Assembly (NCBI GenBank): GCA_937922745.1 | Contig: CALAJO010000033.1 | Location: forward strand, 2,250 to 66,249 | DNA length: 64,000 nt | Origin: an uncultured cyanobacterium | GTDB taxonomy: Bacteria; Cyanobacteriota; Vampirovibrionia; Vampirovibrionales; JAGQHJ01 | Direction: 5' to 3' | In this document: positions 1 through 64,000 of the stretch, piece after piece | Layout: each line of letters opens with the position of its first letter | How positions within the stretch are numbered: position 1 is the first letter of the stretch | Notes under the pieces: generated by a model | Databases searched by the model: none | What the model was told of the DNA's origin: nothing | Seen by the model: only the letters and a program-made list of their open reading frames with translations | Program-made: the position numbers and the translations under genes

Positions 1-353
1 AGAAAGTCCGGCAGTTTTTTCAGCTGCTTGGGCCCCTGGAACTGCAAAGAGAGTTCACCCAATTCAAAAATCTGCTCCTTGATTAAAAACCGGAAAAACA
101 TTTTCAGGGCGCTCAGTTTTCGGGCGATGCTGCTTTTGGCAAGCTGCTGGCTGTTGAGGAACTGGCTGAACTGTCCCGGTACCCGTCGCAGGTCATCCGG
201 CTCTATCACGTCCAGTTGGGAAAACCAATCGATAAACAGATCCAGATCCTTGCTATAGGCGCGGAGCGTATTGGGGGATAAATCCCGTTGCACGCTTAAA
301 TTGGTGAGAAAGGCTTCGCGCCCATCCTTAAACCGCTCTAAAACGCTTTCCAT
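1..353 (-). CDS. Tyrosine recombinase, XerC/XerD-like (N-terminal part; gene continues beyond window start)
   Basis: Own translation of the minus strand from the ATG at 353-351: MESVLERFKDGREAFLTNLSVQRDLSPNTLRAYSKDLDLFIDWF...SSIARKLSALKMFFRFL. This is the typical Xer/integrase SAM-like core-binding domain. It is absent from the ORF track because there is no stop in the window. Confidence 0.7.
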   Translation of the reverse strand, partial: MESVLERFKDGREAFLTNLSVQRDLSPNTLRAYSKDLDLFIDWFSQLDVIEPDDLRRVPGQFSQFLNSQQLAKSSIARKLSALKMFFRFLIKEQIFELGELSLQFQGPKQLKKLPDF

Positions 354-522
354 AGTAATCATTATAGCGATAATTTATCTTACTTTGGGCTTACAGGTGT
401 AGGAGTCTTTACTAGAAGGTGCAACAATGTTTAAATTTAGTGATTAATTTATAGAAAAATTGTACATACAGTAAATATTGGTAACTTACTCTCAGCTTTT
501 TGTAGTGAATAAGGAATTTCTG

Positions 523-1320
523 ATGAGAATCCAATCCTTACACCCTGGCATAACCGTGAAAATAAATGCCGCAACATCAATGAGACATCCCGTTGTTGAT
601 CCGGCGGTTCGGTTAGGACAAAGCAATGAGAGGAAAAAGCCTGAGATTTTGCAGGTCAAGGGTATCTCAATGGGTATTATAAGATACCCGATCACAACGG
701 TGGAAATAACAAATCCTGCGATTTTTATTGCAACGCAAATTCCTGAAATGAAGGATGTAGTGGTTGGATATAAAGAGAAGCTTAGAGTAGCGTTTGATCC
801 GCCCAGCGCGGCGATAAGTCATAGACTGAGACCAGTAATGGAATTTGAGTTGCCAGAAGAAATATTAAGACAAACCCGCTATGGTCAACCTATAGAATTG
901 ATTTTAAAGCCTGAGAGAGATCCTATTCACAGAATAATAAGTGGGCGACCTTATGTGGCGGAAGTAAACACAACTGAAATTTTGAAGCCCTCCAGCGACG
1001 TGGGCATAACTGATGAAACCACGAAGTTGACGATGCCCCCAGAGATAAGAGGTATTGTGGGCGGATTTTACTCCAACCAGAATAATAGCCGTTTTTATAT
1101 TAAGGTGTTTGTGGATGCCGTTGATGCAGCCCAAAAAAACATTGCTACCGAGCATACTTTTGAAGTAGACAAGAAAGTTTATGATGGGTTGCAAAACAAA
1201 GATGAAGTAGGCTTGGATCGAATTGAGCGCCGTAACCCATGGAAACGCTTTCGACAAGGCCGGTACGAAGTCGTATTGGATTATGCCGGGCTCATAAAGA
1301 AAATAATAGAAAATCAATAA
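523..1320 (+). CDS. Hypothetical protein
   Basis: 280-aa ORF in the track (TTG at 478). The first ATG is at 523 (MRIQSLHPG...). No motif recognised. Confidence 0.45.
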   Translation: MRIQSLHPGITVKINAATSMRHPVVDPAVRLGQSNERKKPEILQVKGISMGIIRYPITTVEITNPAIFIATQIPEMKDVVVGYKEKLRVAFDPPSAAISHRLRPVMEFELPEEILRQTRYGQPIELILKPERDPIHRIISGRPYVAEVNTTEILKPSSDVGITDETTKLTMPPEIRGIVGGFYSNQNNSRFYIKVFVDAVDAAQKNIATEHTFEVDKKVYDGLQNKDEVGLDRIERRNPWKRFRQGRYEVVLDYAGLIKKIIENQ

Positions 1321-1424
1321 TCTTGGTCAGACGGGGCTGTACATCTTTTGAAAGCGAAGGGCTTTTCCGCTACAATAGGCGGGTCATCTTATATTGACGT
1401 GTTTGCAAAGGAGAAACAAGGAAC

Positions 1425-2954
1425 ATGGTTGGAACTCAAACCGCTACGGGGGCTCAAACCGAGCAAACGTCGACACCAAAAGAATTTAAGAATTATATCA
1501 ACGGAAAATGGCAGCCTGCCAAATCCGGCAAAACCTTTCAAAGCATCAACCCGGCAAATCCTGCCGATATCGTTGGGATTTTCCCTGCATCCGACAAACA
1601 GGATGTGGATGAAGCCGTTGCTGCCGCAAAGAAAGCTTACGAAGACTGGCGTTTGTACCCGGCTCCCAAGCGTGCCGAAATCCTGTTCCGCGCCGGACAG
1701 ATCTTCATCGAGCGCAAAGAGGAATTGGCCCGCGAGTTGACCCGGGAGATGGGCAAGGTGCTGGCCGAGGCCCGCGGTGATGTGCAGGAAGTGATCGACA
1801 TGGTTTTCTACGCAGCCGGTGAAGGCCGCCGCTTGTTTGGGCAAACCACCCCTTCCGAATTGCGCAACAAGTTCGCCATGTCCGTTCGTGTGCCGCTGGG
1901 GGTTATTGGCTGTATTACGCCGTGGAACTTCCCGATGGCGATCCCCAGTTGGAAGATTGCACCTGCCCTGGTTTGCGGAAACACCATTGTGTTTAAACCC
2001 GCCAGCGATACGCCCCTGGTTGCAACCCGCTTTGTGGAAATCCTGGAAGAAGCCGGTCTTCCGCCGGGCGTCCTGAACCTGGTAACGGGTGGTGGCAGCG
2101 CTGTGGGCGATGCCATGCTGGAAAACCCGGAGATTAAGCTGATCTCCTTTACCGGCTCTTGCGATGTGGGCCGTCACGTTAACGAAAAATGCGCCCCGAG
2201 CTTCAAGCGCGTTTCTTTGGAAATGGGTGGAAAGAACGCCACCATCGTCCTGGATGACGCCAACCTGGATCTCGCCGTGGATGGGATTCTGTGGGGAGCG
2301 TTCGGCACGGCCGGGCAACGTTGTACCGCCACCAGCCGCGTGATCGTGCAAAAAGGCATCTATCCGCAATTGCGGGAGAAGCTCCTGGAGCGCGCCAAAA
2401 GCCTGAAATTGGGCTATGGCCTGGATGCCAACGTGGATGTGGGCCCCGTTATCAATGAATCCTCCCTCAAGAAAATTGAGAAATATGTCCAAATCGGGCA
2501 GGAAGAAGGCGCCAAGTTGCTGTTTGGCGGCCAGCGCGCCCCGGAAGCCGGCCCTGGCTGGTTCTTCCAACCTACTATTTTCGATGAGGTGAAGCCGAAC
2601 ATGCGGATTGCCCAAGAGGAAATCTTCGGGCCCGTAACCGCGCTCATCCCGGTGAGTGACCTGAAAGAAGCCCTCCATGTCGCTAACGATATCGAGTTTG
2701 GCCTTTCCACCGCCATTTATACCAAGGACGTGAACAAGGCATTCGAAGCCGTTCGCGACCTCGAATCCGGCCTGACGTACGTTAATGCGCCGACGATCGG
2801 GGCTGAGGTTCACCTCCCGTTCGGCGGCACCAAAAACACCGGCAATGGCCACCGCGAAGCGGCCGAGGCTTGCCTGGACATCTTTACGGAATGGAAAACG
2901 GTCTATATCGATTACAGCGACAAGCTCCAGCGCGCGCAAATCGATATCGAATAG
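1425..2954 (+). CDS. NAD(P)+-dependent aldehyde dehydrogenase (ALDH superfamily, ALDH7-like)
   Basis: 509 aa with RBS GGAGAAACAAGGAAC before the ATG. ALDH motifs are present: [38 protein letters not shown]. Confidence 0.92.
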
Positions 2955-2976
2955 TCGTTATCATTTCAATTTTAAA

Positions 2977-3002
2977 GGGAGAGCCTTGGCTCTCCCTTTT
3001 TG
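2977..3002. terminator. Bidirectional intrinsic terminator between the convergent ALDH and methyltransferase genes
   Basis: The hairpin is GGGAGAG-CCTTGG-CTCTCCC. It is flanked by AAA upstream and TTTTT downstream. Confidence 0.6.
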
Positions 3003-3027
3003 TATACGGTATTTTGCGCCGTTGCGC

Positions 3028-3621
3028 TCAAAAGCAAATGCTTAGTTTTTGCCGAACCGGCCCTTTGTAGCCAATGGCCCAAAGGTTAAAGCGGGTTTTG
3101 TTGACGTCAACCTCTGCGAAGCCAGCCTCTTCCAGCTTCTTTCTCAGGCTTTTTGCGGTAAAGCCGGTTTTATGAGCCATAAAGTGGTTTCCTTTGGCTA
3201 TCGGCGGACGATGGCCAAACAGGACGTCGATTGGGCTGATGGGCCCATCCGCGGACTGGTAAGCCGGTTCCTCCAACTGGTCATCCACAATGTATTGCGA
3301 AATATCCTGCAAATCCGGTACATTGACGATGGCGAAGCCGCCGGGCTTGAGAACCCGGTAAAACTCCTTTAAGGCAACAGGGACTTCGTGGGCGAACAGA
3401 TGCTCCAGGTTCTGGGCAGACCAGAGGGCATCCACGGATTGGGAAGGAACTGCCGCCATATCGGTAATGGAGGCAATAATATCCGGCGCCACGTCAGGAT
3501 CCAGATCCAGTCGCACCTCTCGCCAGTTCGCTGTCCGAAAGGGCTCCGGTAGTTTGTGAGGGTTATATCGCCCACAGCCGACATGCAGAATAATATGCTG
3601 CTGCTGTTCAGCAACGTCCAT
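3028..3621 (-). CDS. Class I SAM-dependent methyltransferase
   Basis: 197 aa. Motif I is LHVGCG, followed by VRLDLDP and LKPGGFAIV (post-I/II motifs of the Methyltransf_11 type). Confidence 0.8.
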   Translation of the reverse strand: MDVAEQQQHIILHVGCGRYNPHKLPEPFRTANWREVRLDLDPDVAPDIIASITDMAAVPSQSVDALWSAQNLEHLFAHEVPVALKEFYRVLKPGGFAIVNVPDLQDISQYIVDDQLEEPAYQSADGPISPIDVLFGHRPPIAKGNHFMAHKTGFTAKSLRKKLEEAGFAEVDVNKTRFNLWAIGYKGPVRQKLSICF

Positions 3622-3744
3622 TGTCTATGAATCCCCAAAATCGCTCCTACTGATATCCATTATAAGGATCAGTCCTTTGTATCGATGGATTGTGCCTGAA
3701 AATCCACTTTGCAGAGGACATGGCTGGCCCTTCAGTCCTGAGGT

Positions 3745-3906
3745 TTAGTAATAGGCTTTGGGCAGGTCCAGTGGCGGCAAGGTGGAGGTCGTGACGGGGT
3801 AAGGCCTGATCATCATCACAACGGCAGCCAGGAGGCCGGCAACCAAAAGCCAGCCCACAACAATCAGGCTGAAGCGAACAAGGGGGTGTTGGGTAAGAAT
3901 CGTCAT
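3745..3906 (-). CDS. Small membrane protein (hypothetical)
   Basis: Internal ATG at 3906 preceded by GGAGAACCCAAT. The 53-aa product has one strongly hydrophobic helix (FSLIVVGWLLVAGLLAAVVMMI). Confidence 0.35.
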   Translation of the reverse strand: MTILTQHPLVRFSLIVVGWLLVAGLLAAVVMMIRPYPVTTSTLPPLDLPKAYY

Positions 3907-4076
3907 ATTGGGTTCTCCTGTCATTATTTGGATAATTTCAGGATAACGCGGTGTAAGCCTTTGAGGGCTTGGGTTATGACAGTTTTTCCGGGTGTCATAT
4001 CGCGATTGGAAAAAATGGACGAACGAACCCATTTTTGCCGTATGCTAAAAAGGCACCGAATGGGAATAAGCCTGAG

Positions 4077-4496
4077 ATGCCTGGCCCGCTTTTGATTTTT
4101 TATGACGCCGATTGCAGCCTTTGCCAACATGCCAAGGCCCGACTGGAGCGGATTGACCGAAGCAACCAATTGCGTTTTGTCCCGCTCCAGGACCCGGTTG
4201 TGGCGGAAAAGCTGCCGGATGTGCCCGCCTATCAACTGCGGCAAACCATGCATGTGCTGAGGCCGGACGGGCAGTATTTTGCCGGGGCTGCGGCTTTTCG
4301 GGAGGTTGGCCAGGTGATTAGCCCGGCGTCGCCTGCGGGCTTGGGGTTAAGGCTGTTTGCCGGGCTGACGCGTGTTCCGGGTGTGCTGGACGTTGCGGAG
4401 TGGGTTTACCGAAAGGTGGCTGAAAACCGTTATAAATTCAGGTTTAACCCAACCGAATGCACGGTTTGCGATATCCGGGGGCCGCACCGGCACTAG
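4077..4496 (+). CDS. DCC-family thiol-disulfide oxidoreductase (DUF393)
   Basis: The sequence LLIFYDADCSLCQHAKARLERIDRSNQLRFVPLQ matches the D-C-x-x-C signature of the DCC1-like family. Start placed at Met37 of the track ORF. Confidence 0.7.
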   Translation: MPGPLLIFYDADCSLCQHAKARLERIDRSNQLRFVPLQDPVVAEKLPDVPAYQLRQTMHVLRPDGQYFAGAAAFREVGQVISPASPAGLGLRLFAGLTRVPGVLDVAEWVYRKVAENRYKFRFNPTECTVCDIRGPHRH

Positions 4497-5113
4497 GGCA
4501 CTGTAACAGTAGGCTTTTCCGCCGGGCGGATGGTTTTGACCAGCGAGGCGATAGACTGGCTGAGCGCGATGCCATCCGTTGAGACAAAATGCTGGTTCTC
4601 CCGTGTCAGGTTCCAGGGAAGATGCCCCCTGGTGTTGGAGGTAGACGACAATTTAACGATATTGCCGTCCTCAAAATCAAGCCGCAACACCCAGTTGGGA
4701 TAATCATCGGTGTGTTCGATCACTTCAACCGGCTTCGTTGTGGATTTCCAGGGTTCCGCCTGCACCGCGTCCATTAGCGCCTTGATTTGCCCGCTTTGAA
4801 CCACGCTTTGATGCGTCCGGGTCTGCTTGGGCTTGGTGCTGTCTCCGGGGATTTTGCTGAGTGTGGCCTGGGATTGATACGTTTGATGATCCGCCGCCAG
4901 GGTGAGGGCGTATTCCTCTCGGATGGCGTGGGGGCTTAATCCAAGCCAGGAGTAATGGATGAGAACCTGCTGCGGCAGATCGCTTTTGGGCAGGGCCGGT
5001 TTGCCAGGCGCTGCATTGTTACAACCAATGGTGAGAATTAAAAAAGAAATGCTGGATAAAAAAACAAAAATAACGGACACAACGCCCGGCGCGAGCGATG
5101 ATTTTTTCCGCAT
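4493..5113 (-). CDS. Putative lipoprotein (hypothetical)
   Basis: From Met33 the protein reads MRKKSSLAPGVVSVIFVFLSSISFLILTIGC, a signal peptide plus a lipobox-like L-T-I-G-C. Confidence 0.5.
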   Translation of the reverse strand: MRKKSSLAPGVVSVIFVFLSSISFLILTIGCNNAAPGKPALPKSDLPQQVLIHYSWLGLSPHAIREEYALTLAADHQTYQSQATLSKIPGDSTKPKQTRTHQSVVQSGQIKALMDAVQAEPWKSTTKPVEVIEHTDDYPNWVLRLDFEDGNIVKLSSTSNTRGHLPWNLTRENQHFVSTDGIALSQSIASLVKTIRPAEKPTVTVP

Positions 5114-5233
5114 GCCACGCTCCTGTTTCAACCTGATGCGACCCAATCCATTATAGCCCATCCCAGCCATAAGAGGGCTTGTGTGTATCGGGCAGACCAC
5201 TCCGGGCAATCGCGCCGGAAGTAAAGGGAAGGA

Positions 5234-5734
5234 ATGGGTTTGTCGATAAAAGGCTTAATCGAGGAAAATTGCCTGATGCCCCAAAATTGCCTCCATTGCC
5301 AGCAACCTTACCGGCCTCCCGAGAGCCTGAAAAAGCAGGAGTTTTGCGAAGCGTGTGCCGCTGCCTACGACGCGGCCTTTGTTAAAATCCACCAGTTTAT
5401 CCTGGATCACGACAAGCCGCAGGGCTACTCGGCAAAGGATATTGAGTGGGTCATGACGGCTAACGAATTGCCCAGACGCTTTGTTCAAAAATTTTTTAAC
5501 GAAAGCGGTTCGCAGAAAAGCCTGATTGAAGCCAGCCGAAGCACTTGTTCCCGCTGTAATAAGGATCTGTTGCCTCACGAACGCCGGTATTGCACAGCAT
5601 GCAGCCAAACCACGTTAAACCTGGCGCGGGAGATTGATGAAAACAGGGTAGATGTTGCAATACCAGGTCGAAAAACGTTGAAGCGCCGCAACGCGAACCG
5701 GAGTGAACATCGGTATGGCCTGCGCCGGGATTGA
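5234..5734 (+). CDS. Hypothetical protein with two CxxC...CxxC zinc-ribbon-like motifs
   Basis: 166 aa containing CLHCQ...CEAC and CSRCN...CTAC pairs. Confidence 0.45.
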   Translation: MGLSIKGLIEENCLMPQNCLHCQQPYRPPESLKKQEFCEACAAAYDAAFVKIHQFILDHDKPQGYSAKDIEWVMTANELPRRFVQKFFNESGSQKSLIEASRSTCSRCNKDLLPHERRYCTACSQTTLNLAREIDENRVDVAIPGRKTLKRRNANRSEHRYGLRRD

Positions 5735-6086
5735 TAATCCGGTGTAAAACAGGTGAATCGTAAGAAAAATGTATTGTGTTGGTTTTGGTATGGAGACTGT
5801 TCCCTTACTCGCGTGTCAGATACAAAACTCCACAGGTTCACTGCTTAGGGGGTAGCTGGCTTTCGCCACCGAAACCAACACATTTTTTATTATAGGCGTT
5901 ATTACCAGTGGATTGTATCGCTCCATCGGGCAGAATTTACACCTATAAACCGATTTTCGCGAAGGCGATGTTGGGTTTGCAGGATGGCGCAAATATGACC
6001 TGGAGCGGATTTACAGCTAACCTTGTCCTTGCCGGGTCATGCGTTTCGCCAGGTTTCTAAAAGGCGCTAGAAAAGTGGCTAGCGCT

Positions 6087-7583
6087 TTACGATTTGGAAG
6101 CGAGCGGTATCATAACCGTAAACTTGCTGCCTTTGCCCACTGAAGATTGAATGTGGAGCGTGCCGGCATGCAGTTCAATAATCCGTTTTACCAGCGCAAG
6201 GCCCAAGCCGGATCCTGTCATCCGCCGAACCCGCCGCTGGCTGCCCTGCTCAAAGGGATGGAAAATGCGCTCGATATCCTCCTGGGAAATGCCGGGGCCT
6301 TCGTCAATCACGTCAAAGATGAGGCATTGATGCCTGTCCATTCGGCATTGCAATTGGAGGGTCTTAGCTTCTGGCGTGTACTTGTTGGCATTGGAAAGCA
6401 GGTTGGTCATCACCTGCTTGAGCCTCAGCTTATCCATCGCAACCACTTCCGGTAAGCTCTTATCCAGGTGGATCCGTAATATTTGCTGTTTTTTCTCGAT
6501 TAACGGACTGACCAGCGCGCTAACCTCCTGGACAAATTCCTGGATATTAACGGCTTCCTTATGCAAGCTCATCTTGCCGGCGTCAATCTTGGAGATGTCC
6601 AGAATATCATTAATAATGGTCAGCAAATGCTGGCCGCCATCGTGGATCATGCTGATGTATTCGGCTTGTTTTGCGGTAAGTCCTCCGAAGACTTGCTCTG
6701 CCAGCATGGTGGAAGCGGAAATAATGGTGTGGAGCGGTGTGCGCAATTCGTGCGACATGCTGACCAGGAAGTTATTTTTGCGGCTATTGGCGAGTTTGGC
6801 GGCTTCTTTCTCTTTCCGTTCGGTTAAGTCCGTGGCGCAGACGATAATCTCATCGGTGCTGCCGTGTACCAGTGCGGCGTAGAGTTGAACATCAACGAGC
6901 GTCCCGGTTCGGTGGACATATTGCCATTCCACCGAGATGGGCCTGGAAGAATGCTGCAATTGCTCAAGCAGGTTCAGCCGTTCCATCTGGAGGTGTTCGG
7001 GAGACAATTGTTTCCAATCGATTTCACCATTCTCAAAGTCGGTTTTGCTGTAGCCGAGCATGTTGAGGAAAGCGTCGTTGGCGCACTTAATTTCGCAATC
7101 GGTGTTGGCAAAGGCAATCCCGATCATGTTGGCCTCAAAAATCTGTCGAAACCGGGCTTCGCTTTCCTGTAGGGCATGCAGGGCCGCTTTTCGCTCACGT
7201 CGGATCCGGGCTTCATTCAATTCCTTGTGAATCACGGGCACCAGCTTGTTCAGGTTGTCCTTCATCACGTAGTTGTTTACGCCGGCTCTCATCAAGGCAA
7301 TGGCGGATTCCTCCCCGATATGGCCCGATACCATGATAAACGGGATATCAATCCCATGTTCCTGCACAATCTCCAGGGCACGCTGCCCGCTGAAGCCCGG
7401 TAAATTATAATCCGCGAGGATGACATCCCATTTAGATTGGGACAGGGCCAGCATCATTTCGTTAGCGGTTTCCACCCGTTGAAAATGCAGCGGGCTGAAG
7501 CCGGGCTTCAGCGCTTTGATAACCAACTGCGCGTCCGACTCCGAATCCTCAACGATGAGGACGTTCAATTCCCGCTCTGCCAT
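6087..7583 (-). CDS. Hybrid sensor histidine kinase / response regulator (REC-PAS-HisKA-HATPase)
   Basis: N-terminal receiver domain (VLIVEDSESD...ILADYNLPG...K), a PAS-like middle, the H-box SHELRTPL, an N-box NLLSNANKY and a G-box DEGPGI...GSGLGLA. Confidence 0.9.
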   Translation of the reverse strand: MAERELNVLIVEDSESDAQLVIKALKPGFSPLHFQRVETANEMMLALSQSKWDVILADYNLPGFSGQRALEIVQEHGIDIPFIMVSGHIGEESAIALMRAGVNNYVMKDNLNKLVPVIHKELNEARIRRERKAALHALQESEARFRQIFEANMIGIAFANTDCEIKCANDAFLNMLGYSKTDFENGEIDWKQLSPEHLQMERLNLLEQLQHSSRPISVEWQYVHRTGTLVDVQLYAALVHGSTDEIIVCATDLTERKEKEAAKLANSRKNNFLVSMSHELRTPLHTIISASTMLAEQVFGGLTAKQAEYISMIHDGGQHLLTIINDILDISKIDAGKMSLHKEAVNIQEFVQEVSALVSPLIEKKQQILRIHLDKSLPEVVAMDKLRLKQVMTNLLSNANKYTPEAKTLQLQCRMDRHQCLIFDVIDEGPGISQEDIERIFHPFEQGSQRRVRRMTGSGLGLALVKRIIELHAGTLHIQSSVGKGSKFTVMIPLASKS

Positions 7584-7875
7584 TTTTCTGCCATATTCTT
7601 ACCGCCTTATTGAACCACATGGCCGTGTCATCAAAATGACACGCCCATGCAAAGTGCCTTTATTTTAACCGTGTCGATTGTTGAGTTGGTCGAGAAATGT
7701 TCGGTTTTTGTTATTGCTATTTTAATTCAAAAGAATTTTAGCCCATGTATATCACCGTCCTGATACTTAAGTACTATTACGGACATGGATTGCCATGGGG
7801 AATGATAAAAGCAAGGTGTTTGTGATAAACTCGTCCTAAGAGAGAGTAGCTGCCGCGCCTGACGCGGATGAGAGA

Positions 7876-8844
7876 ATGAGAAATTTGCCGAAGCAAGTTC
7901 TACTTTGGTATCTTCTGGCTGCCTGGTTTATTTTCAGCCCGGTTCGGGGGTTTGCCGCTATCAATGAGGATTTCAACGGCCCGATTGCGCTGGGTATTTA
8001 CGCCGAGGACAATGGCCCTGCCAATGAGCATATTCATTTGCTGGAGCGCCGTTTACAGTTCCGGTTCCCGATTATTCATCTCTATGCCGGTTTCGATCAG
8101 TCATTCCAGGCGTTTTACCTGAAAAACAAGCGGATTTTGCAGGATCCGGACAGAACCATCCTGCTGTCCTGGGCGCCCGGTGTGCCGAGTGGAACCCTTT
8201 ACAAGGAAATTGCGCAAGGCAAAACGGATCCTTTTATCCGGCAATGGGCAAAGTCGCTCAAATCGCTGGAGCGGCCGGTATATCTGCGTTTTGCGTACGA
8301 AATGAATATGACCAATATGGATTGGAACGCCACGGAGCAAAACGGCGGCCCGCAGGCTTTTATTGCCGCCTGGCGGCGGATTCACGATATATTTGAGGCA
8401 CAAGGCGCGGATAACATCCGTTGGGTGTGGTGCCCGCATGCCGATCAGCAATCGCCCCATTATACGGATGCCCGGCAATATTATCCCGGCGATGCTTATG
8501 TGGATTGGATCGGCCTGGATGGGTACGCCTGGCGCTCCCAGCAATCCTTCGACCAGATTTTTGGAGCGTCCTATCAGCAACTCGAAAAGCATCAAAAGCC
8601 CATGATGATTGCTGAAATCGGCACTGCCGCTACGGATAACCAGCCGGATCAGTGGATACAGAAGACATTTATGCAACTGCCTAAAAAATATCCGCGAATC
8701 AAGGCGCTTGTTTACTTCAATGCGGATTTTTCCCATCGCGGCGAGAAGGACTGGCGTTTTACGCATCACCCGAAAATGCTGGAGGCCTTTCGCACGGTGA
8801 CGCAGTTGCCCGTATTCTCCACCGCCACTTCCAGCGCGCTATAG
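7876..8844 (+). CDS. Secreted glycoside hydrolase, GH26-like (beta-mannanase family)
   Basis: Signal peptide, then YLRFAYEMN (acid/base Glu context), WVWCPH and MMIAEIG (nucleophile Glu context), all typical of GH26. Confidence 0.7.
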   Translation: MRNLPKQVLLWYLLAAWFIFSPVRGFAAINEDFNGPIALGIYAEDNGPANEHIHLLERRLQFRFPIIHLYAGFDQSFQAFYLKNKRILQDPDRTILLSWAPGVPSGTLYKEIAQGKTDPFIRQWAKSLKSLERPVYLRFAYEMNMTNMDWNATEQNGGPQAFIAAWRRIHDIFEAQGADNIRWVWCPHADQQSPHYTDARQYYPGDAYVDWIGLDGYAWRSQQSFDQIFGASYQQLEKHQKPMMIAEIGTAATDNQPDQWIQKTFMQLPKKYPRIKALVYFNADFSHRGEKDWRFTHHPKMLEAFRTVTQLPVFSTATSSAL

Positions 8845-8860
8845 TACAATAAAAGTGTCA

Positions 8861-9742
8861 ATGTCGGTGGGTTCAGGCTTTGGTATGACCTCCATCAGCG
8901 TCATCATCCCAACTTATAACGGGGCGCCGTTTATCCTTGATGCATTACGCAGCCTGGAAGCCAGCCTGGCTTATATGCAAGGCAGGTTTGCAGCCCATCC
9001 GGAGCTTTCCGGCTTCCAGGCGGAAGCCATTATCGTGGACGACCACTCTACGGATGATACCGTGGCCGTGGTGCAGGATTACATTGCACATAAGCCGCTT
9101 TTCCGGTTTACGATAACCGACCGGAACCGGGGCGTGGGCACGGCCCGTAACTTGGGCGTCAAAACCTCCCACGGCGAACTCATCTTCTATCTCGATCAGG
9201 ATGACACTTACCTGGAGAAGCATCTTTATTACTGCGTGCAGGCCTTGGCCTCCAACCCGCTGTTTGGCGCCGTGAAAACACAGGCCCGTCTGAGTGCGCC
9301 GGTGCATCCCTACTGGAAGCAGGTTATTGAATCCACCATCCCCATTACCACGTGCATCCGACGGGATGTGCATGACTTCATCGGCGGGTTTGTGGAAGAT
9401 CCCCGGCTAAAGGAGCTGAAATGCGAAGACAGTATTTACTTCCAGCTATTGCGCAACCTGTTTCGCATCATTCGCATCCAGGAAGAAACCGTGGTGCATA
9501 ACAAAACCCCCGGCAACGCGTTTGATCGCCAGTACGAGCGTTTTTCCAATCCGCCGGAGCAGAACATCAATGCCTTGAACGAGCGGGAGGCCGAGCTGCG
9601 GCCAGAGATCATCGCGCTGTTTAAGGAGCGCCTTGCCGAGCGCATCCTGCTTCGCGAACGCCTGCTTGCCCATAAATCCTTCGCCGACAAACCCGACTGC
9701 CACTTCGTAATTCAACCCTCGAAGCTGGAGCAGCAAAACTAA
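8861..9742 (+). CDS. Family 2 glycosyltransferase
   Basis: ISVIIPTYNGAPFI, VDDHSTDDT and YLDQDD are GT-A/GT2 signatures. The start is uncertain (GTG 8855, ATG 8861 or ATG 8885). Confidence 0.85.
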   Translation: MSVGSGFGMTSISVIIPTYNGAPFILDALRSLEASLAYMQGRFAAHPELSGFQAEAIIVDDHSTDDTVAVVQDYIAHKPLFRFTITDRNRGVGTARNLGVKTSHGELIFYLDQDDTYLEKHLYYCVQALASNPLFGAVKTQARLSAPVHPYWKQVIESTIPITTCIRRDVHDFIGGFVEDPRLKELKCEDSIYFQLLRNLFRIIRIQEETVVHNKTPGNAFDRQYERFSNPPEQNINALNEREAELRPEIIALFKERLAERILLRERLLAHKSFADKPDCHFVIQPSKLEQQN

Positions 9743-10191
9743 TCAGCAACATGCTCCCATTCCCAAACGAGCCCATCCTCCGCTGTTTCCTTAGGGCCGA
9801 GAAGCTGGAAATTAAGCTTTTTTAAAATGCAGGTCGATGCGTTCTCTTCCGGCAAGGTCTGCGCAAAAACAACAATATCCGGTTTCGTCTCTTTCGCGAT
9901 AGAAATGAGCTTTTTTGCCATCATCGTTGCATATCCCTGGCCTTCGTGGCCGGGGAAGGTAAAATACGCGATTTCAACCCGGCCATCTTGGGGAGGCCCT
10001 TTAAAGGCACAGGTGCCAATATATTCAGATTGATTCTGAACGAGATAGCCCACCCAAGGCCGTTGAAACCCTGTCTTCTGGTACATTCCCGAATTCGCCT
10101 GGCATACCATTGTAGCTATTTCAGGTAGTGGATGATCCAATTTGCCATCTTGAGGAATTGCCAAAAAAGAGAGCTTGTCGTCCATAGCCAT
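9739..10191 (-). CDS. GNAT-family N-acetyltransferase
   Basis: The acetyl-CoA motif A is HEGQGYATMMAKKLI. Start taken at MAMDDKL. Confidence 0.7.
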   Translation of the reverse strand: MAMDDKLSFLAIPQDGKLDHPLPEIATMVCQANSGMYQKTGFQRPWVGYLVQNQSEYIGTCAFKGPPQDGRVEIAYFTFPGHEGQGYATMMAKKLISIAKETKPDIVVFAQTLPEENASTCILKKLNFQLLGPKETAEDGLVWEWEHVAD

Positions 10192-10270
10192 GCCTTTACC
10201 GCGTGCGCAAGGCACTTTAAAAATAATGCGTTTTTAATTCCGGTAACCTTCTTAAAGAAGGCTTAAAAAA

Positions 10271-10315
10271 TGGTGGGCGATGACGGGCTCGAACCGCCGA
10301 CATCCTCCTTGTAAG
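10271..10315 (-). pseudogene. 3' half (nt 32-76, with CCA) of the host tRNA-Val(UAC), displaced by prophage insertion (attL)
   Basis: Minus strand reads CTTACAAGGAGGATGTCGGCGGTTCGAGCCCGTCATCGCCCACCA. It pairs perfectly with the 5' half at 53060-53022 (acceptor GGGCGAT/ATCGCCC). Confidence 0.9.
10308..10315. repeat. attL core (CTTGTAAG, the anticodon-loop sequence)
   Basis: Identical 8-mer to 53022-53029. Sequence identity between the two junctions stops exactly at its edges. Confidence 0.8.
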
Positions 10316-10410
10316 CCATGAGAGCATAGTAAGGGTTTCGGGTCAAGTAGAAGGCTGAAATAAAGACAGTACCTTGATCTCCACGTTAGAAAACGACAAG
10401 GAGATCTTGT

Positions 10411-11532
10411 ATGAAGTATGCAAAAAACGACCCTCAAACCACCAAAAGTGAGTACAAAGTGAGTAGTTTTTCAGGGGGTTTTTTGACCGTTTCCGAGGTT
10501 GCCCAGATCTTGGGGAAGACCCGGAAAACGATTACAGAGTGGTGTAAGAGCGGTAAGCTCATGGCGACTCCCAAAGAGTATGGTGGAGCAACCGCCTATC
10601 AGGTTCACCAACAAGCTGTTGAAGTGTACCTTCAGGGCCAAGCTGCCTTGGAGGAAATGAAACGCCGAAAAAAACAGATAGGTGTGGCGGACCATCGACC
10701 CTATATGGAAGGCTGGAAGAAGGCGGCTTCCGCTGGGCTCATTGGGAAAAGAGCCTACAGTAAGAACACTCTGAATGCCTATGAGTACAACATGAACCGG
10801 TACTTTGAGAAGTACGAGCTGGTGACCTTCAAGAACATCAAGGCAGAACTAGCAGAGTGGCCAAATCATCCGGCAAAACGACGGCTGTTTTACCGTGCCG
10901 TGATTTCCTATGCCAAGTATCTGATTATGGAAGAGGCATTGGACCCGGAGTTTTTGGAGAAAGCTATGGATAAAGAGTTTGCTCCAAAAGAAAACCCGAA
11001 TCCAAAACAGCATGTTGTCTCCGAGGATGACCTGTTCAAGCTGGTAGCGGCCTGTAAGAATCGGACGGATAGAGCCATCATTATGTTGTTGGCCAGTACC
11101 GGAATGCGGGCCAGTGAGCTGTGTGGTTTGACCCTAGAAGATATTGACCTGGAGAAACAAGAACTGAAGATTCGTCAGGCCAAGTGGGATAAGGCAAGAC
11201 CTCTGGGGTTCAATAAGGAAACTGCCATTGCCGTTCAAAGCTACCTATTGCATGAGCGGCCACAAACGCCTTTGCCGTATCTGTTTTTGAACCGGCATAA
11301 GAAACAAATGAGCCGGAGTGGTTTATTCCAAAGGGTTCAACGGATGGCCAAGGATGCCGGAATATATGCCTTTCCCCATGCCCTTCGGAGCCGGTTTGTA
11401 ACTCACAACCTAACAATGGGACGAAACCCAGAGGATGTACAGAAGGCGTGTGGGCACTCCAGCATCACTACGACCATTCGATACAACCGTCGGAAGACTC
11501 AGGAAATGGTGGACTCTATGAAAAATTGGTGA
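10411..11532 (+). CDS. Tyrosine integrase with N-terminal excisionase-type HTH domain (Int1)
   Basis: RBS AGGAGA before the ATG. HTH is LTVSEVAQILGKTRKTITEWCKSGKL. Catalytic residues are present: STGMRASEL (Arg), HALRSRF (H-x-x-R), GHSSITTTIRY (His...Tyr). Confidence 0.9.
   Translation: MKYAKNDPQTTKSEYKVSSFSGGFLTVSEVAQILGKTRKTITEWCKSGKLMATPKEYGGATAYQVHQQAVEVYLQGQAALEEMKRRKKQIGVADHRPYMEGWKKAASAGLIGKRAYSKNTLNAYEYNMNRYFEKYELVTFKNIKAELAEWPNHPAKRRLFYRAVISYAKYLIMEEALDPEFLEKAMDKEFAPKENPNPKQHVVSEDDLFKLVAACKNRTDRAIIMLLASTGMRASELCGLTLEDIDLEKQELKIRQAKWDKARPLGFNKETAIAVQSYLLHERPQTPLPYLFLNRHKKQMSRSGLFQRVQRMAKDAGIYAFPHALRSRFVTHNLTMGRNPEDVQKACGHSSITTTIRYNRRKTQEMVDSMKNW
10446..10467 (+). repeat. Tandem 11-bp repeat AAGTGAGTACA-AAGTGAGTAGT (site A), candidate integrase arm-type site
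   Basis: It has the same two-unit architecture as sites at 33481-33502 and 52880-52901. It lies ~135 bp from the attL core, inside the 5' end of int1. Confidence 0.5.
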
Positions 11533-12406
11533 AGCTGGTTTTCATGGCCTCAATGACCTCCTCTTCAGAAGTTTGGCAGTAGGACCGGGTAGTGGTAATC
11601 TCCCGATGCCCACAGGCAATCTGAAGATAAACCAGGGGAACTCCGTTACGGACATTGATGGTCACAAAAGCCCGTCTCAAGGCGTGGGGTGAAACTGTTA
11701 CATTCACCCTACGCCCTAATTTTTGGAGCCGCTGGTAAAGTCCACTACGGCACAATGGCTTTCTTAAAGAGTTCTGGAGGAGAATATCGCTTGGCTTCAT
11801 GTGAGGACGAACTTTCAGGTAGTTCTCCAAAGCCAGCATCAGCCCATCACCGATACCCACTTTGCGTTCTTTACCCCACTTCCCACACCGGACCTTGAGG
11901 CGTCGGTCTTCAAAGTCGATGTCCTCCAATCTGAGGTCACAAGCTTCTGAGGCTCGCAAGCCCGTGGAGGCCAAGAGAATCATCAGCAACCGATCCAGAG
12001 GGTTCTTACAGGCTCCAATGAGTCTTTGGACATCCCCTTCCTTCACCGATAGTCGTTTGGGTGGCTTGTGAGGCTTTGGCTTGATACTTTTGGCCTTCTC
12101 CAAGAAGGAGGGATGAAGAGTCCCTTCTTGAACCAGGAACTTCCCAAAGCAGATTATGGCCCGATGGACCGATTTCCGTTTGGCAAACTGATCCGCCTTG
12201 ATGGAGGCCAGCTCTGTCTTAAGGTTCTCAAACGAAACCTGCCCATATCGCTCCAGGAAGAGGGTAACGTAGTAGCAATACTGGTTGTAAGTATGCCTAC
12301 TAAAAGGACGACCGGTCATCAAACCGGTCGCCATCGCTTTCTGCCAATCTTCAAAGTAGTCCGAATGTTTTCGGAACAGCTTGAAATTTTGCATAAATGA
12401 CTCCAT
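11516..12406 (-). CDS. Tyrosine recombinase, paralogue of Int1 without the HTH domain (Int2)
   Basis: ASTGLRASEA, HALRRAFVT and GHREITTTRSY are present. It aligns by eye with Int1 over the core-binding and catalytic domains. The 3' ends of the two genes overlap by 17 bp. Confidence 0.85.
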   Translation of the reverse strand: MESFMQNFKLFRKHSDYFEDWQKAMATGLMTGRPFSRHTYNQYCYYVTLFLERYGQVSFENLKTELASIKADQFAKRKSVHRAIICFGKFLVQEGTLHPSFLEKAKSIKPKPHKPPKRLSVKEGDVQRLIGACKNPLDRLLMILLASTGLRASEACDLRLEDIDFEDRRLKVRCGKWGKERKVGIGDGLMLALENYLKVRPHMKPSDILLQNSLRKPLCRSGLYQRLQKLGRRVNVTVSPHALRRAFVTINVRNGVPLVYLQIACGHREITTTRSYCQTSEEEVIEAMKTSFTNFS

Positions 12407-12480
12407 ATAATGTTTTTTAAGTAATATAAGTTAAAGCTGATATGAGGATTTATCTGGCCCAGTAAAGCCGTTTATGGTAC

Positions 12481-12864
12481 ATGTCACTTAGTAAAGCTAT
12501 TATTGGAATTTGTGACATGCCAATCACTGATGATTCAAAGGCTAAGTTGAAAAATCGCCTTGTTAAAGCAATGGGTCATCTCAATGCTGTTCACCGAATG
12601 GTGGATGAAAAGCGCTACTGTATTGATGTTTTGCACCAGCTTAAAGCTGTGCAGGCAGCTTTAGATAAGGTGTCAGAGGAGATTTTGAAGCAGCACCTGG
12701 AGACCTGCGTTGTCGATGCCGTAAGAAACCAGGATGAACGTCGGGTTATAGATGAACTGGTACAAGTCTTTCGGCGGGCACCCCAACTTGATGTTTCGGT
12801 TGAAGATTTGAATATGATTTTCTATCAGAAGGAATGTTGCCATTCATCCCCACCGGGGGGTTAG
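12481..12864 (+). CDS. CsoR/RcnR-family metal-sensing transcriptional repressor with a C-terminal ECCH extension
   Basis: LKNRLVKAMGHLNAVHRMVDEKRYCIDVLHQLKAVQAALDKVSEEILKQHLETCV carries the C...H-x3-C ligand pattern of Cu(I)-sensing CsoR. An alternative start is at 12517. Confidence 0.8.
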   Translation: MSLSKAIIGICDMPITDDSKAKLKNRLVKAMGHLNAVHRMVDEKRYCIDVLHQLKAVQAALDKVSEEILKQHLETCVVDAVRNQDERRVIDELVQVFRRAPQLDVSVEDLNMIFYQKECCHSSPPGG

Positions 12865-13026
12865 CTTACTTGTCGGTTTTATTTCGGCTAGTGTAAGAAA
12901 ACTGGGAATAATCCTGAGAGGTACTTAACGTGTTTTGTGCTATTCACTGCCTAATCTGTCAGATGATGCCTGTATCTATTCCATTGCTCCTGGCTGTTAC
13001 GGGCTTTGTTTCTGCAAGACATTGTA

Positions 13027-14094
13027 ATGGTTGTTTCAGAAACCATGGCAAACGATTTTCAGTTAAGTAGCCCAGGCTACCAAGCCGAACTGAAAGCATT
13101 GCAAGATGCTGAAAAAGGCTTGGTATTCCAGTATCAGTGCAGGTTGTTTTCAGATTTTTTCCGTTCAGTATGGTTTAGAAATCCTTATACAATCCGAAGC
13201 CTGCCGGAAACAATACACAAACTTCGATTTTCATTCAAGTTTTCAGATCTACAACAAAGAAGAGCCTTGTTTAATTATCAAGCCAGTAAGGGAATGCCTC
13301 TATCCGAGAGTTTTATGGACAGCTTTCTTCCTTACCGGGCAGGCATCCGTTACAGCCCGGAATTCATGAAAGTTTATGAAAGCTATTTGGAAAGATTATC
13401 CAGGCAATTTCTGTTTTTCAAGGTGACGTACTATCCTCATTGTTGCGAGAAAGTCCCCCTTACAGACTGGTCTTCTATTCACCTATTTTGTGCCCAAGTC
13501 CTGGAAGTTTTTCGAAACCGACTTGATCTGGTGGACAGGCTACTCACGCAATGCCCGCATGGCTTTCACATTCAGTTCTGTACACAGACCTTGCGAACCT
13601 ACTTTGATCCGGGTTATATCCAAATCAACCCGATCGTTTTATGGGGAGAAACAACTTCTGAACAATCCCCAGGGGTGACTCACGCCATGTTGCACTTGTT
13701 AAGCCAAGGGCAGGATGGCAAGCAAACGGATTTTCTTCCTGATATGACGGATGCACAGCGCCATACAATTCGAGCGTTGAAAACACGTCTTGAACAACAG
13801 TTTGCAAAACAAGATACAGGTATCATGAGTGTTTTTCGAACGCTATTGACAAACAACACAACGATTGGCTTTAACGGGTATGCGTTCTTGGACCAGCAAG
13901 CTGAGTTTTTGACTACAGCAATTGAAAACTGTCTGAAACAACCAGAAGCAGTTCAGCAGACCGAAGCAGGTAAAACCGTATTGGATTTCTTTAGCGGGTA
14001 TTTCCGATGGGAGGAGCATGCTATCCGCAACGAAGAAAAATCGAGTTTTCATGAAGTTGGATTTTGTGATAAACTGACCCCATTAGTAAAATAA
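13027..14094 (+). CDS. Hypothetical Cys/His-rich protein (contains HCCEK)
   Basis: 362-aa ORF in the track (TTG 13006), with the first ATG at 13027. No family recognised. Contains YYPHCCEKV, CPHGFHIQFC and THAMLH. Confidence 0.5.
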   Translation: MVVSETMANDFQLSSPGYQAELKALQDAEKGLVFQYQCRLFSDFFRSVWFRNPYTIRSLPETIHKLRFSFKFSDLQQRRALFNYQASKGMPLSESFMDSFLPYRAGIRYSPEFMKVYESYLERLSRQFLFFKVTYYPHCCEKVPLTDWSSIHLFCAQVLEVFRNRLDLVDRLLTQCPHGFHIQFCTQTLRTYFDPGYIQINPIVLWGETTSEQSPGVTHAMLHLLSQGQDGKQTDFLPDMTDAQRHTIRALKTRLEQQFAKQDTGIMSVFRTLLTNNTTIGFNGYAFLDQQAEFLTTAIENCLKQPEAVQQTEAGKTVLDFFSGYFRWEEHAIRNEEKSSFHEVGFCDKLTPLVK

Positions 14095-14115
14095 ACAGAC
14101 AAGAGAGGTGATTCG

Positions 14116-14292
14116 ATGAAACTCCAATTCTCAGGCGCTATTCAGCAAGCTCAACAAGCGCTAGCTGGCTTTGTGAAACAGGCTCCTGCTAATACTTCAC
14201 AGAATCAGGGAGCCAATTTGCATTTCAACGGAATCAAGGCAAAACCTCAACTGAAGGCAGATGCTGTCCGATTTGGCGGTTGTTGCGGATAA
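14116..14292 (+). CDS. Small protein (58 aa) ending in ...VRFGGCCG
   Basis: Own translation: MKLQFSGAIQQAQQALAGFVKQAPANTSQNQGANLHFNGIKAKPQLKADAVRFGGCCG. RBS is AGAGAGGTGATTCG. It is below the ORF-track size cutoff and a terminator follows. Confidence 0.4.
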   Translation: MKLQFSGAIQQAQQALAGFVKQAPANTSQNQGANLHFNGIKAKPQLKADAVRFGGCCG

Positions 14293-14314
14293 GTTATCCA
14301 GGAACCCTATTAAC

Positions 14315-14346
14315 AAAAAAGGGACGCTGTTTAGTGTCCCTTTTTT
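14315..14346. terminator. Bidirectional intrinsic terminator between convergent cargo units
   Basis: The hairpin AAAAAAGGGAC-GCTGTTTAGT-GTCCCTTTTTT serves the plus-strand 58-aa gene. It also serves the minus-strand 87-aa gene, whose stop lies in the loop. Confidence 0.6.
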
Positions 14347-14594
14347 CCTTTTTGCTGAACCTTTTCCCGCCCTTGGCTTGTTGCAAAGAACCGGGGAGGT
14401 GGCCCTCCTTGTACTTGAGCATCGCCTGTTTCTTGTAGTTGAGACACGTCTCGAATAAATTCGTCCATTTCTATTTGACCTGGATAAGACTGCCGGGCTT
14501 GATAGAAGGTAATTGCACCAGGTTGACTCGCCAATGTTTGTAAGGTTTTGTCGACTTGGCCAAAGTGAATTGATTGAACAGCTTTGATATTCAT
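14331..14594 (-). CDS. Small hypothetical protein (87 aa, N-terminal SIHFG motif)
   Basis: ATGA start/stop overlap with the upstream 113-aa gene. Begins MNIKAVQSIHFGQ... Confidence 0.45.
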   Translation of the reverse strand: MNIKAVQSIHFGQVDKTLQTLASQPGAITFYQARQSYPGQIEMDEFIRDVSQLQETGDAQVQGGPPPRFFATSQGREKVQQKGKKGH

Positions 14595-14932
14595 GAGTTA
14601 CTTCCGTCCTGTTTTCTCTTTTTTCGTCTCTCAGTAAGGCAAGCCATTTCACCGCCATTGTTAGAAGAAGGGGATCTTTTACCGCCACCGTTACCACCTT
14701 CACAGCAACTATGCCCAATGGGTGCGGGAGAAACTGGAGCTGAGGTATTTAAGAAAGCTTTAGCTGGTGAAGCAAACATTAGAACTACTCCCATGAGCAT
14801 GACGGAAAAAACGGTGCGTATAGGCTTATGTGTTTTGGAAGTGCTTCCTGTAAAATGAATATTCGAAGAAATCGTTCTCGTTGGTGAAGCAAAGGTTTGA
14901 GTCTTTAAAAAAGAATGTTTGGTAACTCTCAT
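14591..14932 (-). CDS. Small membrane-anchored protein (113 aa) with SCCEGGNGGG motif
   Basis: ATG start, one hydrophobic helix (VFSVMLMGVVLMFA), then PIGHSCCEGGNGGG. The N-terminal part contains NIHFTG. Confidence 0.5.
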   Translation of the reverse strand: MRVTKHSFLKTQTFASPTRTISSNIHFTGSTSKTHKPIRTVFSVMLMGVVLMFASPAKAFLNTSAPVSPAPIGHSCCEGGNGGGKRSPSSNNGGEMACLTERRKKRKQDGSNS

Positions 14933-15005
14933 TAATCTTTCTCTTCATACCTGTATAACTACATTGTCTGAGACTATCGTAAACTATCCAAGTTGATTGG
15001 AAAGC

Positions 15006-15024
15006 TAACCCCTGGGTAGGGATA
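15006..15024. promoter_or_regulatory. Candidate CsoR-type operator (TAACCCCTGGGTAGGGATA)
   Basis: GC-rich pseudo-palindrome; its reverse complement TATCCCTACCCAGGGGTTA has the TATCCCT-N5-GGGGWTA pattern. It is 74 bp upstream of the 113-aa gene and is a near copy of 16759-16777. It resembles known CsoR boxes (TACCC..GGGTA type). Confidence 0.45.
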
Positions 15025-15066
15025 CTATTTTAGAAATACGGTAGTATAAACCCAATAAAACTAACC

Positions 15067-15471
15067 CTAATCCGACTTAGAGGCGGTAAAGATACGCTTT
15101 AAATCTTTCCAAAACCCAGTAAAGAGATGTTTAAACCAGTCGATGACTGATCGGAGCCAGCTTTTTTGGGGTTGGGTAGATTGGGTTTTGGGGCTTGCTT
15201 TAGAGGTTTTGTCAATCGTACAGGAATCTCCTTTGCAAACCGGCTCGATAGGAGAAGTTTCCATAATTTTGGCATTGGGTTCAGACATTCCTGCACAGCA
15301 CCCCTTGCCGGGGTTGAGATAAAAATTTCGGCAGCAAGGTGGTAAGGTTTCCCAAGCTTTCTTGAACTTGGCTGGCACATGTTCCGGTGGAGGAGGGATC
15401 TCTTCCTTGCCAAAGCGAACGTTAGAATTTTTCGAAGCAATAGCAGACGAAAATATTACACTATGAGGCAT
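15067..15471 (-). CDS. Cys-rich small protein (134 aa; PPCCRN and KGCCAG motifs)
   Basis: ATG start overlapping the upstream gene by 11 nt. Two vicinal Cys pairs plus CKGDSC. The N-terminus contains NVRFG. Confidence 0.5.
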   Translation of the reverse strand: MPHSVIFSSAIASKNSNVRFGKEEIPPPPEHVPAKFKKAWETLPPCCRNFYLNPGKGCCAGMSEPNAKIMETSPIEPVCKGDSCTIDKTSKASPKTQSTQPQKSWLRSVIDWFKHLFTGFWKDLKRIFTASKSD

Positions 15472-16432
15472 TGTTGGATGCCCCCGTATTATTGCCGAAA
15501 TGAGCCTTTATCCAGTTGCCAAAACCTCCCACAATATCTCCCAGGAGGCTGATACATATTACATTTCCACAGCCACAGTTTGCACCGACTATCATTGAAC
15601 CAAACATGACATTTTTCCCTTGTTTTGCCGTTGCCTGCGCCGCCTTTCCCAAAATACCCCATCGCCCTATGGCGTTAACCACTTTGGGGAACACCAGGAT
15701 ACTTGCCAATGTAAACCCAGTGGATACGATGATTTTAGTTACCAATTTTGGAATTTTGGCCTCTTCTTCCAAAGGAGAAGCGATTTTTTGATCCACATAA
15801 TTTGCAGCAGAAACCACACCAGCAACCAACGGTGCCATGATTCCTAATTCAATAAAATACCGCTTAGAGAAGCCAACCATTAATGCGTGGATTACCCCAA
15901 CCGTTTCCATTGCCTGGAGCCATACGGGGGGTTTCCAATCCATTCCTTTATTTAACTGATTGACAGCCAGAATGCCAGTCGCCACTCTCAGATAGGCTTT
16001 CCAGTCCGTAGGTAACAAGGAACGTCCCGGAAGTGTACGGACAGGCAATTGATGCGTCAACATACCAATTGTGAATAGCATGGCAGCCTCAGCCAGATAA
16101 CGCCACCGCATACTACTTTGATGTGTCGGTAAGGTGCAGTGTTTTTCAGAGCAAGACTCTTTCTTAATCTGGGCAATAGGCCGATAAGAAGAGTGCACCT
16201 TAAGGCCAGTATGGTTTTGCGTATTTATGCTGGAAATACCGACTTTAGCTGTGGGCTTTGGCTGTGATATAGAGGGGTAGAAGGTCTCGAATCTGGGTTG
16301 CGACAAAGTTGTATATGGAAGAGCGGCTTGAAGTTGATTGTTAGCAGGCATAGCAAAAGAACCTGGGTTAGTATACCAGCCAGGATAAGCAGAATAGGAC
16401 TGTGCAAATGCACTAAAGGGTGCTGCGCTCAT
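15461..16432 (-). CDS. Polytopic membrane protein (hypothetical; C-terminal CGCG and AHFG motifs)
   Basis: Start moved to the ATG at 16432, preceded by GAGGAGGAAAG. Several hydrophobic helices are visible (LAEAAMLFTIGML, VATGILAV, METVGVIHALMVGF, LGIMAPLVAGVV, IIVSTGFTLASILVF, MFGSMIVGANCGCGNVICISLLGDIVGG). Confidence 0.6.
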   Translation of the reverse strand: MSAAPFSAFAQSYSAYPGWYTNPGSFAMPANNQLQAALPYTTLSQPRFETFYPSISQPKPTAKVGISSINTQNHTGLKVHSSYRPIAQIKKESCSEKHCTLPTHQSSMRWRYLAEAAMLFTIGMLTHQLPVRTLPGRSLLPTDWKAYLRVATGILAVNQLNKGMDWKPPVWLQAMETVGVIHALMVGFSKRYFIELGIMAPLVAGVVSAANYVDQKIASPLEEEAKIPKLVTKIIVSTGFTLASILVFPKVVNAIGRWGILGKAAQATAKQGKNVMFGSMIVGANCGCGNVICISLLGDIVGGFGNWIKAHFGNNTGASNNAS

Positions 16433-16697
16433 CTGGCTTTCCTCCTCTCTTATCCTCTTGTAGCAAGTTTGTTTGATCAACAGCCTTCGGTTTTCTCCTA
16501 AGCTTGGATAATACCCAAGTTACTCCAACCCCGACTGTTCCGCTTCCCGCAAGCATCATTAGAATCTCCAAAATGGAATGCGCTTCGTTGTGATGACCAA
16601 ATCGGGGTAGCTGGTGACGGGTAGGCACTATATGAGAGCTTTTCTTGGGAAAAGCAAGCCTCTCATCAGAATGTAAAGACAAAGATTGTACTATCAT
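16413..16697 (-). CDS. Small membrane protein (94 aa, RFGHHNEAH motif)
   Basis: ATG start with one TM helix (ILEILMMLAGSGTVGVGVTWVL). It is the first gene of the unit behind the 16759-16777 operator. Confidence 0.4.
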   Translation of the reverse strand: MIVQSLSLHSDERLAFPKKSSHIVPTRHQLPRFGHHNEAHSILEILMMLAGSGTVGVGVTWVLSKLRRKPKAVDQTNLLQEDKRGGKPDERSTL

Positions 16698-16758
16698 CTG
16701 GTACTCTTGGATTAATGTAATAACTTCTATGTTAGTCGTTCAAAGAAATTCCAAAAGC

Positions 16759-16777
16759 TATCCCTGGGGTGGGGATA
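16759..16777. promoter_or_regulatory. Candidate CsoR-type operator (TATCCCTGGGGTGGGGATA)
   Basis: The arms TATCCC/GGGATA are inverted repeats around a G-rich spacer. It is 62 bp upstream of the 94-aa gene, preceded by AAAGCTA as at 15001. Confidence 0.45.
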
Positions 16778-16826
16778 ACTGGCACATCTTTAACACACAT
16801 GTTATGTTTTACGGAAAAGTATCAGA

Positions 16827-18578
16827 TTAATCAAAATGAAAACCAAAAAGACCCCCATCTTCACGATCAGAAAGTTTAGTTTCTAATATATATTCTTCGA
16901 GATTAAATCCATCAGAAAGTCCATCTGATGGTAAATCATCGGAATTCATTGTAACAATATATTGAACACCCAGTTCTTGACACTTTTGGTGTCCTATTTC
17001 AAGGGCTTTGGCTTTCTGACGTTCATCGACACCATCAAAGAGATGGCTATCATGGATAAGAAAACCGGGGCCGGGATGATGCTTTTGTGTTAATTCAAGT
17101 AACATCATATCGAAGCAAAATATTTTCATATTGCTAATCCCCTTGCTTCTGGAGGAGTCTAGCTTTACATCAAAGTGGGGACCATTTTCAGTAGGATCAA
17201 TAATTAAACTTCCAGCCTTTTCATATAGAGCATTGGATAATCTCTCAAAAATCAGAATGGCTTCTTTTCTAATATCGTCACGCTCAATGTAATCGTCTTG
17301 AAGCTGACGAGAAAGCTGTGCCCGTTCTATTTTTAGCGTGGTGGAGTCACGTTCAACCTGTTCTGCCACTTTTAATTTTTCGCTTAAGTGCTCAGCTTCG
17401 CCTCTTAGTCTGCTAAATTCCTCTTGAAGTTTCGTAAAATGGTCCAAAGCACCACCAGAACGTAATATCTGCATAATCTCGGATCTTCTTTTGTCCAGGG
17501 CAGCCTTTTCTCGGTCCCGATCCGAGATTCTGGTATTTACAGAAGTTATTTCTGAGCGTAAGTGAGCTTTTCTATTGGAAACAATTTTTTCATGAAATTC
17601 TTTGACATCTTCAAACCGTCTTATAATTTGATCAGGTAGAATTATACCTGCTTCTTCGTATAGTTTTTCCAAACTGGTAAAAGCGGGTTCTTGTTCTTGC
17701 GTAAGGCTGTCTTGAAGTTTGGATAATAGTTCTCCGTCTAAAGTATTATCGCTTGATAACTTCCCAATTTCTTTTGTTAGTTTAGAAGCCTCTTTTTCAA
17801 GCTCCTTATATTCAGGAACCACTTGAAATGATTCCAACTGCTCATACAGACTTTTTACCTTATCTTCAACAATGGTTAGTCGAGTTTTCAAATCCGAGGA
17901 TGAACTTAAAACTTCAGGCATATTGCCGGATTTTACTATCTTTTTAAGTTCTTTTATTCCCTTTTCTTTATCCCTAATTTGTTGGAAAGCCTGTGCAATA
18001 GACCAGTCAAGGCCAATTAAATAAGATATGCAAACCTGCTCATCCCAGGCTTGAGGCGTTTGATTACAGGATGTTGGAGAGGAGAAGCCTCCATCATTCA
18101 CACGTCTTGCAAAATAAGGAAAAAGCTTTCTAAAAGTTGGTTTATATTTGGATTGATCCTCTGTTGCCAAAGGGAAGTCAAACATGTAATAACCAAGCAA
18201 CTGTTTCCAGTTGTCATTTGTGATGTTATATTCGGTTTTACCCTTGGTGGGTTTAATGGGCCAGTCAGAATAATCCTGATTCGACAGATAAACCTTGCCA
18301 GAGTTCTTTCCAGAACGGCTAACCTCAATGGCTTTTCCAGCTAAGTCAAATTCAAGTAAAAATCTATAATCTTCGAGTTTTTGGTGAGAAAAAATAGTGT
18401 CCTTAACATTTGATCCCAACAAGAAATGAATAAGTTCAACAAAACTGCTTTTACCTGCTCCGTTTCTCGATTGGCGATCTGTTGCCCCTTTACTCTTTTC
18501 TGCTAATAAAATATTCAGTCCAGGATTGAATATTAAGGTTTTAAATGACTCAAGGTCACTGGAAACTTTCATAATCAT
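16827..18578 (-). CDS. ABC-type ATPase with long coiled-coil insert (DUF2326/YydD-like), ATPase component of an ABC-3C-type system
   Basis: Walker A is SRNGAGKSSF near the N-terminus. A ~300-aa heptad-rich region rich in Glu/Lys/Leu follows. Walker B/D-loop is PGFLIHDSHLFDGVD near the C-terminus. Confidence 0.75.
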   Translation of the reverse strand: MIMKVSSDLESFKTLIFNPGLNILLAEKSKGATDRQSRNGAGKSSFVELIHFLLGSNVKDTIFSHQKLEDYRFLLEFDLAGKAIEVSRSGKNSGKVYLSNQDYSDWPIKPTKGKTEYNITNDNWKQLLGYYMFDFPLATEDQSKYKPTFRKLFPYFARRVNDGGFSSPTSCNQTPQAWDEQVCISYLIGLDWSIAQAFQQIRDKEKGIKELKKIVKSGNMPEVLSSSSDLKTRLTIVEDKVKSLYEQLESFQVVPEYKELEKEASKLTKEIGKLSSDNTLDGELLSKLQDSLTQEQEPAFTSLEKLYEEAGIILPDQIIRRFEDVKEFHEKIVSNRKAHLRSEITSVNTRISDRDREKAALDKRRSEIMQILRSGGALDHFTKLQEEFSRLRGEAEHLSEKLKVAEQVERDSTTLKIERAQLSRQLQDDYIERDDIRKEAILIFERLSNALYEKAGSLIIDPTENGPHFDVKLDSSRSKGISNMKIFCFDMMLLELTQKHHPGPGFLIHDSHLFDGVDERQKAKALEIGHQKCQELGVQYIVTMNSDDLPSDGLSDGFNLEEYILETKLSDREDGGLFGFHFD

Positions 18579-18823
18579 TGTTTAACCCTCTTTACCAAGA
18601 GGCCACGTTCAAAGGTAATAGCGTCCAGTATAAAAAGTAAATCTATGGAAAGGATGAACCAGTCATAGTTAATAGGTGATTTTTGTCTTTGATGGGGAAT
18701 TGTTTTTCTGAATTCATCCCAAACCTTGGAAACCGTTTTTGGACGGTTTAAAAGCCGTAGAATTTCAGCACCCACTGAAATCAAGGCTCTGTCAGTTTTA
18801 AGATGCTTAGTTGGTAATATCAT
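18575..18823 (-). CDS. Small helical 'middle component' of the ABC-3C-type system
   Basis: 82 aa with 4-nt start/stop overlaps to both neighbours. Size and position match the three-component architecture. Confidence 0.55.
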   Translation of the reverse strand: MILPTKHLKTDRALISVGAEILRLLNRPKTVSKVWDEFRKTIPHQRQKSPINYDWFILSIDLLFILDAITFERGLLVKRVKQ

Positions 18824-19728
18824 ATTGCCTCCTTTGCATCTTCAAAAATGTCACAACGCTCGAAAAAATAACTCATAACGGCCAGTATTGCTGCTTCTCT
18901 AAGAGGCACATGTCTTTCTGAGCCACCAGTAAAAACTTGGAGAGCACGGAATATATCATCAGAAGATGAACCATGGGATTTCAACACTTGGTAGTAATCC
19001 CTGTAGCTTTGCGCTATTTGTTCTCCAAAGTCGGGATCAGGGTAGCCATTAAAAAACTGTTCAACAAGGTGTTCTTTCATCCGTCCGTGTCGCAACAGGA
19101 CTTCTACATCATATGATAAGCCATTAGCTTGTAATTTTTCCAGAGACGGAGCAGTAACTGGATAATTAGGATCCGGTTTATTTTTTTGTATATGGTCTAA
19201 AACAGGTTTTATATCATCAAATGTTAGGGTTTGAACTTGTTGAGAAGTGGGCATGGCTCCAAAAAGCTCGATTAGACGTTCCCTAGGAAGAAACAAAATT
19301 GTTTCTCTTATACTTTCATAACCAAAAACGCCAACAGAAATGACGGGTTCATTACCGTCCAGAGTATTTAAATGACGTACTACATCAGGGGGTAAAGAAC
19401 GCTGGTTGGTAACAAATCTCCAAACAGCCATCTCCGTCCAATGTGTTTTTGCTCCCGTAAAGTCTTCACCTATCTTTGTAAGCGTATCCCTTTGATCCAT
19501 TAACCCCTGGGGAGCATAACATTGATAGACAGTTTGCTCGGACTGCAAATACCCATCACACTTTCGGTCACCAATATTACCGTAATTCCTAACGACTATA
19601 AAATCGTCACCGTGCCTCATCAACATGAATCTTTCAAAAAAGCTTTGGAACTCATTGCCATGTTTTTCACAGCAAGCAAGTCTTATGTGTAGGCCATAGA
19701 AGCTTTTTTCCAATTCATCCATCATCAA
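18820..19728 (-). CDS. Putative effector component of the ABC-3C-type system
   Basis: 302 aa and first gene of the trio. The N-terminal NIGDRKCDGYL...VYQCY is reminiscent of an Mrr-like nuclease core, but the canonical Lys is not evident. Confidence 0.5.
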   Translation of the reverse strand: MMMDELEKSFYGLHIRLACCEKHGNEFQSFFERFMLMRHGDDFIVVRNYGNIGDRKCDGYLQSEQTVYQCYAPQGLMDQRDTLTKIGEDFTGAKTHWTEMAVWRFVTNQRSLPPDVVRHLNTLDGNEPVISVGVFGYESIRETILFLPRERLIELFGAMPTSQQVQTLTFDDIKPVLDHIQKNKPDPNYPVTAPSLEKLQANGLSYDVEVLLRHGRMKEHLVEQFFNGYPDPDFGEQIAQSYRDYYQVLKSHGSSSDDIFRALQVFTGGSERHVPLREAAILAVMSYFFERCDIFEDAKEAI

Positions 19729-19841
19729 GAACTCTTTTAGCCTGCCTTAAAACCACTTTTCTCTTATAAGGGACCACTTCCCCCACTCTATCAAGGGTAT
19801 TACAAATTGGTCTCCAGGCCAAGAGGAACTAGAGTTCCAGC

Positions 19842-20588
19842 CTATGATGGCTGTAAGATTAATGGTTGTTTTTTCTTGAAATCATAGTCCTTTGCTCTAA
19901 GGATACGGGAAACTTGGGCATGGCAAAGGGCCTCACTCTTGCTGTAACCTGCCTTAACAAATGCCTGTAATACATTTTCCCATGTTGCCCCTTTATCCAG
20001 GATATCAGCAGCCTTCTTGGGACCAATGCCAGGACACCCGGAGTAGCCGTCGGAGGAGTCTCCCGTCAGTGTCTGGAAGAAATGCCAGTAATCGGCTTCT
20101 TCTTCAGAGATTGAGTAGACACCCAGTTTCGGTTTATTGGTGTTGTAGTGAAGGCCGGGGACGGTCTTGAGGTCCTTATCGATAGACACGATGACTTTCT
20201 CTCCCTTGATGATCTTCTCCGTGGTAGCCAAGATTCCCAGGACATCATCACCCTCCAGGCTAGGACGTTCGTAAGACTTGTATTGGGTTTCCAGATGCTC
20301 CCGAAGTTCTCTCAGAATGATGGGTTTCCTTACCTTGTCTCTCCCCGCCTTATAGGTAGGCAGGATTTTCTTACGGAAGTAGTTTCGGGTTCTGTCAGAC
20401 AGAGCAATGACCAACTGATCTGCTTTCAGGTCTTCCTTGAGGCCAGCCAGGAAGTTGTCCATCTTGGCTTTGGCTTCCTTGCCATCGGCACGCAGGGTCC
20501 AGAGATCATCGCCCCAATGGATTGGGGTTTCGGCTGCCGTGGCGAACTGATAGGCCACGACATCGCCATCAATCAGTAGAGTTCTCAT
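19842..20588 (-). CDS. 5'-3' exonuclease / flap endonuclease (T7 gp6 analogue)
   Basis: From MRTLLIDGDVVAY (RBS GGAGAAATAACA): SIDKDL, and the H3TH motif GDSSDGYSGCPGIGPKKA. Confidence 0.85.
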   Translation of the reverse strand: MRTLLIDGDVVAYQFATAAETPIHWGDDLWTLRADGKEAKAKMDNFLAGLKEDLKADQLVIALSDRTRNYFRKKILPTYKAGRDKVRKPIILRELREHLETQYKSYERPSLEGDDVLGILATTEKIIKGEKVIVSIDKDLKTVPGLHYNTNKPKLGVYSISEEEADYWHFFQTLTGDSSDGYSGCPGIGPKKAADILDKGATWENVLQAFVKAGYSKSEALCHAQVSRILRAKDYDFKKKQPLILQPS

Positions 20589-20590
20589 TG

Positions 20591-21130
20591 TTATTTCTCC
20601 AAAGCTTTTACCAACAGGTGGAATCCGCTCCAATCAAACACCCGATACCCTTGCCACTCTTTGTTGTAAGGGGAGTCAAAGCAAATGGCTGTTCCATCAG
20701 GATAGGCTTTTTGCCAAGCTTCCAAGTTGTGCAAGCCATCGTCTAGCAAGACATCCCCTTGAATCAGTTCCTTGCGTTCGGCAAAGATAACGCTACTGAG
20801 GGGGAAGCCGGGTAAGTGGCGTTCTATCCACTTGCGTTTGTCCTCATGGCCGTACTTGCAATGGGTCACAAAGACCACATCATGGCCTTCCTGGATAAGC
20901 GTTTTCAGGGTGGAAAGGGCTCCAGGTATCGGTTCCAGGTGAAGGAAGAAGCCGGGGTCTTTGAGGAATTCTTCTACCTGGGCCTGGGTGAGATGAGGGG
21001 TCATCTTATGGATGTACCAATCAGTGACCTCCTCAGGCTTCAGATGGGTTCCATAGTAGCGGTTGATGAGGGACAACCAGTAAGGAACGAGATCCGCTGT
21101 TACCCCATCCATATCAATCAGGAGACGCAT
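20591..21130 (-). CDS. HAD-family 5'(3')-deoxyribonucleotidase
   Basis: Motif I is LIDMDGV. The overall pattern (...HLEPIPGA...VFVTH...DDG...) is typical of phage/cellular dNMP nucleotidases. Confidence 0.75.
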   Translation of the reverse strand: MRLLIDMDGVTADLVPYWLSLINRYYGTHLKPEEVTDWYIHKMTPHLTQAQVEEFLKDPGFFLHLEPIPGALSTLKTLIQEGHDVVFVTHCKYGHEDKRKWIERHLPGFPLSSVIFAERKELIQGDVLLDDGLHNLEAWQKAYPDGTAICFDSPYNKEWQGYRVFDWSGFHLLVKALEK

Positions 21131-21426
21131 CGGTCATCGGTTCCTATGGATTTGATTTCGTAAGCCAGGAGGAACAGGATGCCACAGCCCGCATGGGCCA
21201 AGTGGCTCAAGCCGGACTCAGGATCTCTATCCTCTCCTTGCATCCAGGCAAACAGGTGGCGAAGGATGCCCCCTACCAGACGGGTCCACTCCATCCCTTG
21301 ACGCCAGTTGTACCGTCCATATTTCTGAGCCCCGAAGGCCAGGACTTTGCCTACTTCAATCAGGGACTCAAAGGGCAGTAGTTCCAGGGGCACTTTGTCT
21401 GAATCGAGCTTTAATGCTTTTGACAT
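21118..21426 (-). CDS. MazG-like nucleotide pyrophosphohydrolase (DUF5664-type dATP/dGTP diphosphohydrolase-like)
   Basis: DSDKVPLELLP...GAQKYGRYNWRQG...HLFAW...DPESGLSHLAHA recalls the phage family annotated this way. The assignment is from memory only. Confidence 0.5.
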   Translation of the reverse strand: MSKALKLDSDKVPLELLPFESLIEVGKVLAFGAQKYGRYNWRQGMEWTRLVGGILRHLFAWMQGEDRDPESGLSHLAHAGCGILFLLAYEIKSIGTDDRCVS

Positions 21427-21428
21427 GA

Positions 21429-21911
21429 CTAGCCCTCCGGGTAATCCAAAAATCGGTGATCATCAAAGAGATGAACTTCCCGATGGCAGTTGGAGCAAAG
21501 CAGGTGGCATTTCTTGGCCTCTTCCCGGATGTAGGTCCAGGTTCGACCGGAAAGGATGTAGCCACTGAGCCTGCTTTCCTTGAATTTCGGGTCCCGGTGA
21601 TGCACATCAAACACTTGCGGGTGATAAGCCCGTTTACATCGTTCGCATTGGCCACCCAGAAGGGCCACCAGTTTGCATTTGACATAGGCTCGGCGCTTGT
21701 TCTGGTATTCGTTCCGGCTAGTGGGTTTCCGACCAGTTCTGTCCAATCTTGTACTCTCCTGTGATGGGGCATCGAAAATTGAAGTGCTGTCCGGCACGTT
21801 CGAAGCACCGGACGGCGATTTGTCCGATTTCATGGGCAAGTTCCTCTTTGACTTGAAGTTGGATTTCATCGTGAATATGGGCCACCTGTGCCCAATCCCG
21901 TCCCCAGACAA
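21429..21911 (-). CDS. HNH endonuclease
   Basis: CERCKRAY...DVHHRD...CSNCHREVH is an HNH/zinc-finger core. The longest ORF overlaps the DNAP 3' end by 194 nt, so the true start is probably internal (e.g. 21833). Confidence 0.7.
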   Translation of the reverse strand: MSGDGIGHRWPIFTMKSNFKSKRNLPMKSDKSPSGASNVPDSTSIFDAPSQESTRLDRTGRKPTSRNEYQNKRRAYVKCKLVALLGGQCERCKRAYHPQVFDVHHRDPKFKESRLSGYILSGRTWTYIREEAKKCHLLCSNCHREVHLFDDHRFLDYPEG

Positions 21912-23514
21912 AGCCCTTTTGGGTCAGTTCCTGGTAGAGAAACACGGTGGCTTGCTTGACCAGCAAGGCCCCTGCCGATTGAAGCAAGGTGTTTAATGCG
22001 GAATGTTGAGAACGAATATGCAGGTGACGGCCATCCAGGCCCTTGAGATAGCCTCGTTTTTCAATCGTTTTGGTGATTTCGTCCTTGAGCTGTCTAAGGG
22101 CAGGCGTTCTAGCCAGAAAGCGTTTCTTTAAGAATCTGCCGTCTTTGCCCCCCTTGCCTATAATGCTGCCGATCTTGGCGTCACCGGCTCCGTACAGGAA
22201 GGCGTAAATAAACTTTTTGGCTTGTTCCCGTGTTGGAAGCCCGGCAGCCTTTTGGTTGGCAACGTGGATGTCACCCTCTAAAAGTTCCTTGGCATAAGCG
22301 CCGCCATCATAACGAGCCATGTAATGAGCAAGGCAACGAAGCTCCAAGCTACTTGCATCAGCACCGAGGAGACAATAACCGTCAGGCACGGTAAAAAGAC
22401 TTCGACATTCTTTTCCATAAGGCACTCCTTTGGCAGGCACTTGGGCAATGTTGGGATACTTATGGGTACAGCGGCCTGTAACAGCTCCGTTGGTCACCAC
22501 TTGCCCGTGAATCCGGCCATTCTTTTCCATCTTGAGCCAAGCCTGTTGGCCTTCTGAAAGTTGGCCGATGCGTTTTTGAATCATCAGATATTCAGCCAAC
22601 AGCTTAGCTTCTGGCCATTCCAGCTTGTCTAGGAGGGTTTCGTCCACCTTGGGCTTACCGTCTTCGGTAAATTCAGAGGGCTTCCAGTCTCGTTGGGCTT
22701 TGAGTCTTAAGGCAATGTGGTCCCGGCTGCCGGGGTTAAACTCCACCCGCTTGACCTTTTCAGTGGGAATGCCCTTCCGGTAGCCCAGCTTGGTGTTGTT
22801 TACCTTTGGGACAAATTGGGTTCGTTCTTCCCACGCCGGGAAATAGCTTTGAATCTCCTGTTCCAGTTCCATCCGGCGCTGGCAGAGTTGAGAATAGAGT
22901 TTCTGAGCGGCCATCCGGTCAAAGCAGAAACCATGTTGCTCTTGTTTGAACAGGATGTGGGCAAAGTCATGTTCCAGTTGAATGGCTTGTTCACTGTATT
23001 GCTTGGATTGAAACTTCTTCCAGAGAGCATAAGTAACCCGTGTATCCTGTTCGCAATAGGCTTGCATGGCTTCGGACCAGTGGGACCAATCCCCAGATTG
23101 CTTAAACTCTCCCTTCAACACCCCCAGTCGATATCCCCAGGCTTCCAGCGAATGTCTTCCAATCATCTTGGTGGGGAAGTCCGGGGTCTTTTGGCGGTGC
23201 TTGAAATCTCGCTCGTTGAGATCCGTATAAATCAAGCGGCTGATGACGATGGTATCCCGGATCTGCCCTTGAGGCTGAAACCAGGGATAAAGCTTCTGGA
23301 TGGCTGGGATGTCAAACTTGATGATATTGTGACCGACGATGAGGTCCGCCTTCATGAGTTCACGAAGACCCTCTTCAATCGTCATCACAAAGGCGTATTT
23401 GTCGGGAGGACAGCTTATGATGTCCACTGTATCCAGATCCAACAGCACCAAGCAGTGAATCTGAGTTAAATCCTCCAAAAGACCGTCGGTCTCGATATCG
23501 AAGATGTATCGCAT
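21718..23514 (-). CDS. Family A DNA polymerase with 3'-5' exonuclease (T7 gp5 analogue)
   Basis: ExoI is FDIETDG. Motif A is GADASSLELR, motif B is REQAKKFIYAFLYGAG and motif C is HIHDEIQL. Confidence 0.95.
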   Translation of the reverse strand: MRYIFDIETDGLLEDLTQIHCLVLLDLDTVDIISCPPDKYAFVMTIEEGLRELMKADLIVGHNIIKFDIPAIQKLYPWFQPQGQIRDTIVISRLIYTDLNERDFKHRQKTPDFPTKMIGRHSLEAWGYRLGVLKGEFKQSGDWSHWSEAMQAYCEQDTRVTYALWKKFQSKQYSEQAIQLEHDFAHILFKQEQHGFCFDRMAAQKLYSQLCQRRMELEQEIQSYFPAWEERTQFVPKVNNTKLGYRKGIPTEKVKRVEFNPGSRDHIALRLKAQRDWKPSEFTEDGKPKVDETLLDKLEWPEAKLLAEYLMIQKRIGQLSEGQQAWLKMEKNGRIHGQVVTNGAVTGRCTHKYPNIAQVPAKGVPYGKECRSLFTVPDGYCLLGADASSLELRCLAHYMARYDGGAYAKELLEGDIHVANQKAAGLPTREQAKKFIYAFLYGAGDAKIGSIIGKGGKDGRFLKKRFLARTPALRQLKDEITKTIEKRGYLKGLDGRHLHIRSQHSALNTLLQSAGALLVKQATVFLYQELTQKGFVWGRDWAQVAHIHDEIQLQVKEELAHEIGQIAVRCFERAGQHFNFRCPITGEYKIGQNWSETH

Positions 23515-23524
23515 ATCGAGACTC

Positions 23525-24082
23525 CTATATGTTTATGTCACATTGAATCTCATTGCCCCAGCTATCCCAGCCAGATCGTTTCTGACGGGCAAATAGTTCC
23601 AGCTTTTGAGCATCAGGATACATAGCTTCAATTCGTTCATACTGCTCATCCGGCTTTCGGGAATGCTCTCGACGGGGTGAGAGGATGAGGCTGGAAATGG
23701 TATTGACTGTCGGTTTTACCACCGGGCCTTTGGTGGCCAGCAAGCAGACTTCCGCATTGCTTTTGGTGTAATAGCCAACGCCAAAGAAGGGTGTTTGAGA
23801 CTTGGGGTTCAGCTTGCACCAAGTAAAGCCAATGGTTTTGTATTGGAAACCCCAGGCTTTTATGACTTCCAGGGCATCTTCCAGCATGGGGAATGTCGCC
23901 CAGAGAAACAGGATGCAACCATTGGGATCGGCCAGCTCACCTACCGGCAAGTTGCAGATGTCCTTGGTGGACATCAGGTCATAGTGACCGCAAGCACCTC
24001 CCCGGAATCGGGTTTTGTGGTTGGCTCTGGAATTGTATCTCCAAGGCGGATCCGCCAGGATGACCTGATACTTAGTAGTCAT
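23525..24082 (-). CDS. MT-A70-family N6-adenine DNA methyltransferase
   Basis: The catalytic motif is ILADPPWRY. Its size and remaining sequence fit the MT-A70/Dam-like phage methylases. The start is uncertain (24097, 24091 or 24082). Confidence 0.85.
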   Translation of the reverse strand: MTTKYQVILADPPWRYNSRANHKTRFRGGACGHYDLMSTKDICNLPVGELADPNGCILFLWATFPMLEDALEVIKAWGFQYKTIGFTWCKLNPKSQTPFFGVGYYTKSNAEVCLLATKGPVVKPTVNTISSLILSPRREHSRKPDEQYERIEAMYPDAQKLELFARQKRSGWDSWGNEIQCDINI

Positions 24083-25667
24083 CCCCACCATCTCCACCGG
24101 ATTCCAAGAATGGATTCTCTTCCGTTAAGCGACCTGTTTCCGGGATGTAGCGAAGGTAACAGGTTACGCCTGTTTCCCCACTGAAACGGTTTTTCAGGAC
24201 TCGAACCAAGGTCACGTTGGACTCCTTGGTATCCTGTTGGTTGCGTTCCAGGCCAATCACCAGATCCGAAAGCTGGGCAATGCCTGCTGAACCTCGTAAT
24301 TGAGACAGGGAGGTTTGGGCTCCTTCCTCATGGCCTTTGTTGCCTTCCGGGCGTTTGAGGTGGGAAATGAGAATTAATCCAACACCCAGTTCTTCCACCA
24401 GGGAGCGCAATGCCGTCATCGTGTTATCAATAATCCGGCGTTCGTCCCCTTCACTGAGACCGGAAATCACAATGGACAGGTGGTCCAGGATGATCCAGTT
24501 GCAATCGAATCCACGGGCCAGGAAGCGAATCCGACGAACCAGGTTTTCGCTATCCAAAGATCCGAAGTGGTCATAGAAAAAGACCCTTCCAGTTCCGAGG
24601 GTTTGGTCAAAGGCCAAGCGGAGGTCTTCATCACTGACCCCACCTCGATCCAGGTGCAACGGTTTACTGAGATGAAGACCCATGAGCCCCAGGGCCGTCC
24701 GCTTGACGTTTTCTTCCAGGGCAATGTAACCAACGGTTTCGCCCTGCTGAATCAAATGATAGGCGATCTCTCGACACGTCAGGGACTTCCCGATTCCGCT
24801 GCCTGCCGTAAATGTCACCAGCTCCCCTTTTCGTAAGCCGTGGGTTTTGGTATTCAGTCCAGGCCAAGGATAGGGAATGGCTTGGGCATCATCATCCTGG
24901 GTGACGACCTCCCAGAGTTCATTGCCTGAGACAATGCCATCCGGGCGGAAAGTTCTGGCCTCCCAGATGGCATCCAGAAGTTCCTTACCACGGCCCGCAA
25001 CCAACATATCATTGGCATCCTTAAGCGGTAGCGACGCAATCTTCGCTTTGCCGGGGCTGAGTAGTAAGGCACATTCGGCGGCAGACTCACGACCTTGTTT
25101 GTCGTTGTCAAACATGAAAACCACCGTCTCAAATTGCTCAAGCCAGTCCAGATTTCGTTGAATAGCCTTCTTAGCGCCTTGAGCGCCATTTGGGACGGAG
25201 ACAACCGGCCACCGATGGTTTTGAAGTTGGGATACGGATAAAGCGTCAATCTCTCCCTCGGTGATCACCACCATCTTCCCGCCATCCCGCCAGAGCCATT
25301 GGCCGTAAAGGCTAACGGCTTGGGGATTGCCCAGGAATTTAAACGTCTTGTCCGCAAAACGGATCTTCTGGGCAATGACATCGCCTTTGTAATTCCGGTA
25401 GTTGGCAATCTGAACCGGTTGGCCCTGGAAGTGTCCCTGTTGGTAATCCCATTTGGCACAACTGGCCAGAGTCAGACAGCGCTTTTTAATTTCTCTGCAT
25501 TCTCCGGCTACCGGATTAAATCGGCGTTGGGGACGGTGACGATGTTTGAGTTTGGATTCCCAGTAGTTACAACCGGGTGTGAAACATTTGGCGTGACCAT
25601 CCGGCCAGCGGCTCAAATTATCAATACTGCCGCAAGCTGGACAGGGTTCGTGTTGAACGGCTTCCAT
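24072..25667 (-). CDS. Bifunctional primase-helicase (T7 gp4 analogue)
   Basis: Zinc ribbon CPACGS...CFTPGC, TOPRIM (ITEGEIDALS...FDNDKQG), helicase Walker A FTAGSGIGKS and Walker B ILDHLS. The ATG at 25667 is preceded by AGGAG. Confidence 0.95.
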   Translation of the reverse strand: MEAVQHEPCPACGSIDNLSRWPDGHAKCFTPGCNYWESKLKHRHRPQRRFNPVAGECREIKKRCLTLASCAKWDYQQGHFQGQPVQIANYRNYKGDVIAQKIRFADKTFKFLGNPQAVSLYGQWLWRDGGKMVVITEGEIDALSVSQLQNHRWPVVSVPNGAQGAKKAIQRNLDWLEQFETVVFMFDNDKQGRESAAECALLLSPGKAKIASLPLKDANDMLVAGRGKELLDAIWEARTFRPDGIVSGNELWEVVTQDDDAQAIPYPWPGLNTKTHGLRKGELVTFTAGSGIGKSLTCREIAYHLIQQGETVGYIALEENVKRTALGLMGLHLSKPLHLDRGGVSDEDLRLAFDQTLGTGRVFFYDHFGSLDSENLVRRIRFLARGFDCNWIILDHLSIVISGLSEGDERRIIDNTMTALRSLVEELGVGLILISHLKRPEGNKGHEEGAQTSLSQLRGSAGIAQLSDLVIGLERNQQDTKESNVTLVRVLKNRFSGETGVTCYLRYIPETGRLTEENPFLESGGDGGDDY

Positions 25668-25686
25668 AAAGCTTGCTCCTGTCTGC

Positions 25687-25729
25687 AAAAAGAAAAAGAG
25701 GGCAGCCTAAGCAACGCTCAAACTGCCCT
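25687..25729 (-). terminator. Intrinsic terminator after the alpha/beta-hydrolase gene
   Basis: Minus strand reads AGGGCAG-17 nt loop-CTGCCCT followed by CTTTTTCTTTTT. Confidence 0.5.
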
Positions 25730-25754
25730 TCAGGGGGTTAGCGAGGAGTATGGG

Positions 25755-26411
25755 TTAGGAGAAGAGAGGGGAAAATATGGCTTTTACAGCTTTTAGATAC
25801 GTTTGCATGTTGTGAAAAGACTTAATGGGGAACTGATCACCCGGCTTACACCCTAATCCGTCAATGTATCCGCTCAGGATGTCATCGGAACTGTATATAT
25901 TGAACCAATCCGTGACAACCGGGCGGTTGCGGTTAGGGACTTTGAGAAACTGTTTAACCAGTTTTTCCAAAGGCGGTGAACCCAGTGTGGAACCGATGGT
26001 GATGAGAACCGGTTTACCACCAATGCCAGGGTAGTTTTTGATGGTTTCATAGGCCACCACACTACCGAGGCTGAAGCCTATAACAATGGCATTGGGGTTT
26101 TGTCGAAGCACATTAGCCAGCCGGTTCAGGATTTTCTTACGGACACCGGGCACCAGAAAGTACACCAGGATGTCGTCTACATAGTCCTGGATGTAATTAG
26201 CGGCTAAACCAACAACCGGCTTGGCATAATAGAGGGCCGCAATCCGGGCACTCCAGACCAGGGCTTTATTAAGCCAGTTCTTTTCCATCAGGTCTTCATA
26301 GACAAACTCAATGAGTTGATCTTCCTGAATGCCCAGAGTTTCTTTCACTTGGACGTGTTTCGTCCACCCAGGATCAGCATTGCCAATCCCGTTTATCGCA
26401 ATCACTTTCAT
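25755..26411 (-). CDS. Small alpha/beta-fold serine hydrolase (esterase/lipase-like)
   Basis: Nucleophile elbow GFSLGS, with later SSDDILSG and SFHNM as candidate Asp/His of a triad. RBS is GGAGAGCG. Confidence 0.55.
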   Translation of the reverse strand: MKVIAINGIGNADPGWTKHVQVKETLGIQEDQLIEFVYEDLMEKNWLNKALVWSARIAALYYAKPVVGLAANYIQDYVDDILVYFLVPGVRKKILNRLANVLRQNPNAIVIGFSLGSVVAYETIKNYPGIGGKPVLITIGSTLGSPPLEKLVKQFLKVPNRNRPVVTDWFNIYSSDDILSGYIDGLGCKPGDQFPIKSFHNMQTYLKAVKAIFSPLFS

Positions 26412-26422
26412 ATAGCGCTCTC

Positions 26423-27103
26423 CTAGTCGTAACGAAGCAGAGCGCTCCAGGTCCGGGGACCGACAATGCCGTCATCCATCAGGCGTTCCCGTTGTTGAAA
26501 CGCCTTGACGACCTTGGTGGTTTCCGGGCCAAAGACACCATCGACCTGAATTTGATAGAATCGACTGAGCTTGGCCTGAAGGGTCTTGACCAGTGGTCCT
26601 TTGGAACCTTGTCTCAACACTGAATAGACCAGCGGTTTATAGGGCTTGGGCTCTTTTAAATTTGAGCCTTGACCATTGCCTAGAGCTTTTCGGCGTTCCT
26701 GCCAGTCTTTGACATTGAAGGAAGGACAGCCACGGCCTGGGTTTAAGTCTCGATGTCCAACCACTTTGGCTTTTGGAAACTGTTGCTCCAATTCGGCAAC
26801 CAGCTTTTCCAGGGTGAGCCACTGGGCTGGGGTATAGTTGTTTTCAGGGGTTTTGTTGTCATTGGCGACACCGCCAACAAGGCAGATGCCGATACTTCGC
26901 TCGTTAAAGCCTACGGCATGGGCTCCAACAGCGTTGAGTTCACGACCATACTCAATAGAGCCGTCCCGTCTAATCACAAAGTGATAGCCGATACGGAACC
27001 ACCCCTTTGCCCGATGCCAACGGTCGATTTCCTTGGCACCAATATCCATTCCGGCTGGGGTGGCCGAACAATGGATAACGATAAAATCTGTACTCTTTCT
27101 CAT
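26423..27103 (-). CDS. N-acetylmuramoyl-L-alanine amidase (T7 lysozyme gp3.5 analogue) fused to a C-terminal peptidoglycan-binding domain
   Basis: FIVIHCSATP, GYHFVIRRDG and VVGHRDL...CPSF are Amidase_2 motifs. LRQGSKGPLVKTLQAKL...DGVFGPETTKVVKAFQ...DGIVGPRTWSAL is a PG_binding_1 repeat. ATGA overlap with the endonuclease gene. Confidence 0.9.
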   Translation of the reverse strand: MRKSTDFIVIHCSATPAGMDIGAKEIDRWHRAKGWFRIGYHFVIRRDGSIEYGRELNAVGAHAVGFNERSIGICLVGGVANDNKTPENNYTPAQWLTLEKLVAELEQQFPKAKVVGHRDLNPGRGCPSFNVKDWQERRKALGNGQGSNLKEPKPYKPLVYSVLRQGSKGPLVKTLQAKLSRFYQIQVDGVFGPETTKVVKAFQQRERLMDDGIVGPRTWSALLRYD

Positions 27104-27564
27104 GGGGCAATTCCTTTTTCTTGAATCCACCCAGGTGGAATGTGCTTGTCTGCATACTGAAAGCCGTGCTTTTCGCACCACATGGCGTAGGTGGTGTTGG
27201 ATTTCTTGGAAATACGGCTTTTGGAATAGTTGAAGACAAAGCGGATATCCAGCTCAGGGCGTTGTTGTTTAATAAGCAGGTGCTTTTGCCGGTCCGCTGT
27301 CACAAAGCGGCCTTTGGTCTCCACGATAATGCCGTTGGGCAGAATAAAATCCGGGGTGTAGCGGCACTTCTTTTCCGGGCGGATATATTCGATGGAGAGC
27401 GATTCAAACGAAAAGGCGACTCCTTGAGCCGCCAATTCGTCTGCAATTTTTTCCTCAAGCCCGGAACGCCATCCCTCCTGGAGACCTTTGGCTCCAGAAT
27501 TTTTGGGTTTACGAGAAAGCCCAGGAAAAGGGGTCGAACGACCCTTAGAAGTCCGCTTCATCAT
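27100..27564 (-). CDS. Endonuclease I / Holliday-junction resolvase (T7 gp3 analogue)
   Basis: YTPDFILPNGIIVETKG...RQKHLLIKQ matches the T7 endonuclease I core. Start taken at MMKRTSKG. Confidence 0.85.
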   Translation of the reverse strand: MMKRTSKGRSTPFPGLSRKPKNSGAKGLQEGWRSGLEEKIADELAAQGVAFSFESLSIEYIRPEKKCRYTPDFILPNGIIVETKGRFVTADRQKHLLIKQQRPELDIRFVFNYSKSRISKKSNTTYAMWCEKHGFQYADKHIPPGWIQEKGIAP

Positions 27565-28180
27565 CCGAGGGCTCTTCAGTGGCTTCCGTGCCTGCTTGGG
27601 TATAGCCGGTTTCCACACCAAAGCCGAACTTGTCGGCACTTTGGCCCAGATATTCCACCAGCTCGATAATCTGAACGGCTTTTAACCGGAGGGTGACACC
27701 GGCTCCCACCAGATCGGTATGATACGGGGAGATGTCGGCACACACTTTGATTCGGCTACCACTGCCAATCCGAATATCTTTGGAAACAATGGGTGTTCCA
27801 GCGGCGTCAAAGAGCTTGGGTCTCAGTTCAATGGGTTCACCACCATTGCGAGGCGTGACTTTGGCTTTGAGCTTGAAGTTGAACTGAATGTCCACAGTCT
27901 CGTTGCCATCATCATCCGTCACCTCAAAATAGGGCGGCTTGGCCATTTGAATCTTCTTGGCCTTTTGTGGATTTTCTTTCTTAGCCTTCTCCAGGGAATC
28001 GGTCATAGCGGCATCAATGGCCTTCATCATCTCCTGGGCCTCGGTGGCGGATAACAACAACCCCACACGGTACTCACCATCCGAATCAAACTTGGTATCC
28101 GGGCGGGTGAGAAACGGATAGGACGCCGTACCAATCGGGGAAACGAGTTGAACGGCTTTTTCTTTAACTTTCGACGGCAT
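27545..28180 (-). CDS. ssDNA-binding protein (T7 gp2.5 analogue)
   Basis: It sits between RNAP and endonuclease I. It has an acidic C-terminal tail ending in Phe (EATEEPSDDEADF), as in gp2.5. The ATG at 28180 is preceded by AAAGGAGA. Confidence 0.7.
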   Translation of the reverse strand: MPSKVKEKAVQLVSPIGTASYPFLTRPDTKFDSDGEYRVGLLLSATEAQEMMKAIDAAMTDSLEKAKKENPQKAKKIQMAKPPYFEVTDDDGNETVDIQFNFKLKAKVTPRNGGEPIELRPKLFDAAGTPIVSKDIRIGSGSRIKVCADISPYHTDLVGAGVTLRLKAVQIIELVEYLGQSADKFGFGVETGYTQAGTEATEEPSDDEADF

Positions 28181-28196
28181 AATAACGGTCTCCTTT

Positions 28197-28220
28197 TCGT
28201 TCCTTAGTAGGGGAATATTC
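28197..28220 (-). promoter_or_regulatory. Phage RNAP promoter P1 (GAATATTCCCCTACTAAGGAACGA)
   Basis: One of four near-identical 24-mers. It is 17 nt upstream of the SSB start and resembles the T3 promoter AATTAACCCTCACTAAAGGGAGA. Confidence 0.6.
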
Positions 28221-28232
28221 AATGTTGTAATA

Positions 28233-28248
28233 AATTCAAAATTGAATT
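28233..28248. promoter_or_regulatory. Palindromic operator AATTCAA-AA-TTGAATT
   Basis: Perfect 7-bp inverted arms located 12 bp upstream of P1. It belongs to the TTCAAAATTGAA family found before the early genes. Confidence 0.4.
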
Positions 28249-28251
28249 AAT

Positions 28252-30732
28252 TTAAGCAAAGAAAAACGCACTCTGCTTGACGGCCTCCAGATCCAGTTGG
28301 CCTTTAGGCGGAATGGGCGGTACTTTGCCGGTGTGTTTCTCAGATAACAGGTCCAAGAGTTCCGCTCGAAACTTCTCCAGGACATCATCCTGGTACATGG
28401 TGACAAAGACATCCCGGATACACTGAGCGGAAATCTCGGTATCAGCGGCCAGGGTCCCGTAACTGTCATGAACCAGCGAAAAGCTTTCAATCCCTCGTTT
28501 CACCGCCTCGCAAATATAGAGATGCAAGGCGGCTGCATCCATAGAGTGAACAAAGTTAGGACTGATGCCATTGGCTTGCCTGCGGATATCAATCACATGA
28601 TTGCCTTCCTGAAGGGAAAGCTTGATGAGGCGTCCGCTCAACTGGGTATCGATTTGCCGTGACTTCAGCTCATGGTAGACCTGCTGAACCGGAAACCCGG
28701 ACGGTGTGGTCCAATTGATGGGGAGCCCTTCCTTGGCTGCCAATGAGGCCACTTTCCGAAGCCAGTCCATAGCGTTTCGGGCGGCCACAACAACTTCGCC
28801 AATGCTATCCCAGACAATGCCTGCCAGATATTCCGAGGCTTCAAAGATGCGATCCCGTTCCGGCAAGGCAAAGATATTCTCTTGGCCTTTGCTGATGCAC
28901 TCCCGAAGGTACTCTTCGATGTACTCCCGGCAGGCATAGCGGGTTCCACCATAGGGCAGAATCATCACAGGGCGCTTGGTGATATTGCGATTGACACCCA
29001 ATTGAATCCATTTTTTTGCTAATTCGGATTCAGGATCATGGGTTTCAACGGCCTGATGGAGCTTTTCCAGCACCACATCGGCCACCCGTTGGTAAATATC
29101 CTGAGGTTGCTCTGATGGAATCAGGTTGACGGCTTCCCCGCCAATATGATCCCGAAGCATGGCGGAAAAGTGTTGGAGGCCGTTGCAACTGCCATCCAGG
29201 GCAATGGGAAGATGGGAGACAAACCCGTATCCCTGTTTGAGAAAGCCTGCCCATTCAAAGCAGAAAGCCAGAAACTGCCAGGGCTTATCCGCCTCAGTCC
29301 ATTCCAGGTTAGACAGCGGATCGTCTGCCACCCGGCAGATGTCATCGTTCATGGCTTCAATGAACTGAACCCGCTCATCCAGACTGACTTTATCGTGACC
29401 ATACACGTTGGCTCCCTGAATGGCCAGCCAGTGGGCGGCTTTTTCGGTCTCAATGGGCTTGCCATGAGCAAAGGTCAGCAAGGCTTTGGCCAAATCGGTT
29501 CCCTGGGGATTGAGGAAATTGGGTATCGGGTAAACCCGGCCCCGGAAATCGAGCATGTGGGGAAAATAGATCTCCGGCTCGTCCTTGAATTTATCAGCCA
29601 GATAGAGAATTTTACTGAACATGAGCCGTTTTGAACGGTTGACGATGTTTTGCTCATAGACATAGGCGGCCTGACGCTTCCAATCTCTGAGTATGCTTTT
29701 CTGCTCTTCCGTCATCTCATCGATTTTCAGATCTTTTGGAAGCTGGCACGGAACAGGCATGCGGTCATCCCGGAATGGGAGATTTCCTACCTGGGTATCG
29801 CTGGCCCAAATTTCCTTGAGAATGGACAAGACATCGGTGTTTACTCTCCAGGCGGTTTGTTGAACCAGGTTTAAAGCCTGATACACAATGGGCATCGGGA
29901 TGTGTTTCAGCTCTTCCATATAAGTTCTGGAATACGTTTTGACGATGCGAGGTTTTCGTATCAACGAGCTGTAATACCCGCCCGATGTTGGGTTTGTCCA
30001 TTCTTTGGGCGGCACAATCATGGGATAAAACTGAGGCGACAATAATTCGTTATGGGCGTTGGCCTCACTAATCCAATCCATTGTTTTCTGGGTGGCCACC
30101 AGATAGTAAGGCGTATTATTTTTGCTTTCAGTGAGTTTGACGATTTCTACCAGTCCGGTGGACTCGATAAACAGATCAATGCATTTCATCCCGATATGAA
30201 GCTTGTCAACCAGTGGCCAAGGCTCCCAGTCGATGCCATCCTTGTTCATCGAATGAATGAGAACGGTTCGTTTGTAGCTATAGGATGATTTCGCCTGAAC
30301 CCGGTTATAGACACTCTGGTAAAATGCCCTGTTTTCCTTGGCAAAATAGCTGAACCGGAGTTCATCTTCCAGGTTATTGACGATATTGACCGCCACATGT
30401 TGCAGCTTGAGACGCTTGGTAATGGAGTTTAATACAGACTTGGCCGCAATAAAAGCGATGATATCCGACTCCAACAGGCTGAGATAAGTGGCTGCAACCT
30501 GGGGACGGCCCACTTTAACCACTTCCTGAGTTTGGATATAGTCCTCTATCGCTTTCGAGAAGGGATCAAAGGTTTCTTTGAGCAAACGAAGGCCAGTAGG
30601 TGTGGTCGTCTCCATATTGCTCTCGTTGGCCTTTTGCTGAATATTGCGATACCGGGTTATACTTGACTCCAGCATTTCCTCTTCAAGCTTCAATTGCCGG
30701 TCAAGTTTGGATTCAACAGTGTTTGTATTCAT
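28252..30732 (-). CDS. Single-subunit DNA-directed RNA polymerase (T7 gp1 analogue)
   Basis: 826 aa. Contains DGSCNGLQHFSAMLRD (motif A), TKRPVMILPYGGT (motif B), LVHDSYGT (motif C) and a C-terminal ...SAFFFA, comparable to the T7 ...FAFA end. Confidence 0.97.
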   Translation of the reverse strand: MNTNTVESKLDRQLKLEEEMLESSITRYRNIQQKANESNMETTTPTGLRLLKETFDPFSKAIEDYIQTQEVVKVGRPQVAATYLSLLESDIIAFIAAKSVLNSITKRLKLQHVAVNIVNNLEDELRFSYFAKENRAFYQSVYNRVQAKSSYSYKRTVLIHSMNKDGIDWEPWPLVDKLHIGMKCIDLFIESTGLVEIVKLTESKNNTPYYLVATQKTMDWISEANAHNELLSPQFYPMIVPPKEWTNPTSGGYYSSLIRKPRIVKTYSRTYMEELKHIPMPIVYQALNLVQQTAWRVNTDVLSILKEIWASDTQVGNLPFRDDRMPVPCQLPKDLKIDEMTEEQKSILRDWKRQAAYVYEQNIVNRSKRLMFSKILYLADKFKDEPEIYFPHMLDFRGRVYPIPNFLNPQGTDLAKALLTFAHGKPIETEKAAHWLAIQGANVYGHDKVSLDERVQFIEAMNDDICRVADDPLSNLEWTEADKPWQFLAFCFEWAGFLKQGYGFVSHLPIALDGSCNGLQHFSAMLRDHIGGEAVNLIPSEQPQDIYQRVADVVLEKLHQAVETHDPESELAKKWIQLGVNRNITKRPVMILPYGGTRYACREYIEEYLRECISKGQENIFALPERDRIFEASEYLAGIVWDSIGEVVVAARNAMDWLRKVASLAAKEGLPINWTTPSGFPVQQVYHELKSRQIDTQLSGRLIKLSLQEGNHVIDIRRQANGISPNFVHSMDAAALHLYICEAVKRGIESFSLVHDSYGTLAADTEISAQCIRDVFVTMYQDDVLEKFRAELLDLLSEKHTGKVPPIPPKGQLDLEAVKQSAFFFA

Positions 30733-30769
30733 GGCTCATACTCCTTTGGTTCACTAACGTGTGTTGCCC

Positions 30770-30793
30770 TCGTTCCTTAGTAGGGGGAAATTC
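30770..30793 (-). promoter_or_regulatory. Phage RNAP promoter P2 (GAATTTCCCCCTACTAAGGAACGA) upstream of the RNAP gene
   Basis: 22/24 identical to P1 and 38 nt upstream of the RNAP ATG. Confidence 0.6.
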
Positions 30794-30821
30794 AAAATTG
30801 AAATTGATTCAAAATTGAATT
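30789..30821. promoter_or_regulatory. Two tandem operators (AATTCAAAATTGAAATT and GATTCAAAATTGAATT) overlapping the upstream edge of P2
   Basis: Same TTCAAAATTGAA core as 28233-28248. The first copy shares its left arm with positions -17 to -13 of P2. Confidence 0.4.
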
Positions 30822-30921
30822 AAATTACCCAAAAAAAGAGCACCCAAGGGCTATATGCCCAAAGGAGATATCGTATAAACGTGTAAAAGCTTTAATTGAG
30901 AGGATTTACAGGCAGGTTATG

Positions 30922-31299
30922 CTATTTTTTCTTGCTTTTCTTGGCTTCAACCAGTTCTTTTTCCTCAAGAAGACTCAGTAACTGGTCTCTAACCTCTTCC
31001 CCCTTCTTGGTAAGGAATGCAATCTTGCGAACTCGGTTTTCCGGGTCTTCCTCGGTAGCCAATAAACCAAAGCCCTGTTCATAGCGATCCCGCTTGTAAA
31101 ATGCACGGCTTAGGGCAGACACATGACGGTGAACGGTGACTTGAGGCAAGTTCAAGCGCTCTCCAATCTGAGTCAACGGGATCCGCTCGTGATAACACAC
31201 AACGAAAAAGACGCCTGCCATTTCCAGGCTCATCTTGGGATAAATATCCCTGAGAGCGTCAATCACTCTCAACTGTTTGACAAATTCCTGTTCGAACAT
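30922..31299 (-). CDS. MarR-family winged-helix transcriptional regulator
   Basis: IPLTQIGERLNLPQVTVHRHVSAL (HTH) followed by a wing (...ATEEDPENRVRKIAFLTKKGEEV). The ATG at 31299 is preceded by GAGAAAGAG. Confidence 0.75.
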   Translation of the reverse strand: MFEQEFVKQLRVIDALRDIYPKMSLEMAGVFFVVCYHERIPLTQIGERLNLPQVTVHRHVSALSRAFYKRDRYEQGFGLLATEEDPENRVRKIAFLTKKGEEVRDQLLSLLEEKELVEAKKSKKK

Positions 31300-31313
31300 G
31301 GCGGCTCTTTCTC

Positions 31314-31344
31314 GCAAAATTGAAATTATTACAGAATTGAATCC
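31314..31344. promoter_or_regulatory. Two degenerate operator copies (GCAAAATTGAAATT, CAGAATTGAATCC) upstream of the MarR-like gene
   Basis: They carry the AAATTGAA half-site of the operator family and lie immediately upstream of the regulator start, so autoregulation is plausible. Confidence 0.3.
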
Positions 31345-31418
31345 ATTATATCAAAAAGGGGGTCGAGTGTATTATTCCCTCAGGGCAGGGGAGTTAATCC
31401 CCCCTGAATGAAGGAATG

Positions 31419-31631
31419 TTACACATCCCAACATTTGAGATACTCATAACGTGGTGTTGCCCTGGTGATTCCTGTTATGGTGAGGGCTTGAGGAACCATC
31501 TCTGTTGGGATTTCCCAAAAGCCACCCGTGCAATAGGTTTTCCAGGAGTAATACCCTTGCGGTTTTTCAGGCAACAGGGCAAAGAGTTTTTGTCTTGCCC
31601 TGTGAGATGCACAACGAATCAGTGTTTTCAT
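31419..31631 (-). CDS. Hypothetical protein (70 aa)
   Basis: ORF in line with the early operon. No motif recognised. Confidence 0.3.
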   Translation of the reverse strand: MKTLIRCASHRARQKLFALLPEKPQGYYSWKTYCTGGFWEIPTEMVPQALTITGITRATPRYEYLKCWDV

Positions 31632-31646
31632 ACCATGCCCTCCTGA

Positions 31647-32042
31647 TTAATACTCTTCCGGCAACAAAACAACGGTTTGAGCCATCGGATCATAGGCTCC
31701 TGAAGTCTCATTGATGGCCCAGAATTTCAAGCCCTCTGTGAGGTCCGTATAGTCGATGTCCTGTTGAATCAGGGTTTTATAGTGGTGGTTACCTTCCTGG
31801 TCGTATTCTTCCTGTTGAATGGTAAAGACAGCGCTTTGATCCGGCTTTACCCCAACCGTGACAATCAGGAAGTAATCAACGCCTTTACGCTTGGCTAGTG
31901 TGGGAACATAAGAGGCGATGGTATCCATAACCCAAAAGCATTTGTTTCGCTCACAGTAGGCCATTACCCCACCCGTAGTGATCCAATGCTTTGCAAAGGG
32001 GCTGAAACGGTAGTAAACATCCTGTTGGTATTGTGTATTCAT
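31647..32042 (-). CDS. Hypothetical protein, possibly the DUF6876 type that accompanies ArdC on plasmids
   Basis: The ATG at 32042 is preceded by AAAGGAG. The pattern YYRFSP...ITTGGVMAYCERNKCFWVMDTIASY recalls the ArdC-adjacent family. The assignment is from memory only. Confidence 0.5.
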   Translation of the reverse strand: MNTQYQQDVYYRFSPFAKHWITTGGVMAYCERNKCFWVMDTIASYVPTLAKRKGVDYFLIVTVGVKPDQSAVFTIQQEEYDQEGNHHYKTLIQQDIDYTDLTEGLKFWAINETSGAYDPMAQTVVLLPEEY

Positions 32043-32080
32043 GGCAATGCTCCTTTTCACGTTGAGGGAAGAGACAGCCC

Positions 32081-32959
32081 TTAGGCTGCCTCCTCCATTT
32101 CTTCTGACACTTCGGCTTTGATGATGAACTGATGGGCCTTGCTGGCCTCGGTGGCTGCCTTAAAGATGGCCTTTTTGTCGTTCTTTAGCACTCTGAGCCA
32201 TGAGGCAATGTAAGCGTCATGCTGTACTTGCCCTTCAAGCCCCAGATCGGCAAACAGGAAAGCCGATCCCATTTCGGCTATGAGTTCCTCAAAGGCATAG
32301 GCTTCATCCCCAAAGCGTCCCTTAAAGTCTCTGTTTAACCGGGAATGGTGGCCTGTCCAGTGGGTTAGCTCATGAAACAGGGTGCAATAGTAATCCCCTG
32401 AGTTCTTGAACCGTTCCTTTTTGGGCATGCTGATGAAATCAAAGCTTGGAGAGTAACAAGCCCTGATGCCTACCGATTCAAAGCGTAGATCGGCTTTACT
32501 GGCCTGGATAATCTCCTCAATGCGTTGAATGTCTTCCCATGTTTGCTCACGCTTTACGGGTGGTGTGAGGTCAATCCCTTCACATTGATCCAGGTTGAAC
32601 ACGTTATACCACTTGAGAAACGGGATCCGCTTGTGCTTGCCGTCTTCTTCCTTATCCAGGAAGTTCCAGTAAACAACGGTCGTGGCTTTTTCACCACGAA
32701 TCACATTGCCTCCCATCTGTTCGGCTTGTTTGTAGGAAACCCAGGCATTGGCTTGATAGCCTTTTTCTTGTTGTGTAGCCCAGAGAATGGGAATATTGAT
32801 GCCACGATAGGAAAAGCCGGTTTTGAGGTTGTAAGGGATACCCTCAAACCCTCCATAACTGCTTTGATCCCAAGGGCATTTCCAGGGTCTTACGCCTTGT
32901 TCCAGGGATTGAATGATCTTGTCGGTGATCTCCTGGTAGAGGTCTCGTTTTTGGGTCAT
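32081..32959 (-). CDS. ArdC-like antirestriction protein (N-terminal ssDNA-binding domain plus C-terminal zincin metalloprotease)
   Basis: DLYQEITDKIIQSLEQG..PW...YRGINIPILW is DUF1738/ArdC-N-like, and HELTHWTGH is a zincin HExxH. The ATG at 32959 is preceded by AAAGGAG. Confidence 0.85.
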   Translation of the reverse strand: MTQKRDLYQEITDKIIQSLEQGVRPWKCPWDQSSYGGFEGIPYNLKTGFSYRGINIPILWATQQEKGYQANAWVSYKQAEQMGGNVIRGEKATTVVYWNFLDKEEDGKHKRIPFLKWYNVFNLDQCEGIDLTPPVKREQTWEDIQRIEEIIQASKADLRFESVGIRACYSPSFDFISMPKKERFKNSGDYYCTLFHELTHWTGHHSRLNRDFKGRFGDEAYAFEELIAEMGSAFLFADLGLEGQVQHDAYIASWLRVLKNDKKAIFKAATEASKAHQFIIKAEVSEEMEEAA

Positions 32960-32983
32960 GGTGTTTGCTCCTTTCATTTCATT

Positions 32984-33047
32984 GACTCAAAATTGAATGA
33001 AGTAACAGAATAATTGAATCAATTTTGAAATTAATTCAATATTGCAT
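32984..33047. promoter_or_regulatory. Cluster of 3-4 operator copies upstream of the ArdC gene (GACTCAAAATTGAATG; GAATCAATTTTGAAAT, inverted; AATTCAATATTGCAT)
   Basis: Same core as the other operators. It is followed upstream by two TTGACA/TTGACT boxes (33055-33080) that could be host-type early promoters. Confidence 0.35.
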
Positions 33048-33480
33048 GAATGTAGTCAAATAAAAATTTTGTCAACCCCTCAATTTTTTAAATTTATTGT
33101 TTGATTAAGTCAGAAGGTGCATAAACACCGCATATTGAACCCATGCAAAACATCACTTCACGATTCTTTAATTTCTCATAGGCAACAAAAGGGGAAGCCA
33201 TGGAACCCTGTCTTTGCTCTAAAAACAGGGCTCCAAGCATTGGAATTTTCAAATACAAGATCTCCATAATCACGCATACGACCTCATAACATTTTGAAAT
33301 TGCACCGCTTATATCGGCAATATTCCACAAAACTTTAATTTTTAAACACTTAAATAAAAGACTATGATAGAGTTTCAGAGATATAAGGATAACTATAGAT
33401 GTCTAAAACAGGCTAGAATAAAAGAAATGGGGCTTGCGTTTGATCAGATGGTCCTCAAAGAAGCCCATGAATACAGGACA

Positions 33481-33502
33481 AAGTGAGTAGAAACTGAGTA
33501 GT
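33481..33502 (+). repeat. Tandem 11-bp repeat AAGTGAGTAGA-AACTGAGTAGT (site B)
   Basis: Same unit, period and orientation as sites A and E, but located in the central control region rather than near att. Confidence 0.45.
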
Positions 33503-33834
33503 TTGTTATTCTATTCATCACCTGTAGAGCCTGAAAAGCCTTGTAATTCCTGAGTTTTCAATTTTAGACATCATCCCTTGTAAGGGTACTGTTTGCGATG
33601 GTGGCCAGTGTTGGGAGTCGATGGGGTAGAGGGGGGAAGCCGGTCAAAACGCTATCGATATAGGCTTTCACAAATTTTGACCAAATAATTGGGTCAATAA
33701 AAAGAAGGAAGGCAGTGAACGCCGTTAGGTGGACACTGCCTTTGAGTAGAGAGGCATGAGTGTGAAAGGAGCATGGTTAGGCTAATTATCAGATCAACTC
33801 TTTAATTAATATCTATATCTCTGTGTTTTTATCT

Positions 33835-33858
33835 CCCCTCCATAGTAGGGGAAAATTC
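33835..33858 (-). promoter_or_regulatory. Phage RNAP promoter P3 (GAATTTTCCCCTACTATGGAGGGG), leftward
   Basis: Member of the 24-mer family. It points into an AT-rich tract and the early module. Confidence 0.55.
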
Positions 33859-33872
33859 GGCGAGCGGGTTTT

Positions 33873-33896
33873 TAATTTCCCCCTACTATCGAGGGA
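33873..33896 (+). promoter_or_regulatory. Phage RNAP promoter P4 (TAATTTCCCCCTACTATCGAGGGA), rightward, in front of the structural module
   Basis: Inverted copy of P3 located 14 bp away. It ends 8 nt before the ATG at 33905. Confidence 0.55.
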
Positions 33897-33904
33897 AAAG
33901 AACT

Positions 33905-34093
33905 ATGCACGATGAATCATTTCCGTTTATACCCAAAGTGTTGCTCGATGAACTGAATGAACGCTACCCGGAACGATCTCCTGAATTGGAGTGGTCGGAC
34001 CGGGAAATCTGGCTTCGTGCCGGTGAACGTCGGGTCATTCGCTTTCTCAACGAGATGTTTAAACGACAGAACGAAAACATTCTGGAGAATTAA
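33905..34093 (+). CDS. Hypothetical protein (62 aa), first gene of the late module
   Basis: ATG directly downstream of P4. No motif recognised. Confidence 0.45.
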   Translation: MHDESFPFIPKVLLDELNERYPERSPELEWSDREIWLRAGERRVIRFLNEMFKRQNENILEN

Positions 34094-34096
34094 TTG

Positions 34097-34384
34097 ATGT
34101 GTTTATCAAAACCAAGCCCACCCAAGATTATTCAAGTCCCAGCGCCTAGCCGCTCTTCAGGAGGTGGGTCAGGTAGCGGTTCCAGCGCCAGTTCGGTCGC
34201 TTCACAAGTTCCACCTCCGCCACCGCCTCCAGAACCAACCCCGGAAGCACCGGTATTGAATGATGAGGAACGTCGAAGAAAATCAGATACCTCTATCCAG
34301 AGTGCTCAACGAAGTGGAACGAGAGCCTTTCGAATTGATTTACTGATTCCCGGCCCTGGGTCTGGACTCAATATTCCCTATTAA
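34097..34384 (+). CDS. Low-complexity Gly/Ser/Pro-rich small protein (hypothetical virion or assembly protein)
   Basis: MCLSKPSPPK..., then GGGSGSGSS and PPPPPPPEPTPEAP tracts. Confidence 0.4.
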   Translation: MCLSKPSPPKIIQVPAPSRSSGGGSGSGSSASSVASQVPPPPPPPEPTPEAPVLNDEERRRKSDTSIQSAQRSGTRAFRIDLLIPGPGSGLNIPY

Positions 34385-34395
34385 GGTGAGCCCCA

Positions 34396-35952
34396 ATGGA
34401 CAACCATATCGGTACGGCTGAAGCCCGATACCGGGAATTGGAGCCGAAACGGCTGGTTTATCTGGAGCGTTCCAGAGAAGTTGCCAAGTTTACCATTCCC
34501 AGCCTGATGCCTCCCAATGGACACAATTCCACAACCAAACTGGAAACACCTTATCAAGGCGTGGGAGCCCGTGGTGTCAATAACTTGGCATCAAAGTTGC
34601 TTCTTGCGTTACTGCCGCCTAACAGCCCATTCTTCCGGCTCAAGATAGAGGACTATATTTTAGACGACCTGGAAGTGACCAATCCCGGCTTAAAGACGGA
34701 ATTGGAGACGGCGCTTTCCCGGATTGAAAACGCCGTGATGACAGAGATTGAAACGTCATCGGATCGGGTGGCTGTCTTTGAAGTTCTCAAACACCTGTTG
34801 GTTGCCGGGAATGTCTTGATGGATATGTCGCATGAGGAGGGTATGCGAGTCTTTCATCTGGACCGCTATGTCGTCCAGCGAGACCCGATGGGGAACATCC
34901 TTGAAATCATTATTCACGAAACTGTTGCCCCGGTGGCCCTTCCCAAAGCAGTTCGAAAGCTGGTTGGTGAAAAGCTAGAAGGGACAGAGAAAACCGTCAA
35001 CCTCTTCACCATGATCAAACGTAATGATAACCACTGGAAGGTTTTTCAAGAAGTAAAAGGATTAGTCATTCCTGATACGGTTGGCACGTACCCCTTAGAG
35101 CGTTCACCATTCATTCCCTTGCGTGGCAACCGGATTGATGGGGAAGACTATGGCCGGGGCTATGTTGAAGAATATCTGGGGGATCTGAAATCCCTTGAAG
35201 GGCTCTCCAGAGCCATTGTCGAAGGTTCGGCAGCGGCTGCCAAGGTGCTGTTTCTCGTTAATCCCAATGGGACGACCAGAGCTAAAACATTGGCTGAATC
35301 TCCCAATGGGGCGATTCGGGAAGGCAATGCCGAAGATGTGACAGTTTTACAGGTCGAGAAGTTTAACGACTTCCGAATTGCGTATGAACAGATCAACAAA
35401 ATTGAAGAACGTCTGAGCTTTGCATTCCTGCTGAATTCCTCAATCCAACGTAATGCAGAACGAGTGACTGCCGAAGAAGTCCGCTTTATGGCCCGTGAAT
35501 TGGAAGATGCCCTCGGTGGACTCTATTCCATCCTGGCTCAGGAATTCCAGTTACCGTATGTCAGACGCAAAATCCACCAGATGGAAAAGGGGAGAAAGCT
35601 CCCCTCATTGCCGAAGAATACAATCAAACCAATGATCATCACTGGCCTGGAGGCACTGGGAAGAGGACACGATTTAAACAAACTCGATATCTTCATTGGT
35701 GGCTTGGCTCAGACCTTGGGACCTGAAATCCTGGCGCAATATTTAAATCTCGAAGATTACATTGCCCGCCGGGCCACCGCTATTGGAATAGATACCAAGG
35801 GCCTCATCAAGACCAAAGAAGAAATTGAGGCTGCCCAGATGGCATCCCAGCAACAAAGCATGATCAGTCAATTTGGCCCGGAAGTCATTCGGCAGGCCGG
35901 AGGCTTAATGCAGAAAGGAATACAAAATGGCCAAGTCCCGCAAACAAGTTGA
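34396..35952 (+). CDS. Head-tail connector (portal) protein, T7 gp8 analogue
   Basis: 518 aa, positioned before the scaffold and capsid genes. The N-terminal ...RYRELEPKRLVYLERSREVAKFTIPSL...P is typical of podoviral gp8-type portals. Confidence 0.9.
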   Translation: MDNHIGTAEARYRELEPKRLVYLERSREVAKFTIPSLMPPNGHNSTTKLETPYQGVGARGVNNLASKLLLALLPPNSPFFRLKIEDYILDDLEVTNPGLKTELETALSRIENAVMTEIETSSDRVAVFEVLKHLLVAGNVLMDMSHEEGMRVFHLDRYVVQRDPMGNILEIIIHETVAPVALPKAVRKLVGEKLEGTEKTVNLFTMIKRNDNHWKVFQEVKGLVIPDTVGTYPLERSPFIPLRGNRIDGEDYGRGYVEEYLGDLKSLEGLSRAIVEGSAAAAKVLFLVNPNGTTRAKTLAESPNGAIREGNAEDVTVLQVEKFNDFRIAYEQINKIEERLSFAFLLNSSIQRNAERVTAEEVRFMARELEDALGGLYSILAQEFQLPYVRRKIHQMEKGRKLPSLPKNTIKPMIITGLEALGRGHDLNKLDIFIGGLAQTLGPEILAQYLNLEDYIARRATAIGIDTKGLIKTKEEIEAAQMASQQQSMISQFGPEVIRQAGGLMQKGIQNGQVPQTS

Positions 35953-36169
35953 AGATCCCTCAGAAGTTGAGCGCCTGAAAGCTCAATTGGAAGTTGAGAC
36001 ACAGGCCCGTATGGATGCGGAACGTCATGCACAACAGGTTGAAAGCCAGACGGATTTATCCCGGCTTCAATCCGTGGCCTCTGAAGCCAATGCCGTGGCC
36101 AAACTATCCGCTAATCGTCAGCCCAAAATCAGCCTGATGTCTCACGGAATTACAAGAATCGATTTCTAA
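35927..36169 (+). CDS. Hypothetical coiled-coil protein (80 aa)
   Basis: ATG preceded by AAAGGAA, overlapping the portal 3' end by 26 nt. Confidence 0.35.
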   Translation: MAKSRKQVEDPSEVERLKAQLEVETQARMDAERHAQQVESQTDLSRLQSVASEANAVAKLSANRQPKISLMSHGITRIDF

Positions 36170-36183
36170 ACAAGGAGAGTCCC

Positions 36184-36918
36184 ATGGTAGACCGTATTGA
36201 AATCAAGTCAGAACCGACAGGACCGGATGTACCGGTTGAAAATCAACCAGTGGATGGTCAAAATTCCACCCCTGAAGTACAAGATCCTAACCGCCCGGAA
36301 TGGCTCCCGGAGAAGTTTAACAGCCCTGAAGACTTGGCGAAAGCCTATGGTGAATTGGAAAAGAAACTGGGCGATAATGGCCAGCAACCTAACCAGGAGG
36401 CTGTTAATCAGGTTGTTGAAGATGCCGGTTTGAAAATGACCGATTTAACGACCGAATATGAACAGAGTGGCAGTCTTTCGGAAGACAGCTATGCCAAGCT
36501 GGAGAAGTTCGGCATTCCCCGTGAATACGTGGATGGTTACATCCGAGGACAGGAAGCTCTTTCAGAAAAGTACCAATCCGATATTTTCAACATGACGGAT
36601 GGCCGGGATGGCTATACCAATATGATTCAATGGGCTGCCCAGAACCTCAGAGCAGATGAAGTCCTGGCATACAACACCAGTGTCAACAGTGGTGATATCG
36701 AACAAGCCAAGTTGGCCGTCAAAGGTCTGTTTGCCCGCTTTTCTGAAAATGAAGGCCATGAGCCTCGCTTGGTAACTGGGACTTCTGGTGCCTACAGTAA
36801 TTCAGTTTTCCGTTCCACAGCAGAACTAACCCAAGCTATGGCAGATCCAAAATACAAAACGGATCCAGCCTACCGTCAGGATGTTATTAACAAGCTTTCT
36901 CGTTCAAACATTTTATAG
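36184..36918 (+). CDS. Capsid assembly scaffolding protein (T7 gp9 analogue)
   Basis: Acidic 244-aa protein between portal and major capsid. RBS is AAGGAGAG. Confidence 0.65.
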   Translation: MVDRIEIKSEPTGPDVPVENQPVDGQNSTPEVQDPNRPEWLPEKFNSPEDLAKAYGELEKKLGDNGQQPNQEAVNQVVEDAGLKMTDLTTEYEQSGSLSEDSYAKLEKFGIPREYVDGYIRGQEALSEKYQSDIFNMTDGRDGYTNMIQWAAQNLRADEVLAYNTSVNSGDIEQAKLAVKGLFARFSENEGHEPRLVTGTSGAYSNSVFRSTAELTQAMADPKYKTDPAYRQDVINKLSRSNIL

Positions 36919-37066
36919 CGCAACCATTAGCGCCCCTTTTTAGGGGGCTGATGCGCTACACACCCAACACATGGAAACCTGGCCGGGTGCGCCCGACAAC
37001 CTGTGTGGACGGTGTTTCTCGGTGATGTGGCCAACGTTACTCAAGAATTAACGGAGAAACTTGGCT

Positions 37067-38017
37067 ATGTCGAATGCAACCCCATCACGTCTTGGGGCGA
37101 TTAACGATACAACAGGTTCTTACGCCCAGGACAACGCTCTATTTCTCAAGGTCTATGCCGGGGAAGTTATGACGGCCTTCAAAGAAACCAACGTGATGGA
37201 AGACAAGCATATTATGCGAGTCATCCAACACGGGAAGTCCGCTCAATTCCCTGCAACATGGAAGGCCGATGCCGCTTACCACACGCCCGGTAACGAACTG
37301 AACGGTTCACAGAAAATCAAACATGCGGAAAGAATCATCAACATTGATGATCTTCTGGTGTCTGACACCTTCATCGCCAACATCGATGAGGCAAAGAATC
37401 ACTATGACGTTCGTTCCATCTACTCGACGGAACAAGGTCGAGCACTCGCCCGGAAGTTTGACAAACAACTGCTTCAGGTGGGTGTCCTTGCGGCTCGTGC
37501 TTCTGCAACGATTACGGGTGGTTTTGGTGGAACCAAACTGGTCAACGCTCAATTTGATATTGATGCGGAGTCCTTGGTTGCCGGTATCTTCAACGCTGCC
37601 CAGGTCATGGATGAAAAGGACATCCCGGAAGAAGACCGCTTTTGCTTCTTGAAACCGAAACACTACTACATGCTCGCTCAACTGACCAAAATCATGAACA
37701 AGGATTGGGGTGGTATGGGCGTCTATGCGGAAGGTAAGGTTATCAAAGTCGCAAACGTCACCATCGTTAAAACCAATAACCTGCCTAACTCCAACATTTC
37801 TGCCGTATCAGGTGAACAAAACACCTATAACGGTGACTTTACCAATACCGTGGCTCTGGTCATGCACCGATCCGCTATTGGTACAGTTAAACTGTTGGAT
37901 TTGGCAGTAGAGTCCGAGTACGAAATCTGGCGTCAAGGCACCCTCATGGTTGCAAAGTATGCCGTTGGACACGGCATCTTACGTCCTGAGTGTGCTGTTG
38001 AGCTGGCGAAAGCATAA
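37067..38017 (+). CDS. Major capsid protein (T7 gp10 analogue)
   Basis: The ATG at 37067 sits 10 nt after GGAG. LFLKVYAGEVMTAF...VIQHGKSAQFP matches the conserved N-terminal block of T7-like capsids. Confidence 0.9.
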   Translation: MSNATPSRLGAINDTTGSYAQDNALFLKVYAGEVMTAFKETNVMEDKHIMRVIQHGKSAQFPATWKADAAYHTPGNELNGSQKIKHAERIINIDDLLVSDTFIANIDEAKNHYDVRSIYSTEQGRALARKFDKQLLQVGVLAARASATITGGFGGTKLVNAQFDIDAESLVAGIFNAAQVMDEKDIPEEDRFCFLKPKHYYMLAQLTKIMNKDWGGMGVYAEGKVIKVANVTIVKTNNLPNSNISAVSGEQNTYNGDFTNTVALVMHRSAIGTVKLLDLAVESEYEIWRQGTLMVAKYAVGHGILRPECAVELAKA

Positions 38018-38031
38018 GGGAGGAACCGTAT

Positions 38032-38349
38032 ATGGCCATTAACCTTTTATCCGGTCAGACCTCAAACGGTTCCGGCAGTGCTGTCACACTCAACGCCAAA
38101 GAAGGCGGAAACAAAATCGGATTTAGCGCCTTCGGTACGTTCGGCAGTGGCACCATCACCATCGAACTGGCCTTGGATGGCACGAACTATACCGCTGTCA
38201 CCACCTTTACAGCCGCAGCTTACAAAATGGTTGAAATCGTGGCGGAAGCAGGGTCTAAGATTCGTGCAACCTTGTCTGGTGCAACCAGCCCGAACGTTAC
38301 AGTTCAGATGTCTGGTGCTTTTACTGGCATTACTCGAACTGACGCATAA
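38032..38349 (+). CDS. Small beta-rich protein downstream of the capsid gene (hypothetical, possibly capsid-associated)
   Basis: Own RBS AGGGAGGAACCGTAT and its own ATG. 105 aa rich in Gly/Thr/Ser/Ala. Confidence 0.5.
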   Translation: MAINLLSGQTSNGSGSAVTLNAKEGGNKIGFSAFGTFGSGTITIELALDGTNYTAVTTFTAAAYKMVEIVAEAGSKIRATLSGATSPNVTVQMSGAFTGITRTDA

Positions 38350-38359
38350 CACAAAACAC

Positions 38360-38400
38360 AGAGAGTCACTGGCTTTTGGCTGGTGGCTCTCTTGTTTTTA
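38360..38400 (+). terminator. Strong intrinsic terminator after the capsid block (Tphi-like position)
   Basis: AGAGAGTCACTGGC-TTTTG-GCTGGTGGCTCTCT followed by TGTTTTTATTT. Confidence 0.65.
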
Positions 38401-38414
38401 TTTGAGGATTTGAA

Positions 38415-38993
38415 ATGTCATCGACACCGCCGTTACTTACGATGCTGGAAGCTGTCAACATTATGCTTTCCGTGATCGGGGAAGCCCCAGTCAATACGTT
38501 AGAAGGGGCAGCGACCAACGATGTCATTCAGGCCACCTCTATCCTGAACGAAATCTCCCGTGAAGTGCAGTCGATGGGCTGGCATTTCAATACAGAGCGG
38601 GAGTATCCGCTGGTTCCTGATGTGAACCAGGAAATTATCCTGGCTTCCAATATGGTTCGGGTGGATGCGGATGCTTACCCGGAATTTGACGTGGTGCAAC
38701 GGGGATCCAAGCTATATGACAAGAAAAGTCACTCGTTCAAGTTCGATAGGACTCTGAAAGCGGAAATTATTTTCCTTCTGGGCTTCGAAGAAATTCCCCA
38801 GATTGCCCGGCAATATATCACCATTCGGGCAGCCCGGATTTTTCAGGACCGGATCGTCGGTTCTGAAGTGATTCACGGCTTCGGTGAAGACGATGAGAGA
38901 AAAGCCTATGCCGATTTGAAAGAAGCCGAAGGGGATACCGGGGACCCAACGATTTTTGATCACTATGACGCTGCAAGGCCCTTGATTAGGTAG
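38415..38993 (+). CDS. Tail tubular protein A (T7 gp11 analogue)
   Basis: LTMLEAVNIMLSVIGEAPVNTLEG...ILNEISREVQSMGWHFNTE is the conserved gp11 N-terminus. Confidence 0.85.
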   Translation: MSSTPPLLTMLEAVNIMLSVIGEAPVNTLEGAATNDVIQATSILNEISREVQSMGWHFNTEREYPLVPDVNQEIILASNMVRVDADAYPEFDVVQRGSKLYDKKSHSFKFDRTLKAEIIFLLGFEEIPQIARQYITIRAARIFQDRIVGSEVIHGFGEDDERKAYADLKEAEGDTGDPTIFDHYDAARPLIR

Positions 38994-39000
38994 GTTTGCC

Positions 39001-41370
39001 ATGCCGCTCATCAGTGGTTCCATCCCCAATTTAATCAATGGGGTGTCGCAACAGCCTGCTGCCATAAGGCTACCCTCCCAATCCGAAGAGCAGATCAATG
39101 CGTATTCCTCGGTGGTGGAAGGGCTCAAAAAGCGTCCACCTTTGGAGTATGTCGCTAAACTCAACAGCCTTCAGGTGGGAAGTGCGTTTGTCCTGACCAT
39201 TAACCGGGACACGTCTGAACGCTATGTGGTTATTGTCACCAATGGCGATTTGAAGGTGTATGACTTAACTGGGGTTCAGAAAACCGTCACGTTTCCCAAC
39301 GGAACGGCTTATTTAAATGCAACGGATCCCAAGTCCAGCTTTCGAGCCATTACCATTGCGGATTACACGTTTATGGTGAATCTCACCAAGATTCCTCAAC
39401 TCACAGCCTCCCTATCTCCCACCTATGGCAGTTCTGGACTGGTCTTGGTGAAGCAGGCCAATTCCAACAGCAATTACAAAGTCTTTGTGGATGGTGTCCA
39501 GAAGGCCAGCCATTCCACAACAACCAGTAACATCCAAACCGATTACATTGCAACCCAACTGGCATCTCAACTGGTAACCAACCTGGGAGCCGGATGGACT
39601 GTCACACGGGTAGAGTCCACCATTGAGATCAAGAAGAACGATGGAACAGCTTTTCGTTTGAGTGTCGAGGATAGCCAAGCAGGAACATCCCTCAAGGCGG
39701 CCAAGGAAAAACTCCAGCGATTTACAGATCTTCCTACTGTTGCCCCCAATGGGTTTATTATCGAAGTCACCGGAGACCAAAGTTCCAGTTTCGATAATTA
39801 TTTTGTGAAATTTGAGACCAATGATGCCGGAACCACGTTTGGCCCCGGTGTTTGGGTAGAAACCGTAAAACCGGGAATTAATTGGGAAATTGATCCGGCC
39901 ACGATGCCTTATGCCTTGATTCGGCAAGGGGATGGGACGTTCAAGTTTGAACAGATTACTTGGGGCAAACGGCTGGTCGGCGATCTGAAATCCGCTCCTG
40001 ACCCGTCTTTTATTGGAGCACCGATTAATGACATTGTATTCTACAAAAATCGGCTGGGCTTTTTAGCCGATGAGAATATCATCTTCTCACGGGCTGGCCA
40101 GTATTATGAGTTCTTCCCGGAAACGGTCACCACCATTCTGGATAGTGACCCCATTGATGTGGCGGCCAGTAGCAACCGGGTATCCATCTTGCGTCACGCC
40201 ATTCCGTTTGATGAAGACCTGCTCCTATTCTCCGATCAAACGCAATTCATTTTGCAGGGTGGTGATATTTTAACAGCCAAGACCGTTTCGATTACCCAGA
40301 AAACATCTTTTGATAACTCCAAGATGGCAAAACCTATTGGTGTAGGAAAGAACGTGTTGTTTGCCGTCACTAATGGTGAGTTTACCCAGGTCCGGGAATA
40401 CTTTGTTTCGGATTTAAACGAAACCAATGATGCTGCCGATATTACCGCTCACGTTCCGAAATACATTCCCAAGAATGTCTTTAAAATGGCCAATGCCACC
40501 AATGAAGATTTGGTGTGTACCATTACGACGGTTGAGCCTAACGCTATTTTTAGCTACAAGTTTTATTGGCGAGGGGACGAGAAATTGCAATCGGCCTGGA
40601 GCAAATGGACGTTTGGCAGTGATTGCACCATTCTGAACATCGACTTTATTGAGTCTATTTTATATGTGGTCACCCAACGGCCTGACGGGGTATTCCTGGA
40701 AAAACTCAATGTCTCTCCGAAACTGATTGACACTGATTCACGGTATTTAACCCACTTGGATCGCCGGGTTCAGGACAATACATCCGGCGTTAGTGTCTCA
40801 TATAATGCCGTGGATAACACCACCACCTGGACTTTACCTTATACCGTCTCAGGAACAATGCAGGTGGTGACCCGGTATAGTCTGACGGGATTGAACGAAG
40901 GGACCATCTTTCCGGTCATTCAACAAACCGGAAACACAGTGAAAGTAAGCGGCCAGTTTAATACCCAGGCGGTGTTTATTGGCCAACAATACGAAATGCG
41001 CTACCGGTTCAGTCACCAGTTTGTGAAAGAAAACAGTCAGGCCGGAGCTGGAAGCGGACAGGCCATTATTGGACAAGTGCGTTTGCAGATGCGGACTTGG
41101 ACGCTTTTATTTGAAGACACGGGGTTTTTCAAAGTGGAAGTCACGCCTAAATATCGAGCTACTTCCACCTATAAATATACCGGCAGTGTTTTGGGTTCCG
41201 GGAACAACCAATTGGGAACCATTCCGCTAGAAAACGGGACGTATATGTTTCCGGTCCAATCCAAAAACGATCAGGTCACTATTGACTTGGTGAACGATAC
41301 GTTTCTGCCATGCCACTTCTTAAGTGCCGAATGGGAAGCGCTGTTTGCCTCCAGGAGCCGTCGGTTCTGA
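39001..41370 (+). CDS. Tail tubular protein B (T7 gp12 analogue)
   Basis: 789 aa. The N-terminus LINGVSQQPAAIRLPSQSEEQINAYSSVVEGLKKRPP is typical of gp12-type proteins. Confidence 0.88.
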   Translation: MPLISGSIPNLINGVSQQPAAIRLPSQSEEQINAYSSVVEGLKKRPPLEYVAKLNSLQVGSAFVLTINRDTSERYVVIVTNGDLKVYDLTGVQKTVTFPNGTAYLNATDPKSSFRAITIADYTFMVNLTKIPQLTASLSPTYGSSGLVLVKQANSNSNYKVFVDGVQKASHSTTTSNIQTDYIATQLASQLVTNLGAGWTVTRVESTIEIKKNDGTAFRLSVEDSQAGTSLKAAKEKLQRFTDLPTVAPNGFIIEVTGDQSSSFDNYFVKFETNDAGTTFGPGVWVETVKPGINWEIDPATMPYALIRQGDGTFKFEQITWGKRLVGDLKSAPDPSFIGAPINDIVFYKNRLGFLADENIIFSRAGQYYEFFPETVTTILDSDPIDVAASSNRVSILRHAIPFDEDLLLFSDQTQFILQGGDILTAKTVSITQKTSFDNSKMAKPIGVGKNVLFAVTNGEFTQVREYFVSDLNETNDAADITAHVPKYIPKNVFKMANATNEDLVCTITTVEPNAIFSYKFYWRGDEKLQSAWSKWTFGSDCTILNIDFIESILYVVTQRPDGVFLEKLNVSPKLIDTDSRYLTHLDRRVQDNTSGVSVSYNAVDNTTTWTLPYTVSGTMQVVTRYSLTGLNEGTIFPVIQQTGNTVKVSGQFNTQAVFIGQQYEMRYRFSHQFVKENSQAGAGSGQAIIGQVRLQMRTWTLLFEDTGFFKVEVTPKYRATSTYKYTGSVLGSGNNQLGTIPLENGTYMFPVQSKNDQVTIDLVNDTFLPCHFLSAEWEALFASRSRRF

Positions 41371-41837
41371 TGCCTTACTTGAGATCGGCAACTATCGAGG
41401 ATGCGATTGCACTCTCGAAAAACTTACGTGCTGAAGATGAAGCCGAAGTGAAAGCCATGACGGGTGAAACCTCATTGGATGCTTTAACCCATGGGGTGCT
41501 GGCATCGGATCTACCCGTTAGCATTGTGGATGAGGATGGCCAGATTTTGGGTATGTTTGGGGCTGTCACAGCTTTCACACAACCACGCATTGGAACCGTC
41601 TGGATGTTGGCATCCCCGGACATCTTGAAATACAGACGGCGTTTTGCCAAAGAATCCAAGCAGTGGATAGAAGCCCTCCAAGAACATTACGACATCTTGT
41701 GCAATGTAGTGGATGAACGAAACACGGTCCATATCCGCTGGCTGCAATGGTGTGGCTTTACATTTATCCAGAGACACCCGGAATTTGGGGTGGAAAATCG
41801 TCCCTTTATTGAATTTGTGAGGATTAAACATGTGTAA
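41370..41837 (+). CDS. Internal virion protein A-like / acetyltransferase-fold protein (gp13 position)
   Basis: TGATG overlap with gp12. 155 aa. The call rests on synteny and on a DUF2833-like feel of the sequence. Confidence 0.45.
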   Translation: MPYLRSATIEDAIALSKNLRAEDEAEVKAMTGETSLDALTHGVLASDLPVSIVDEDGQILGMFGAVTAFTQPRIGTVWMLASPDILKYRRRFAKESKQWIEALQEHYDILCNVVDERNTVHIRWLQWCGFTFIQRHPEFGVENRPFIEFVRIKHV

Positions 41838-42429
41838 CCCAGCAACAGCCGTGTTGGCCCTGGGAGCCCTATCGATTGTCACCAGTGTTGCAACCGGCGT
41901 CATTCAGTATGTCGGGCAACAGCAGCAAGCCGAATCACAAGCACAATATCAATCGGCGCTTATGCAAGCTAGAAACCAGGAGATTCAAGACAATACTGCC
42001 ATTGCTAACGAAAGCTTTCTCCAACAGACTCAACAAATTAACCTTAGGCAACAGCAAGAGGATGAGAAAGCCTCACAGGACATTCAACAGGTTCAAATTG
42101 AAGCGGCCAAAGCCAGAGCAACCGCAAGAGTGTCCGCTGGTGAAGCCGGAGTTTCCGGTCTTTCCGTTGATAGTCTGCTTGCAGATTATTACCGTCAGGA
42201 AGATGTCTTCCGGGAAAGTGTCCGTCGAAACCGCCAACTGGGAAGGCTTCAGTCCAGAGAAGATATTAAGGGGCTGAAGGCACAGGCCGAAGGGCGGATT
42301 GCTTCCGTTCGTCCGTATGTTCCAGAACCCATCGTCCGGCCCAGCTTCCTGGGAACCGGCTTGCAGATCTTCACGGATGTGGCCACCAGAGGTTCTTCCT
42401 TGGCGGATCGGTTTAGGAGAGGGTCATGA
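41830..42429 (+). CDS. Internal virion protein B (gp14 analogue)
   Basis: N-terminal hydrophobic helix followed by a Gln-rich coiled coil. Position is syntenic with gp14. Confidence 0.55.
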   Translation: MCNPATAVLALGALSIVTSVATGVIQYVGQQQQAESQAQYQSALMQARNQEIQDNTAIANESFLQQTQQINLRQQQEDEKASQDIQQVQIEAAKARATARVSAGEAGVSGLSVDSLLADYYRQEDVFRESVRRNRQLGRLQSREDIKGLKAQAEGRIASVRPYVPEPIVRPSFLGTGLQIFTDVATRGSSLADRFRRGS

Positions 42430-44273
42430 AACGGCGTGCTCAAGTTGGGGACATCACCTCACCACAACCTTTGCAACCTCAAGCAAGGCCGGTAGATACC
42501 TATTACCAGCCACAGGAAGCCGGGGTGACACCTCCTGCCAGAACCAATAGCCTGCTCCAGCTAGCCGATGCGTTAAGTCAGATCCAGCCCGGCATTGATA
42601 AGTTTGTAACCAAGAAAAGCGATCAAATTCAGGAGGAAGAACTTAAGCGGGGTTCGGCAGCGGCGCTAAACAACAAGCTGGGATTCAATGAGGCCATTAA
42701 GCAGGGATTAATTCCTGCTGGTGTTTCTCCATGGTTTCGGATTGGGTTTCAACAGGAACGCCTTCGGGCGATTGGTCAGGAATATGATATCCAGCTTCGG
42801 GAAAAATGGGCGACCAGTGATGTTCGTAACTCTGACAAGCTGGAAGACTTTCAGAACTTCCTGCAAGATCAGCGAAGTGCTTTGTTTAACGGCCTGGGTA
42901 GTGATTTTGATAAACGGGATGTCCAAGATGTCTTGCTTCCCTTTGTTCAGAAGTCGGAAGCCAACTTAACCAATGAACACAGTAATTTCCGTCTCAAGCA
43001 AATTGAAGCCCAGGCTGAAGAAACCATGGCCACGGAAGTTGGAAATGTATTGGATGAATATTACAAGCCGGGCTTATCCGATAAAGACCGTTCGGCCATG
43101 TTGGCTCAGTTGGGGACAACCCTGACAGATCTGGGGAATCGTTCCGTCGGTCACGGGATGGTGGGAACTAAGGCCAATGAAATCCTGGTGGATGCCCTGG
43201 CCACGTATGCTTTGGACCATGAGGATATTCACGTTCGGGAACTGATGGATCAGATTAAAACTGGCAGTGGGGTTCTGGGTAAAACCGGTTATGCCCGTGA
43301 AAAATGGGCCAAAGTGGAAGACCAGATTTTGGATATTCAGGAGAAACGGGAACGCTTTTCTTGGGCCAAGGAAGACCGGGCGAAAGAGGAAAAAATTGAT
43401 ACGCTACAAAGCCGGATTATGATGAAGCTGATTCAAGACCCTACGGCAGACATCGTGGCCGATGTTAAAACCCTGGCGGTATTAGACCCGGAAAAGGCCA
43501 GAGCAATCTTTTCCTTCCAAGAGGCTCGACTGGATTCCCAATATAAAATCCGGGATAACCACTATCTCGTGACCGCCTTACAGGCTGGGATTTATACCAA
43601 CCAAACAACGCCTCACGATATCTTGATGTCCGTGGCCAATAAGGAAATCTCTGGCGATACCGGTGCTCGATTATTGGAAGACCTAAATCGCTTTCAACAG
43701 GATGGCCAGACCCGAACGGTGCTGGATAATGATTACCTCCGAATCCTTCGGGACAACTTGAAGAATGCCATAGTCAAAGGGGACGGGTTTGGTGGGTTTG
43801 ATAATGACTCCATCCTGAGAGCCAACCAAGCGGATATTCGCTTTGTGAAAGCGGCCCAGCAATACTTGCAAAAGAATCCCAATGCCGATCAGGAAGCCCT
43901 GTTTGACTATTTACGGGGCATTTACCAAGGTATCATCAATGACCCGGTTTATACCGATTCCAGTAAGCCTGTTCCTGGCAGTGAAGCAACGCCAAAACCG
44001 CAAGGCGGCACTTCATCCAAACCGTCCAGCCAACAGAAAAGACCAGCTTCCAGTTCATCAACACCAAAGACACAGAGCACGACATTTACACGACCCAAGT
44101 TTTACACCACGGTGGCTGCCTATAATGCAGCGGTGAAGTCCGGTGAGATTCAGAAACAAATAAACGATCTGGGTGTTCCCCCTCAGAACCGACAATTCTT
44201 TATGGAAAAGATGCGTCGCTATGCCGAAATCCAGGAACAACTCCAGAAAATCAGAAAGCTTAAAGGAGGGTAA
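42426..44273 (+). CDS. Internal virion (core) protein C (gp15 analogue)
   Basis: 615 aa with ATGA overlap to gp14. Called on synteny. Confidence 0.55.
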   Translation: MKRRAQVGDITSPQPLQPQARPVDTYYQPQEAGVTPPARTNSLLQLADALSQIQPGIDKFVTKKSDQIQEEELKRGSAAALNNKLGFNEAIKQGLIPAGVSPWFRIGFQQERLRAIGQEYDIQLREKWATSDVRNSDKLEDFQNFLQDQRSALFNGLGSDFDKRDVQDVLLPFVQKSEANLTNEHSNFRLKQIEAQAEETMATEVGNVLDEYYKPGLSDKDRSAMLAQLGTTLTDLGNRSVGHGMVGTKANEILVDALATYALDHEDIHVRELMDQIKTGSGVLGKTGYAREKWAKVEDQILDIQEKRERFSWAKEDRAKEEKIDTLQSRIMMKLIQDPTADIVADVKTLAVLDPEKARAIFSFQEARLDSQYKIRDNHYLVTALQAGIYTNQTTPHDILMSVANKEISGDTGARLLEDLNRFQQDGQTRTVLDNDYLRILRDNLKNAIVKGDGFGGFDNDSILRANQADIRFVKAAQQYLQKNPNADQEALFDYLRGIYQGIINDPVYTDSSKPVPGSEATPKPQGGTSSKPSSQQKRPASSSSTPKTQSTTFTRPKFYTTVAAYNAAVKSGEIQKQINDLGVPPQNRQFFMEKMRRYAEIQEQLQKIRKLKGG

Positions 44274-47200
44274 TGGTGAACCCTGATCAATTAGAAACCG
44301 AGGCCGCCCAACTCGAATCCGAGTTAATGGGTCTATCGCAACAACAGGCAACACCGGAAAACACCCCTGTTCCTCAAGAAGCTCAATTGGAAGAGATACC
44401 CCCTCAGGAAGAACCTGTCTTGAAGGGGCAGGTCAGTGCCCAGGGAAGCCCGAAAGAAGACAAAAGCTTCAACCTGTTGGATTTTTTACGGGATATTCTT
44501 ACAGGCATTATTGGTGGTGGTCGGAATGCCGTTCAAAATACCGGCAGCCTCATTCATGATTTGTCGGGTGGCGATTATCAACCCACCGTCTCCATTGGTC
44601 CGGCAGCCTCTCCCGAAGAGCAACAGGTAATCGATGAATCGCCCTTTAAGATTCCTGGTGTCTTTGCCTATGTCCCCTCAGATCTGGCTCAAAAACACGA
44701 TATCAAAAGCCAACAGATTATTGATCTGCCGGAAGTTGAGCAACCCAAAACCATTGCCGGGCAAATCACACAAGGCGTCACCCAATTTGGAGCCGGGTTT
44801 GTTGGGGGCGGTCGTTTGCTCCAGGGATTGAGCTGGGCCAAGGGAGCTGCTCCGTTAATCCGGGCAGGAACGGCAGGGGCTATTTCTGACTTCACTGTCT
44901 TTGATGCCCATGAGCAACGCCTCTCCAACTTGATTGAGCAATTCCCGGTTCTGCATAACCCCATCTCGGATTATCTCAAGGCGGATCCAAAAGACGCTCA
45001 AGCGGAAGGGCGTTTCAAAAACGTTCTGGAAGGTATTCTTCTGGGGGGAGCAACCGATCTGCTTTTTAAGGGCGTGAAACAACTTAAACAGGTTCGTCAG
45101 ATCCGGGCGACAGAAGGCGATGAGGCGGCGGCTAAGTTCCTAGCCAAGAATGTCGGGGAAGTCGATGATGTCCTGAAAAAGTCCAATGATGAACTGTTGG
45201 ATGACATCTTTGGTGTTTCAAAACCGAAACAGCAACGAGTGCCGGTTGAAGCCCGTGTTCAGGAAATTCCGTCACCCAAAACGGATGGGGCTGAAACAGC
45301 CTCAATAACAGCGGTGGTTCAGGAGCAACCGATACCCAGAAATACAACACCCCTCAATGAAGAACAGATTGCAGCGTTTCGAAAACAATTGCAAGAATCC
45401 GGCGGTAAAGAAGCGGATACCCTCATTGATTTCAATGCGGATACGATGGTGACGGGGAATGAGGTCAAGCAGGTTCTGGACACCATGTCCAAAATTAACC
45501 GAGAGGAGTTGTTTAAGCTCAAGGGCGGTACACAAAGCCTGGATGAGATTGAATACAAAGCGGTTCAGATTTTGGAGTCCGAAGGCAAGGACGTTGCTGA
45601 TCTGTTGGGAACCGATGCCACAAATCTGCTTACGTCGTTGGGACGAGATGCCAAGAATGTTAGTGAACAGGCGTCACGATTGGTTGCCGGAAAACAGTTC
45701 ATGCAGTCTCTTGCCCGAAGAATCAATGACTTGGCGATTAAAATTGATAGCGGTGTGGGAACCGACAAGGAGCAACTGGAACTCCTCAGGCATATCGACA
45801 TACTCTCTGATGTCGAAGCAAACTTAAAGGCCATCCAGACCGGCTCTGCACGAACCACAAGTGCCGGACGGATACGAACAGGGGATGTTCTTTTCGATGA
45901 GGATATTGCTGCCATTCTGGAGCAGGTAGGTGGTTCGGACAATGTGCGTAAGCTGGCCCGTCGGATTACAGGGGCTGGGAAAGACGGAGGCAATCGAGGT
46001 ATTATTCAACTGGTGCGTAAAAGCTGGCTGGATAAGCTGGTGGATGTTCACAATGAAGTCTGGATGAATGCCATTCTCTCTGGCCCGAAGACTCATGCGG
46101 TCAACATTTTAGGAAACGGTATCAACACGCTATTCTTGCCGGGGGAACGTATCCTGGGTGGGGCGCTTTCCGGGAACAAGGATGTCATTATCGAAGGAGC
46201 ATCCACCTATTATGGTTTGATGCAAGCCTTGGGAGACAGCTTCAATATGGCTTGGCGGTCCTTTCAGATGGAAGACAACGTGCTGGATCCCTTGGGACGA
46301 ATGTGGGATGCCGATAGCCGCCGGGCAATATCCGCTCGAAACTTCGACATGCCGGAAGGCTCCATGTTGGCTCATGGGGTAAACTGGCTGGGTAATTTGA
46401 CCCGTCTCTCTGGGCGCTTCCTGATGAGTGAGGATGAGTTTTTCAAACAGATCAACTACCGGGCTTCGGTTCGGGCCAAGGCCATTAAGGAAGGACTCCA
46501 ACAAGGCTTTACAGGTAAGGAATTAGGTGAATTTGTAGAGAATCGTTTTCAGCAAGCCTTTGATGAAAAGGGGCTGGCCACTCAGTTGGACCCGTTGAAA
46601 TACTCACGAGAAGCCACCTTTACTCAGGAACTCACAGACGATACGTTCTTGGGCAGTGTTGGCTCAACCATTCAAAAGGCGGTAAACCGTCATCCGGTCT
46701 TGGGACGGGCCATCTTTCCGTTTGTGAAAGTCCCTACCAACCTGCTTCAGTTTGTGGCGGATAGAACCCCCTTCATTGCTCCACTGAATCGGCAGTTTAG
46801 AACCGATATATTGGCTGGGGGTGAACGCCGTGCTCAGGCATTGGGGAAGGTTGCCACAGGCTCCATGTTTTATACCTATGCCACGATGCTGGCCATGGAA
46901 GGAAAAATCACCGGCTCCGGCCCCTCTGACCCTGAACTCCGGCAACAACTGATGAGTACCGGCTGGCGTCCTTATTCCTTTATGGATACGCTGCCGGATG
47001 GGTCCAAGAAATACACACCCTTTAATCGAATCGACCCCTTTGGCATGTTCTTTGGCTTGGTAGCAGACTTTGCTCAAACTGCCGGGCAGAATGATGAACG
47101 CTCCAACGAAGATTTGGCGACAGCCATGGTATTATCTCTGGCCAATAACATTAACAACAAAGCCTATTTCAAGGGCTTGGTAGATGTGATGTCCGTCTTT

Positions 47201-47911
47201 GGCTGGAATAACTACAATCAGGAGGGCTCTGCTCAACACCTGATTGAATCCCGGATGGCCTCTTATATTCCCAATTCTCTGCAAATCATGCGGGATGACC
47301 CTTATCTCCGGGAAACTCGGAACTGGATGGACCGAATCAACAACAAGCTGGGCTTCGGTCAATCCAAAGCGTTGGATCCTAAGCGGAATATGTTCGGTGA
47401 ACCTATCCTCTTACCCCCTGGTTATGGAGCTTTTGACGTTCAGCCTTTTGTCTCATCCACTCAGAAAAAAGATCCGGTTTTAGATGAGTTGGCCCGATTG
47501 ACTCACTTGGGCGTTCGTTTCACATTGCCTGCCAACACCATTCAGGAAGGACGAGTCGATCTCACTCAGTTTCGTAATGCCAATGGCCAGACAGCGGCAG
47601 ATAGACGGCGTGAGTTGATGAACGTTCAGATTAAAGGCCACCCTACATTGAAAGAAAAGCTTGCCGAAGTGATGCAATCCGACAAATACAAGCAAGCCTC
47701 TGATGATGTGGGTGATTATGACGGCGGGAAAGCCACCTTGTTGAAGCGTGTGTATGAAAAATACAAGCAGGCAGCTTTGATGCAACTGATGCAGGAAGAA
47801 TTCCTAAATGAAGCCGGTCAGACCCTCCGGGATACCTTCCAAACAGACCGTCGAAACAAGGTTCGGGTCTTACGCAATCAGCTAGACCAGCTTATCGACA
47901 TCCAAAAATAA
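44273..47911 (+). CDS. Internal virion (core) protein D (gp16 analogue)
   Basis: 1212 aa, the largest structural gene, with TAATG overlap. Called on synteny. No lytic transglycosylase motif recognised. Confidence 0.65.
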   Translation: MVNPDQLETEAAQLESELMGLSQQQATPENTPVPQEAQLEEIPPQEEPVLKGQVSAQGSPKEDKSFNLLDFLRDILTGIIGGGRNAVQNTGSLIHDLSGGDYQPTVSIGPAASPEEQQVIDESPFKIPGVFAYVPSDLAQKHDIKSQQIIDLPEVEQPKTIAGQITQGVTQFGAGFVGGGRLLQGLSWAKGAAPLIRAGTAGAISDFTVFDAHEQRLSNLIEQFPVLHNPISDYLKADPKDAQAEGRFKNVLEGILLGGATDLLFKGVKQLKQVRQIRATEGDEAAAKFLAKNVGEVDDVLKKSNDELLDDIFGVSKPKQQRVPVEARVQEIPSPKTDGAETASITAVVQEQPIPRNTTPLNEEQIAAFRKQLQESGGKEADTLIDFNADTMVTGNEVKQVLDTMSKINREELFKLKGGTQSLDEIEYKAVQILESEGKDVADLLGTDATNLLTSLGRDAKNVSEQASRLVAGKQFMQSLARRINDLAIKIDSGVGTDKEQLELLRHIDILSDVEANLKAIQTGSARTTSAGRIRTGDVLFDEDIAAILEQVGGSDNVRKLARRITGAGKDGGNRGIIQLVRKSWLDKLVDVHNEVWMNAILSGPKTHAVNILGNGINTLFLPGERILGGALSGNKDVIIEGASTYYGLMQALGDSFNMAWRSFQMEDNVLDPLGRMWDADSRRAISARNFDMPEGSMLAHGVNWLGNLTRLSGRFLMSEDEFFKQINYRASVRAKAIKEGLQQGFTGKELGEFVENRFQQAFDEKGLATQLDPLKYSREATFTQELTDDTFLGSVGSTIQKAVNRHPVLGRAIFPFVKVPTNLLQFVADRTPFIAPLNRQFRTDILAGGERRAQALGKVATGSMFYTYATMLAMEGKITGSGPSDPELRQQLMSTGWRPYSFMDTLPDGSKKYTPFNRIDPFGMFFGLVADFAQTAGQNDERSNEDLATAMVLSLANNINNKAYFKGLVDVMSVFGWNNYNQEGSAQHLIESRMASYIPNSLQIMRDDPYLRETRNWMDRINNKLGFGQSKALDPKRNMFGEPILLPPGYGAFDVQPFVSSTQKKDPVLDELARLTHLGVRFTLPANTIQEGRVDLTQFRNANGQTAADRRRELMNVQIKGHPTLKEKLAEVMQSDKYKQASDDVGDYDGGKATLLKRVYEKYKQAALMQLMQEEFLNEAGQTLRDTFQTDRRNKVRVLRNQLDQLIDIQK

Positions 47912-47979
47912 CCCATTTCAAGCCATTTACCCCACAGCCCTGACGAATCCGTTGGGGCTTATTACTTTGGAGGAAATCC

Positions 47980-49587
47980 ATGCCACTTAGCTACGTGCAA
48001 TATAACGGGGATGGGTCAACGGATACCTTCAACATCCCCTTCTCCTACATCAGCAAAAGCCATATCCAGGTGAAAGTGAATGGCGTTGTTGATTCCGGGA
48101 TTACCTTCCCCACCAGCTCCACAGTCAAAACCTCTTCTATTCCCAGTAGCGGCATTATTGTTGAAGTCCGAAGAATCACGCCAAACACTACCAAGCTGGT
48201 GGACTTTCAGGATGGAACCCTGTTATCAGAGGGTGATCTGGACAAGACATCGGATCAGATGCTCTTTGTGGTCCAGGAAACCGTGGATACGGTAGATTCA
48301 AAGCTCCCTTTGGACAGTGCTTCTAACAAGTGGGATGCCCAGAACAAAGTTATCAAGAACGTAGCCAATGGCACACAGTCAAACGATGCTGTTAATTACA
48401 ACCAAACACTGGGCATTGTTGATCAGGCAACAACTCAGGCCATTAATGCAGCGGCATCTGCCGGTAGTGCAGCGAGTTCAGCAACCACATCCCAGGACTG
48501 GGCTACGAAGACCAATGGAACAGTGGATGGTTCCGATTACAGTTCGAAAGCTTATGCCATTGGAGGCAGTGTCAATCCACCTACTGGTAATGCCAAAGAC
48601 TGGGCGAGTAAAACCACAGGAAACGTGGATGGCAGCGCCTTTTCATCCAAGGAATATGCCCAGGGAACCCAGGCTGGAACAGGTGGTTCTGCAAAGAATT
48701 GGGCGACTCAGACAGGCAGTGTCGTTTCTGGTCAGGCCACCGAATACTCTTCTAAAGAATATGCAACCGGTAATACCATTCCAACTGGATCCGCAAAAAA
48801 CTGGGCAAGCAAAACCAGCGGTAATGTTGATGGGACAGAATTCTCTGCCAAAGAGTATGCCCAGGGCATTCAAGCCGGAACAGGCGGCTCTGCTAAAGAC
48901 TGGGCCACGAAAGTGGAAGACTCCCCTGTTATCACTTCTCCCTCCAACAAGTATTCGGCCATGCATTGGGCTAACAAGGCGGCAGCTTCGGCAGCCTCCA
49001 TTAACATACCTGCTATAGCCGGAAACGGCTTGAAATACCTTCGGGCAAAGCAAGATGAAACGGGCTTTGAGTACCTTACCAAGCTCAATGTCAAAGCAGA
49101 CCTTCGAGAAATTGGGGAAGTATCAGACTTTTCAGGGGCCACGGCCCCAAGTGGTTGGCTTCTTTGTTATGGCCAAGCTGTGTCCCGAACAACCTATACA
49201 TGGCTCTTTAGTATCCTTGGAACTACTTATGGGGCTGGGGACGGCTCAACTACCTTTAACCTTCCTGATCTTCGGGGAAGATTTGCTTTAGGGAAGGATG
49301 ATATGGGCGGTTCAGCCGCTGGACGAGTGACCTCATCTTCAACCGGTGGTGCAAACTCTACAACATTGGGTGGTACGGGAGGTGCAGAAACACATACCTT
49401 AACCATTAGCCAAATGCCGAGCCACGATCATACCTATACGAAACTGGTTTCAAGTGGCCCGATTTCCACTGGGGGTTCTGCCTACCAGTTTAGTACCCAG
49501 AACACTGGTAATACAGGTGGTGGTTCAGCACACAGCAACACGCCTCCATGGATTTCACTCAACAAAATCATCTTTACAGGAGTCTAA
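47980..49587 (+). CDS. Tail fibre protein (T7 gp17-type N-terminal adaptor, internal fibre repeats, C-terminal phage-tail-collar domain)
   Basis: N-terminus YNGDGSTDTFNIPFSYI...VRRITPNTTKLVDFQDGTLL aligns with T7 gp17. It has 4-5 repeats of (D/N)WA(S/T)KT.G.VDG..(F/Y)S.KEYA. The C-terminus GWLLCYGQAVSRTTYTWLFSILGTTYGAGDGSTTFNLPDLRGR is a collar domain. Confidence 0.9.
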   Translation: MPLSYVQYNGDGSTDTFNIPFSYISKSHIQVKVNGVVDSGITFPTSSTVKTSSIPSSGIIVEVRRITPNTTKLVDFQDGTLLSEGDLDKTSDQMLFVVQETVDTVDSKLPLDSASNKWDAQNKVIKNVANGTQSNDAVNYNQTLGIVDQATTQAINAAASAGSAASSATTSQDWATKTNGTVDGSDYSSKAYAIGGSVNPPTGNAKDWASKTTGNVDGSAFSSKEYAQGTQAGTGGSAKNWATQTGSVVSGQATEYSSKEYATGNTIPTGSAKNWASKTSGNVDGTEFSAKEYAQGIQAGTGGSAKDWATKVEDSPVITSPSNKYSAMHWANKAAASAASINIPAIAGNGLKYLRAKQDETGFEYLTKLNVKADLREIGEVSDFSGATAPSGWLLCYGQAVSRTTYTWLFSILGTTYGAGDGSTTFNLPDLRGRFALGKDDMGGSAAGRVTSSSTGGANSTTLGGTGGAETHTLTISQMPSHDHTYTKLVSSGPISTGGSAYQFSTQNTGNTGGGSAHSNTPPWISLNKIIFTGV

Positions 49588-49591
49588 AACA

Positions 49592-50062
49592 ATGGCATTG
49601 AAAGCAAATTTTGTGAAAAACAACATTGGTTTACCTGTCCCAGATTGCTATATCAAGATTGAAACCGTCTTTTACGATAGCTTGGACAAGGTAATTCGTC
49701 TTGGTGTGGTCTTTTATGTCAACGAAGCTCAACGTTTAAACGATATCCGAGAAAAGCGAAAGCTGGCAGAAGTTGAGTTAGAAGGTAAAAAAGCGGAGAT
49801 TATAGCTGAGTTAAGTAAACCAGAAGCCGATGACAGCAAGTTGGAAACCTTGTATAGCGAGAAAAATACGCTGCAAGCTCAACTGGAAGCTGTTACTGGA
49901 GAATCCCCGTTCTTTGCCAAGGTATTTGAATTCCCAGTAACCGGAACTGAAGCTGAAAACATTGTGAGTCTTGGTTATCAGAAACTGAAAATCACTAACT
50001 TCGCTGGTGTGGATGATGGCAAGCTCATCGAGTTGGATTTCACCAAGGCATTGGATGTGTAG
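49592..50062 (+). CDS. Hypothetical protein (possible fibre assembly/accessory protein)
   Basis: ATG at 49592, 156 aa, located immediately after the fibre gene. Confidence 0.4.
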   Translation: MALKANFVKNNIGLPVPDCYIKIETVFYDSLDKVIRLGVVFYVNEAQRLNDIREKRKLAEVELEGKKAEIIAELSKPEADDSKLETLYSEKNTLQAQLEAVTGESPFFAKVFEFPVTGTEAENIVSLGYQKLKITNFAGVDDGKLIELDFTKALDV

Positions 50063-50064
50063 CC

Positions 50065-50289
50065 ATGCAGCAACGTTCCAACCAAGCGGAAATCTTCCTC
50101 CACCTGGGGCGATTGGAAGGCAAAGTGGATGCCATCCTCAGTAATCAAAGCCTTATTGTCAACCAGCTTGATGAACACGATAAACGAATCGGCAGCCTGG
50201 AAATGTTTAAAGCTTGGCAACTGGGTGCTTCTGCTGTCATTGCAAGCTTAGTAGCGTCCTGTATTGCCTACTTCAGAGGAGGAAATTAA
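50065..50289 (+). CDS. Holin-like small membrane protein (gp17.5 position)
   Basis: 74 aa with a single C-terminal TM helix (LGASAVIASLVASCIAYF). Called on synteny. Confidence 0.4.
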   Translation: MQQRSNQAEIFLHLGRLEGKVDAILSNQSLIVNQLDEHDKRIGSLEMFKAWQLGASAVIASLVASCIAYFRGGN

Positions 50290-50517
50290 ATGTCCTCACA
50301 CGATGAAAAGATGAAGGACCTCTATGATGCCTTTCTCAACGACCTGCTTGCCCTCGTTAAATCCGGCAAAGTCAAAGCCAGTGACCGGGCGGTGATACGT
50401 CAATTCCTCAGGGACCACGATATGGCTTCCAAACAACCGAAACCAACGACCTTGGAAGCCCTGGTAGATAAAATACCCCATTTCAATGACGACGATGAAG
50501 TCCCCGATGACCAATAA
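50290..50517 (+). CDS. Small terminase subunit (gp18 analogue)
   Basis: 75 aa with an acidic tail, located directly upstream of and overlapping the large terminase gene. Confidence 0.5.
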   Translation: MSSHDEKMKDLYDAFLNDLLALVKSGKVKASDRAVIRQFLRDHDMASKQPKPTTLEALVDKIPHFNDDDEVPDDQ

Positions 50518-52198
50518 ACCCAAAGACCCGTTAGCAGACTTCCGGGTCTTTTTATTTATCACCTGGAAGTTTCTGGGATTGCCTGACCCAACGCCCATCC
50601 AATATGACATTGCCCATTACCTGCAAAACATCTTCTACGGCAAGGGGCCAAGACGGGCTATCATCGAAGCATTCCGTGGTGTCGGAAAAAGCTGGATTAC
50701 GGTTACCTTTGTCTGCTGGGTTCTCTATATCAATCCTCAATTGAAGATCCTTGTTGTCTCTGCCTCCAAGTTTCATGCGGATAACTTCACGACCTTCTGT
50801 ATGCGTCTCATTCTGGAGATGCCTGAACTTCAGCACCTCAAGCCCAGAGAAGAACAGCGAAACTCCAAAGTCAGCTTTGACGTGGCACCAGCCAACCCGG
50901 ACCATTCCCCTTCAGTTAAGTCCGTAGGCATCACCGGGCAGCTCACCGGGAGCCGGGCAGACATCATTGTTGTCGATGACGTTGAAGTCCCCAACAATTC
51001 CATGACCCAGGTAATGCGAGAGAAGCTGGCTGAATCGGTTAAGGAGTTCGATGCCATCCTGAAACCCAATGGGATTGTGGTGTATCTTGGAACTCCACAA
51101 ACAGAGATGAGCCTTTACAACGTCCTCCCGGAACGAGGCTATGCTCTGAGAATCTGGCCAGCCCGTTACCCGGACAAGGATCTCCTGAGCTACTACGGAG
51201 ACCGACTCTCACCAAAGGTTCTCAAAGCCCTGGAAGGGAATGCTTTATTGGAGGGAAAACCGACAGACCCCAAAAGGTTCTCGGATTGGGACCTGATGGA
51301 GCGGGAAGCCTCCTATGGTCGTTCAGGCTTCCAGTTACAGTTTATGCTAAACACCCGCCTTTCAGATGCGGAACGCTATCCTCTAAAACTCAATGACCTC
51401 ATTGTGATGGACTGTGACTCGGAGATGGCTCCTGAGAAAGTCATCTGGGCTGGTTCACAGGAAACCAATATCAACGACCTCCCTAATGTGGGACTGGGTG
51501 GAGATAAGTTTCACCGGCCTATGGCGATTCAAGGCCAATGGATTCCCTATACAGGTTCTGTTATGGCCATTGACCCAGCGGGCCGGGGCAAGGATGAAAC
51601 CGCCTATGCCGTGGTAAAAATCATTAACAGCCAGTTGTTCTTATTGGAATCCGGTGGCTTTCACGGTGGTTATACGGAGGAGATTCTGGGGAAACTCTCT
51701 GAAATCGCCAAGCGGCAGAAGGTGAACAAGGTCATTGTGGAAGCCAACTTTGGGGATGGGATGTTCCTGCAACTCCTTAAGCCTGTCATGGCCAAGATAT
51801 ACCCAGTTACGATGGAGGAGATCCGAAGCACGGGGCAGAAAGAGAAACGAATCATCGATACTCTGGAGCCCGTGATGAACCAACATCGGCTTGTTGTTGA
51901 CCGTCGTTTGGTGGAACAGGACTACAAATCCGCCCAACAACGCCCTTCAGAACAAGCCCTGAAATACCAGCTCTTTTATCAGATGACCCGAATTACCAAA
52001 GACCGAGGCGCATTGGCTCACGATGACCGCTTGGATGCTCTGGCAATGGCCGTCGGGTACTGGGTGGAACAGATGGCACGAGACATTGACCGGGCTATTG
52101 AGGATGAGAAAGAACAAAGACTCAAGACTGCACTGGAATCGTTCATAAACCATGTCGTAGGAAGCAAGCCCAAAGGGAACACTTGGATGGACGTTTGA
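50486..52198 (+). CDS. Large terminase subunit (gp19 analogue)
   Basis: Walker A is AFRGVGKSW and Walker B is ADIIVVDDVE. A C-terminal RNase-H-like nuclease region is present (MAIDPAGRGKDETA...). The start is ambiguous (50486, 50495 or 50507). Confidence 0.92.
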   Translation: MTTMKSPMTNKPKDPLADFRVFLFITWKFLGLPDPTPIQYDIAHYLQNIFYGKGPRRAIIEAFRGVGKSWITVTFVCWVLYINPQLKILVVSASKFHADNFTTFCMRLILEMPELQHLKPREEQRNSKVSFDVAPANPDHSPSVKSVGITGQLTGSRADIIVVDDVEVPNNSMTQVMREKLAESVKEFDAILKPNGIVVYLGTPQTEMSLYNVLPERGYALRIWPARYPDKDLLSYYGDRLSPKVLKALEGNALLEGKPTDPKRFSDWDLMEREASYGRSGFQLQFMLNTRLSDAERYPLKLNDLIVMDCDSEMAPEKVIWAGSQETNINDLPNVGLGGDKFHRPMAIQGQWIPYTGSVMAIDPAGRGKDETAYAVVKIINSQLFLLESGGFHGGYTEEILGKLSEIAKRQKVNKVIVEANFGDGMFLQLLKPVMAKIYPVTMEEIRSTGQKEKRIIDTLEPVMNQHRLVVDRRLVEQDYKSAQQRPSEQALKYQLFYQMTRITKDRGALAHDDRLDALAMAVGYWVEQMARDIDRAIEDEKEQRLKTALESFINHVVGSKPKGNTWMDV

Positions 52199-52213
52199 GA
52201 ATCATCCTGTGAG

Positions 52214-52627
52214 TTACTTCTTGATAAGAGACTCCCCTTCTTTGGCTGCATCAAGTCTGTCTGCAAGTAGTGACCAGCAAGTTATCAACTCTGAATAGTT
52301 GCCACCGGGGTTATAACAACTCGACATCTCCGTGTTTAAGCGTTTTTTGTCGATTGTAGGATCATTCAAATAATGGCTAATTCGAGACAAGGCTCTTTTC
52401 TCTTGCTCCCAAAGTATCTCCAAAAGCTTTTTACATCTTGTTTCTGAACCTGACTTCAATAAGCAATCATTCCATTCTCGCTCTACAGCAGCTTTCTTAA
52501 GTCGAATAGCCGCACCCATTACTTTCTCTGGATCAACCGATGGGGAATCTTGGGCAAATCCAGGAAGTCCGAGAGCGATTAGCACTATGATGCAGTATAT
52601 GACATATCTTGGGTGTCTAAAAACCAT
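52214..52627 (-). CDS. Secreted Cys-containing helical protein (moron; possibly DUF1311/LprI-like)
   Basis: Signal peptide IYCIIVLIALGLPGFAQD and four Cys residues. RBS is GGAGA. The gene is convergent with terL. Confidence 0.5.
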   Translation of the reverse strand: MVFRHPRYVIYCIIVLIALGLPGFAQDSPSVDPEKVMGAAIRLKKAAVEREWNDCLLKSGSETRCKKLLEILWEQEKRALSRISHYLNDPTIDKKRLNTEMSSCYNPGGNYSELITCWSLLADRLDAAKEGESLIKK

Positions 52628-52640
52628 TATATGAATCTCC

Positions 52641-52660
52641 AGTGTGTAAAAGTGAGTAAT
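52641..52660 (+). repeat. Degenerate tandem repeat AGTGTGTAAA-AGTGAGTAAT (site C)
   Basis: Related to the AAGTGAGTAG unit and lies ~365 bp from the attR core. Confidence 0.35.
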
Positions 52661-52665
52661 TCCTA

Positions 52666-52695
52666 AAAACGGTAAAAGCCTCTTTGAGAGAGGCT
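52666..52695 (-). terminator. Intrinsic terminator downstream of the prophage tRNA-Val
   Basis: Minus strand reads AGCCTCT-CTCAA-AGAGGCT followed by TTTTACCGTTTTT. Confidence 0.5.
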
Positions 52696-52717
52696 CTTAT
52701 CTGTTTTTTTCTTTGAA

Positions 52718-52728
52718 AAGTGAGTAGT
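52718..52728 (+). repeat. Single AAGTGAGTAGT unit (site D)
   Basis: Exact copy of the second unit of sites A and E, ~300 bp from the attR core. Confidence 0.4.
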
Positions 52729-52767
52729 TTTTTGTTCAATTTTTTCACTTTACCTTTTGAAGAAATA

Positions 52768-52843
52768 TGGTGGGCGTTGACAGGCTCGAACTGCCGACAT
52801 CCTCCTTGTAAGGGAGGCGCTCTACCAACTGAGCTAAACGCCC
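52768..52843 (-). tRNA. tRNA-Val (anticodon UAC), prophage-borne, complete with encoded CCA
   Basis: GGGCGTTTAGCTCAGTTGGTAGAGCGCCTCCCTTACAAGGAGGATGTCGGCAGTTCGAGCCTGTCAACGCCCACCA folds as a canonical 76-nt cloverleaf (7/4/5/5-bp stems, loop CTTACAA). Confidence 0.93.
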
Positions 52844-52879
52844 GTAGCAGGTTTCCAGGGTTTGGAAGACTTTAATCAT

Positions 52880-52901
52880 AACTGAGTAAAAAGTGAGTAG
52901 T
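52880..52901 (+). repeat. Tandem 11-bp repeat AACTGAGTAAA-AAGTGAGTAGT (site E)
   Basis: Same architecture as sites A and B. It lies ~120 bp from the attR core, between the prophage tRNA and the core. Confidence 0.5.
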
Positions 52902-53021
52902 CCAGTCTTGCGAAGGAAAAAATCAGGGGCTATAATGCCCATGAGCCGTTGGCTTGAGATCATTGTACCAGCTAGCATTTTGGCTCTTTCTCCTTTCTGG
53001 ACTTTTACTAATCAAATCATG

Positions 53022-53029
53022 CTTGTAAG
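53022..53029. repeat. attR core (CTTGTAAG)
   Basis: Identical to 10308-10315. Confidence 0.8.
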
Positions 53030-53060
53030 GGAGGCGCTCTACCAACTGAGCTAATCGCCC
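53022..53060 (-). pseudogene. 5' half (nt 1-39) of the host tRNA-Val(UAC) at attR
   Basis: Minus strand reads GGGCGATTAGCTCAGTTGGTAGAGCGCCTCCCTTACAAG, then continues into non-tRNA sequence CATGATTTGATT. Confidence 0.9.
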
Positions 53061-53157
53061 GTAACAAGACACTGATATAGGATACGAAAACCGAAGCGAA
53101 AAATCAACGAAGAATTTTCGGCTGCGTCTGTGAGAATTCACAGGCTTTCCGGAGGCG

Positions 53158-53191
53158 TAAAAAAGCGGGCTAAACAGGTTAGCCCGCTTTT
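53158..53191 (-). terminator. Intrinsic terminator of the aconitase gene
   Basis: Minus strand reads GCGGGCTAA-CCTGT-TTAGCCCGC followed by TTTTTT. Confidence 0.65.
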
Positions 53192-53211
53192 GGGAAAGAG
53201 TGACTACAAAC

Positions 53212-55488
53212 CTACTTTAATACAGGTTGGTTTGCGGCGTTAATGGCCGAACCGGCTTTAAACCAGCCAATCTGCTCGTTGGTCATAGAGTGGTTCAGGG
53301 TCAGTTCAACCGTGCTGCCATCGGCTTTATGCACCCGTGCGGTCATCGGCTGGCCTTGCTTGAGATCCTTCAGGTTGGGGATATCAATGCGATCGCCCTT
53401 GCTTACCTTGTCGTAATCCGCGGGGTTGGCAAAGGTAAAGGGAAGGATGCCCTGCTTCTTCAGGTTGGTTTCGTGGATTCGGGCAAAGCTGCGAACAATG
53501 ACGGCCTTGACGCCCAGGAAGCGGGGAGACATCGCGGCATGCTCGCGGCTGCTGCCTTCGCCGTAGTTTTCATCACCCACAATGATGCTGCCGCCAATTT
53601 CCGGATCCTTCTGGTATTCCATCGCCTTCAGCGCCCAAGGGGAAACGCCACGCTCACGGCCCAGTATGGTCATGCGGATGGGTTCGGCTTTTTGGCCGGT
53701 TTCCGCATCCACGGCGCCCAGCAGCATGTTGTTACTGATGCCGGCGAGGTGCCCCCGAAGCGGCAGCCAGTCAATCCCGGCAGGGGAGATGTGATCCGTG
53801 GTGGTCTGCCCCTTGGTCTTAATCAGCACAGGCAGGCTGGTGAAGTCTTTCCCGTCCCAGGGCTTAAAGGGTTCCAGCAGTTGCAGGCGCTCGCTGGCGG
53901 GAGAAATCTCGACCTCTACGCCTTGGCCGTTTTCAGCCGGCGGGAGATACCCTTCCGACGTGATCGAGAACCCGTTGGGTGGAATGTCCGCAGCGGTTGG
54001 CGCATCCAGTTTGATGCCTTCAATACTGTCCTTCATCGGGTTAAAGTGCAGGTCGCCGGAGAGGGCGTACACCATCACGAAGTCCGGGCTGGCCAGGAAG
54101 GATAATGTATCGGTGCGGCCATCGTTTCTGCCGGGGAAATTGCGGTTAAAGGACGATACGATGGAATTCTTAACGCCAGCCGGGAAATCGGTCCTGTCCC
54201 AGTTGCCGATACAAGGCCCGCAGGCGTTAGCCAGGACGGTGGCGCCGATATCGGTCAAGTCGGCGAGTTGCCCGTTTTCCTTAATGGTTTCCAGTACTTG
54301 CTGGGAGCCGGGTGTAATGAGGAGCTTGGTTTTCAGCTTAAGCCCCTTTTGCTTGGCCTGCCGCGCCAGGTTAGCCACCCGCTCCAAATCTTCGTAGGAG
54401 GAGTTGGTGCAACTTCCGATGAGGGCAGCGCTGGGTTGGGCCGGGTAGCCTTCGCTATCCACGCTGCTGGCAAACTGGCTTAAGGAATGTGCCTTGTCCG
54501 GGGAATGTGGCCCCACGATGTAAGGCTCCAGTTCGGACAGGTTGATTTCGATCAGCTCATCGTAATAAGCAGCGGGGTTGGCATCAACCTGCGGATCCGG
54601 ACGCAAGTGCTGCTGATGTGCTTCGGCCATGGCGGCAATTTCCTCTCGGCCGGTGGCACGCAGGTACGCGGCCATCTTGGCGTCAAACGCGAAGATGGAG
54701 CAGGTTGCGCCGAGTTCCGCGCCCATATTGGTGATGGTGGCCTTTCCTGTTGCGCTGATGCTTTCTGCGCCAGGGCCAAAGTATTCGATAATCTTATTGG
54801 TGCCGCCCTTGGTCGTCATTTTGCCCAGAATGTAGAGGATAATGTCTTTCGGGGTTGTCCAGCCCTGGAGTTGGCCGGTCAGCTTGACGCCGACCATTTT
54901 CGGCGCACGCACTTCCCAAGGAAGGCCCGCCATGGTTTCGGCTGCGTCGGAGCCGCCAACACCGATGGCCGCCATGCCCAGGCCGCCTGCATTGGGGGTA
55001 TGGCTGTCGGTTCCAATCATCAACCCGCCGGGGAAGGCGTATTTTTCCAGCACAACCTGGTGAATGATCCCGCTGCCGGGCTTCCAGAACCCGATGCCGT
55101 ACTTGGCCGCCGCAGAACGCAGGAAGTTGTAAACCTCGGCGTTTTCCTGGATGGCCCGTTCCATGTCTTCCTTCACGCCGGATTGCGCACGGATGAGGTG
55201 GTCGCAATGCACGGTCGAAGGAACGGCCGCTTTCTGCCGACCGGACTGCATAAATTGCAGCATGGCCATCTGGGCGGTTGCGTCCTGCATCGCCACGCGA
55301 TCCGGGCGCAAGGCCAGGGTACTCTGCCCTCGGATGACTTCCGTCGGGTATTTTTCAGGGTCAAAGTGGGAAAACAAAATTTTCTCGCCTAATGTCAAGG
55401 CATCCTTGCCAAACGTTTTACGGGCCTTCTCATGCGCGGACGCCAATTGGTCGTAAAGCGCCCTGATGCGGTTTTCAATGTCTGTCAT
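53212..55488 (-). CDS. Aconitate hydratase (monomeric ~760-aa, mitochondrial-type aconitase)
   Basis: From MTDIENRIRALYDQL: DRVAMQDATAQMAMLQF, GTDSHTPNAGGLG, CGPCIGNW and SSFNRNFPGRNDG are aconitase Fe-S cluster and substrate motifs. Confidence 0.92.
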   Translation of the reverse strand: MTDIENRIRALYDQLASAHEKARKTFGKDALTLGEKILFSHFDPEKYPTEVIRGQSTLALRPDRVAMQDATAQMAMLQFMQSGRQKAAVPSTVHCDHLIRAQSGVKEDMERAIQENAEVYNFLRSAAAKYGIGFWKPGSGIIHQVVLEKYAFPGGLMIGTDSHTPNAGGLGMAAIGVGGSDAAETMAGLPWEVRAPKMVGVKLTGQLQGWTTPKDIILYILGKMTTKGGTNKIIEYFGPGAESISATGKATITNMGAELGATCSIFAFDAKMAAYLRATGREEIAAMAEAHQQHLRPDPQVDANPAAYYDELIEINLSELEPYIVGPHSPDKAHSLSQFASSVDSEGYPAQPSAALIGSCTNSSYEDLERVANLARQAKQKGLKLKTKLLITPGSQQVLETIKENGQLADLTDIGATVLANACGPCIGNWDRTDFPAGVKNSIVSSFNRNFPGRNDGRTDTLSFLASPDFVMVYALSGDLHFNPMKDSIEGIKLDAPTAADIPPNGFSITSEGYLPPAENGQGVEVEISPASERLQLLEPFKPWDGKDFTSLPVLIKTKGQTTTDHISPAGIDWLPLRGHLAGISNNMLLGAVDAETGQKAEPIRMTILGRERGVSPWALKAMEYQKDPEIGGSIIVGDENYGEGSSREHAAMSPRFLGVKAVIVRSFARIHETNLKKQGILPFTFANPADYDKVSKGDRIDIPNLKDLKQGQPMTARVHKADGSTVELTLNHSMTNEQIGWFKAGSAINAANQPVLK

Positions 55489-55709
55489 CGAACTAAGCCT
55501 TCTCTTTAATTTGACTGAACCTACTACTATAGAACTATACGAAAATAACGATCGGACTTCAACCAAAGCCCTGCCGCGCCAGGCCAGGTTGCTTCAACGT
55601 CAGGCCGGGTGGTTGTTCAGTTTCTTGAAAATGCCGGCAGCAGCTTCATTATCCGACAACGCATCAATTTATACCAAACAAGGGATGTGGTTTAACGCCG
55701 TGCATCGCT

Positions 55710-57794
55710 ATGATGCAAGAGGCTGATCAGGTTTCATTTTCTGTATTGAAAAAAAGAAGTGAGTTAAATCCGTCCATGGCTGGCATTAATTCGTTAATTG
55801 CACAGGTAAACCGGCGTAAAAGCTGGATGATTGCGTCTGCAATCGTGTTGCCGCTGGCTACTTATGGGGTATGGCTGGCTTTGCCAAAACCGGTTACTGC
55901 CGCAAGTGTGGTCCAGTTCAGAACCCAGGCCGGGCAGCCACGAGCGAACATTAACCTGGATCGGATTGTTGCCAGGATGCAGCACGCTAAAAACTTGCTG
56001 GAACTTGAAAAAGCCGCTTCCGTTGAAAGTCTGGATCCCCATCATATTGCTTACCGTGTAAACCCATCCCAGCAGTCGATTACGATTACCGTGACAGATG
56101 AGCCTGCCCGCCGGGCAGAAGCACTGGCAAATGCCGGTGCTAAACAGATGGCCGATTCATTTAACGCAGCGCAAAAAGCGCATCTTGCGAAAGAAATAGC
56201 CCGTGTCCAAGAAGAAATTAATGCGTTAAAGCTTCATCAAAACCATCCGGCAATGGACGAAACACAACATGTCCCCTCAATCTCTACGGTTGAAAAGCAT
56301 CCCGCCGCTTCTTCCCTTGATCAGTTGCACCAGCTTTATGTTCGCCAGGAGCGGGAGAAAGCCCGGGTCGCCGCACTCCAGGGGCGTGTCAAAAAGCTTC
56401 TGCCATTGCTGAATCCGCCTCCTGCCAAAGTTCCCTTGGAAGCAACGAACGCTACGACCCAGGAAATCGAGAAACTCAAAAAGGCCTTGGCTGAAGCCAA
56501 GGTTAACCTGACATTATTGCAGGCTAAATACGGGCCACAGCATCCACGGTTGCAGCAAGGCCAATACCTGGTCAGCTCCCTGGAGCTTCAGCTTCTGGAC
56601 GCGATGGAAAAACAAGCGAAGAAGGCCGAAAGCAAGACGAGTTCACGACCTGGTAGCCATATTCCGCAGATCCGAAGTGAGCTGAACGCCATTCAGCAGG
56701 AACTGGGCCAGCACCAACAGGCCATGGCCGCCATCCAAAATGGGATCAGCGCCCTGGAACGGAACCTGTCTGAAGTGCCCCAGATGAATGAGACGGTACA
56801 TACGGAAGAAAAACAACCCCAGGCCAAGCCTGAACCAAACGAACCGGCCCTGAAGGCACTTAAGGATGAAGAAGCGCAGCTTAAAACCCAACTGCAACAT
56901 CCCAGCCCTTATGCCTATATCAGCAAAAAGGCGTCCGTTTCCCAGCCTTTACCCTGGCTATGGCTGTTGGGTAGCCTGCTCATTTCCCCCTTTGTTGGCC
57001 TGGCTTTGGCCTGCCTGTTTGAGAAAGCCAGGCGAAATCCCTATAACCCCGCCAAGATTGAAGATATTATCCACCTTCCCATCTTGCAGGAGATCCCCTT
57101 TGATGATCGGCTGTTTGCTTCGATGCCAGGCCATAAGAGCGACTACGAGGACTATATGCCCGAAACCCAACTATCCATTGCCCTGGTTCAAGATCAAAAT
57201 TCGGCAGCGGTGTATGATGCGTTGCTGGAGTTAAAGAATCGCCTGGCAGGCTATGCCACTAAAACCGAAAAGGTGTTTACCGTTCTCAGCCCATCCCAAG
57301 GCAGCGGCACAACGTTTTTGGCAGCTAATTTGGCCTGCCTGTTCGCGAAAGATGGATATCGGACGCTGCTCGTGGACGCCAACCTGATTCAACCGGAGAT
57401 CCATTCGGCCTTTTCCTTGTTGGAATCTCCGGGATTGATGAACGTATTGGATGATTCCGCCTCTATCAAGGACGCTATCAAGCCTGTAAAGCAGTTTGGT
57501 AAGCTGGCGGTGTTGCCGGCAGGTCAAGGATATGCCGATTCTCTGGACTATCTGAACCATCCCAGGTTGCATACGCTGATTGAAAGCCTGAAGAAGCATT
57601 TTGATGTGATCTTCTTCAATGCCCCGTCCGGTATGGATGCCATTGATTCCACGATTATTGCCAACCTGTCTCAAAAAGTCCTTTTGAATATGCGCCAGAA
57701 AGACGCCACGCTTCCCAATATCCGGCGCTGGCAAAAACAGCTGAGCCATGTTCAGCCTGAAAAAGTAGGACTGGTCATCAATTTCAAACAGTAA
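55710..57794 (+). CDS. Polysaccharide chain-length determinant / BY-kinase (Wzz domain, coiled coil, C-terminal P-loop tyrosine autokinase-like domain)
   Basis: N-terminal TM plus Wzz-like region, a long coiled coil, a second TM, then VLSPSQGSGTTFLAANLACLFAKDGYRTLLVDANL (Walker A-like) and FDVIFFNAPS (Walker B-like). Confidence 0.75.
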   Translation: MMQEADQVSFSVLKKRSELNPSMAGINSLIAQVNRRKSWMIASAIVLPLATYGVWLALPKPVTAASVVQFRTQAGQPRANINLDRIVARMQHAKNLLELEKAASVESLDPHHIAYRVNPSQQSITITVTDEPARRAEALANAGAKQMADSFNAAQKAHLAKEIARVQEEINALKLHQNHPAMDETQHVPSISTVEKHPAASSLDQLHQLYVRQEREKARVAALQGRVKKLLPLLNPPPAKVPLEATNATTQEIEKLKKALAEAKVNLTLLQAKYGPQHPRLQQGQYLVSSLELQLLDAMEKQAKKAESKTSSRPGSHIPQIRSELNAIQQELGQHQQAMAAIQNGISALERNLSEVPQMNETVHTEEKQPQAKPEPNEPALKALKDEEAQLKTQLQHPSPYAYISKKASVSQPLPWLWLLGSLLISPFVGLALACLFEKARRNPYNPAKIEDIIHLPILQEIPFDDRLFASMPGHKSDYEDYMPETQLSIALVQDQNSAAVYDALLELKNRLAGYATKTEKVFTVLSPSQGSGTTFLAANLACLFAKDGYRTLLVDANLIQPEIHSAFSLLESPGLMNVLDDSASIKDAIKPVKQFGKLAVLPAGQGYADSLDYLNHPRLHTLIESLKKHFDVIFFNAPSGMDAIDSTIIANLSQKVLLNMRQKDATLPNIRRWQKQLSHVQPEKVGLVINFKQ

Positions 57795-58039
57795 GGATAT
57801 CCGGGAACAATTGAATCCCTGTCATCAGTGGAAATTTGGCTAACCAAAAGAAATGTAAAATCGCGACAGCTTTGATGACATTGTGTAAGCATTGTTCCTA
57901 TGCGCGGTTTTCGAGAAAAAATGCTTCCTTTTGGATAAAATATTTTCAAATCCCCTCTTTTACTTTTATATTTGCCGGGTAAAATCTTTCTTGTTAAGAT
58001 ACTTTGTTAAACGGGTATAAAGCAGTTCTGCCTAAACCT

Positions 58040-58067
58040 GTTGACATGTGGGATTGACCTAATAAGA
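58040..58067 (+). promoter_or_regulatory. Sigma70-like promoter for the tRNA-tuf cluster (TTGACA-16 nt-TAAGAT)
   Basis: The -35 TTGACA is at 58040-58045 and the -10 TAAGAT at 62-67, ~15 nt before the tRNA-Thr 5' end. Confidence 0.4.
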
Positions 58068-58081
58068 TTAAATCCCCGCCT

Positions 58082-58153
58082 GCCGGTGTAGCTCAATGGC
58101 AGAGCAACGGTTTTGTAAACCGTAGGTTGCGGGTTCGAGTCCCATCACCGGCT
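58082..58153 (+). tRNA. tRNA-Thr (anticodon UGU)
   Basis: GCCGGTGTAGCTCAATGGCAGAGCAACGGTTTTGTAAACCGT...CACCGGCT with anticodon loop TTTGTAA. No encoded CCA. Confidence 0.9.
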
Positions 58154-58177
58154 CACTTCAATGTTCTCCTCTCCTAT

Positions 58178-58261
58178 GGGCAGGTGTCCGAGTGGTTAAA
58201 GGAGGCGGTCTGTAAAACCGTTGCATACGCTACGTTGGTTCGAATCCAACCCTGCCCACCA
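58178..58261 (+). tRNA. tRNA-Tyr (anticodon GUA), long variable arm
   Basis: GGGCAGGTGTCCGAGTGGTTAAAGGAGGCGGTCTGTAAAACCGT...CCTGCCCACCA with loop CTGTAAA. Confidence 0.9.
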
Positions 58262-58322
58262 CTCTTAAGCAAGAACTAGCAGCCGTGCGTTGATTGGACT
58301 TGCAGACGAACAAAGAAGTAAT

Positions 58323-58394
58323 GCCCATGTGGCGCAGAGGTAGCGCATCCCCTTGGTAAGGGGAAGGCCACGAGTTCGAATCTCGTCATGGGCT
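58323..58394 (+). tRNA. tRNA-Thr (anticodon GGU)
   Basis: GCCCATGTGGCGCAGAGGTAGCGCATCCCCTTGGTAAGGGGA...CATGGGCT with loop TTGGTAA. Confidence 0.9.
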
Positions 58395-58512
58395 TTTTTC
58401 TTTCATATCTTTGTGTTTTATTGTGTATGCTTTTGTGATTAAAATTGAAGCCAAAGTTCCAAATCTGTTAGCAACGATAAGGGAAAGTCATTAGAAAAAG
58501 GAGATAACGAGA

Positions 58513-59727
58513 ATGGCCCGGGAAAAGTTTGAACGGAAGAAGCCACACGTCAATATCGGAACAATTGGTCACGTTGACCACGGTAAAACAACACTCACCG
58601 CTGCAATCACCTTCGTATTGTCTGCAGCCGGTGGTGCGCAAGCAAGAGCATTCGACGAAATTGACTCTGCGCCGGAAGAGAAAGCACGCGGTATTACCAT
58701 TGCAACCGCCCACGTTGAATACGAAACCGACAATCGTCACTACGCCCACGTAGATTGCCCCGGCCACGCCGACTACGTTAAGAACATGATTACCGGTGCT
58801 GCCCAGATGGATGGCGCGATCCTGGTTATCTCCGCAGCCGATGGCCCGATGCCCCAGACTCGCGAGCATATTCTGCTGGCCCGTCAGGTTGGTGTTCCCA
58901 ACATGGTTGTCTTCCTCAACAAATGCGACATGGTTGACGATCCCGAGTTGCTCGACCTGGTTGAAATGGAAGCCCGCGAACTGCTGAGCCAATACCAGTT
59001 CGATGGCGACAACATTCCGTTCGTCCGTGGTTCTGCCTTGAAAGCGCTGGAGCAAATGCAAGCCAACTCCGCCAGCAAGCGCGGCGATAACGAGTGGATC
59101 GACAAAATTTACGAACTGATGGATGCTGTTGACAGCTTCATTCCAGTTCCGGATCGTCCGATCGACCAGCCTTTCCTGATGCCGATCGAGGACGTGTTCA
59201 CCATCCCCGGTCGCGGTACCGTTGTAACCGGCCGTATCGAGCGTGGTCAAATCAAGGTTGGCGACGAAGTCGAAATCATCGGTATGGGTGATACCCGTAA
59301 GACCACTGTCACCGGTGTTGAGATGTTCCGTAAGCAGCTCGACCATGGTATGGCGGGTGATAACGTGGGTACCTTGCTCCGTGGTATTGATAAGAGCTCC
59401 GTTGAGCGTGGTCAGGTTCTGGCAGCTCCCGGTAGCATCAAGCCCCACACCAAGTTCAAGGCCAACATCTACGTTCTGACCAAAGAAGAAGGCGGTCGTC
59501 ACACCCCGTTCTTCAAAGGATACCGCCCTCAGTTCTACGTCAGAACGACCGACGTGACCGGCACCATTACGCTGCCCGAGAACGTTGAAATGGTAATGCC
59601 TGGCGACAACATTATGATCGAGGTTGAGCTCGTGACCCCTGTTGCTATGGAAACCGGGATGCGCTTCGCGATCCGCGAAGGCGGCAGAACCGTTGGTTCC
59701 GGCATTATCGATAGCATCACCGAATAA
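58513..59727 (+). CDS. tuf: Elongation factor Tu
   Basis: [17 protein letters not shown] and NKCD are present. It contains the cyanobacterial/plastid-type insertion [23 protein letters not shown]. Confidence 0.98.
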
Positions 59728-59764
59728 TTACGATAGATATACAGAAAACGTAGGAAGAAGGAAT

Positions 59765-60091
59765 ATGGCAACACCTCGTAAACAGAAAAAACAACGTATC
59801 CGGGTTCGGTTACAGGCGTTTGATCATCGCTTGCTGGACAGTTCAGCCGAAAGATTGGTTGAAGTTGCCCGCCAAAGCAATTGCAAGGTTGTTGGCCCGA
59901 TTCCTCTTCCTACGCATCGTCAAATCTTCTGCGTGTTGCGTTCGCCGCATGCAGATAAAAAGTCCCGCGAACACTTTGAGATCCGTACGCACAAGCGCAT
60001 CATCGATATCGAAGACCCAACCCATGAGACTATGGAACAGTTGAGTCGTCTCGATATGCCTGCGGGTGTGGATATCGAGGTTAAGCTCTAA
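59765..60091 (+). CDS. rpsJ: 30S ribosomal protein S10
   Basis: From the ATG at 59765: ...[24 protein letters not shown]...GPIPLPT...[28 protein letters not shown]. Confidence 0.95.
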
Positions 60092-60097
60092 GCTCTA

Positions 60098-60135
60098 AAG
60101 GGAAATGGTGCCGTTTACAAAGCACCATTTCCCTT
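60098..60135 (+). other. Perfect 14-bp hairpin in the unusually long rpsJ-rplC spacer
   Basis: AAGGGAAATGGTGC-10 nt-GCACCATTTCCCTT. No U-tract follows it. Confidence 0.5.
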
Positions 60136-60262
60136 ATTAAGCAATTCAATCCACATGCTTGATATTAAAATCCGATTGTACTACATTTATATTCCCCAGT
60201 AATCACACCTTATTGCTCCCTTTACGTCGTCAAAGGAAGAAGCGTAAGAAAGAGAAGGAACC

Positions 60263-60919
60263 ATGACCTTACAAGGAACGATAGGCAAAAAAGCCGGAAT
60301 GACGCAAGTCTTCAACGAAAACGGAGATGCCGTGCCCGTTACGGTGATTGAGCTTCTTCCGCTCACCGTTGCCCAAGTTAAAACCAAGGAAAACGACGGA
60401 TATTCCGCAATCCAGGTTGCATATCAGGAAGGTAAAGAAAAACACCTGTCCAAGGCTGAGCAAGGCCACTTTAAAAAGAACGGCCTGTCACTGTTCCGTC
60501 ATTTGCAAGAATTTCGTATTGCCCAGTCCGAGGAAGCGTCCTTCCAGGTGGGGCAATTGATTGCTCCGGATTTCCTGGCTGATTTGGCCCGTGTGAATGT
60601 GACCGGTCGCTCTATCGGTAAGGGGTTTGCTGGTCGTATTAAGCGTCACAATTTTGCTCGGGGCCCGATGACCCACGGTTCCAAATCCCACCGTCTCCCT
60701 GGTTCGATTGGGGCTGGTACAACGCCAGGCCGCGTCTTTAAGGGGTTGAGAATGGCTGGGCACATGGGTGATGAGCAAGTGACCGTTGAAAACCTCCAAG
60801 TGGTTCTGGTGGATTCCGAGAAGAATTTGTTGTTAGTAAAAGGTGCTGTTCCAGGGAAGACCGGTAGTATCCTTTTCATCCGCCCCCGCAAGGTCATCGG
60901 CGGAAAGCAGGAGCAATAA
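60263..60919 (+). CDS. rplC: 50S ribosomal protein L3
   Basis: GKKAGMTQVF...VTVIE... and KGFAGRIKRHNF..GP.THGS.SHR.PGSIG. Confidence 0.96.
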   Translation: MTLQGTIGKKAGMTQVFNENGDAVPVTVIELLPLTVAQVKTKENDGYSAIQVAYQEGKEKHLSKAEQGHFKKNGLSLFRHLQEFRIAQSEEASFQVGQLIAPDFLADLARVNVTGRSIGKGFAGRIKRHNFARGPMTHGSKSHRLPGSIGAGTTPGRVFKGLRMAGHMGDEQVTVENLQVVLVDSEKNLLLVKGAVPGKTGSILFIRPRKVIGGKQEQ

Positions 60920-60922
60920 GCT

Positions 60923-61573
60923 ATGGCAGTTAAAGTTAAAAAGATTGATGCTCAAGGCAAAGAAGCCGGTGCCATTGAATTGATGGATGAAGTGTTTGGC
61001 ACCCAGCCCAACCTTCATGTAATGCACCTGGCCGTTAAGCGTGAATTGGCAAACGGTCGTGCTGGTACCGCCAGTACATTAACCCGCGGTGAAGTTCGTG
61101 GGGGTGGTAAAAAGCCCTGGAAGCAAAAAGGAACAGGTCGTGCCCGTGCCGGTAGTATCCGTAGTCCGTTATGGAAGGGCGGCGGTGTTATCTTTGGACC
61201 GAAGCCGCGCAGCTTTGAAATGAGCATGCCGAAGAAAATGCGTCGTCTGGCAATCAAGTCCGCTCTGTCGGTTGCTGCTACCGAAGGTAAATTGCAAGTG
61301 GTAGATAGCTTCACCTTTTTGTCCGAGCCTAAGACGAAATTGATGAACAATTTTATCGCCGGTATGGGGCTGAAAGAGAAAAAAGTCCTTATCCTGGTTG
61401 ATTACAAGGATGATGCAAACAAGAATCTGGGTTTAGCTGCCCGTAACCTGCCGGAGATCAAGTTGCGTCTCCCGCTGAATTTGAGCGTTAAGGATCTGAT
61501 TTTGGCGGATGCGGTGATTGCAACGGAGCAAGCCCTTCAGGAAATCAACGAAAGGTTTGGCAATCATGTCTAG
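60923..61573 (+). CDS. rplD: 50S ribosomal protein L4
   Basis: GGGKKPWKQKGTGRARAGSIRSPLWKGGGVIFGPKPR. Confidence 0.96.
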   Translation: MAVKVKKIDAQGKEAGAIELMDEVFGTQPNLHVMHLAVKRELANGRAGTASTLTRGEVRGGGKKPWKQKGTGRARAGSIRSPLWKGGGVIFGPKPRSFEMSMPKKMRRLAIKSALSVAATEGKLQVVDSFTFLSEPKTKLMNNFIAGMGLKEKKVLILVDYKDDANKNLGLAARNLPEIKLRLPLNLSVKDLILADAVIATEQALQEINERFGNHV

Positions 61574-61862
61574 TCGTGAGCAATACTATAAATTGATCAA
61601 GCGCCCTATCGTTACTGAGAAGGCAATGGCGTTGACCGCAGAAAACCAATACACCTTCGAAGTAGATATCAATGCCAATAAAATTGAGTTGACAAAGGCT
61701 TTTGAATTGATTTACCCCGATCGCAAGGTGGTCAAGATTCAAACCGTCAAAATGTATCCGCAGGAAAAAAGGGTAGGTCGCCGTTCAGGCCACACATCTG
61801 TTGGTAAAAAGGCAATTTTTACTATCCAGGGTGAACCTATCGAAGTATTTACAGGAGCTTAA
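61566..61862 (+). CDS. rplW: 50S ribosomal protein L23
   Basis: From the ATG at 61566: [14 protein letters not shown]...[17 protein letters not shown]. Confidence 0.93.
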
Positions 61863-61867
61863 CGGCA

Positions 61868-62698
61868 ATGGGTATTAAGACATTAAAACCAACCTCCCCT
61901 GGCCAGCGCGGCATGTCTGTCTCCGACTTCGAGGAGATTACGACAGATAAGCCTTATAAGCCTTTATTAGCAAAATTGGCAAACCGTTCAGGCCGTAACA
62001 ACTATGGCCGCATTACCTGCCGTCATAAAGGGAATCGCCATAAGCGCGCTTATCGCATTATCGATTTCAAGCGTAACAAGCTGGGTATTCCTGCTACGGT
62101 TGAGACCATTGAGTATGATCCAAACCGTAACGTTCGGATTGCTTTGCTTTTGTACGCAGATGGTGAAAGACGATATATTCTTCATCCGCAAGGCGTTAAA
62201 GTTGGCGATTCTATTTTCGCTGGCCCTGAAGCCGAAATAAGCAATGGGAATGCGCTGCCGCTGAAAAATGTTCCTTTGGGTTCGTTTGTTCATAATATTG
62301 AGCTCGTTCCGGGGAATGGCGGTAAAATTGTCCGCAGTGCTGGGTGTGGTGCTCAGTTGGTTGCAAAAGAAAATGGCTACGCCACGTTAAAGCTGCCCAG
62401 TGGCGAAATGCGGATGGTTTCAGAAAAATGCTATGCCACCTTGGGAAGTCTAGGTAATGCAGAGCACAAAAACATCAAAATTGGTAAAGCCGGTAGAAAG
62501 CGCCATATGGGTATTCGTCCCACCGTTCGCGGTGTGGTGATGAACCCGGTTGATCACCCGCACGGCGGTGGTGAAGGAAAGGCTCCTATTGGCCGTCCTG
62601 CTCCCGTTACGCCTTGGGGTAAAGTTGCTTTGGGTTATAAGACCAGAAAGCGTAAGAAGCTTTCTAACAAGTATATTGTAAGACGCCGCACACGTTAG
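61868..62698 (+). CDS. rplB: 50S ribosomal protein L2
   Basis: ...GRNN.GRIT.RHKGG.HKR.YR.IDFKR... and [13 protein letters not shown]. Confidence 0.97.
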
Positions 62699-62709
62699 GA
62701 ATATAAGAC

Positions 62710-62991
62710 ATGCCTCGTTCATTGAAAAAAGGCCCGTTTGTAGACGATCATCTTCAAGATAAAGTTGAAGCCCTCAATGAGAGCGGAGACAAAAAGGTTA
62801 TCAAAACCTGGTCTCGTCGCTCTATGATCATCCCGGATATGATTGGCCATACTATTGCTGTCCATAATGGTAATAAGCATGTGCCGGTCTACATCACCGA
62901 GCAGATGATTGGTCACAAGTTGGGTGAGTTTGCGCCCACCCGCTACTTCAGAGGTCATGCCGGTTCAGACAAGAAAGCGAAGAAGAGGTAA
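62710..62991 (+). CDS. rpsS: 30S ribosomal protein S19
   Basis: [13 protein letters not shown]...[41 protein letters not shown]. Confidence 0.97.
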
Positions 62992-62996
62992 GACCG

Positions 62997-63353
62997 ATGG
63001 AAGCAAAAGCACAATCTCGTCAAAAATTTATCTTGATGTCCCATCGTAAATTGCGTCGGGTTGTCAATGAGATTCGTGGCAAGAATGCCATTGAAGCGGT
63101 ACATATCCTTCGTTTTATGCCTTATTTTGCATCGAATGTGGTTTTGAAAAATCTGCAGGCCGCAATTAGTAATGCACAGCAAAAGTATGGCGACCTGGCT
63201 TCTCCGGAGCGTCTCTATGTGAGTGCTGTTATGGTTGATGAAGGCCCTGCTTATAAACGTTTTCGTCCCCGGGCTCAAGGGCGAATCTATAAAATCGAAA
63301 AACCAACCGCCCACCTCACACTGGAAGTCAAGGTAAGAGCAAAGGAGTCATAA
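62997..63353 (+). CDS. rplV: 50S ribosomal protein L22
   Basis: ...MS.RKLRRVVNEIRGK....A..IL.FMP......V.K.L.SA..NA......MVDEGP..KRFRPRA.GR...I.K.T.H. Confidence 0.95.
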   Translation: MEAKAQSRQKFILMSHRKLRRVVNEIRGKNAIEAVHILRFMPYFASNVVLKNLQAAISNAQQKYGDLASPERLYVSAVMVDEGPAYKRFRPRAQGRIYKIEKPTAHLTLEVKVRAKES

Positions 63354-63354
63354 C

Positions 63355-64000
63355 GTGGGACAGAAGGTACATCCAAAAGGTCTTCGACTCGGCATTGTTC
63401 AAGCTTGGGAAAGCAATTGGATTGCTTTTGACAAGGATTATGCCAAGAATGTGAAAGAAGATTATGATATTCGGGCTTACCTGAAGAAGAAGCTGAAGAA
63501 TGCTTTCATTAGCCGGATTGAAGTTGATCGCAAAGCCTCCAAGTTGATTATTCGTATTATCACTGGTCGTCCAGGCATGATTGTCGGTCGTGGTGGGCAA
63601 GGACTTGAGCAACTTCGTAAAGAATTGACCCGTTTGACCCAGCGGAAAGATATTCAGTTGGATGTGATGGAAGTTGCCCGTGTTGATGCCGATGCGCAAC
63701 TTGTGGCTGAAGCCATTGCGTTCCAGTTGGAAAAGCGTGTTGCATTCCGTCGCGCTATGAAGCAAGCAATTCTCCGGACAATGCGCTCTGGCGCCAAGGG
63801 AATTAAAGTTATGATTGCGGGACGCCTTGGTGGTGCTGAAATCGCTCGTACCGAATGGGCAAAAGAAGGTCGGATTCCCCTTCATACATTTAGAGCCAAT
63901 ATCGATTACGGTTATGCGCAAGCATTTACCTTGTTTGGGATTATTGGCGTAAAGGTATGGATCTTCAAAGGGGAAGTCCTTCCGGGTGAAGTTGCAGATA
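63355..64000 (+). CDS. rpsC: 30S ribosomal protein S3 (5' part; continues beyond window end)
   Basis: GTG start 1 nt after the rplV stop. Own translation: VGQKVHPKGLRLGIVQAWESNW...KH domain...GRLGGAEIARTEW..EGRIPLHT.RANIDYG. Confidence 0.93.
   Translation, partial: MGQKVHPKGLRLGIVQAWESNWIAFDKDYAKNVKEDYDIRAYLKKKLKNAFISRIEVDRKASKLIIRIITGRPGMIVGRGGQGLEQLRKELTRLTQRKDIQLDVMEVARVDADAQLVAEAIAFQLEKRVAFRRAMKQAILRTMRSGAKGIKVMIAGRLGGAEIARTEWAKEGRIPLHTFRANIDYGYAQAFTLFGIIGVKVWIFKGEVLPGEVAD

Follow-up and report, generated by a model that had tools for sequence, protein, structure and literature searches.

The window analysed here, a stretch of 64,000 nucleotides, carries an integrated, intact T7-like prophage, in agreement with the T7-like phage proposed in the earlier note; att repeats flank it in tRNA-Val, and its depth in the source metagenome is about the same as that of the host flank (about 1:1). 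The phage genome is laid out in two divergent arms, with the integrases at 10.4-12.4 kb, at the prophage end and more than 18 kb from a gene for a MarR-like regulator. This gene is co-directional with the RNA polymerase (RNAP) gene and with the early operon, whose first large gene, ardC-like, lies downstream of P(E) and O(E). The genes, promoters and putative operators of the region are as follows, operators being given without strand.

28201-28219, minus strand: P1, phage-RNAP-type promoter before the SSB/DNA-metabolism operon
28216-28248: putative operator pair O(P1), a perfect 7-2-7 palindrome (28233-28248) plus a degenerate site (core 28218-28229)
28252-30732, minus strand: single-subunit (T7-type) RNAP gene (Pfam RNA_pol 5e-115; phrog_414 1.6e-273)
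30774-30792, minus strand: P2 (AATTTCCCCCTACTAAGGA), phage-RNAP-type promoter preceding the RNAP gene
30789-30821: putative operator pair O(P2), two near-perfect 16-mers (30789-30804 and 30806-30821)
30831-30865, minus strand: weak hairpin with a U-run, terminator-like, separating O(P2) from the regulator gene
30922-31299, minus strand: MarR-like winged-helix regulator gene, candidate repressor (125 aa; phrog_9665 'transcriptional regulator', E 1.1e-17)
31313-31341: putative operator pair O(reg), weak cores 31313-31324 and 31330-31341, 17 bp apart
31325-31354, minus strand: P(reg), the regulator gene's sigma70-type promoter, from a promoter scan
31419-31631: small early phage ORF of 70 aa, conserved in relatives
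32081-32977, minus strand: ardC-like anti-restriction gene (Pfam ArdcN and MPTase-PolyVal; phrog_7245)
32986-33046: putative operators O(E), a pair with cores 33018-33029 and 33035-33046, 17 bp apart, and a third core at 32986-32997
33049-33075, minus strand: P(E), candidate host-RNAP early promoter (-35 TTGACA 33075-33070, -10-like TACATT 33054-33049, 15-bp spacer)
33094-33330: small Cys-rich ORF, conserved in relatives
33839-33892: back-to-back phage promoters P3 (33839-33857, minus strand) and P4 (33874-33892, plus strand)

The palindromes form a strongly enriched family, as had been claimed. With the 2-bp centre left free and one mismatch allowed, a pattern scan for TTCAA-NN-TTGAA gave 7 matches inside the 495 bp of the four intergenic control regions (core starts 28218, 28235, 30791, 30808, 32986, 33018 and 33035), against 0.18 expected from dinucleotide shuffles of the same AT-rich segments, and none of 2000 shuffles reached 7. 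The remaining 63.5 kb of the window hold 5 such matches, and 21 kb of host flank only one. The exact core TTCAAAATTGAA starts at 28235, 30791 and 30808; at no more than one mismatch, this 12-mer has 7 matches in the whole window versus 1.08 expected. Within pairs, the sites, which are AT-rich, are spaced by exactly 17 bp at all four control regions, and both the dyad symmetry and this fixed pairing are kept although the flanks differ. The 43-nt two-site module also came up five times in an independent repeat search (family D1), which found the P1 and P2 modules to be 84% identical over 68 nt (family D3). Mismatches to the consensus number 0 and 0 at P2, 0 and 1 at P1, 1, 1 and 1 at P(E), and 2 and 2 at the regulator's own promoter, which suggests a predicted affinity hierarchy of P2 > P1 > P(E) > regulator's own promoter.

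We examined how the sites are placed relative to the promoters. The degenerate phage-promoter 19-mer has exactly four copies without mismatch in the window (P1-P4), all intergenic and directed at genes; we take the P2 sequence to resemble the T3/T7 promoter core, and the phage promoter consensus varies among related phages. The tandem copies reported before the RNAP gene were borne out, with cores at 30791 and 30808, directly upstream of P2 and overlapping it. In the related locus L004, this operator-promoter stretch is the same up to the TACTAA that immediately precedes the predicted start, even with only 77% identity between the two RNAPs. At P1, the perfect palindrome described before is present but is not the sole site: the 17-bp pairing seen at all four places gives it a partner, a degenerate promoter-proximal site that reaches the upstream edge of P1.

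At P1 and P2 the putative operators reach the promoter from its upstream side, and at P(E) and P(reg) they follow the -10. P(reg) is the best promoter-like match of the consensus scan of 27900-34100 (10/12 with TG), and can be read either as an extended -10 TGATATAAT at 31353-31345 or as TTGATA-18-AATAAT. Just downstream of it sits O(reg), whose two sites, with 2 mismatches each, are the degenerate copies previously noticed upstream of the regulator gene; the position is also occupied in L001, L003, L004, L007 and L013, and in L006, L007 and L013 the regulators are preceded by a TGnTATAAT-type element with an operator directly after it. P(E) stays a candidate because the same scan did not call it, and GGGGTTGACA or a close variant is found at its position in all nine longer related loci. 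The first O(E) operator begins 2 nt past its -10, and O(E) as a whole lies between P(E) and the ardC start codon. Of the three to four copies claimed there, we find three; the pair is kept in L004 and L001, and the third site is not conserved in L004.

The earlier note placed palindromes in front of every early transcription unit, which overstates the case. No operator site accompanies the small ORF's sigma70-like promoter, nor P3 and P4, the structural-arm promoters at the junction of the divergent arms; the equivalent junction carries its own palindrome in L005, L006, L007, L010 and L011. Half-sites proposed at 33242-33303 fall inside the conserved small ORF, and 33094-33904 contains no match at one mismatch or fewer, nothing above chance. 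Folding of the hairpin between the regulator gene and O(P2) is weak in the window (z -0.6) and in L004 (z -0.1), whereas L001, the only other relative folded, has a strong long hairpin plus U-run at the same place (z -4.8); a hairpin plus T-run was recognised by eye at the equivalent position in L005-L007 and L010-L013.

The regulator falls below the Pfam MarR gathering threshold and gives only sub-threshold HTH matches there. Its homolog profile, however, matches MarR-family PDB chains (2eth at 2.7e-9), its AlphaFold2 model has a pLDDT of 91.3, and nearly all of the best 50 Foldseek PDB matches listed are MarR-family regulators; by profile, model and Foldseek alike, the predicted fold is MarR-like. 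The wing motif D-x-R...LT-x-x-G is present. Classical MarR proteins are longer, and the model of this one shows just one long C-terminal helix. By tblastn, it is 31-36% identical to the MarR-like regulators of HTVC109P, HTVC019P, RHEph01 and LUZ100 (E 6e-10 to 1e-4). As the note had held, no other DNA-binding regulator is recognisable in the early arm; nor was another repressor-like gene found in the prophage.

Nine related prophage loci with the same gene order, mostly from Vampirovibrionia/Melainabacteria MAGs where labelled, were subjected together with the window to unbiased palindrome enumeration. Across these relatives, the palindrome sequence shifts with the regulator subfamily while the positions stay put. 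TTCAA-N2-TTGAA was recovered for five of six subfamily-1 regulators (window, L004, L007r1, L013r1 and, by direct pattern scan, L001) and was read by eye in L003, a subfamily-1 fragment of 891 bp. Subfamily-2 regulators go with 3-bp-centre palindromes (TCAG..CTGA, TCAC..GTGA, TCAT..ATGA, GTAAC..GTTAC) that keep the relative positions and hardly occur in coding DNA, and phages with two paralogous regulators have two operator classes with divided targets. A palindrome that changes with its regulator at fixed positions is better explained by a repressor and its cognate operator than by host-factor sites. The comparison indicates that the palindromes are probably cognate operators of the phage's own MarR-type regulator, and the earlier assignment of the sites to this protein fits both their position and the co-variation. 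No simple one-to-one code links recognition-helix residues to operator bases among the relatives compared: L010 and L006r2 have near-identical recognition helices and different palindrome arms.

We therefore favour, as fairly probable, a switch in which the inverted repeats are operators of the MarR-type repressor encoded at 30922-31299 and hold the RNAP loop off in lysogeny; binding, repressive sign and lysogeny role are all predictions from sequence. Repressor dimers would occupy the tandem sites 17 bp apart at the four control regions. At P(E), sites 2 nt past the -10 would block entry of host RNA polymerase into the ardC early operon, and at P(reg) the two weak sites would mediate negative autoregulation, so that an independent transcription unit would keep the repressor low and steady. 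The promoter-proximal site at P2 and P1 would act by abutting or overlapping the -17 AT-rich edge of the phage-polymerase promoters. The main repression target would be the RNAP gene: a phage promoter in front of it makes RNAP expression self-amplifying, and since the strongest predicted operator pair lies there, repressor occupancy would keep the loop off. Bound repressor would thus mean lysogeny and immunity, and upon its loss read-through transcripts would ignite the RNAP loop and lytic growth. Direct occlusion of phage promoters would not be universal, because in L001 a gap of ~30 bp separates the RNAP gene's operator pair from the phage promoter downstream of it, and in L007 the pair before the SSB operon is ~35 bp away.

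The regulator may instead bind these sites for temporal control or superinfection exclusion in lytic growth, shutting off the host-type early promoter and damping RNAP synthesis after the early phase, while another factor silences the prophage. We regard this as unlikely, if worth keeping in mind. Because its gene lies inside the early arm, co-directional with ardC and the RNAP gene, the regulator would also be made early in lytic infection, and P3 and P4 are free of operators; moreover, LUZ100, whose regulator is homologous, has not yielded stable lysogens (PMC10134795), and a cyanophage homolog works during lytic infection (PMC9692554). Yet an intact prophage integrated at 1:1 host depth means that some repressor must exist, and no other candidates were found. 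The regulator also has its own promoter with weak, putatively autoregulatory sites and hairpin/terminator elements on either side, as for a maintenance gene, and the strongest sites lie at the self-amplifying RNAP promoter.

It is improbable that some other protein binds the palindromes, be it a host nucleoid or global factor or the product of the 70-aa or the Cys-rich ORF, with the MarR-like protein acting elsewhere, for example on host genes. The sites are AT-rich, the two conserved small ORFs have no assigned function, and a related cyanophage MarR, that of P-SSP7, acts on a host promoter, activating a host gene rather than repressing it (PMC9692554). Against this, the motif is essentially limited to the four phage control regions, with a single match in the 21 kb of host flank; the motif switches with the regulator subfamily, and two-regulator phages have two motif classes; and the 70-aa ORF is absent from L004 despite identical operators. 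In T7, the origin is found just past gene 1, where phage promoters adjoin AT-rich DNA. It is nevertheless highly improbable that the repeats are cis elements (UP-like AT tracts, a replication origin or a recombination-carried duplicated promoter module): the T7-like primary origin placement downstream of gene 1 would suit this, and the 84% identity of the P1 and P2 modules makes part of the repetition a duplicated promoter cassette, but the inverted repeat is found as well at P(E) and P(reg), which have no phage promoter in common, dyads and pairing survive differing flanks, and relatives change the sequence in step with the regulator.

The repressor-operator switch is not the undescribed type that had been supposed. 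It is already proposed in PMC10134795 that a MarR protein represses the RNAP gene of temperate T7-like phages (Boeckman 2022 as cited in Putzeys 2023), acting during lysogeny via sites flanking the RNAP promoter; LUZ100 gp10 and the regulators of HTVC019P-type pelagiphages, Rhizobium phage RHEph01 (gp008) and Agrobacterium phage Pasto, all of them T7-like phages that encode an integrase, are the proposed lysis/lysogeny regulators. The window's regulator is homologous to those of LUZ100, HTVC019P-type phages and RHEph01. In LUZ100-type phages, too, the regulator precedes the RNAP gene within the early region, and a phage-specific promoter before that gene (PMC10134795) gives positive feedback and has repeated sites beside it. 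We found CTATCCAC four times in LUZ100, at host promoters P1 and P2, both mapped, and on the flanks of terminator T4, which lies upstream of phi1; this placement is, as far as sequence can tell, the same regulon logic. In contrast to these phages, the window's regulator is neither adjacent to nor co-transcribed with an integrase, the genome is split into two divergent arms where theirs follow the collinear T7 order, each of four promoters has its putative operators as clear dyads paired at 17 bp, a second paralogous regulator with an operator class of its own occurs in relatives, and the hosts are probably Vampirovibrionia/Melainabacteria rather than Proteobacteria.

With classical MarR/SlyA/MepR repressors, the system shares the winged-helix fold, the wing motif and the predicted 12-16 bp palindromic operators overlapping promoters, tandem sites and autoregulation; the 12-bp geometry matches the SlyA site TTAGCAAGCTAA quoted in PMC9692554. 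It differs in its 125-aa protein with a single modelled C-terminal helix, sub-threshold in Pfam MarR, and in that a viral single-subunit RNAP circuit would be controlled. Lambda CI/Cro is alike in outline, with several graded operators, negative autoregulation and repressed early lytic promoters (here predicted), but the window's phage has no XRE-type HTH, S24 autocleavage domain, divergent PR/PRM pair or Cro-like second repressor, and on its lytic side a self-transcribing RNA polymerase takes the place of an antiterminator cascade. A DNA-bound dimeric repressor beside a single-subunit-RNAP promoter is known to block that promoter in engineered T7-lac, where the operator lies downstream of +1 and not, as here, at the upstream -17 edge. 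The present system is natural, each phage lineage having its own combination of polymerase, promoter and repressor-operator, and these differing operator-regulator pairs are the likely basis of immunity specificity. The type of switch is known but still hypothetical, and the window offers a well-resolved case of it: the idea has already been published for T7-like temperate phages, and what the window adds is that the putative operator sites themselves can be read.

The MarR-like regulator is encoded by an integrated T7-like prophage of ~42.5 kb (~10316-52812). Its attL (10266-10315) and attR (52763-52812) are direct repeats of 50 nt, 92% identical, that correspond to the 3' half of a tRNA-Val(TAC) gene at 52768-52843 on the minus strand; an additional copy, similar to the 5' half of tRNA-Val, is found at 53016-53066. 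In the source metagenome (run X1, 2000-21000), the prophage contig has a depth of ~8.8 versus 8.8-10.3 for the host-flank contigs, and this equal depth fits a quiescent prophage. The assembly is interrupted at the tRNA repeat (10271-10301), with short high-depth contigs stacked there. A search for RNA-seq or metatranscriptome runs containing the sequence returned none. The elements used throughout the analysis are as follows.

Main features of the prophage
10411-11532: tyrosine integrase with an N-terminal HTH_17 domain, left end, adjoining attL
11516-12406, minus strand: second tyrosine integrase, left end, adjoining attL
33.0 to 19.8 kb, minus strand: early and DNA-metabolism arm
28252-30732, minus strand: RNAP gene, early arm
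30922-31299, minus strand: regulator gene (125 aa), early arm
32081-32977, minus strand: ardC, early arm
33905-52198, plus strand: structural arm, from portal to terminase
28201-28219, minus strand: 19-mer copy P1
30774-30792, minus strand: 19-mer copy P2, before the RNAP gene
33839-33857, minus strand: 19-mer copy P3, back to back with P4
33874-33892, plus strand: 19-mer copy P4

The minus arm encodes, in order, ardC, DUF6876, a 70-aa ORF, the regulator, RNAP, a gp2.5-like SSB, endonuclease I, amidase, primase-helicase, MT-A70, DNAP and exonuclease. As in Autographiviridae, a single-subunit RNAP is accompanied by T7-type replication and virion modules, the latter comprising portal, scaffold, capsid, tail tube, nozzle, a gp14-like protein, tail fibre and terminase. 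The collinear, unidirectional gene order of that group was not found; the two arms (19842-52198) diverge from a ~0.9-kb non-coding region, and this split is common to all related loci whose upstream flank reaches the structural genes (L001, L004-L007, L010 and L012). Behind the integrases, low-GC cargo (12481-19728, 38-45% GC) carries a CsoR-like metal-sensing repressor (12481-12864), several ORFs without a family match, and an ABC-3C-type defence system with CTD10 and DUF2326 proteins (16827-19728). Additionally, a 25-nt motif, AAGTGAGTAG-N-AAMTGAGTAGT, occurs at the 5' end inside the integrase gene (10443-10467), in the central non-coding region (33478-33502) and immediately beyond attR (52877-52901). 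Similar sequences are present in the central non-coding region of relatives, and the motif may serve as arm-type sites for the recombinase or as some other cis element.

We characterized the regulator by structure prediction and homology searches. The AlphaFold2 monomer model (pLDDT 91.3) shows a winged helix-turn-helix fold with a beta-hairpin wing, in which an N-terminal helix (2-19) precedes the recognition helix (53-63) and the wing strands (66-96), and a single long C-terminal helix (98-123) follows. In the MarR family, helices at the two termini build the homodimer. Among the top 50 Foldseek matches listed from the PDB, nearly all are MarR-family proteins (AdcR, MexR, MarR, MepR, PcaV), with a probability of 1.00 and TM scores of 0.55-0.70. 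Consistent with this, a profile of regulator homologs matched the crystal structures 2eth (2.7e-9), SlyA (2.8e-6) and also MepR, and the homolog alignment displays the MarR wing signature. The Pfam scan of the regulator gave only sub-threshold matches, to HTH_IclR, Sigma70_r4 and HTH_24, with no MarR model listed and the MarR/MarR_2 gathering score not reached; "MarR-like" is therefore a label at the level of fold and remote homology. PHROGs places the protein in a "transcriptional regulator" family (1e-17), and an exhaustive HMMER search returned 303 relatives at 50% clustering. In tblastn searches against phage genomes, it matched HTVC109P (36%, 6e-10), HTVC019P (32%, 1e-4), RHEph01 (30%, 4e-4), LUZ100 (32.5%, 8e-5) and the "MarR family" regulator of vB_RleA_TRX32-1, identities overall being ~30-36%; Agrobacterium phage Pasto was absent from these matches. 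Because of its homology to the regulators of the first four phages, the protein belongs to a family that the literature ties to temperate T7-like phages. Lambda-type CI features, namely an XRE-type HTH and an S24 peptidase or other RecA-cleavable domain, were found in none of the ORFs scanned.

The 19-mer AATWTYCCCCTACTAWSGA has exactly four mismatch-free copies, P1 to P4, all intergenic and all pointing at genes. Its core, CCCTACTAAGG, resembles the T3/T7 promoter core, and relatives carry other versions that are consistent within each phage. We take the four copies to be predicted promoters of the phage RNAP. Since the RNAP gene lies behind P2, RNAP expression would self-amplify. A degenerate copy of the core, CCGCTACTATGGA, at 21049-21068 on the minus strand near the start of an NT5C-like gene, may be a weak fifth phage promoter.

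Before the regulator gene, the best sigma70-like match of the region, the putative host-type promoter P(reg), reads TTGATA-18-AATAAT with a TG, or alternatively an extended -10, TGATATAAT; two weak operators follow it directly. Upstream of ardC, a conserved GGGGTTGACA is followed after 15 bp by TACATT and, 2 nt further, by the first operator. This early promoter, P(E), is only a candidate, because the consensus scan made no call there. We also looked for a sigma70 promoter overlapping P2 and rejected it for want of a convincing -35/-10 pair, the TAnnnT-like hexamers before the operators being weak evidence in such AT-rich DNA.

The palindromes proposed as operators in the earlier note are real. 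Across the whole window, the 12-mer TTCAAAATTGAA has exact copies at 28235, 30791 and 30808, and its seven matches with at most one mismatch compare with 1.08 expected. We then restricted the count to the four intergenic regions before SSB, RNAP, the regulator and ardC (495 bp, 34% GC) and left the 2-bp centre free. TTCAA-NN-TTGAA matched three, seven and nine times at 0, 1 and 2 mismatches, against 0.01, 0.18 and 1.4 expected from dinucleotide shuffles, and none of 2000 such shuffles of the same segments reached the observed counts. Each of the four places has a pair of sites spaced by exactly 17 bp, and a repeat finder independently recovered the two-site module as a 43-nt family with five copies.

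Predicted operator sites
28218/28235: pair at P1, before the SSB operon
30791/30808: pair at P2, before the RNAP gene
31313/31330: pair before the regulator gene
33018/33035: pair before ardC
32986: third ardC-side site

The coordinates of the earlier note were right overall and needed correction in detail: the degenerate proximal site at P1 had been missed, and of the three to four copies claimed before ardC we count three, a fourth not rising above chance. The further half-sites that it placed at 33242-33303 are indistinguishable from chance and fall inside a conserved small ORF. P3 and P4 have no operator in this phage. A perfect TTCAA-NN-TTGAA also lies within the coding sequence of the nozzle gene (39940-39951), as does a match to the same pattern in the relative L001 (1813-1824); conserved codons may have produced these matches by chance, or an operator may lie within the gene.

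A comparative series was assembled by protein-identity look-ups, which yielded nine loci, the 891-bp fragment L003, and L002, a short near-duplicate of L001. Single-protein searches, with the regulator against viral contigs and with RNAP against one representative genome per species, confirmed no relatives. Where labelled, the sources are mostly Vampirovibrionales or Melainabacteria MAGs. In all loci the early arm runs from ardC through DUF6876 and one or two regulator homologs to RNAP, which is followed by SSB except in L011, in which cargo genes take that place. The regulators fall into two subfamilies (r1 and r2 denote the two paralogs of a locus). Subfamily 1, with mutual identities of 56-98%, comprises those of the window, L001, L003, L004, L007r1 and L013r1 and is always paired with TTCAA-NN-TTGAA. 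Subfamily 2 is paired with palindromes whose centre is 3 bp long and whose arms are specific to the lineage.

Palindromes paired with subfamily-2 regulators
TCAG-NTT-CTGA: L006r2, L007r2, L011
TCAC-TNA-GTGA: L010, L012
TCAT-NTT-ATGA: L013r2
GTAAC-TAA-GTKAC: L005
TAAC-WWW-GTTA: L006r1

In an unbiased enumeration of all 5-N(2/3)-5 palindromes in the control regions of each locus, the regulator-matched motifs ranked top or joint top except in L001 and L011, whose motifs were located by direct pattern scan and sequence reading. Counts in control regions versus elsewhere were 8 versus 0 in L010, 5 versus 1 in L005 and 6 versus 0 in L004, and a cross-scan found each motif essentially limited to its own loci. 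The site positions are kept across relatives while the sequence changes.

Recurrent operator positions across relatives
Downstream of the early ardC promoter
At the -10 of the regulator's promoter
Past the terminator, before the phage promoter of the RNAP gene
Before the next operon
Between back-to-back structural promoters, in subfamily-2 phages

Such kept positions, combined with a sequence change that matches the regulator, are as predicted for a cognate repressor-operator pair. MarR-family proteins bind palindromes or pseudopalindromes lying over promoters, often the regulator's own among them; the dyads at matching positions and the co-variation of regulator and operator agree with such predicted binding here. 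By contrast, the rival explanation that these are generic AT-rich host-factor sites, or that AT-richness by itself produces them, is hard to reconcile with the comparative pattern, and we rejected host-factor sites since the motif is found only in control regions of the phage and, among relatives, varies together with the regulator. In L004, the P2 operator-plus-promoter block equals that of the window up to the TACTAA before the predicted start, while the RNAPs are only 77% identical. A simple code from recognition helix to base was considered and rejected, as similar helices (L010, L006r2) go with different arms.

Three relatives carry two paralogs (L006 5894-6749; L007 5928-6753; L013 4074-4442 and 6384-6746), each having a separate operator class and a separate TGnTATAAT-type promoter; the two paralogs of L013 are separated by an inserted transporter gene. 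In two-paralog phages the regulators would divide the targets: the sites of the subfamily-1 protein are found at the host-type early promoter and at the promoter of its own gene, those of the subfamily-2 protein at the promoter of its own gene and at the phage promoters.

Other elements are also conserved. The central region (33094-33904, read on the minus strand; L001 7313-8248, L004 4051-5004 and equivalents) contains non-coding blocks conserved across relatives, among them a GGCAGTG...CACTGCC hairpin with a T-run and a "AATTTGTGAAAGSCTATATCG" block, then a sigma70-like "GTTTAAAAATTAAAG...GGAATAATGCCGATA" promoter and the small ORF 33094-33330, which has a terminal Cys-rich FCxGSxCGG motif; no operator is present in this region. 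After the 70-aa gene, a very stable minus-strand hairpin at 31374-31417 (-25 kcal/mol, z -4.65, without a U-run) precedes a conserved (C/A)TGAGGGAAT. Equivalent hairpins in L001 (9780-9835), L003 (260-310) and L006 (5770-5820) keep the structure with varying stem sequence, and similar CCCTCCC...GGGAGGG hairpins lie between early genes of L005-L007. Possible roles are RNase III-like processing or termination of the phage RNAP. Cargo differs among relatives at variable spots (L006 12139-14503; L011 9553-13875 and 4357-5430; L013 2368-3438; L004 325-1358). It includes an arsenic-resistance-like cluster in L006 and L011 (ArsR-type HTH_5, LMWPc, glyoxalase, SBF), an early-arm gene for the DNA polymerase III beta clamp in L011 and L013, and a ThsB-TIR gene in the structural arm of L004.

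T7-type polymerases contact an AT-rich -17 to -13 element of their promoters, as established for T7 RNAP. At P2 and P1, the core of the proximal operator extends to about -15 and its flanking sequence to -13; occlusion of the polymerase is thus plausible there, because the proximal site overlaps this element. Repressor dimers would occupy the tandem sites, and at P(E) and P(reg), where the sites overlap the start region, classical repression and autoregulation would result. By consensus match the sites rank P2, then P1, then P(E), then the regulator's own promoter, a hierarchy that would guard the positive-feedback loop and make the repressor self-limiting. In L001 and at one L007 site, operators lie 30-35 bp from the phage promoter and may act as a roadblock or in some other mode. 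The first RNAP molecules would come from host polymerase reading through the terminator between the regulator and RNAP genes, which hairpin folding shows to be weak. The same origin has been proposed for LUZ100, in which a phage promoter before its own RNAP gene was found experimentally (PMC10134795).

The earlier note regarded this arrangement as an undescribed type of switch. That claim fails because the concept is already published: Putzeys et al. 2023 (PMC10134795) cite Boeckman 2022 for the hypothesis that a MarR-like regulator represses the RNAP gene and holds lysogeny in T7-like temperate phages. The literature searched contained no paper with binding experiments on phage operators or with defined operators. 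Like the LUZ100/HTVC019P/RHEph01/Pasto type, the prophage has its regulator gene in the early region, ending 190 bp upstream of the RNAP start, and an RNAP gene with a phage promoter, P2 (30774-30792), and two candidate operators (30789-30821). In LUZ100, HTVC109P and RHEph01 an integrase follows the regulator, whereas here the integrases lie at attL and no MarR-int-RNAP cassette is formed. Further differences from the known T7-like MarR systems are the divergent arms, four regulated promoters with fixed 17-bp pairs (as predicted), relatives with paralogous two-repressor versions, and a new host lineage. Novelty is therefore limited to an unusually clear new example of an already hypothesized system. 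In LUZ100 (L008) itself, CTATCCAC occurs four times versus 0.12 expected, at 376, 577, 3939 and 3995. The copies lie inside the host promoters P1 and P2 of that phage, which were mapped by experiment, and on both sides of terminator T4, the latter just upstream of phi1, the phage promoter of the RNAP gene. They are candidate sites for the MarR-like gp10, suggesting that this culturable phage follows the same regulon logic.

Taken together, the in silico pairing makes it highly probable that the palindromes are operators of the MarR-like regulator, and a role in lysogeny seems likely as well, if less firmly so. A broader reading, which we consider evenly balanced, is that this Vampirovibrionia-type T7-like prophage clade uses a bistable two-component switch. 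An autocatalytic single-subunit RNAP with its own phage promoter would be set against a minimal MarR-type repressor, whose dimers would occupy in tandem both the host-type early promoter and the -17 edge of the phage promoter. Within the family, orthogonal repressor-operator pairs (immunity types) would have arisen by diversification; in some phages, duplication would have produced one repressor for the host-polymerase promoters and another for those of the phage polymerase.

For the silence of temperate T7-like phages, the MarR hypothesis already exists. The window and its relatives give it exact sites, their spacing and their relation to host-type and phage-type promoters, and the comparative series, in which regulator variants are matched by at least five classes of operator, turns it into simple experiments. 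The sets of polymerase and promoter, repressor and operator, possibly orthogonal, would be useful to synthetic biology, and T7-like lysogeny is extended to an uncultured sister lineage of Cyanobacteria. If true, the bistable-switch reading would be the first sequence-resolved account of lysogeny in T7-like temperate phages and would provide a library of naturally matched parts, polymerases with their promoters and repressors with their operators.

Follow-up and report, generated by a model that had tools for sequence, protein, structure and literature searches.

As reported by Guerrero-Bustamante and Hatfull in mBio in 2024, who described tRNA-dependent lysogeny and proved it experimentally, some actinobacteriophages integrate into a host tRNA gene with a tyrosine integrase, do not reconstruct that gene, and need a cognate phage tRNA for survival of the lysogen (PMC10865867). 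The examples are Fionnbharth (K4), LeBron (L1), Gaia (X), and the Gordonia CQ2/DL phages; their common cores are 8-17 bp long, with 8 bp in Gaia and 10 bp in Fionnbharth (PMC10865867). The authors also predicted this type of lysogeny outside Actinobacteria, citing the Lactobacillus johnsonii prophage Lj965, for which, as far as that account describes it, the tRNA is not rebuilt at the junction and the prophage's own tRNAs could complement (PMC10865867). A survey of Sinorhizobium meliloti found two prophages resembling the T7-like Mesorhizobium phage vB_MloP_Lo5R7ANS; prophages of this type integrate in the central part of tRNA-Leu(UAG), which inactivates the gene, and carry a tRNA-Leu(UAG) of their own (PMC11476347; PMC12429752). 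In canonical tRNA-targeting elements, at least as outlined in one source, the 3′ part of the tRNA is contiguous with the crossover, and the gene is thereby regenerated (PMC4383910).

Here, we analysed a 64-kb stretch of DNA (the window) that contains a prophage bounded by the two halves of a tRNA-Val(UAC) gene. In our judgement, the arrangement very probably represents tRNA-dependent lysogeny, the element being a T7-like temperate phage and its host a member of Vampirovibrionia (Melainabacteria). All the defining features of such lysogeny that can be tested in sequence were found, namely an integrase by attP, attB in a tRNA gene, a short core, and a cognate tRNA. The original prediction for this DNA had read the locus as integration that splits the host tRNA gene, with no rebuilding of the target and with a full cognate tRNA supplied by the element; the window agrees with that reading, as do four further att ends from the family, among them those of members that target tRNA-Ile(GAU) and tRNA-Val(CAC) and carry just these tRNAs.

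Prophage, host, and the split tRNA-Val(UAC) gene

The prophage is ~42.7 kb long (10316..53021), is bounded by the tRNA halves, and was recognised as T7-like and temperate with PHROGs and Pfam. Its RNA polymerase and replication genes lie on the minus strand and its structural and packaging genes on the plus strand, with the divergence at ~33-34 kb. The minus strand encodes a single-subunit RNA polymerase (28252-30732; phrog_414 at 1.6e-273), a T7-type family A DNA polymerase (21718-23514), a primase/helicase (24072-25688), and a 5′-3′ exonuclease. The plus strand encodes the portal (34396-35952), major capsid (37061-38017), tail tube (39001-41370), T7 tail fibre (47980-49587), and TerL (50486-52198) proteins; the assignments with coordinates are from PHROGs and Pfam. 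The Autographiviridae-type gene set (single-subunit RNA polymerase and T7-type replication, capsid, tail, and terminase genes) is present, but the genes are arranged in two divergent arms and not in the one-strand collinear early-middle-late order of Autographiviridae. The tyrosine integrase (10411..11532, plus strand; Pfam PF00589, 3.4e-34) starts 95 bp from the attL core and carries an N-terminal, excisionase-like HTH_17 domain (PF12728, 1.9e-9). A second tyrosine recombinase (11516..12406, minus strand; PF00589, 1.3e-32) is convergent with the first and overlaps it. The same pair of recombinase genes occurs in the related elements L161, L162, L172, and L163 and in the P0066 contig, which are described below.

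The host flanks contain a GNAT acetyltransferase, an aconitase, and a tRNA-Thr/Tyr/Thr-tuf cluster. Among the homologues of the aconitase (64-79% identity) are proteins whose annotation names Vampirovibrionales, Vampirovibrio, Melainabacteria, or Cyanobacteria, and the relatives of the phage TerL and integrase come from similarly annotated MAGs. Based on these annotated sources, the host is a member of Vampirovibrionia, a non-photosynthetic, partly predatory sister lineage of Cyanobacteria.

Within the window, ARAGORN found four tRNA genes, the sole tRNA-Val among them being a tac gene at 52768..52843 on the minus strand, and it called a tRNA at neither the attL nor the attR junction. The host gene was recovered by reading the sequence at the two prophage ends. 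The attR end holds its 5′ half, tRNA positions 1-39, at 53022..53060 on the minus strand (53060 to 53022, GGGCGATTAGCTCAGTTGGTAGAGCGCCTCCCTTACAAG). The attL end holds the 3′ half, positions 32-76 including the encoded CCA, at 10271..10315, also on the minus strand (10315 to 10271, CTTACAAGGAGGATGTCGGCGGTTCGAGCCCGTCATCGCCCACCA). The overlap between the halves consists of the 8-bp core CTTACAAG alone, which corresponds to tRNA positions 32-39 in the anticodon loop and is located, in plus-strand coordinates, at 10308..10315 in attL and 53022..53029 in attR. When the halves were reverse-complemented and joined via CTTACAAG, they formed a 76-nt cloverleaf with a folding energy of −30.9 kcal/mol, which ARAGORN called as tRNA-Val(tac).

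At attL, the core is preceded by CTCATGG and followed by GAGGATG, whereas at attR, in the tRNA sense, it is preceded by CCTCC and followed by CATGATTTG. Beyond the 8 bp, neither the CATGATTTG side of attR nor the CTCATGG side of attL has any homology to a tRNA. The Rfam tRNA model scored 19.1 bits at the attR junction, below its gathering score of 29, and had zero matches at attL. The element in the window thus lacks the 3′ tRNA segment contiguous with the crossover that marks a canonical, tRNA-regenerating attP. In attP, the core is flanked by a short inverted repeat, TCATG/CATGA. The original prediction had held that the two halves give a perfect 76-nt tRNA-Val(UAC) when joined and that neither junction restores a tRNA; the cloverleaf and the ARAGORN call bear out the former, and the ARAGORN and Rfam results at the junctions bear out the latter. 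The junction sequences that it had given for attL and attR were also read as such.

It had further proposed that an intact attB be confirmed in non-lysogenic relatives. Nine unrelated metagenome contigs contain, in intact form, a 73-nt stretch with full identity to the rejoined host gene; a conspecific non-lysogen was not found in the following searches. In an aconitase-based scan of GTDB genomes for an empty attB, the matches listed had at most 62% identity, and exact look-ups of two host proteins gave no match. The closest aconitase homologues (76-79% identity) were not syntenic and had no tRNA nearby, and a metagenome scan with the tRNA pattern met the intact host-type gene in unrelated contexts only. 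Free relatives of the phage were also sought. Megablast against GenBank phages gave no match to the prophage, and searches of IMG/VR with the integrase alone and with an integrase alignment gave no relatives. A search with a 17-nt attP pattern returned chance matches only, and the TerL relatives in IMG/VR had at most 65% identity and were without tRNA-Val. In these searches, neither IMG/VR nor the GenBank phages yielded a member of the prophage family.

The phage-borne tRNA-Val(UAC) and the attP arms

The tRNA-Val gene called by ARAGORN within the prophage is complete, with an encoded CCA and A73, and matches Rfam RF00005 with 70.1 bits (E 3e-15); its cloverleaf has a folding energy of −29.0 kcal/mol. 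It is separated from the attR core by a gap of 178 bp (52844..53021), has the same orientation as the split host gene, and lies downstream of the host 5′ half. The phage copy differs from the rejoined host copy at just four positions, all of them in two compensatory pairs: 6/67, which is A:T in the host gene and T:A in the phage gene, and 52/62, which is G:C in the host gene and A:T in the phage gene. The two copies share an identical stretch of 45 nt. Both the full tRNA-Val(UAC) 178 bp inside attR and the four differences in two compensatory pairs had been predicted originally; ARAGORN and Rfam agree on the tRNA, and the differences proved exact by base comparison.

A terminator scan located a hairpin followed by a T-run (52673..52699, minus strand) that resembles an intrinsic terminator and lies ~70 nt past the phage tRNA on its downstream side; this hairpin is aligned in the window and in the related elements L169, L170, and L192. 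On the upstream side, a consensus scan gave a weak sigma-70-like promoter candidate, TGGACT-18-TATGAT (52875..52904, minus strand; 9/12 matches), which ends 31 nt upstream of the tRNA; a similar TATGAT/TATGTT element was read upstream of the tRNA in L170 and L169. The same scan gave a further weak candidate, TTGCGA-17-TATAAT (52908..52936, plus strand; 10/12 matches), pointing over the attP core to int, and integration would part it from int. As both are weak consensus matches, the promoter roles of these two sites are putative. Moreover, the promoter region of the host tRNA (53061-53160) is still located upstream after integration.

The arms of attP contain a repeated 10-bp motif, AAAGTGAGTA. 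The P′ arm has a tandem pair with 11-bp spacing (10445..10465, plus strand), which we regard as putative arm-type sites and which falls within the 5′ end of int. A motif search placed two copies (52649-52658 and 52717-52726, plus strand) in the distal part of the P arm, beyond the 3′ end of the phage tRNA, and a further copy (52890-52899) falls within the spacer of the candidate tRNA promoter. The tRNA thus has two copies on its far side and a single copy on the side that faces the core, and the first codons of int hold the tandem pair. The window contains eight matches to AAAGTGAGTA versus 2.9 expected, and none of 100 shuffles reached eight. The motif varies between phages, being AAAGTGAGTA in the window, AAAGTGAGGA in L169, AAAGTGTGGA in L170, and AAAGTGGGTCA in L192. 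The distal pair has counterparts at 12439/12506 in L169 and 12431/12485 in L170, each with the phage's own variant, and the P′ tandem-pair layout is also present in L172, L163, and L161. In the relatives, exact copies of the motif are restricted to the att arms. The repeats look like a lambda-type arm-site layout, and their position suggests a putative role as integrase arm sites; the N-terminal domain of the window integrase is, however, HTH_17 and not the lambda-type arm-binding fold. With the repeats laid out as lambda-type arm sites are, the tRNA gene would lie physically inside attP. A reading of the motif as a promoter for the phage RNA polymerase was rejected, since exact copies are absent from ~12 kb of the relatives' late genes.

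A prophage family with three tRNA targets

We defined the family by integrase homologues with 44-90% identity and TerL homologues with 77-84% identity. Integrase homologues in this range lie beside split tRNA genes in L161, L162, L172, and L163, and related prophages in Melainabacteria/Vampirovibrionales MAGs split tRNA-Val(UAC), tRNA-Val(CAC), or tRNA-Ile(GAU). L161 and L162 come from another genome and an independent Logan assembly, with an integrase 88% identical to that of the window; they have the same tRNA-Val(UAC) 3′ half abutting the same phage sequence, with CCTTGTAAG running directly into CCATGAGAGCAT. In L169 (GCA_039794365.1, contig 2), a complete tRNA-Ile(GAU) is followed ~230 bp on by a host tRNA-Ile 5′ half ending in CTGATAAG. 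L192 (GCA_006844825.1) has the same design with another tRNA-Ile(GAU), the host 5′ half again being cut at CTGATAAG. L170 and L172 are the two ends of a third prophage, in which a complete tRNA-Val(CAC) lies inside attR and the host halves share only the 8-bp TTCACACG. In this pair, the phage and host tRNA-Val(CAC) differ at 25 of 75 positions, which indicates that the phage has had its tRNA gene for a long time and did not copy it recently from the target. The original prediction had suggested looking for a full tRNA next to attP in other T7-like elements, and this is what the prophages L169, L170, and L192 contain.

In every family case examined, the core corresponds to loop positions 32-39. 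The attR end is readable in four elements (the window, L169, L170, and L192), and in all four the anticodon of the phage tRNA is that of the split gene, with the phage tRNA co-oriented and downstream of the orphaned host 5′ half. When the four TerL-proximal att regions were aligned, one common framework emerged, in the order terminator hairpin, motif, a conserved CACT-TAC-TTG-AGAA block, tRNA, motif, CTAAT…ATCAT, core. As this framework is common to family members in different hosts and sets the internal tRNA between conserved repeats of the putative arm type, the internal tRNA is marked as being of phage origin. Judged from these sequences, the attP-embedded replacement tRNA is a trait of the family. 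A 24-kb metagenome contig, P0066 (JGI 3300059473), has TerL, a 514-bp gap, and the integrase pair, which in gene order only is the order of an unintegrated attP. A 43-kb ENA contig, L171, stops short of the att region.

L163 differs from this design in that its core and P′ arm directly adjoin the 3′ half of a tRNA-Ile of the phage type, as in a canonical attP; the junction lies within a decayed, IS-ridden region. It hints that a phage-borne tRNA was used as a recombination partner and offers a clue to the co-evolution of target and cargo. It is conceivable, but doubtful, that targeting depends on a single exchangeable cassette made up of the tRNA and the attP core, with the phage tRNA itself an integrase substrate, so that a captured tRNA would re-programme the site through integrase-mediated exchange with the core. 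Were this true, the canonical (3′-half) and tRNA-dependent forms of attP could be interconverted, and the moves of the family among Val-UAC, Val-CAC, and Ile-GAU with matching cargo would be explained.

Proposed mechanism, alternatives, and comparison with known systems

The mechanism that we propose starts from what can be read directly in the DNA, that is, the anatomy of the element, the integrity of the phage tRNA, the junctions that are not tRNAs, and the conservation of the design in the family with matching tRNA identity. The HTH_17 tyrosine integrase would recombine the 8-bp attP core with positions 32-39 of the host tRNA-Val(UAC), probably using the AAAGTGAGTA arm-type sites on either side of attP, and perhaps with the second recombinase as well. 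Strand exchange would occur within the 8-bp overlap, the partners being the attP core and the anticodon stem-loop of the host tRNA gene. As the tRNA homology of attP is limited to 8 bp, integration leaves two non-functional halves of the host gene, separated by 42.7 kb. The full tRNA-Val(UAC) of the attP P arm would in this way end up 178 bp downstream of the orphaned host 5′ half. Its transcription may then start at its own promoter-like site, at the host tRNA promoter that survives upstream, or at both, and the 5′ and 3′ ends of the transcript would be processed in the usual way; we infer expression of the phage tRNA from these signals.

The genome of Vampirovibrio chlorellavorus has only 41 tRNA genes, meaning that its isoacceptors are mostly single-copy, an indirect hint that makes a unique tRNA-Val(UAC) plausible in the host of the window. 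If the host tRNA-Val(UAC) is indeed unique, the phage copy would be essential to the lysogen, which would thus likely depend on it. The original prediction had gone further, to a stabilising, addiction-like arrangement, and this idea appears weak. Precise excision would rejoin the perfect host tRNA and restore the gene, and homologous recombination across the tRNA repeats of 39 nt or 45 nt would likewise yield a hybrid gene that works. Selection would act only against partial deletions that remove the phage tRNA. As excision or repeat recombination would leave a functional gene, the tRNA-proximal end of the prophage would be shielded from decay, but the prophage as a whole would not be addictive.

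Other explanations of the locus have to be weighed against tRNA-dependent lysogeny. The lytic cycle could be the main reason why the phage keeps its tRNA, whether to supply codons or, in the face of host anticodon nucleases, to act as a decoy or replacement, with the match to the target being secondary, other host copies present, and no dependence of the lysogen. Such roles of phage tRNAs have been widely proposed and are discussed in the mBio paper (PMC10865867), but we consider this account unlikely. There is exactly one tRNA per phage at the locus, it is located inside attP and co-oriented with the target gene, and in each of the four readable members it is the isoacceptor split by that same phage (Val-UAC, Val-CAC, and Ile-GAU twice). 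This one-to-one covariation of cargo and target is predicted by complementation, not by codon supply. It must also be noted that a lytic or anti-defence role and complementation are not mutually exclusive, and the former is possible as an additional function. Still less probable, and indeed very unlikely, is that the phage normally rebuilds the tRNA through its attP and integrated here aberrantly or at a secondary site. The directly fused 3′ half of L163, in the style of a canonical attP, would fit such a history, but that junction is the one in a decayed, IS-ridden region; the identical junction recurs in a second lysogen whose integrase is 88% identical (L161/L162), and the register 32-39 is likewise used by the Val-CAC and Ile-GAU members.

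The geometry of the locus bears on the remaining explanations. That the internal tRNA is host DNA, from a tandem tRNA-Val captured by rearrangement, or that the assembly is chimeric at tRNA repeats, might be suspected since the window is from a metagenome-type contig and the 45-nt identical stretch is common to the host and internal tRNAs. Simple insertion into a tandem pair, however, cannot give a complete copy inside the element together with a 3′ half 42.7 kb away, and the breaks, at the 8-bp core, adjoin unique phage sequence and do not coincide with boundaries of tRNA-tRNA repeats. This design is found again in independent assemblies, in other hosts, and with other tRNAs (L161/L162, L169, L170+L172, and L192), and the sequence around the internal tRNA aligns with the relatives' phage frameworks, not with the host flanks. 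Geometry, recurrence, and phage-type flanks together exclude host-DNA capture or misassembly, which we regard as extremely improbable. The host halves, both intact in sequence, could also be imagined to be transcribed separately and joined in trans, like the split tRNAs of Nanoarchaeum, but this is barely credible. The best duplex between the flanks has −18.4 kcal/mol, no better than shuffled controls (−17.7 ± 3.6 kcal/mol), the 5-bp TCATG/CATGA repeat is the only complementary flank element, and no promoter is evident for the host 3′ half. Bacteria are not known to splice tRNA halves of this kind, and trans-joining was rejected on account of the duplex comparison.

tRNA-dependent lysogeny thus remains the preferred reading, and its relation to the described systems can be specified. 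Canonical tRNA-targeting elements (the sublocation classes of Williams 2002; Islander-type elements) have in common with the window a tyrosine integrase, a crossover in the anticodon loop, and a displaced 3′ fragment at one end; they regenerate the gene, whereas the homology of the window element ends after 8 bp. Prophage and island finders that expect a regenerated tRNA plus a displaced fragment will misplace the boundaries of elements like that of the window. Prophage Lj965 differs in being a Firmicutes siphovirus with four tRNA genes, for which, in the account cited above, no attP-embedded single cognate tRNA is described.

The prophages of the Lo5R7ANS type are similar in being Autographiviridae-type temperate phages that inactivate a tRNA gene and bring a replacement. 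The TerL of Lo5R7ANS is 56% identical to that of the window, but its integrase is not detectably close. Moreover, the genome of Lo5R7ANS is collinear; its int belongs to the early genes, and restriction and methylase genes separate it from the tRNA, ~1.4 kb away, whereas in the window prophage int and the tRNA directly flank attP and the genome has two divergent arms.

[quoted passage not shown] In both groups, target and cargo switch together, as in BrutonGaster/OneUp among the actinobacteriophages and among Val-UAC, Val-CAC, and Ile-GAU in this family. The phages are otherwise distinct, being siphoviruses of Actinobacteria in the one case and podovirus-type, T7-like phages of Vampirovibrionia in the other. 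The window integrase, with its HTH_17 N-terminal domain, has <30% identity to any GenBank phage integrase, and its family has a second conserved recombinase gene, unlike the actinobacteriophages. The tRNA of Fionnbharth overlaps gene 37, away from attP, whereas that of the window is in the P arm, 178 bp from the core. The necessity of the tRNA was proven in actinobacteriophages, whereas for the window prophage we infer it. Experimental demonstration has so far come from actinobacteriophages only, and our analysis extends the strategy to a T7-like family that is widespread as prophages of Vampirovibrionia MAGs; the strategy appears to be general and to have evolved repeatedly. The integrase, 8-bp core, putative arm sites, and replacement tRNA lie within ~1.5 kb, which makes them a candidate integration vector for minimal-tRNA organisms, and switching among three targets with matched cargo provides a comparative system for the co-evolution of specificity and cargo. 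The mechanism itself was already known; what is new is the phage lineage, the host phylum, the compact attP-embedded tRNA, and the switching among three targets.

Recombinase genes and putative control sites

The two tyrosine recombinase genes of the window are convergent and overlap (10411-11532 on the + strand and 11516-12406 on the - strand), as does the corresponding pair in every other family member, namely the related prophage loci L161, L162, L172 and L163 and the P0066 contig, a metagenome contig in unintegrated order. The HTH_17 domain is confined to the first recombinase of the pair; the second may act as a hetero-oligomer partner, a directionality factor or a resolvase. We also located a sigma-70-like promoter candidate (TTGCGA-17-TATAAT, a strong match at 10/12) at 52908-52936 on the + strand, directed toward int across the attP core. 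Upon integration, int would be cut off from this candidate.

The T7-like gene set (19842-52198) forms two divergent arms, one for RNAP and replication (- strand) and the other for structural genes (+ strand), separated by a non-coding gap of ~1.1 kb (33000-34090). The arm motif, a putative arm-type integrase site, occurs inside this gap as a tandem pair (33480 and 33491), so the central control region may be bound with the same DNA-binding specificity as the putative arm sites.

Variable genes

Between TerL and the phage tRNA lies an ORF of 137 aa (52214-52627, - strand) whose N-terminus is hydrophobic and which matches no family. At this position, loci L169, L170 and L192 carry an HTH_3/HTH_31 regulator of 87-114 aa on the opposite strand.

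The cargo beside the integrases or TerL varies. In the window (12481-19728 and 32081-32977), it comprises a CsoR-like metal repressor, an ABC-3C/PDC-M68 candidate defence pair (PDC-M68B match, 2e-170) and an ArdC-like anti-restriction protein. L161 (12121-18794) carries a BsobI-type R-M system, an ImmA/HTH pair and a CBASS system (SMODS and SAVED), L171 (11701-16894) carries DUF4420-Z1-HATPase_c_3, and the P0066 contig an MmeI-type R-M system.

Recombination at tRNA genes

The host 5' half (53022-53060) and the phage tRNA (52805-52843) form a direct repeat of 39 nt with one mismatch, 217 bp apart; the host 3' half (10271-10315) repeats 52768-52812 over 45 nt with three mismatches, at a distance of 42.5 kb. 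If homologous recombination took place at either pair, the product would still include a functional hybrid tRNA; at the 39-nt pair the prophage would become fixed in place, and at the 45-nt pair it would be deleted. L172 has an orphan tRNA 3' end (TGGTGGGCGATACTG, 5785-5800) that lies on the outer side of the attL 3' half, ~70 bp away. It was probably left behind when the same tRNA-Val(CAC) locus underwent an integration or excision at some earlier time.

At the L163 junction (GCA_016712355.1, JADJRF010000005.1, 9430-9640), the P' arm and a frameshifted int are joined to a tRNA-Ile(GAU) 3' half at CTTATCAG|CCATG. The opposite flank of this half can be aligned with the phage P-arm framework (terminator and AAAGTGAGT motif), and the half itself resembles the phage tRNA-Ile of L169. 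Together, the P-arm-type flank and this likeness indicate that the recombination partner at L163 is itself a tRNA borne by a phage. Either a second phage entered the tRNA of a resident prophage, or a canonical 3'-half attP arose when an internal segment was deleted.
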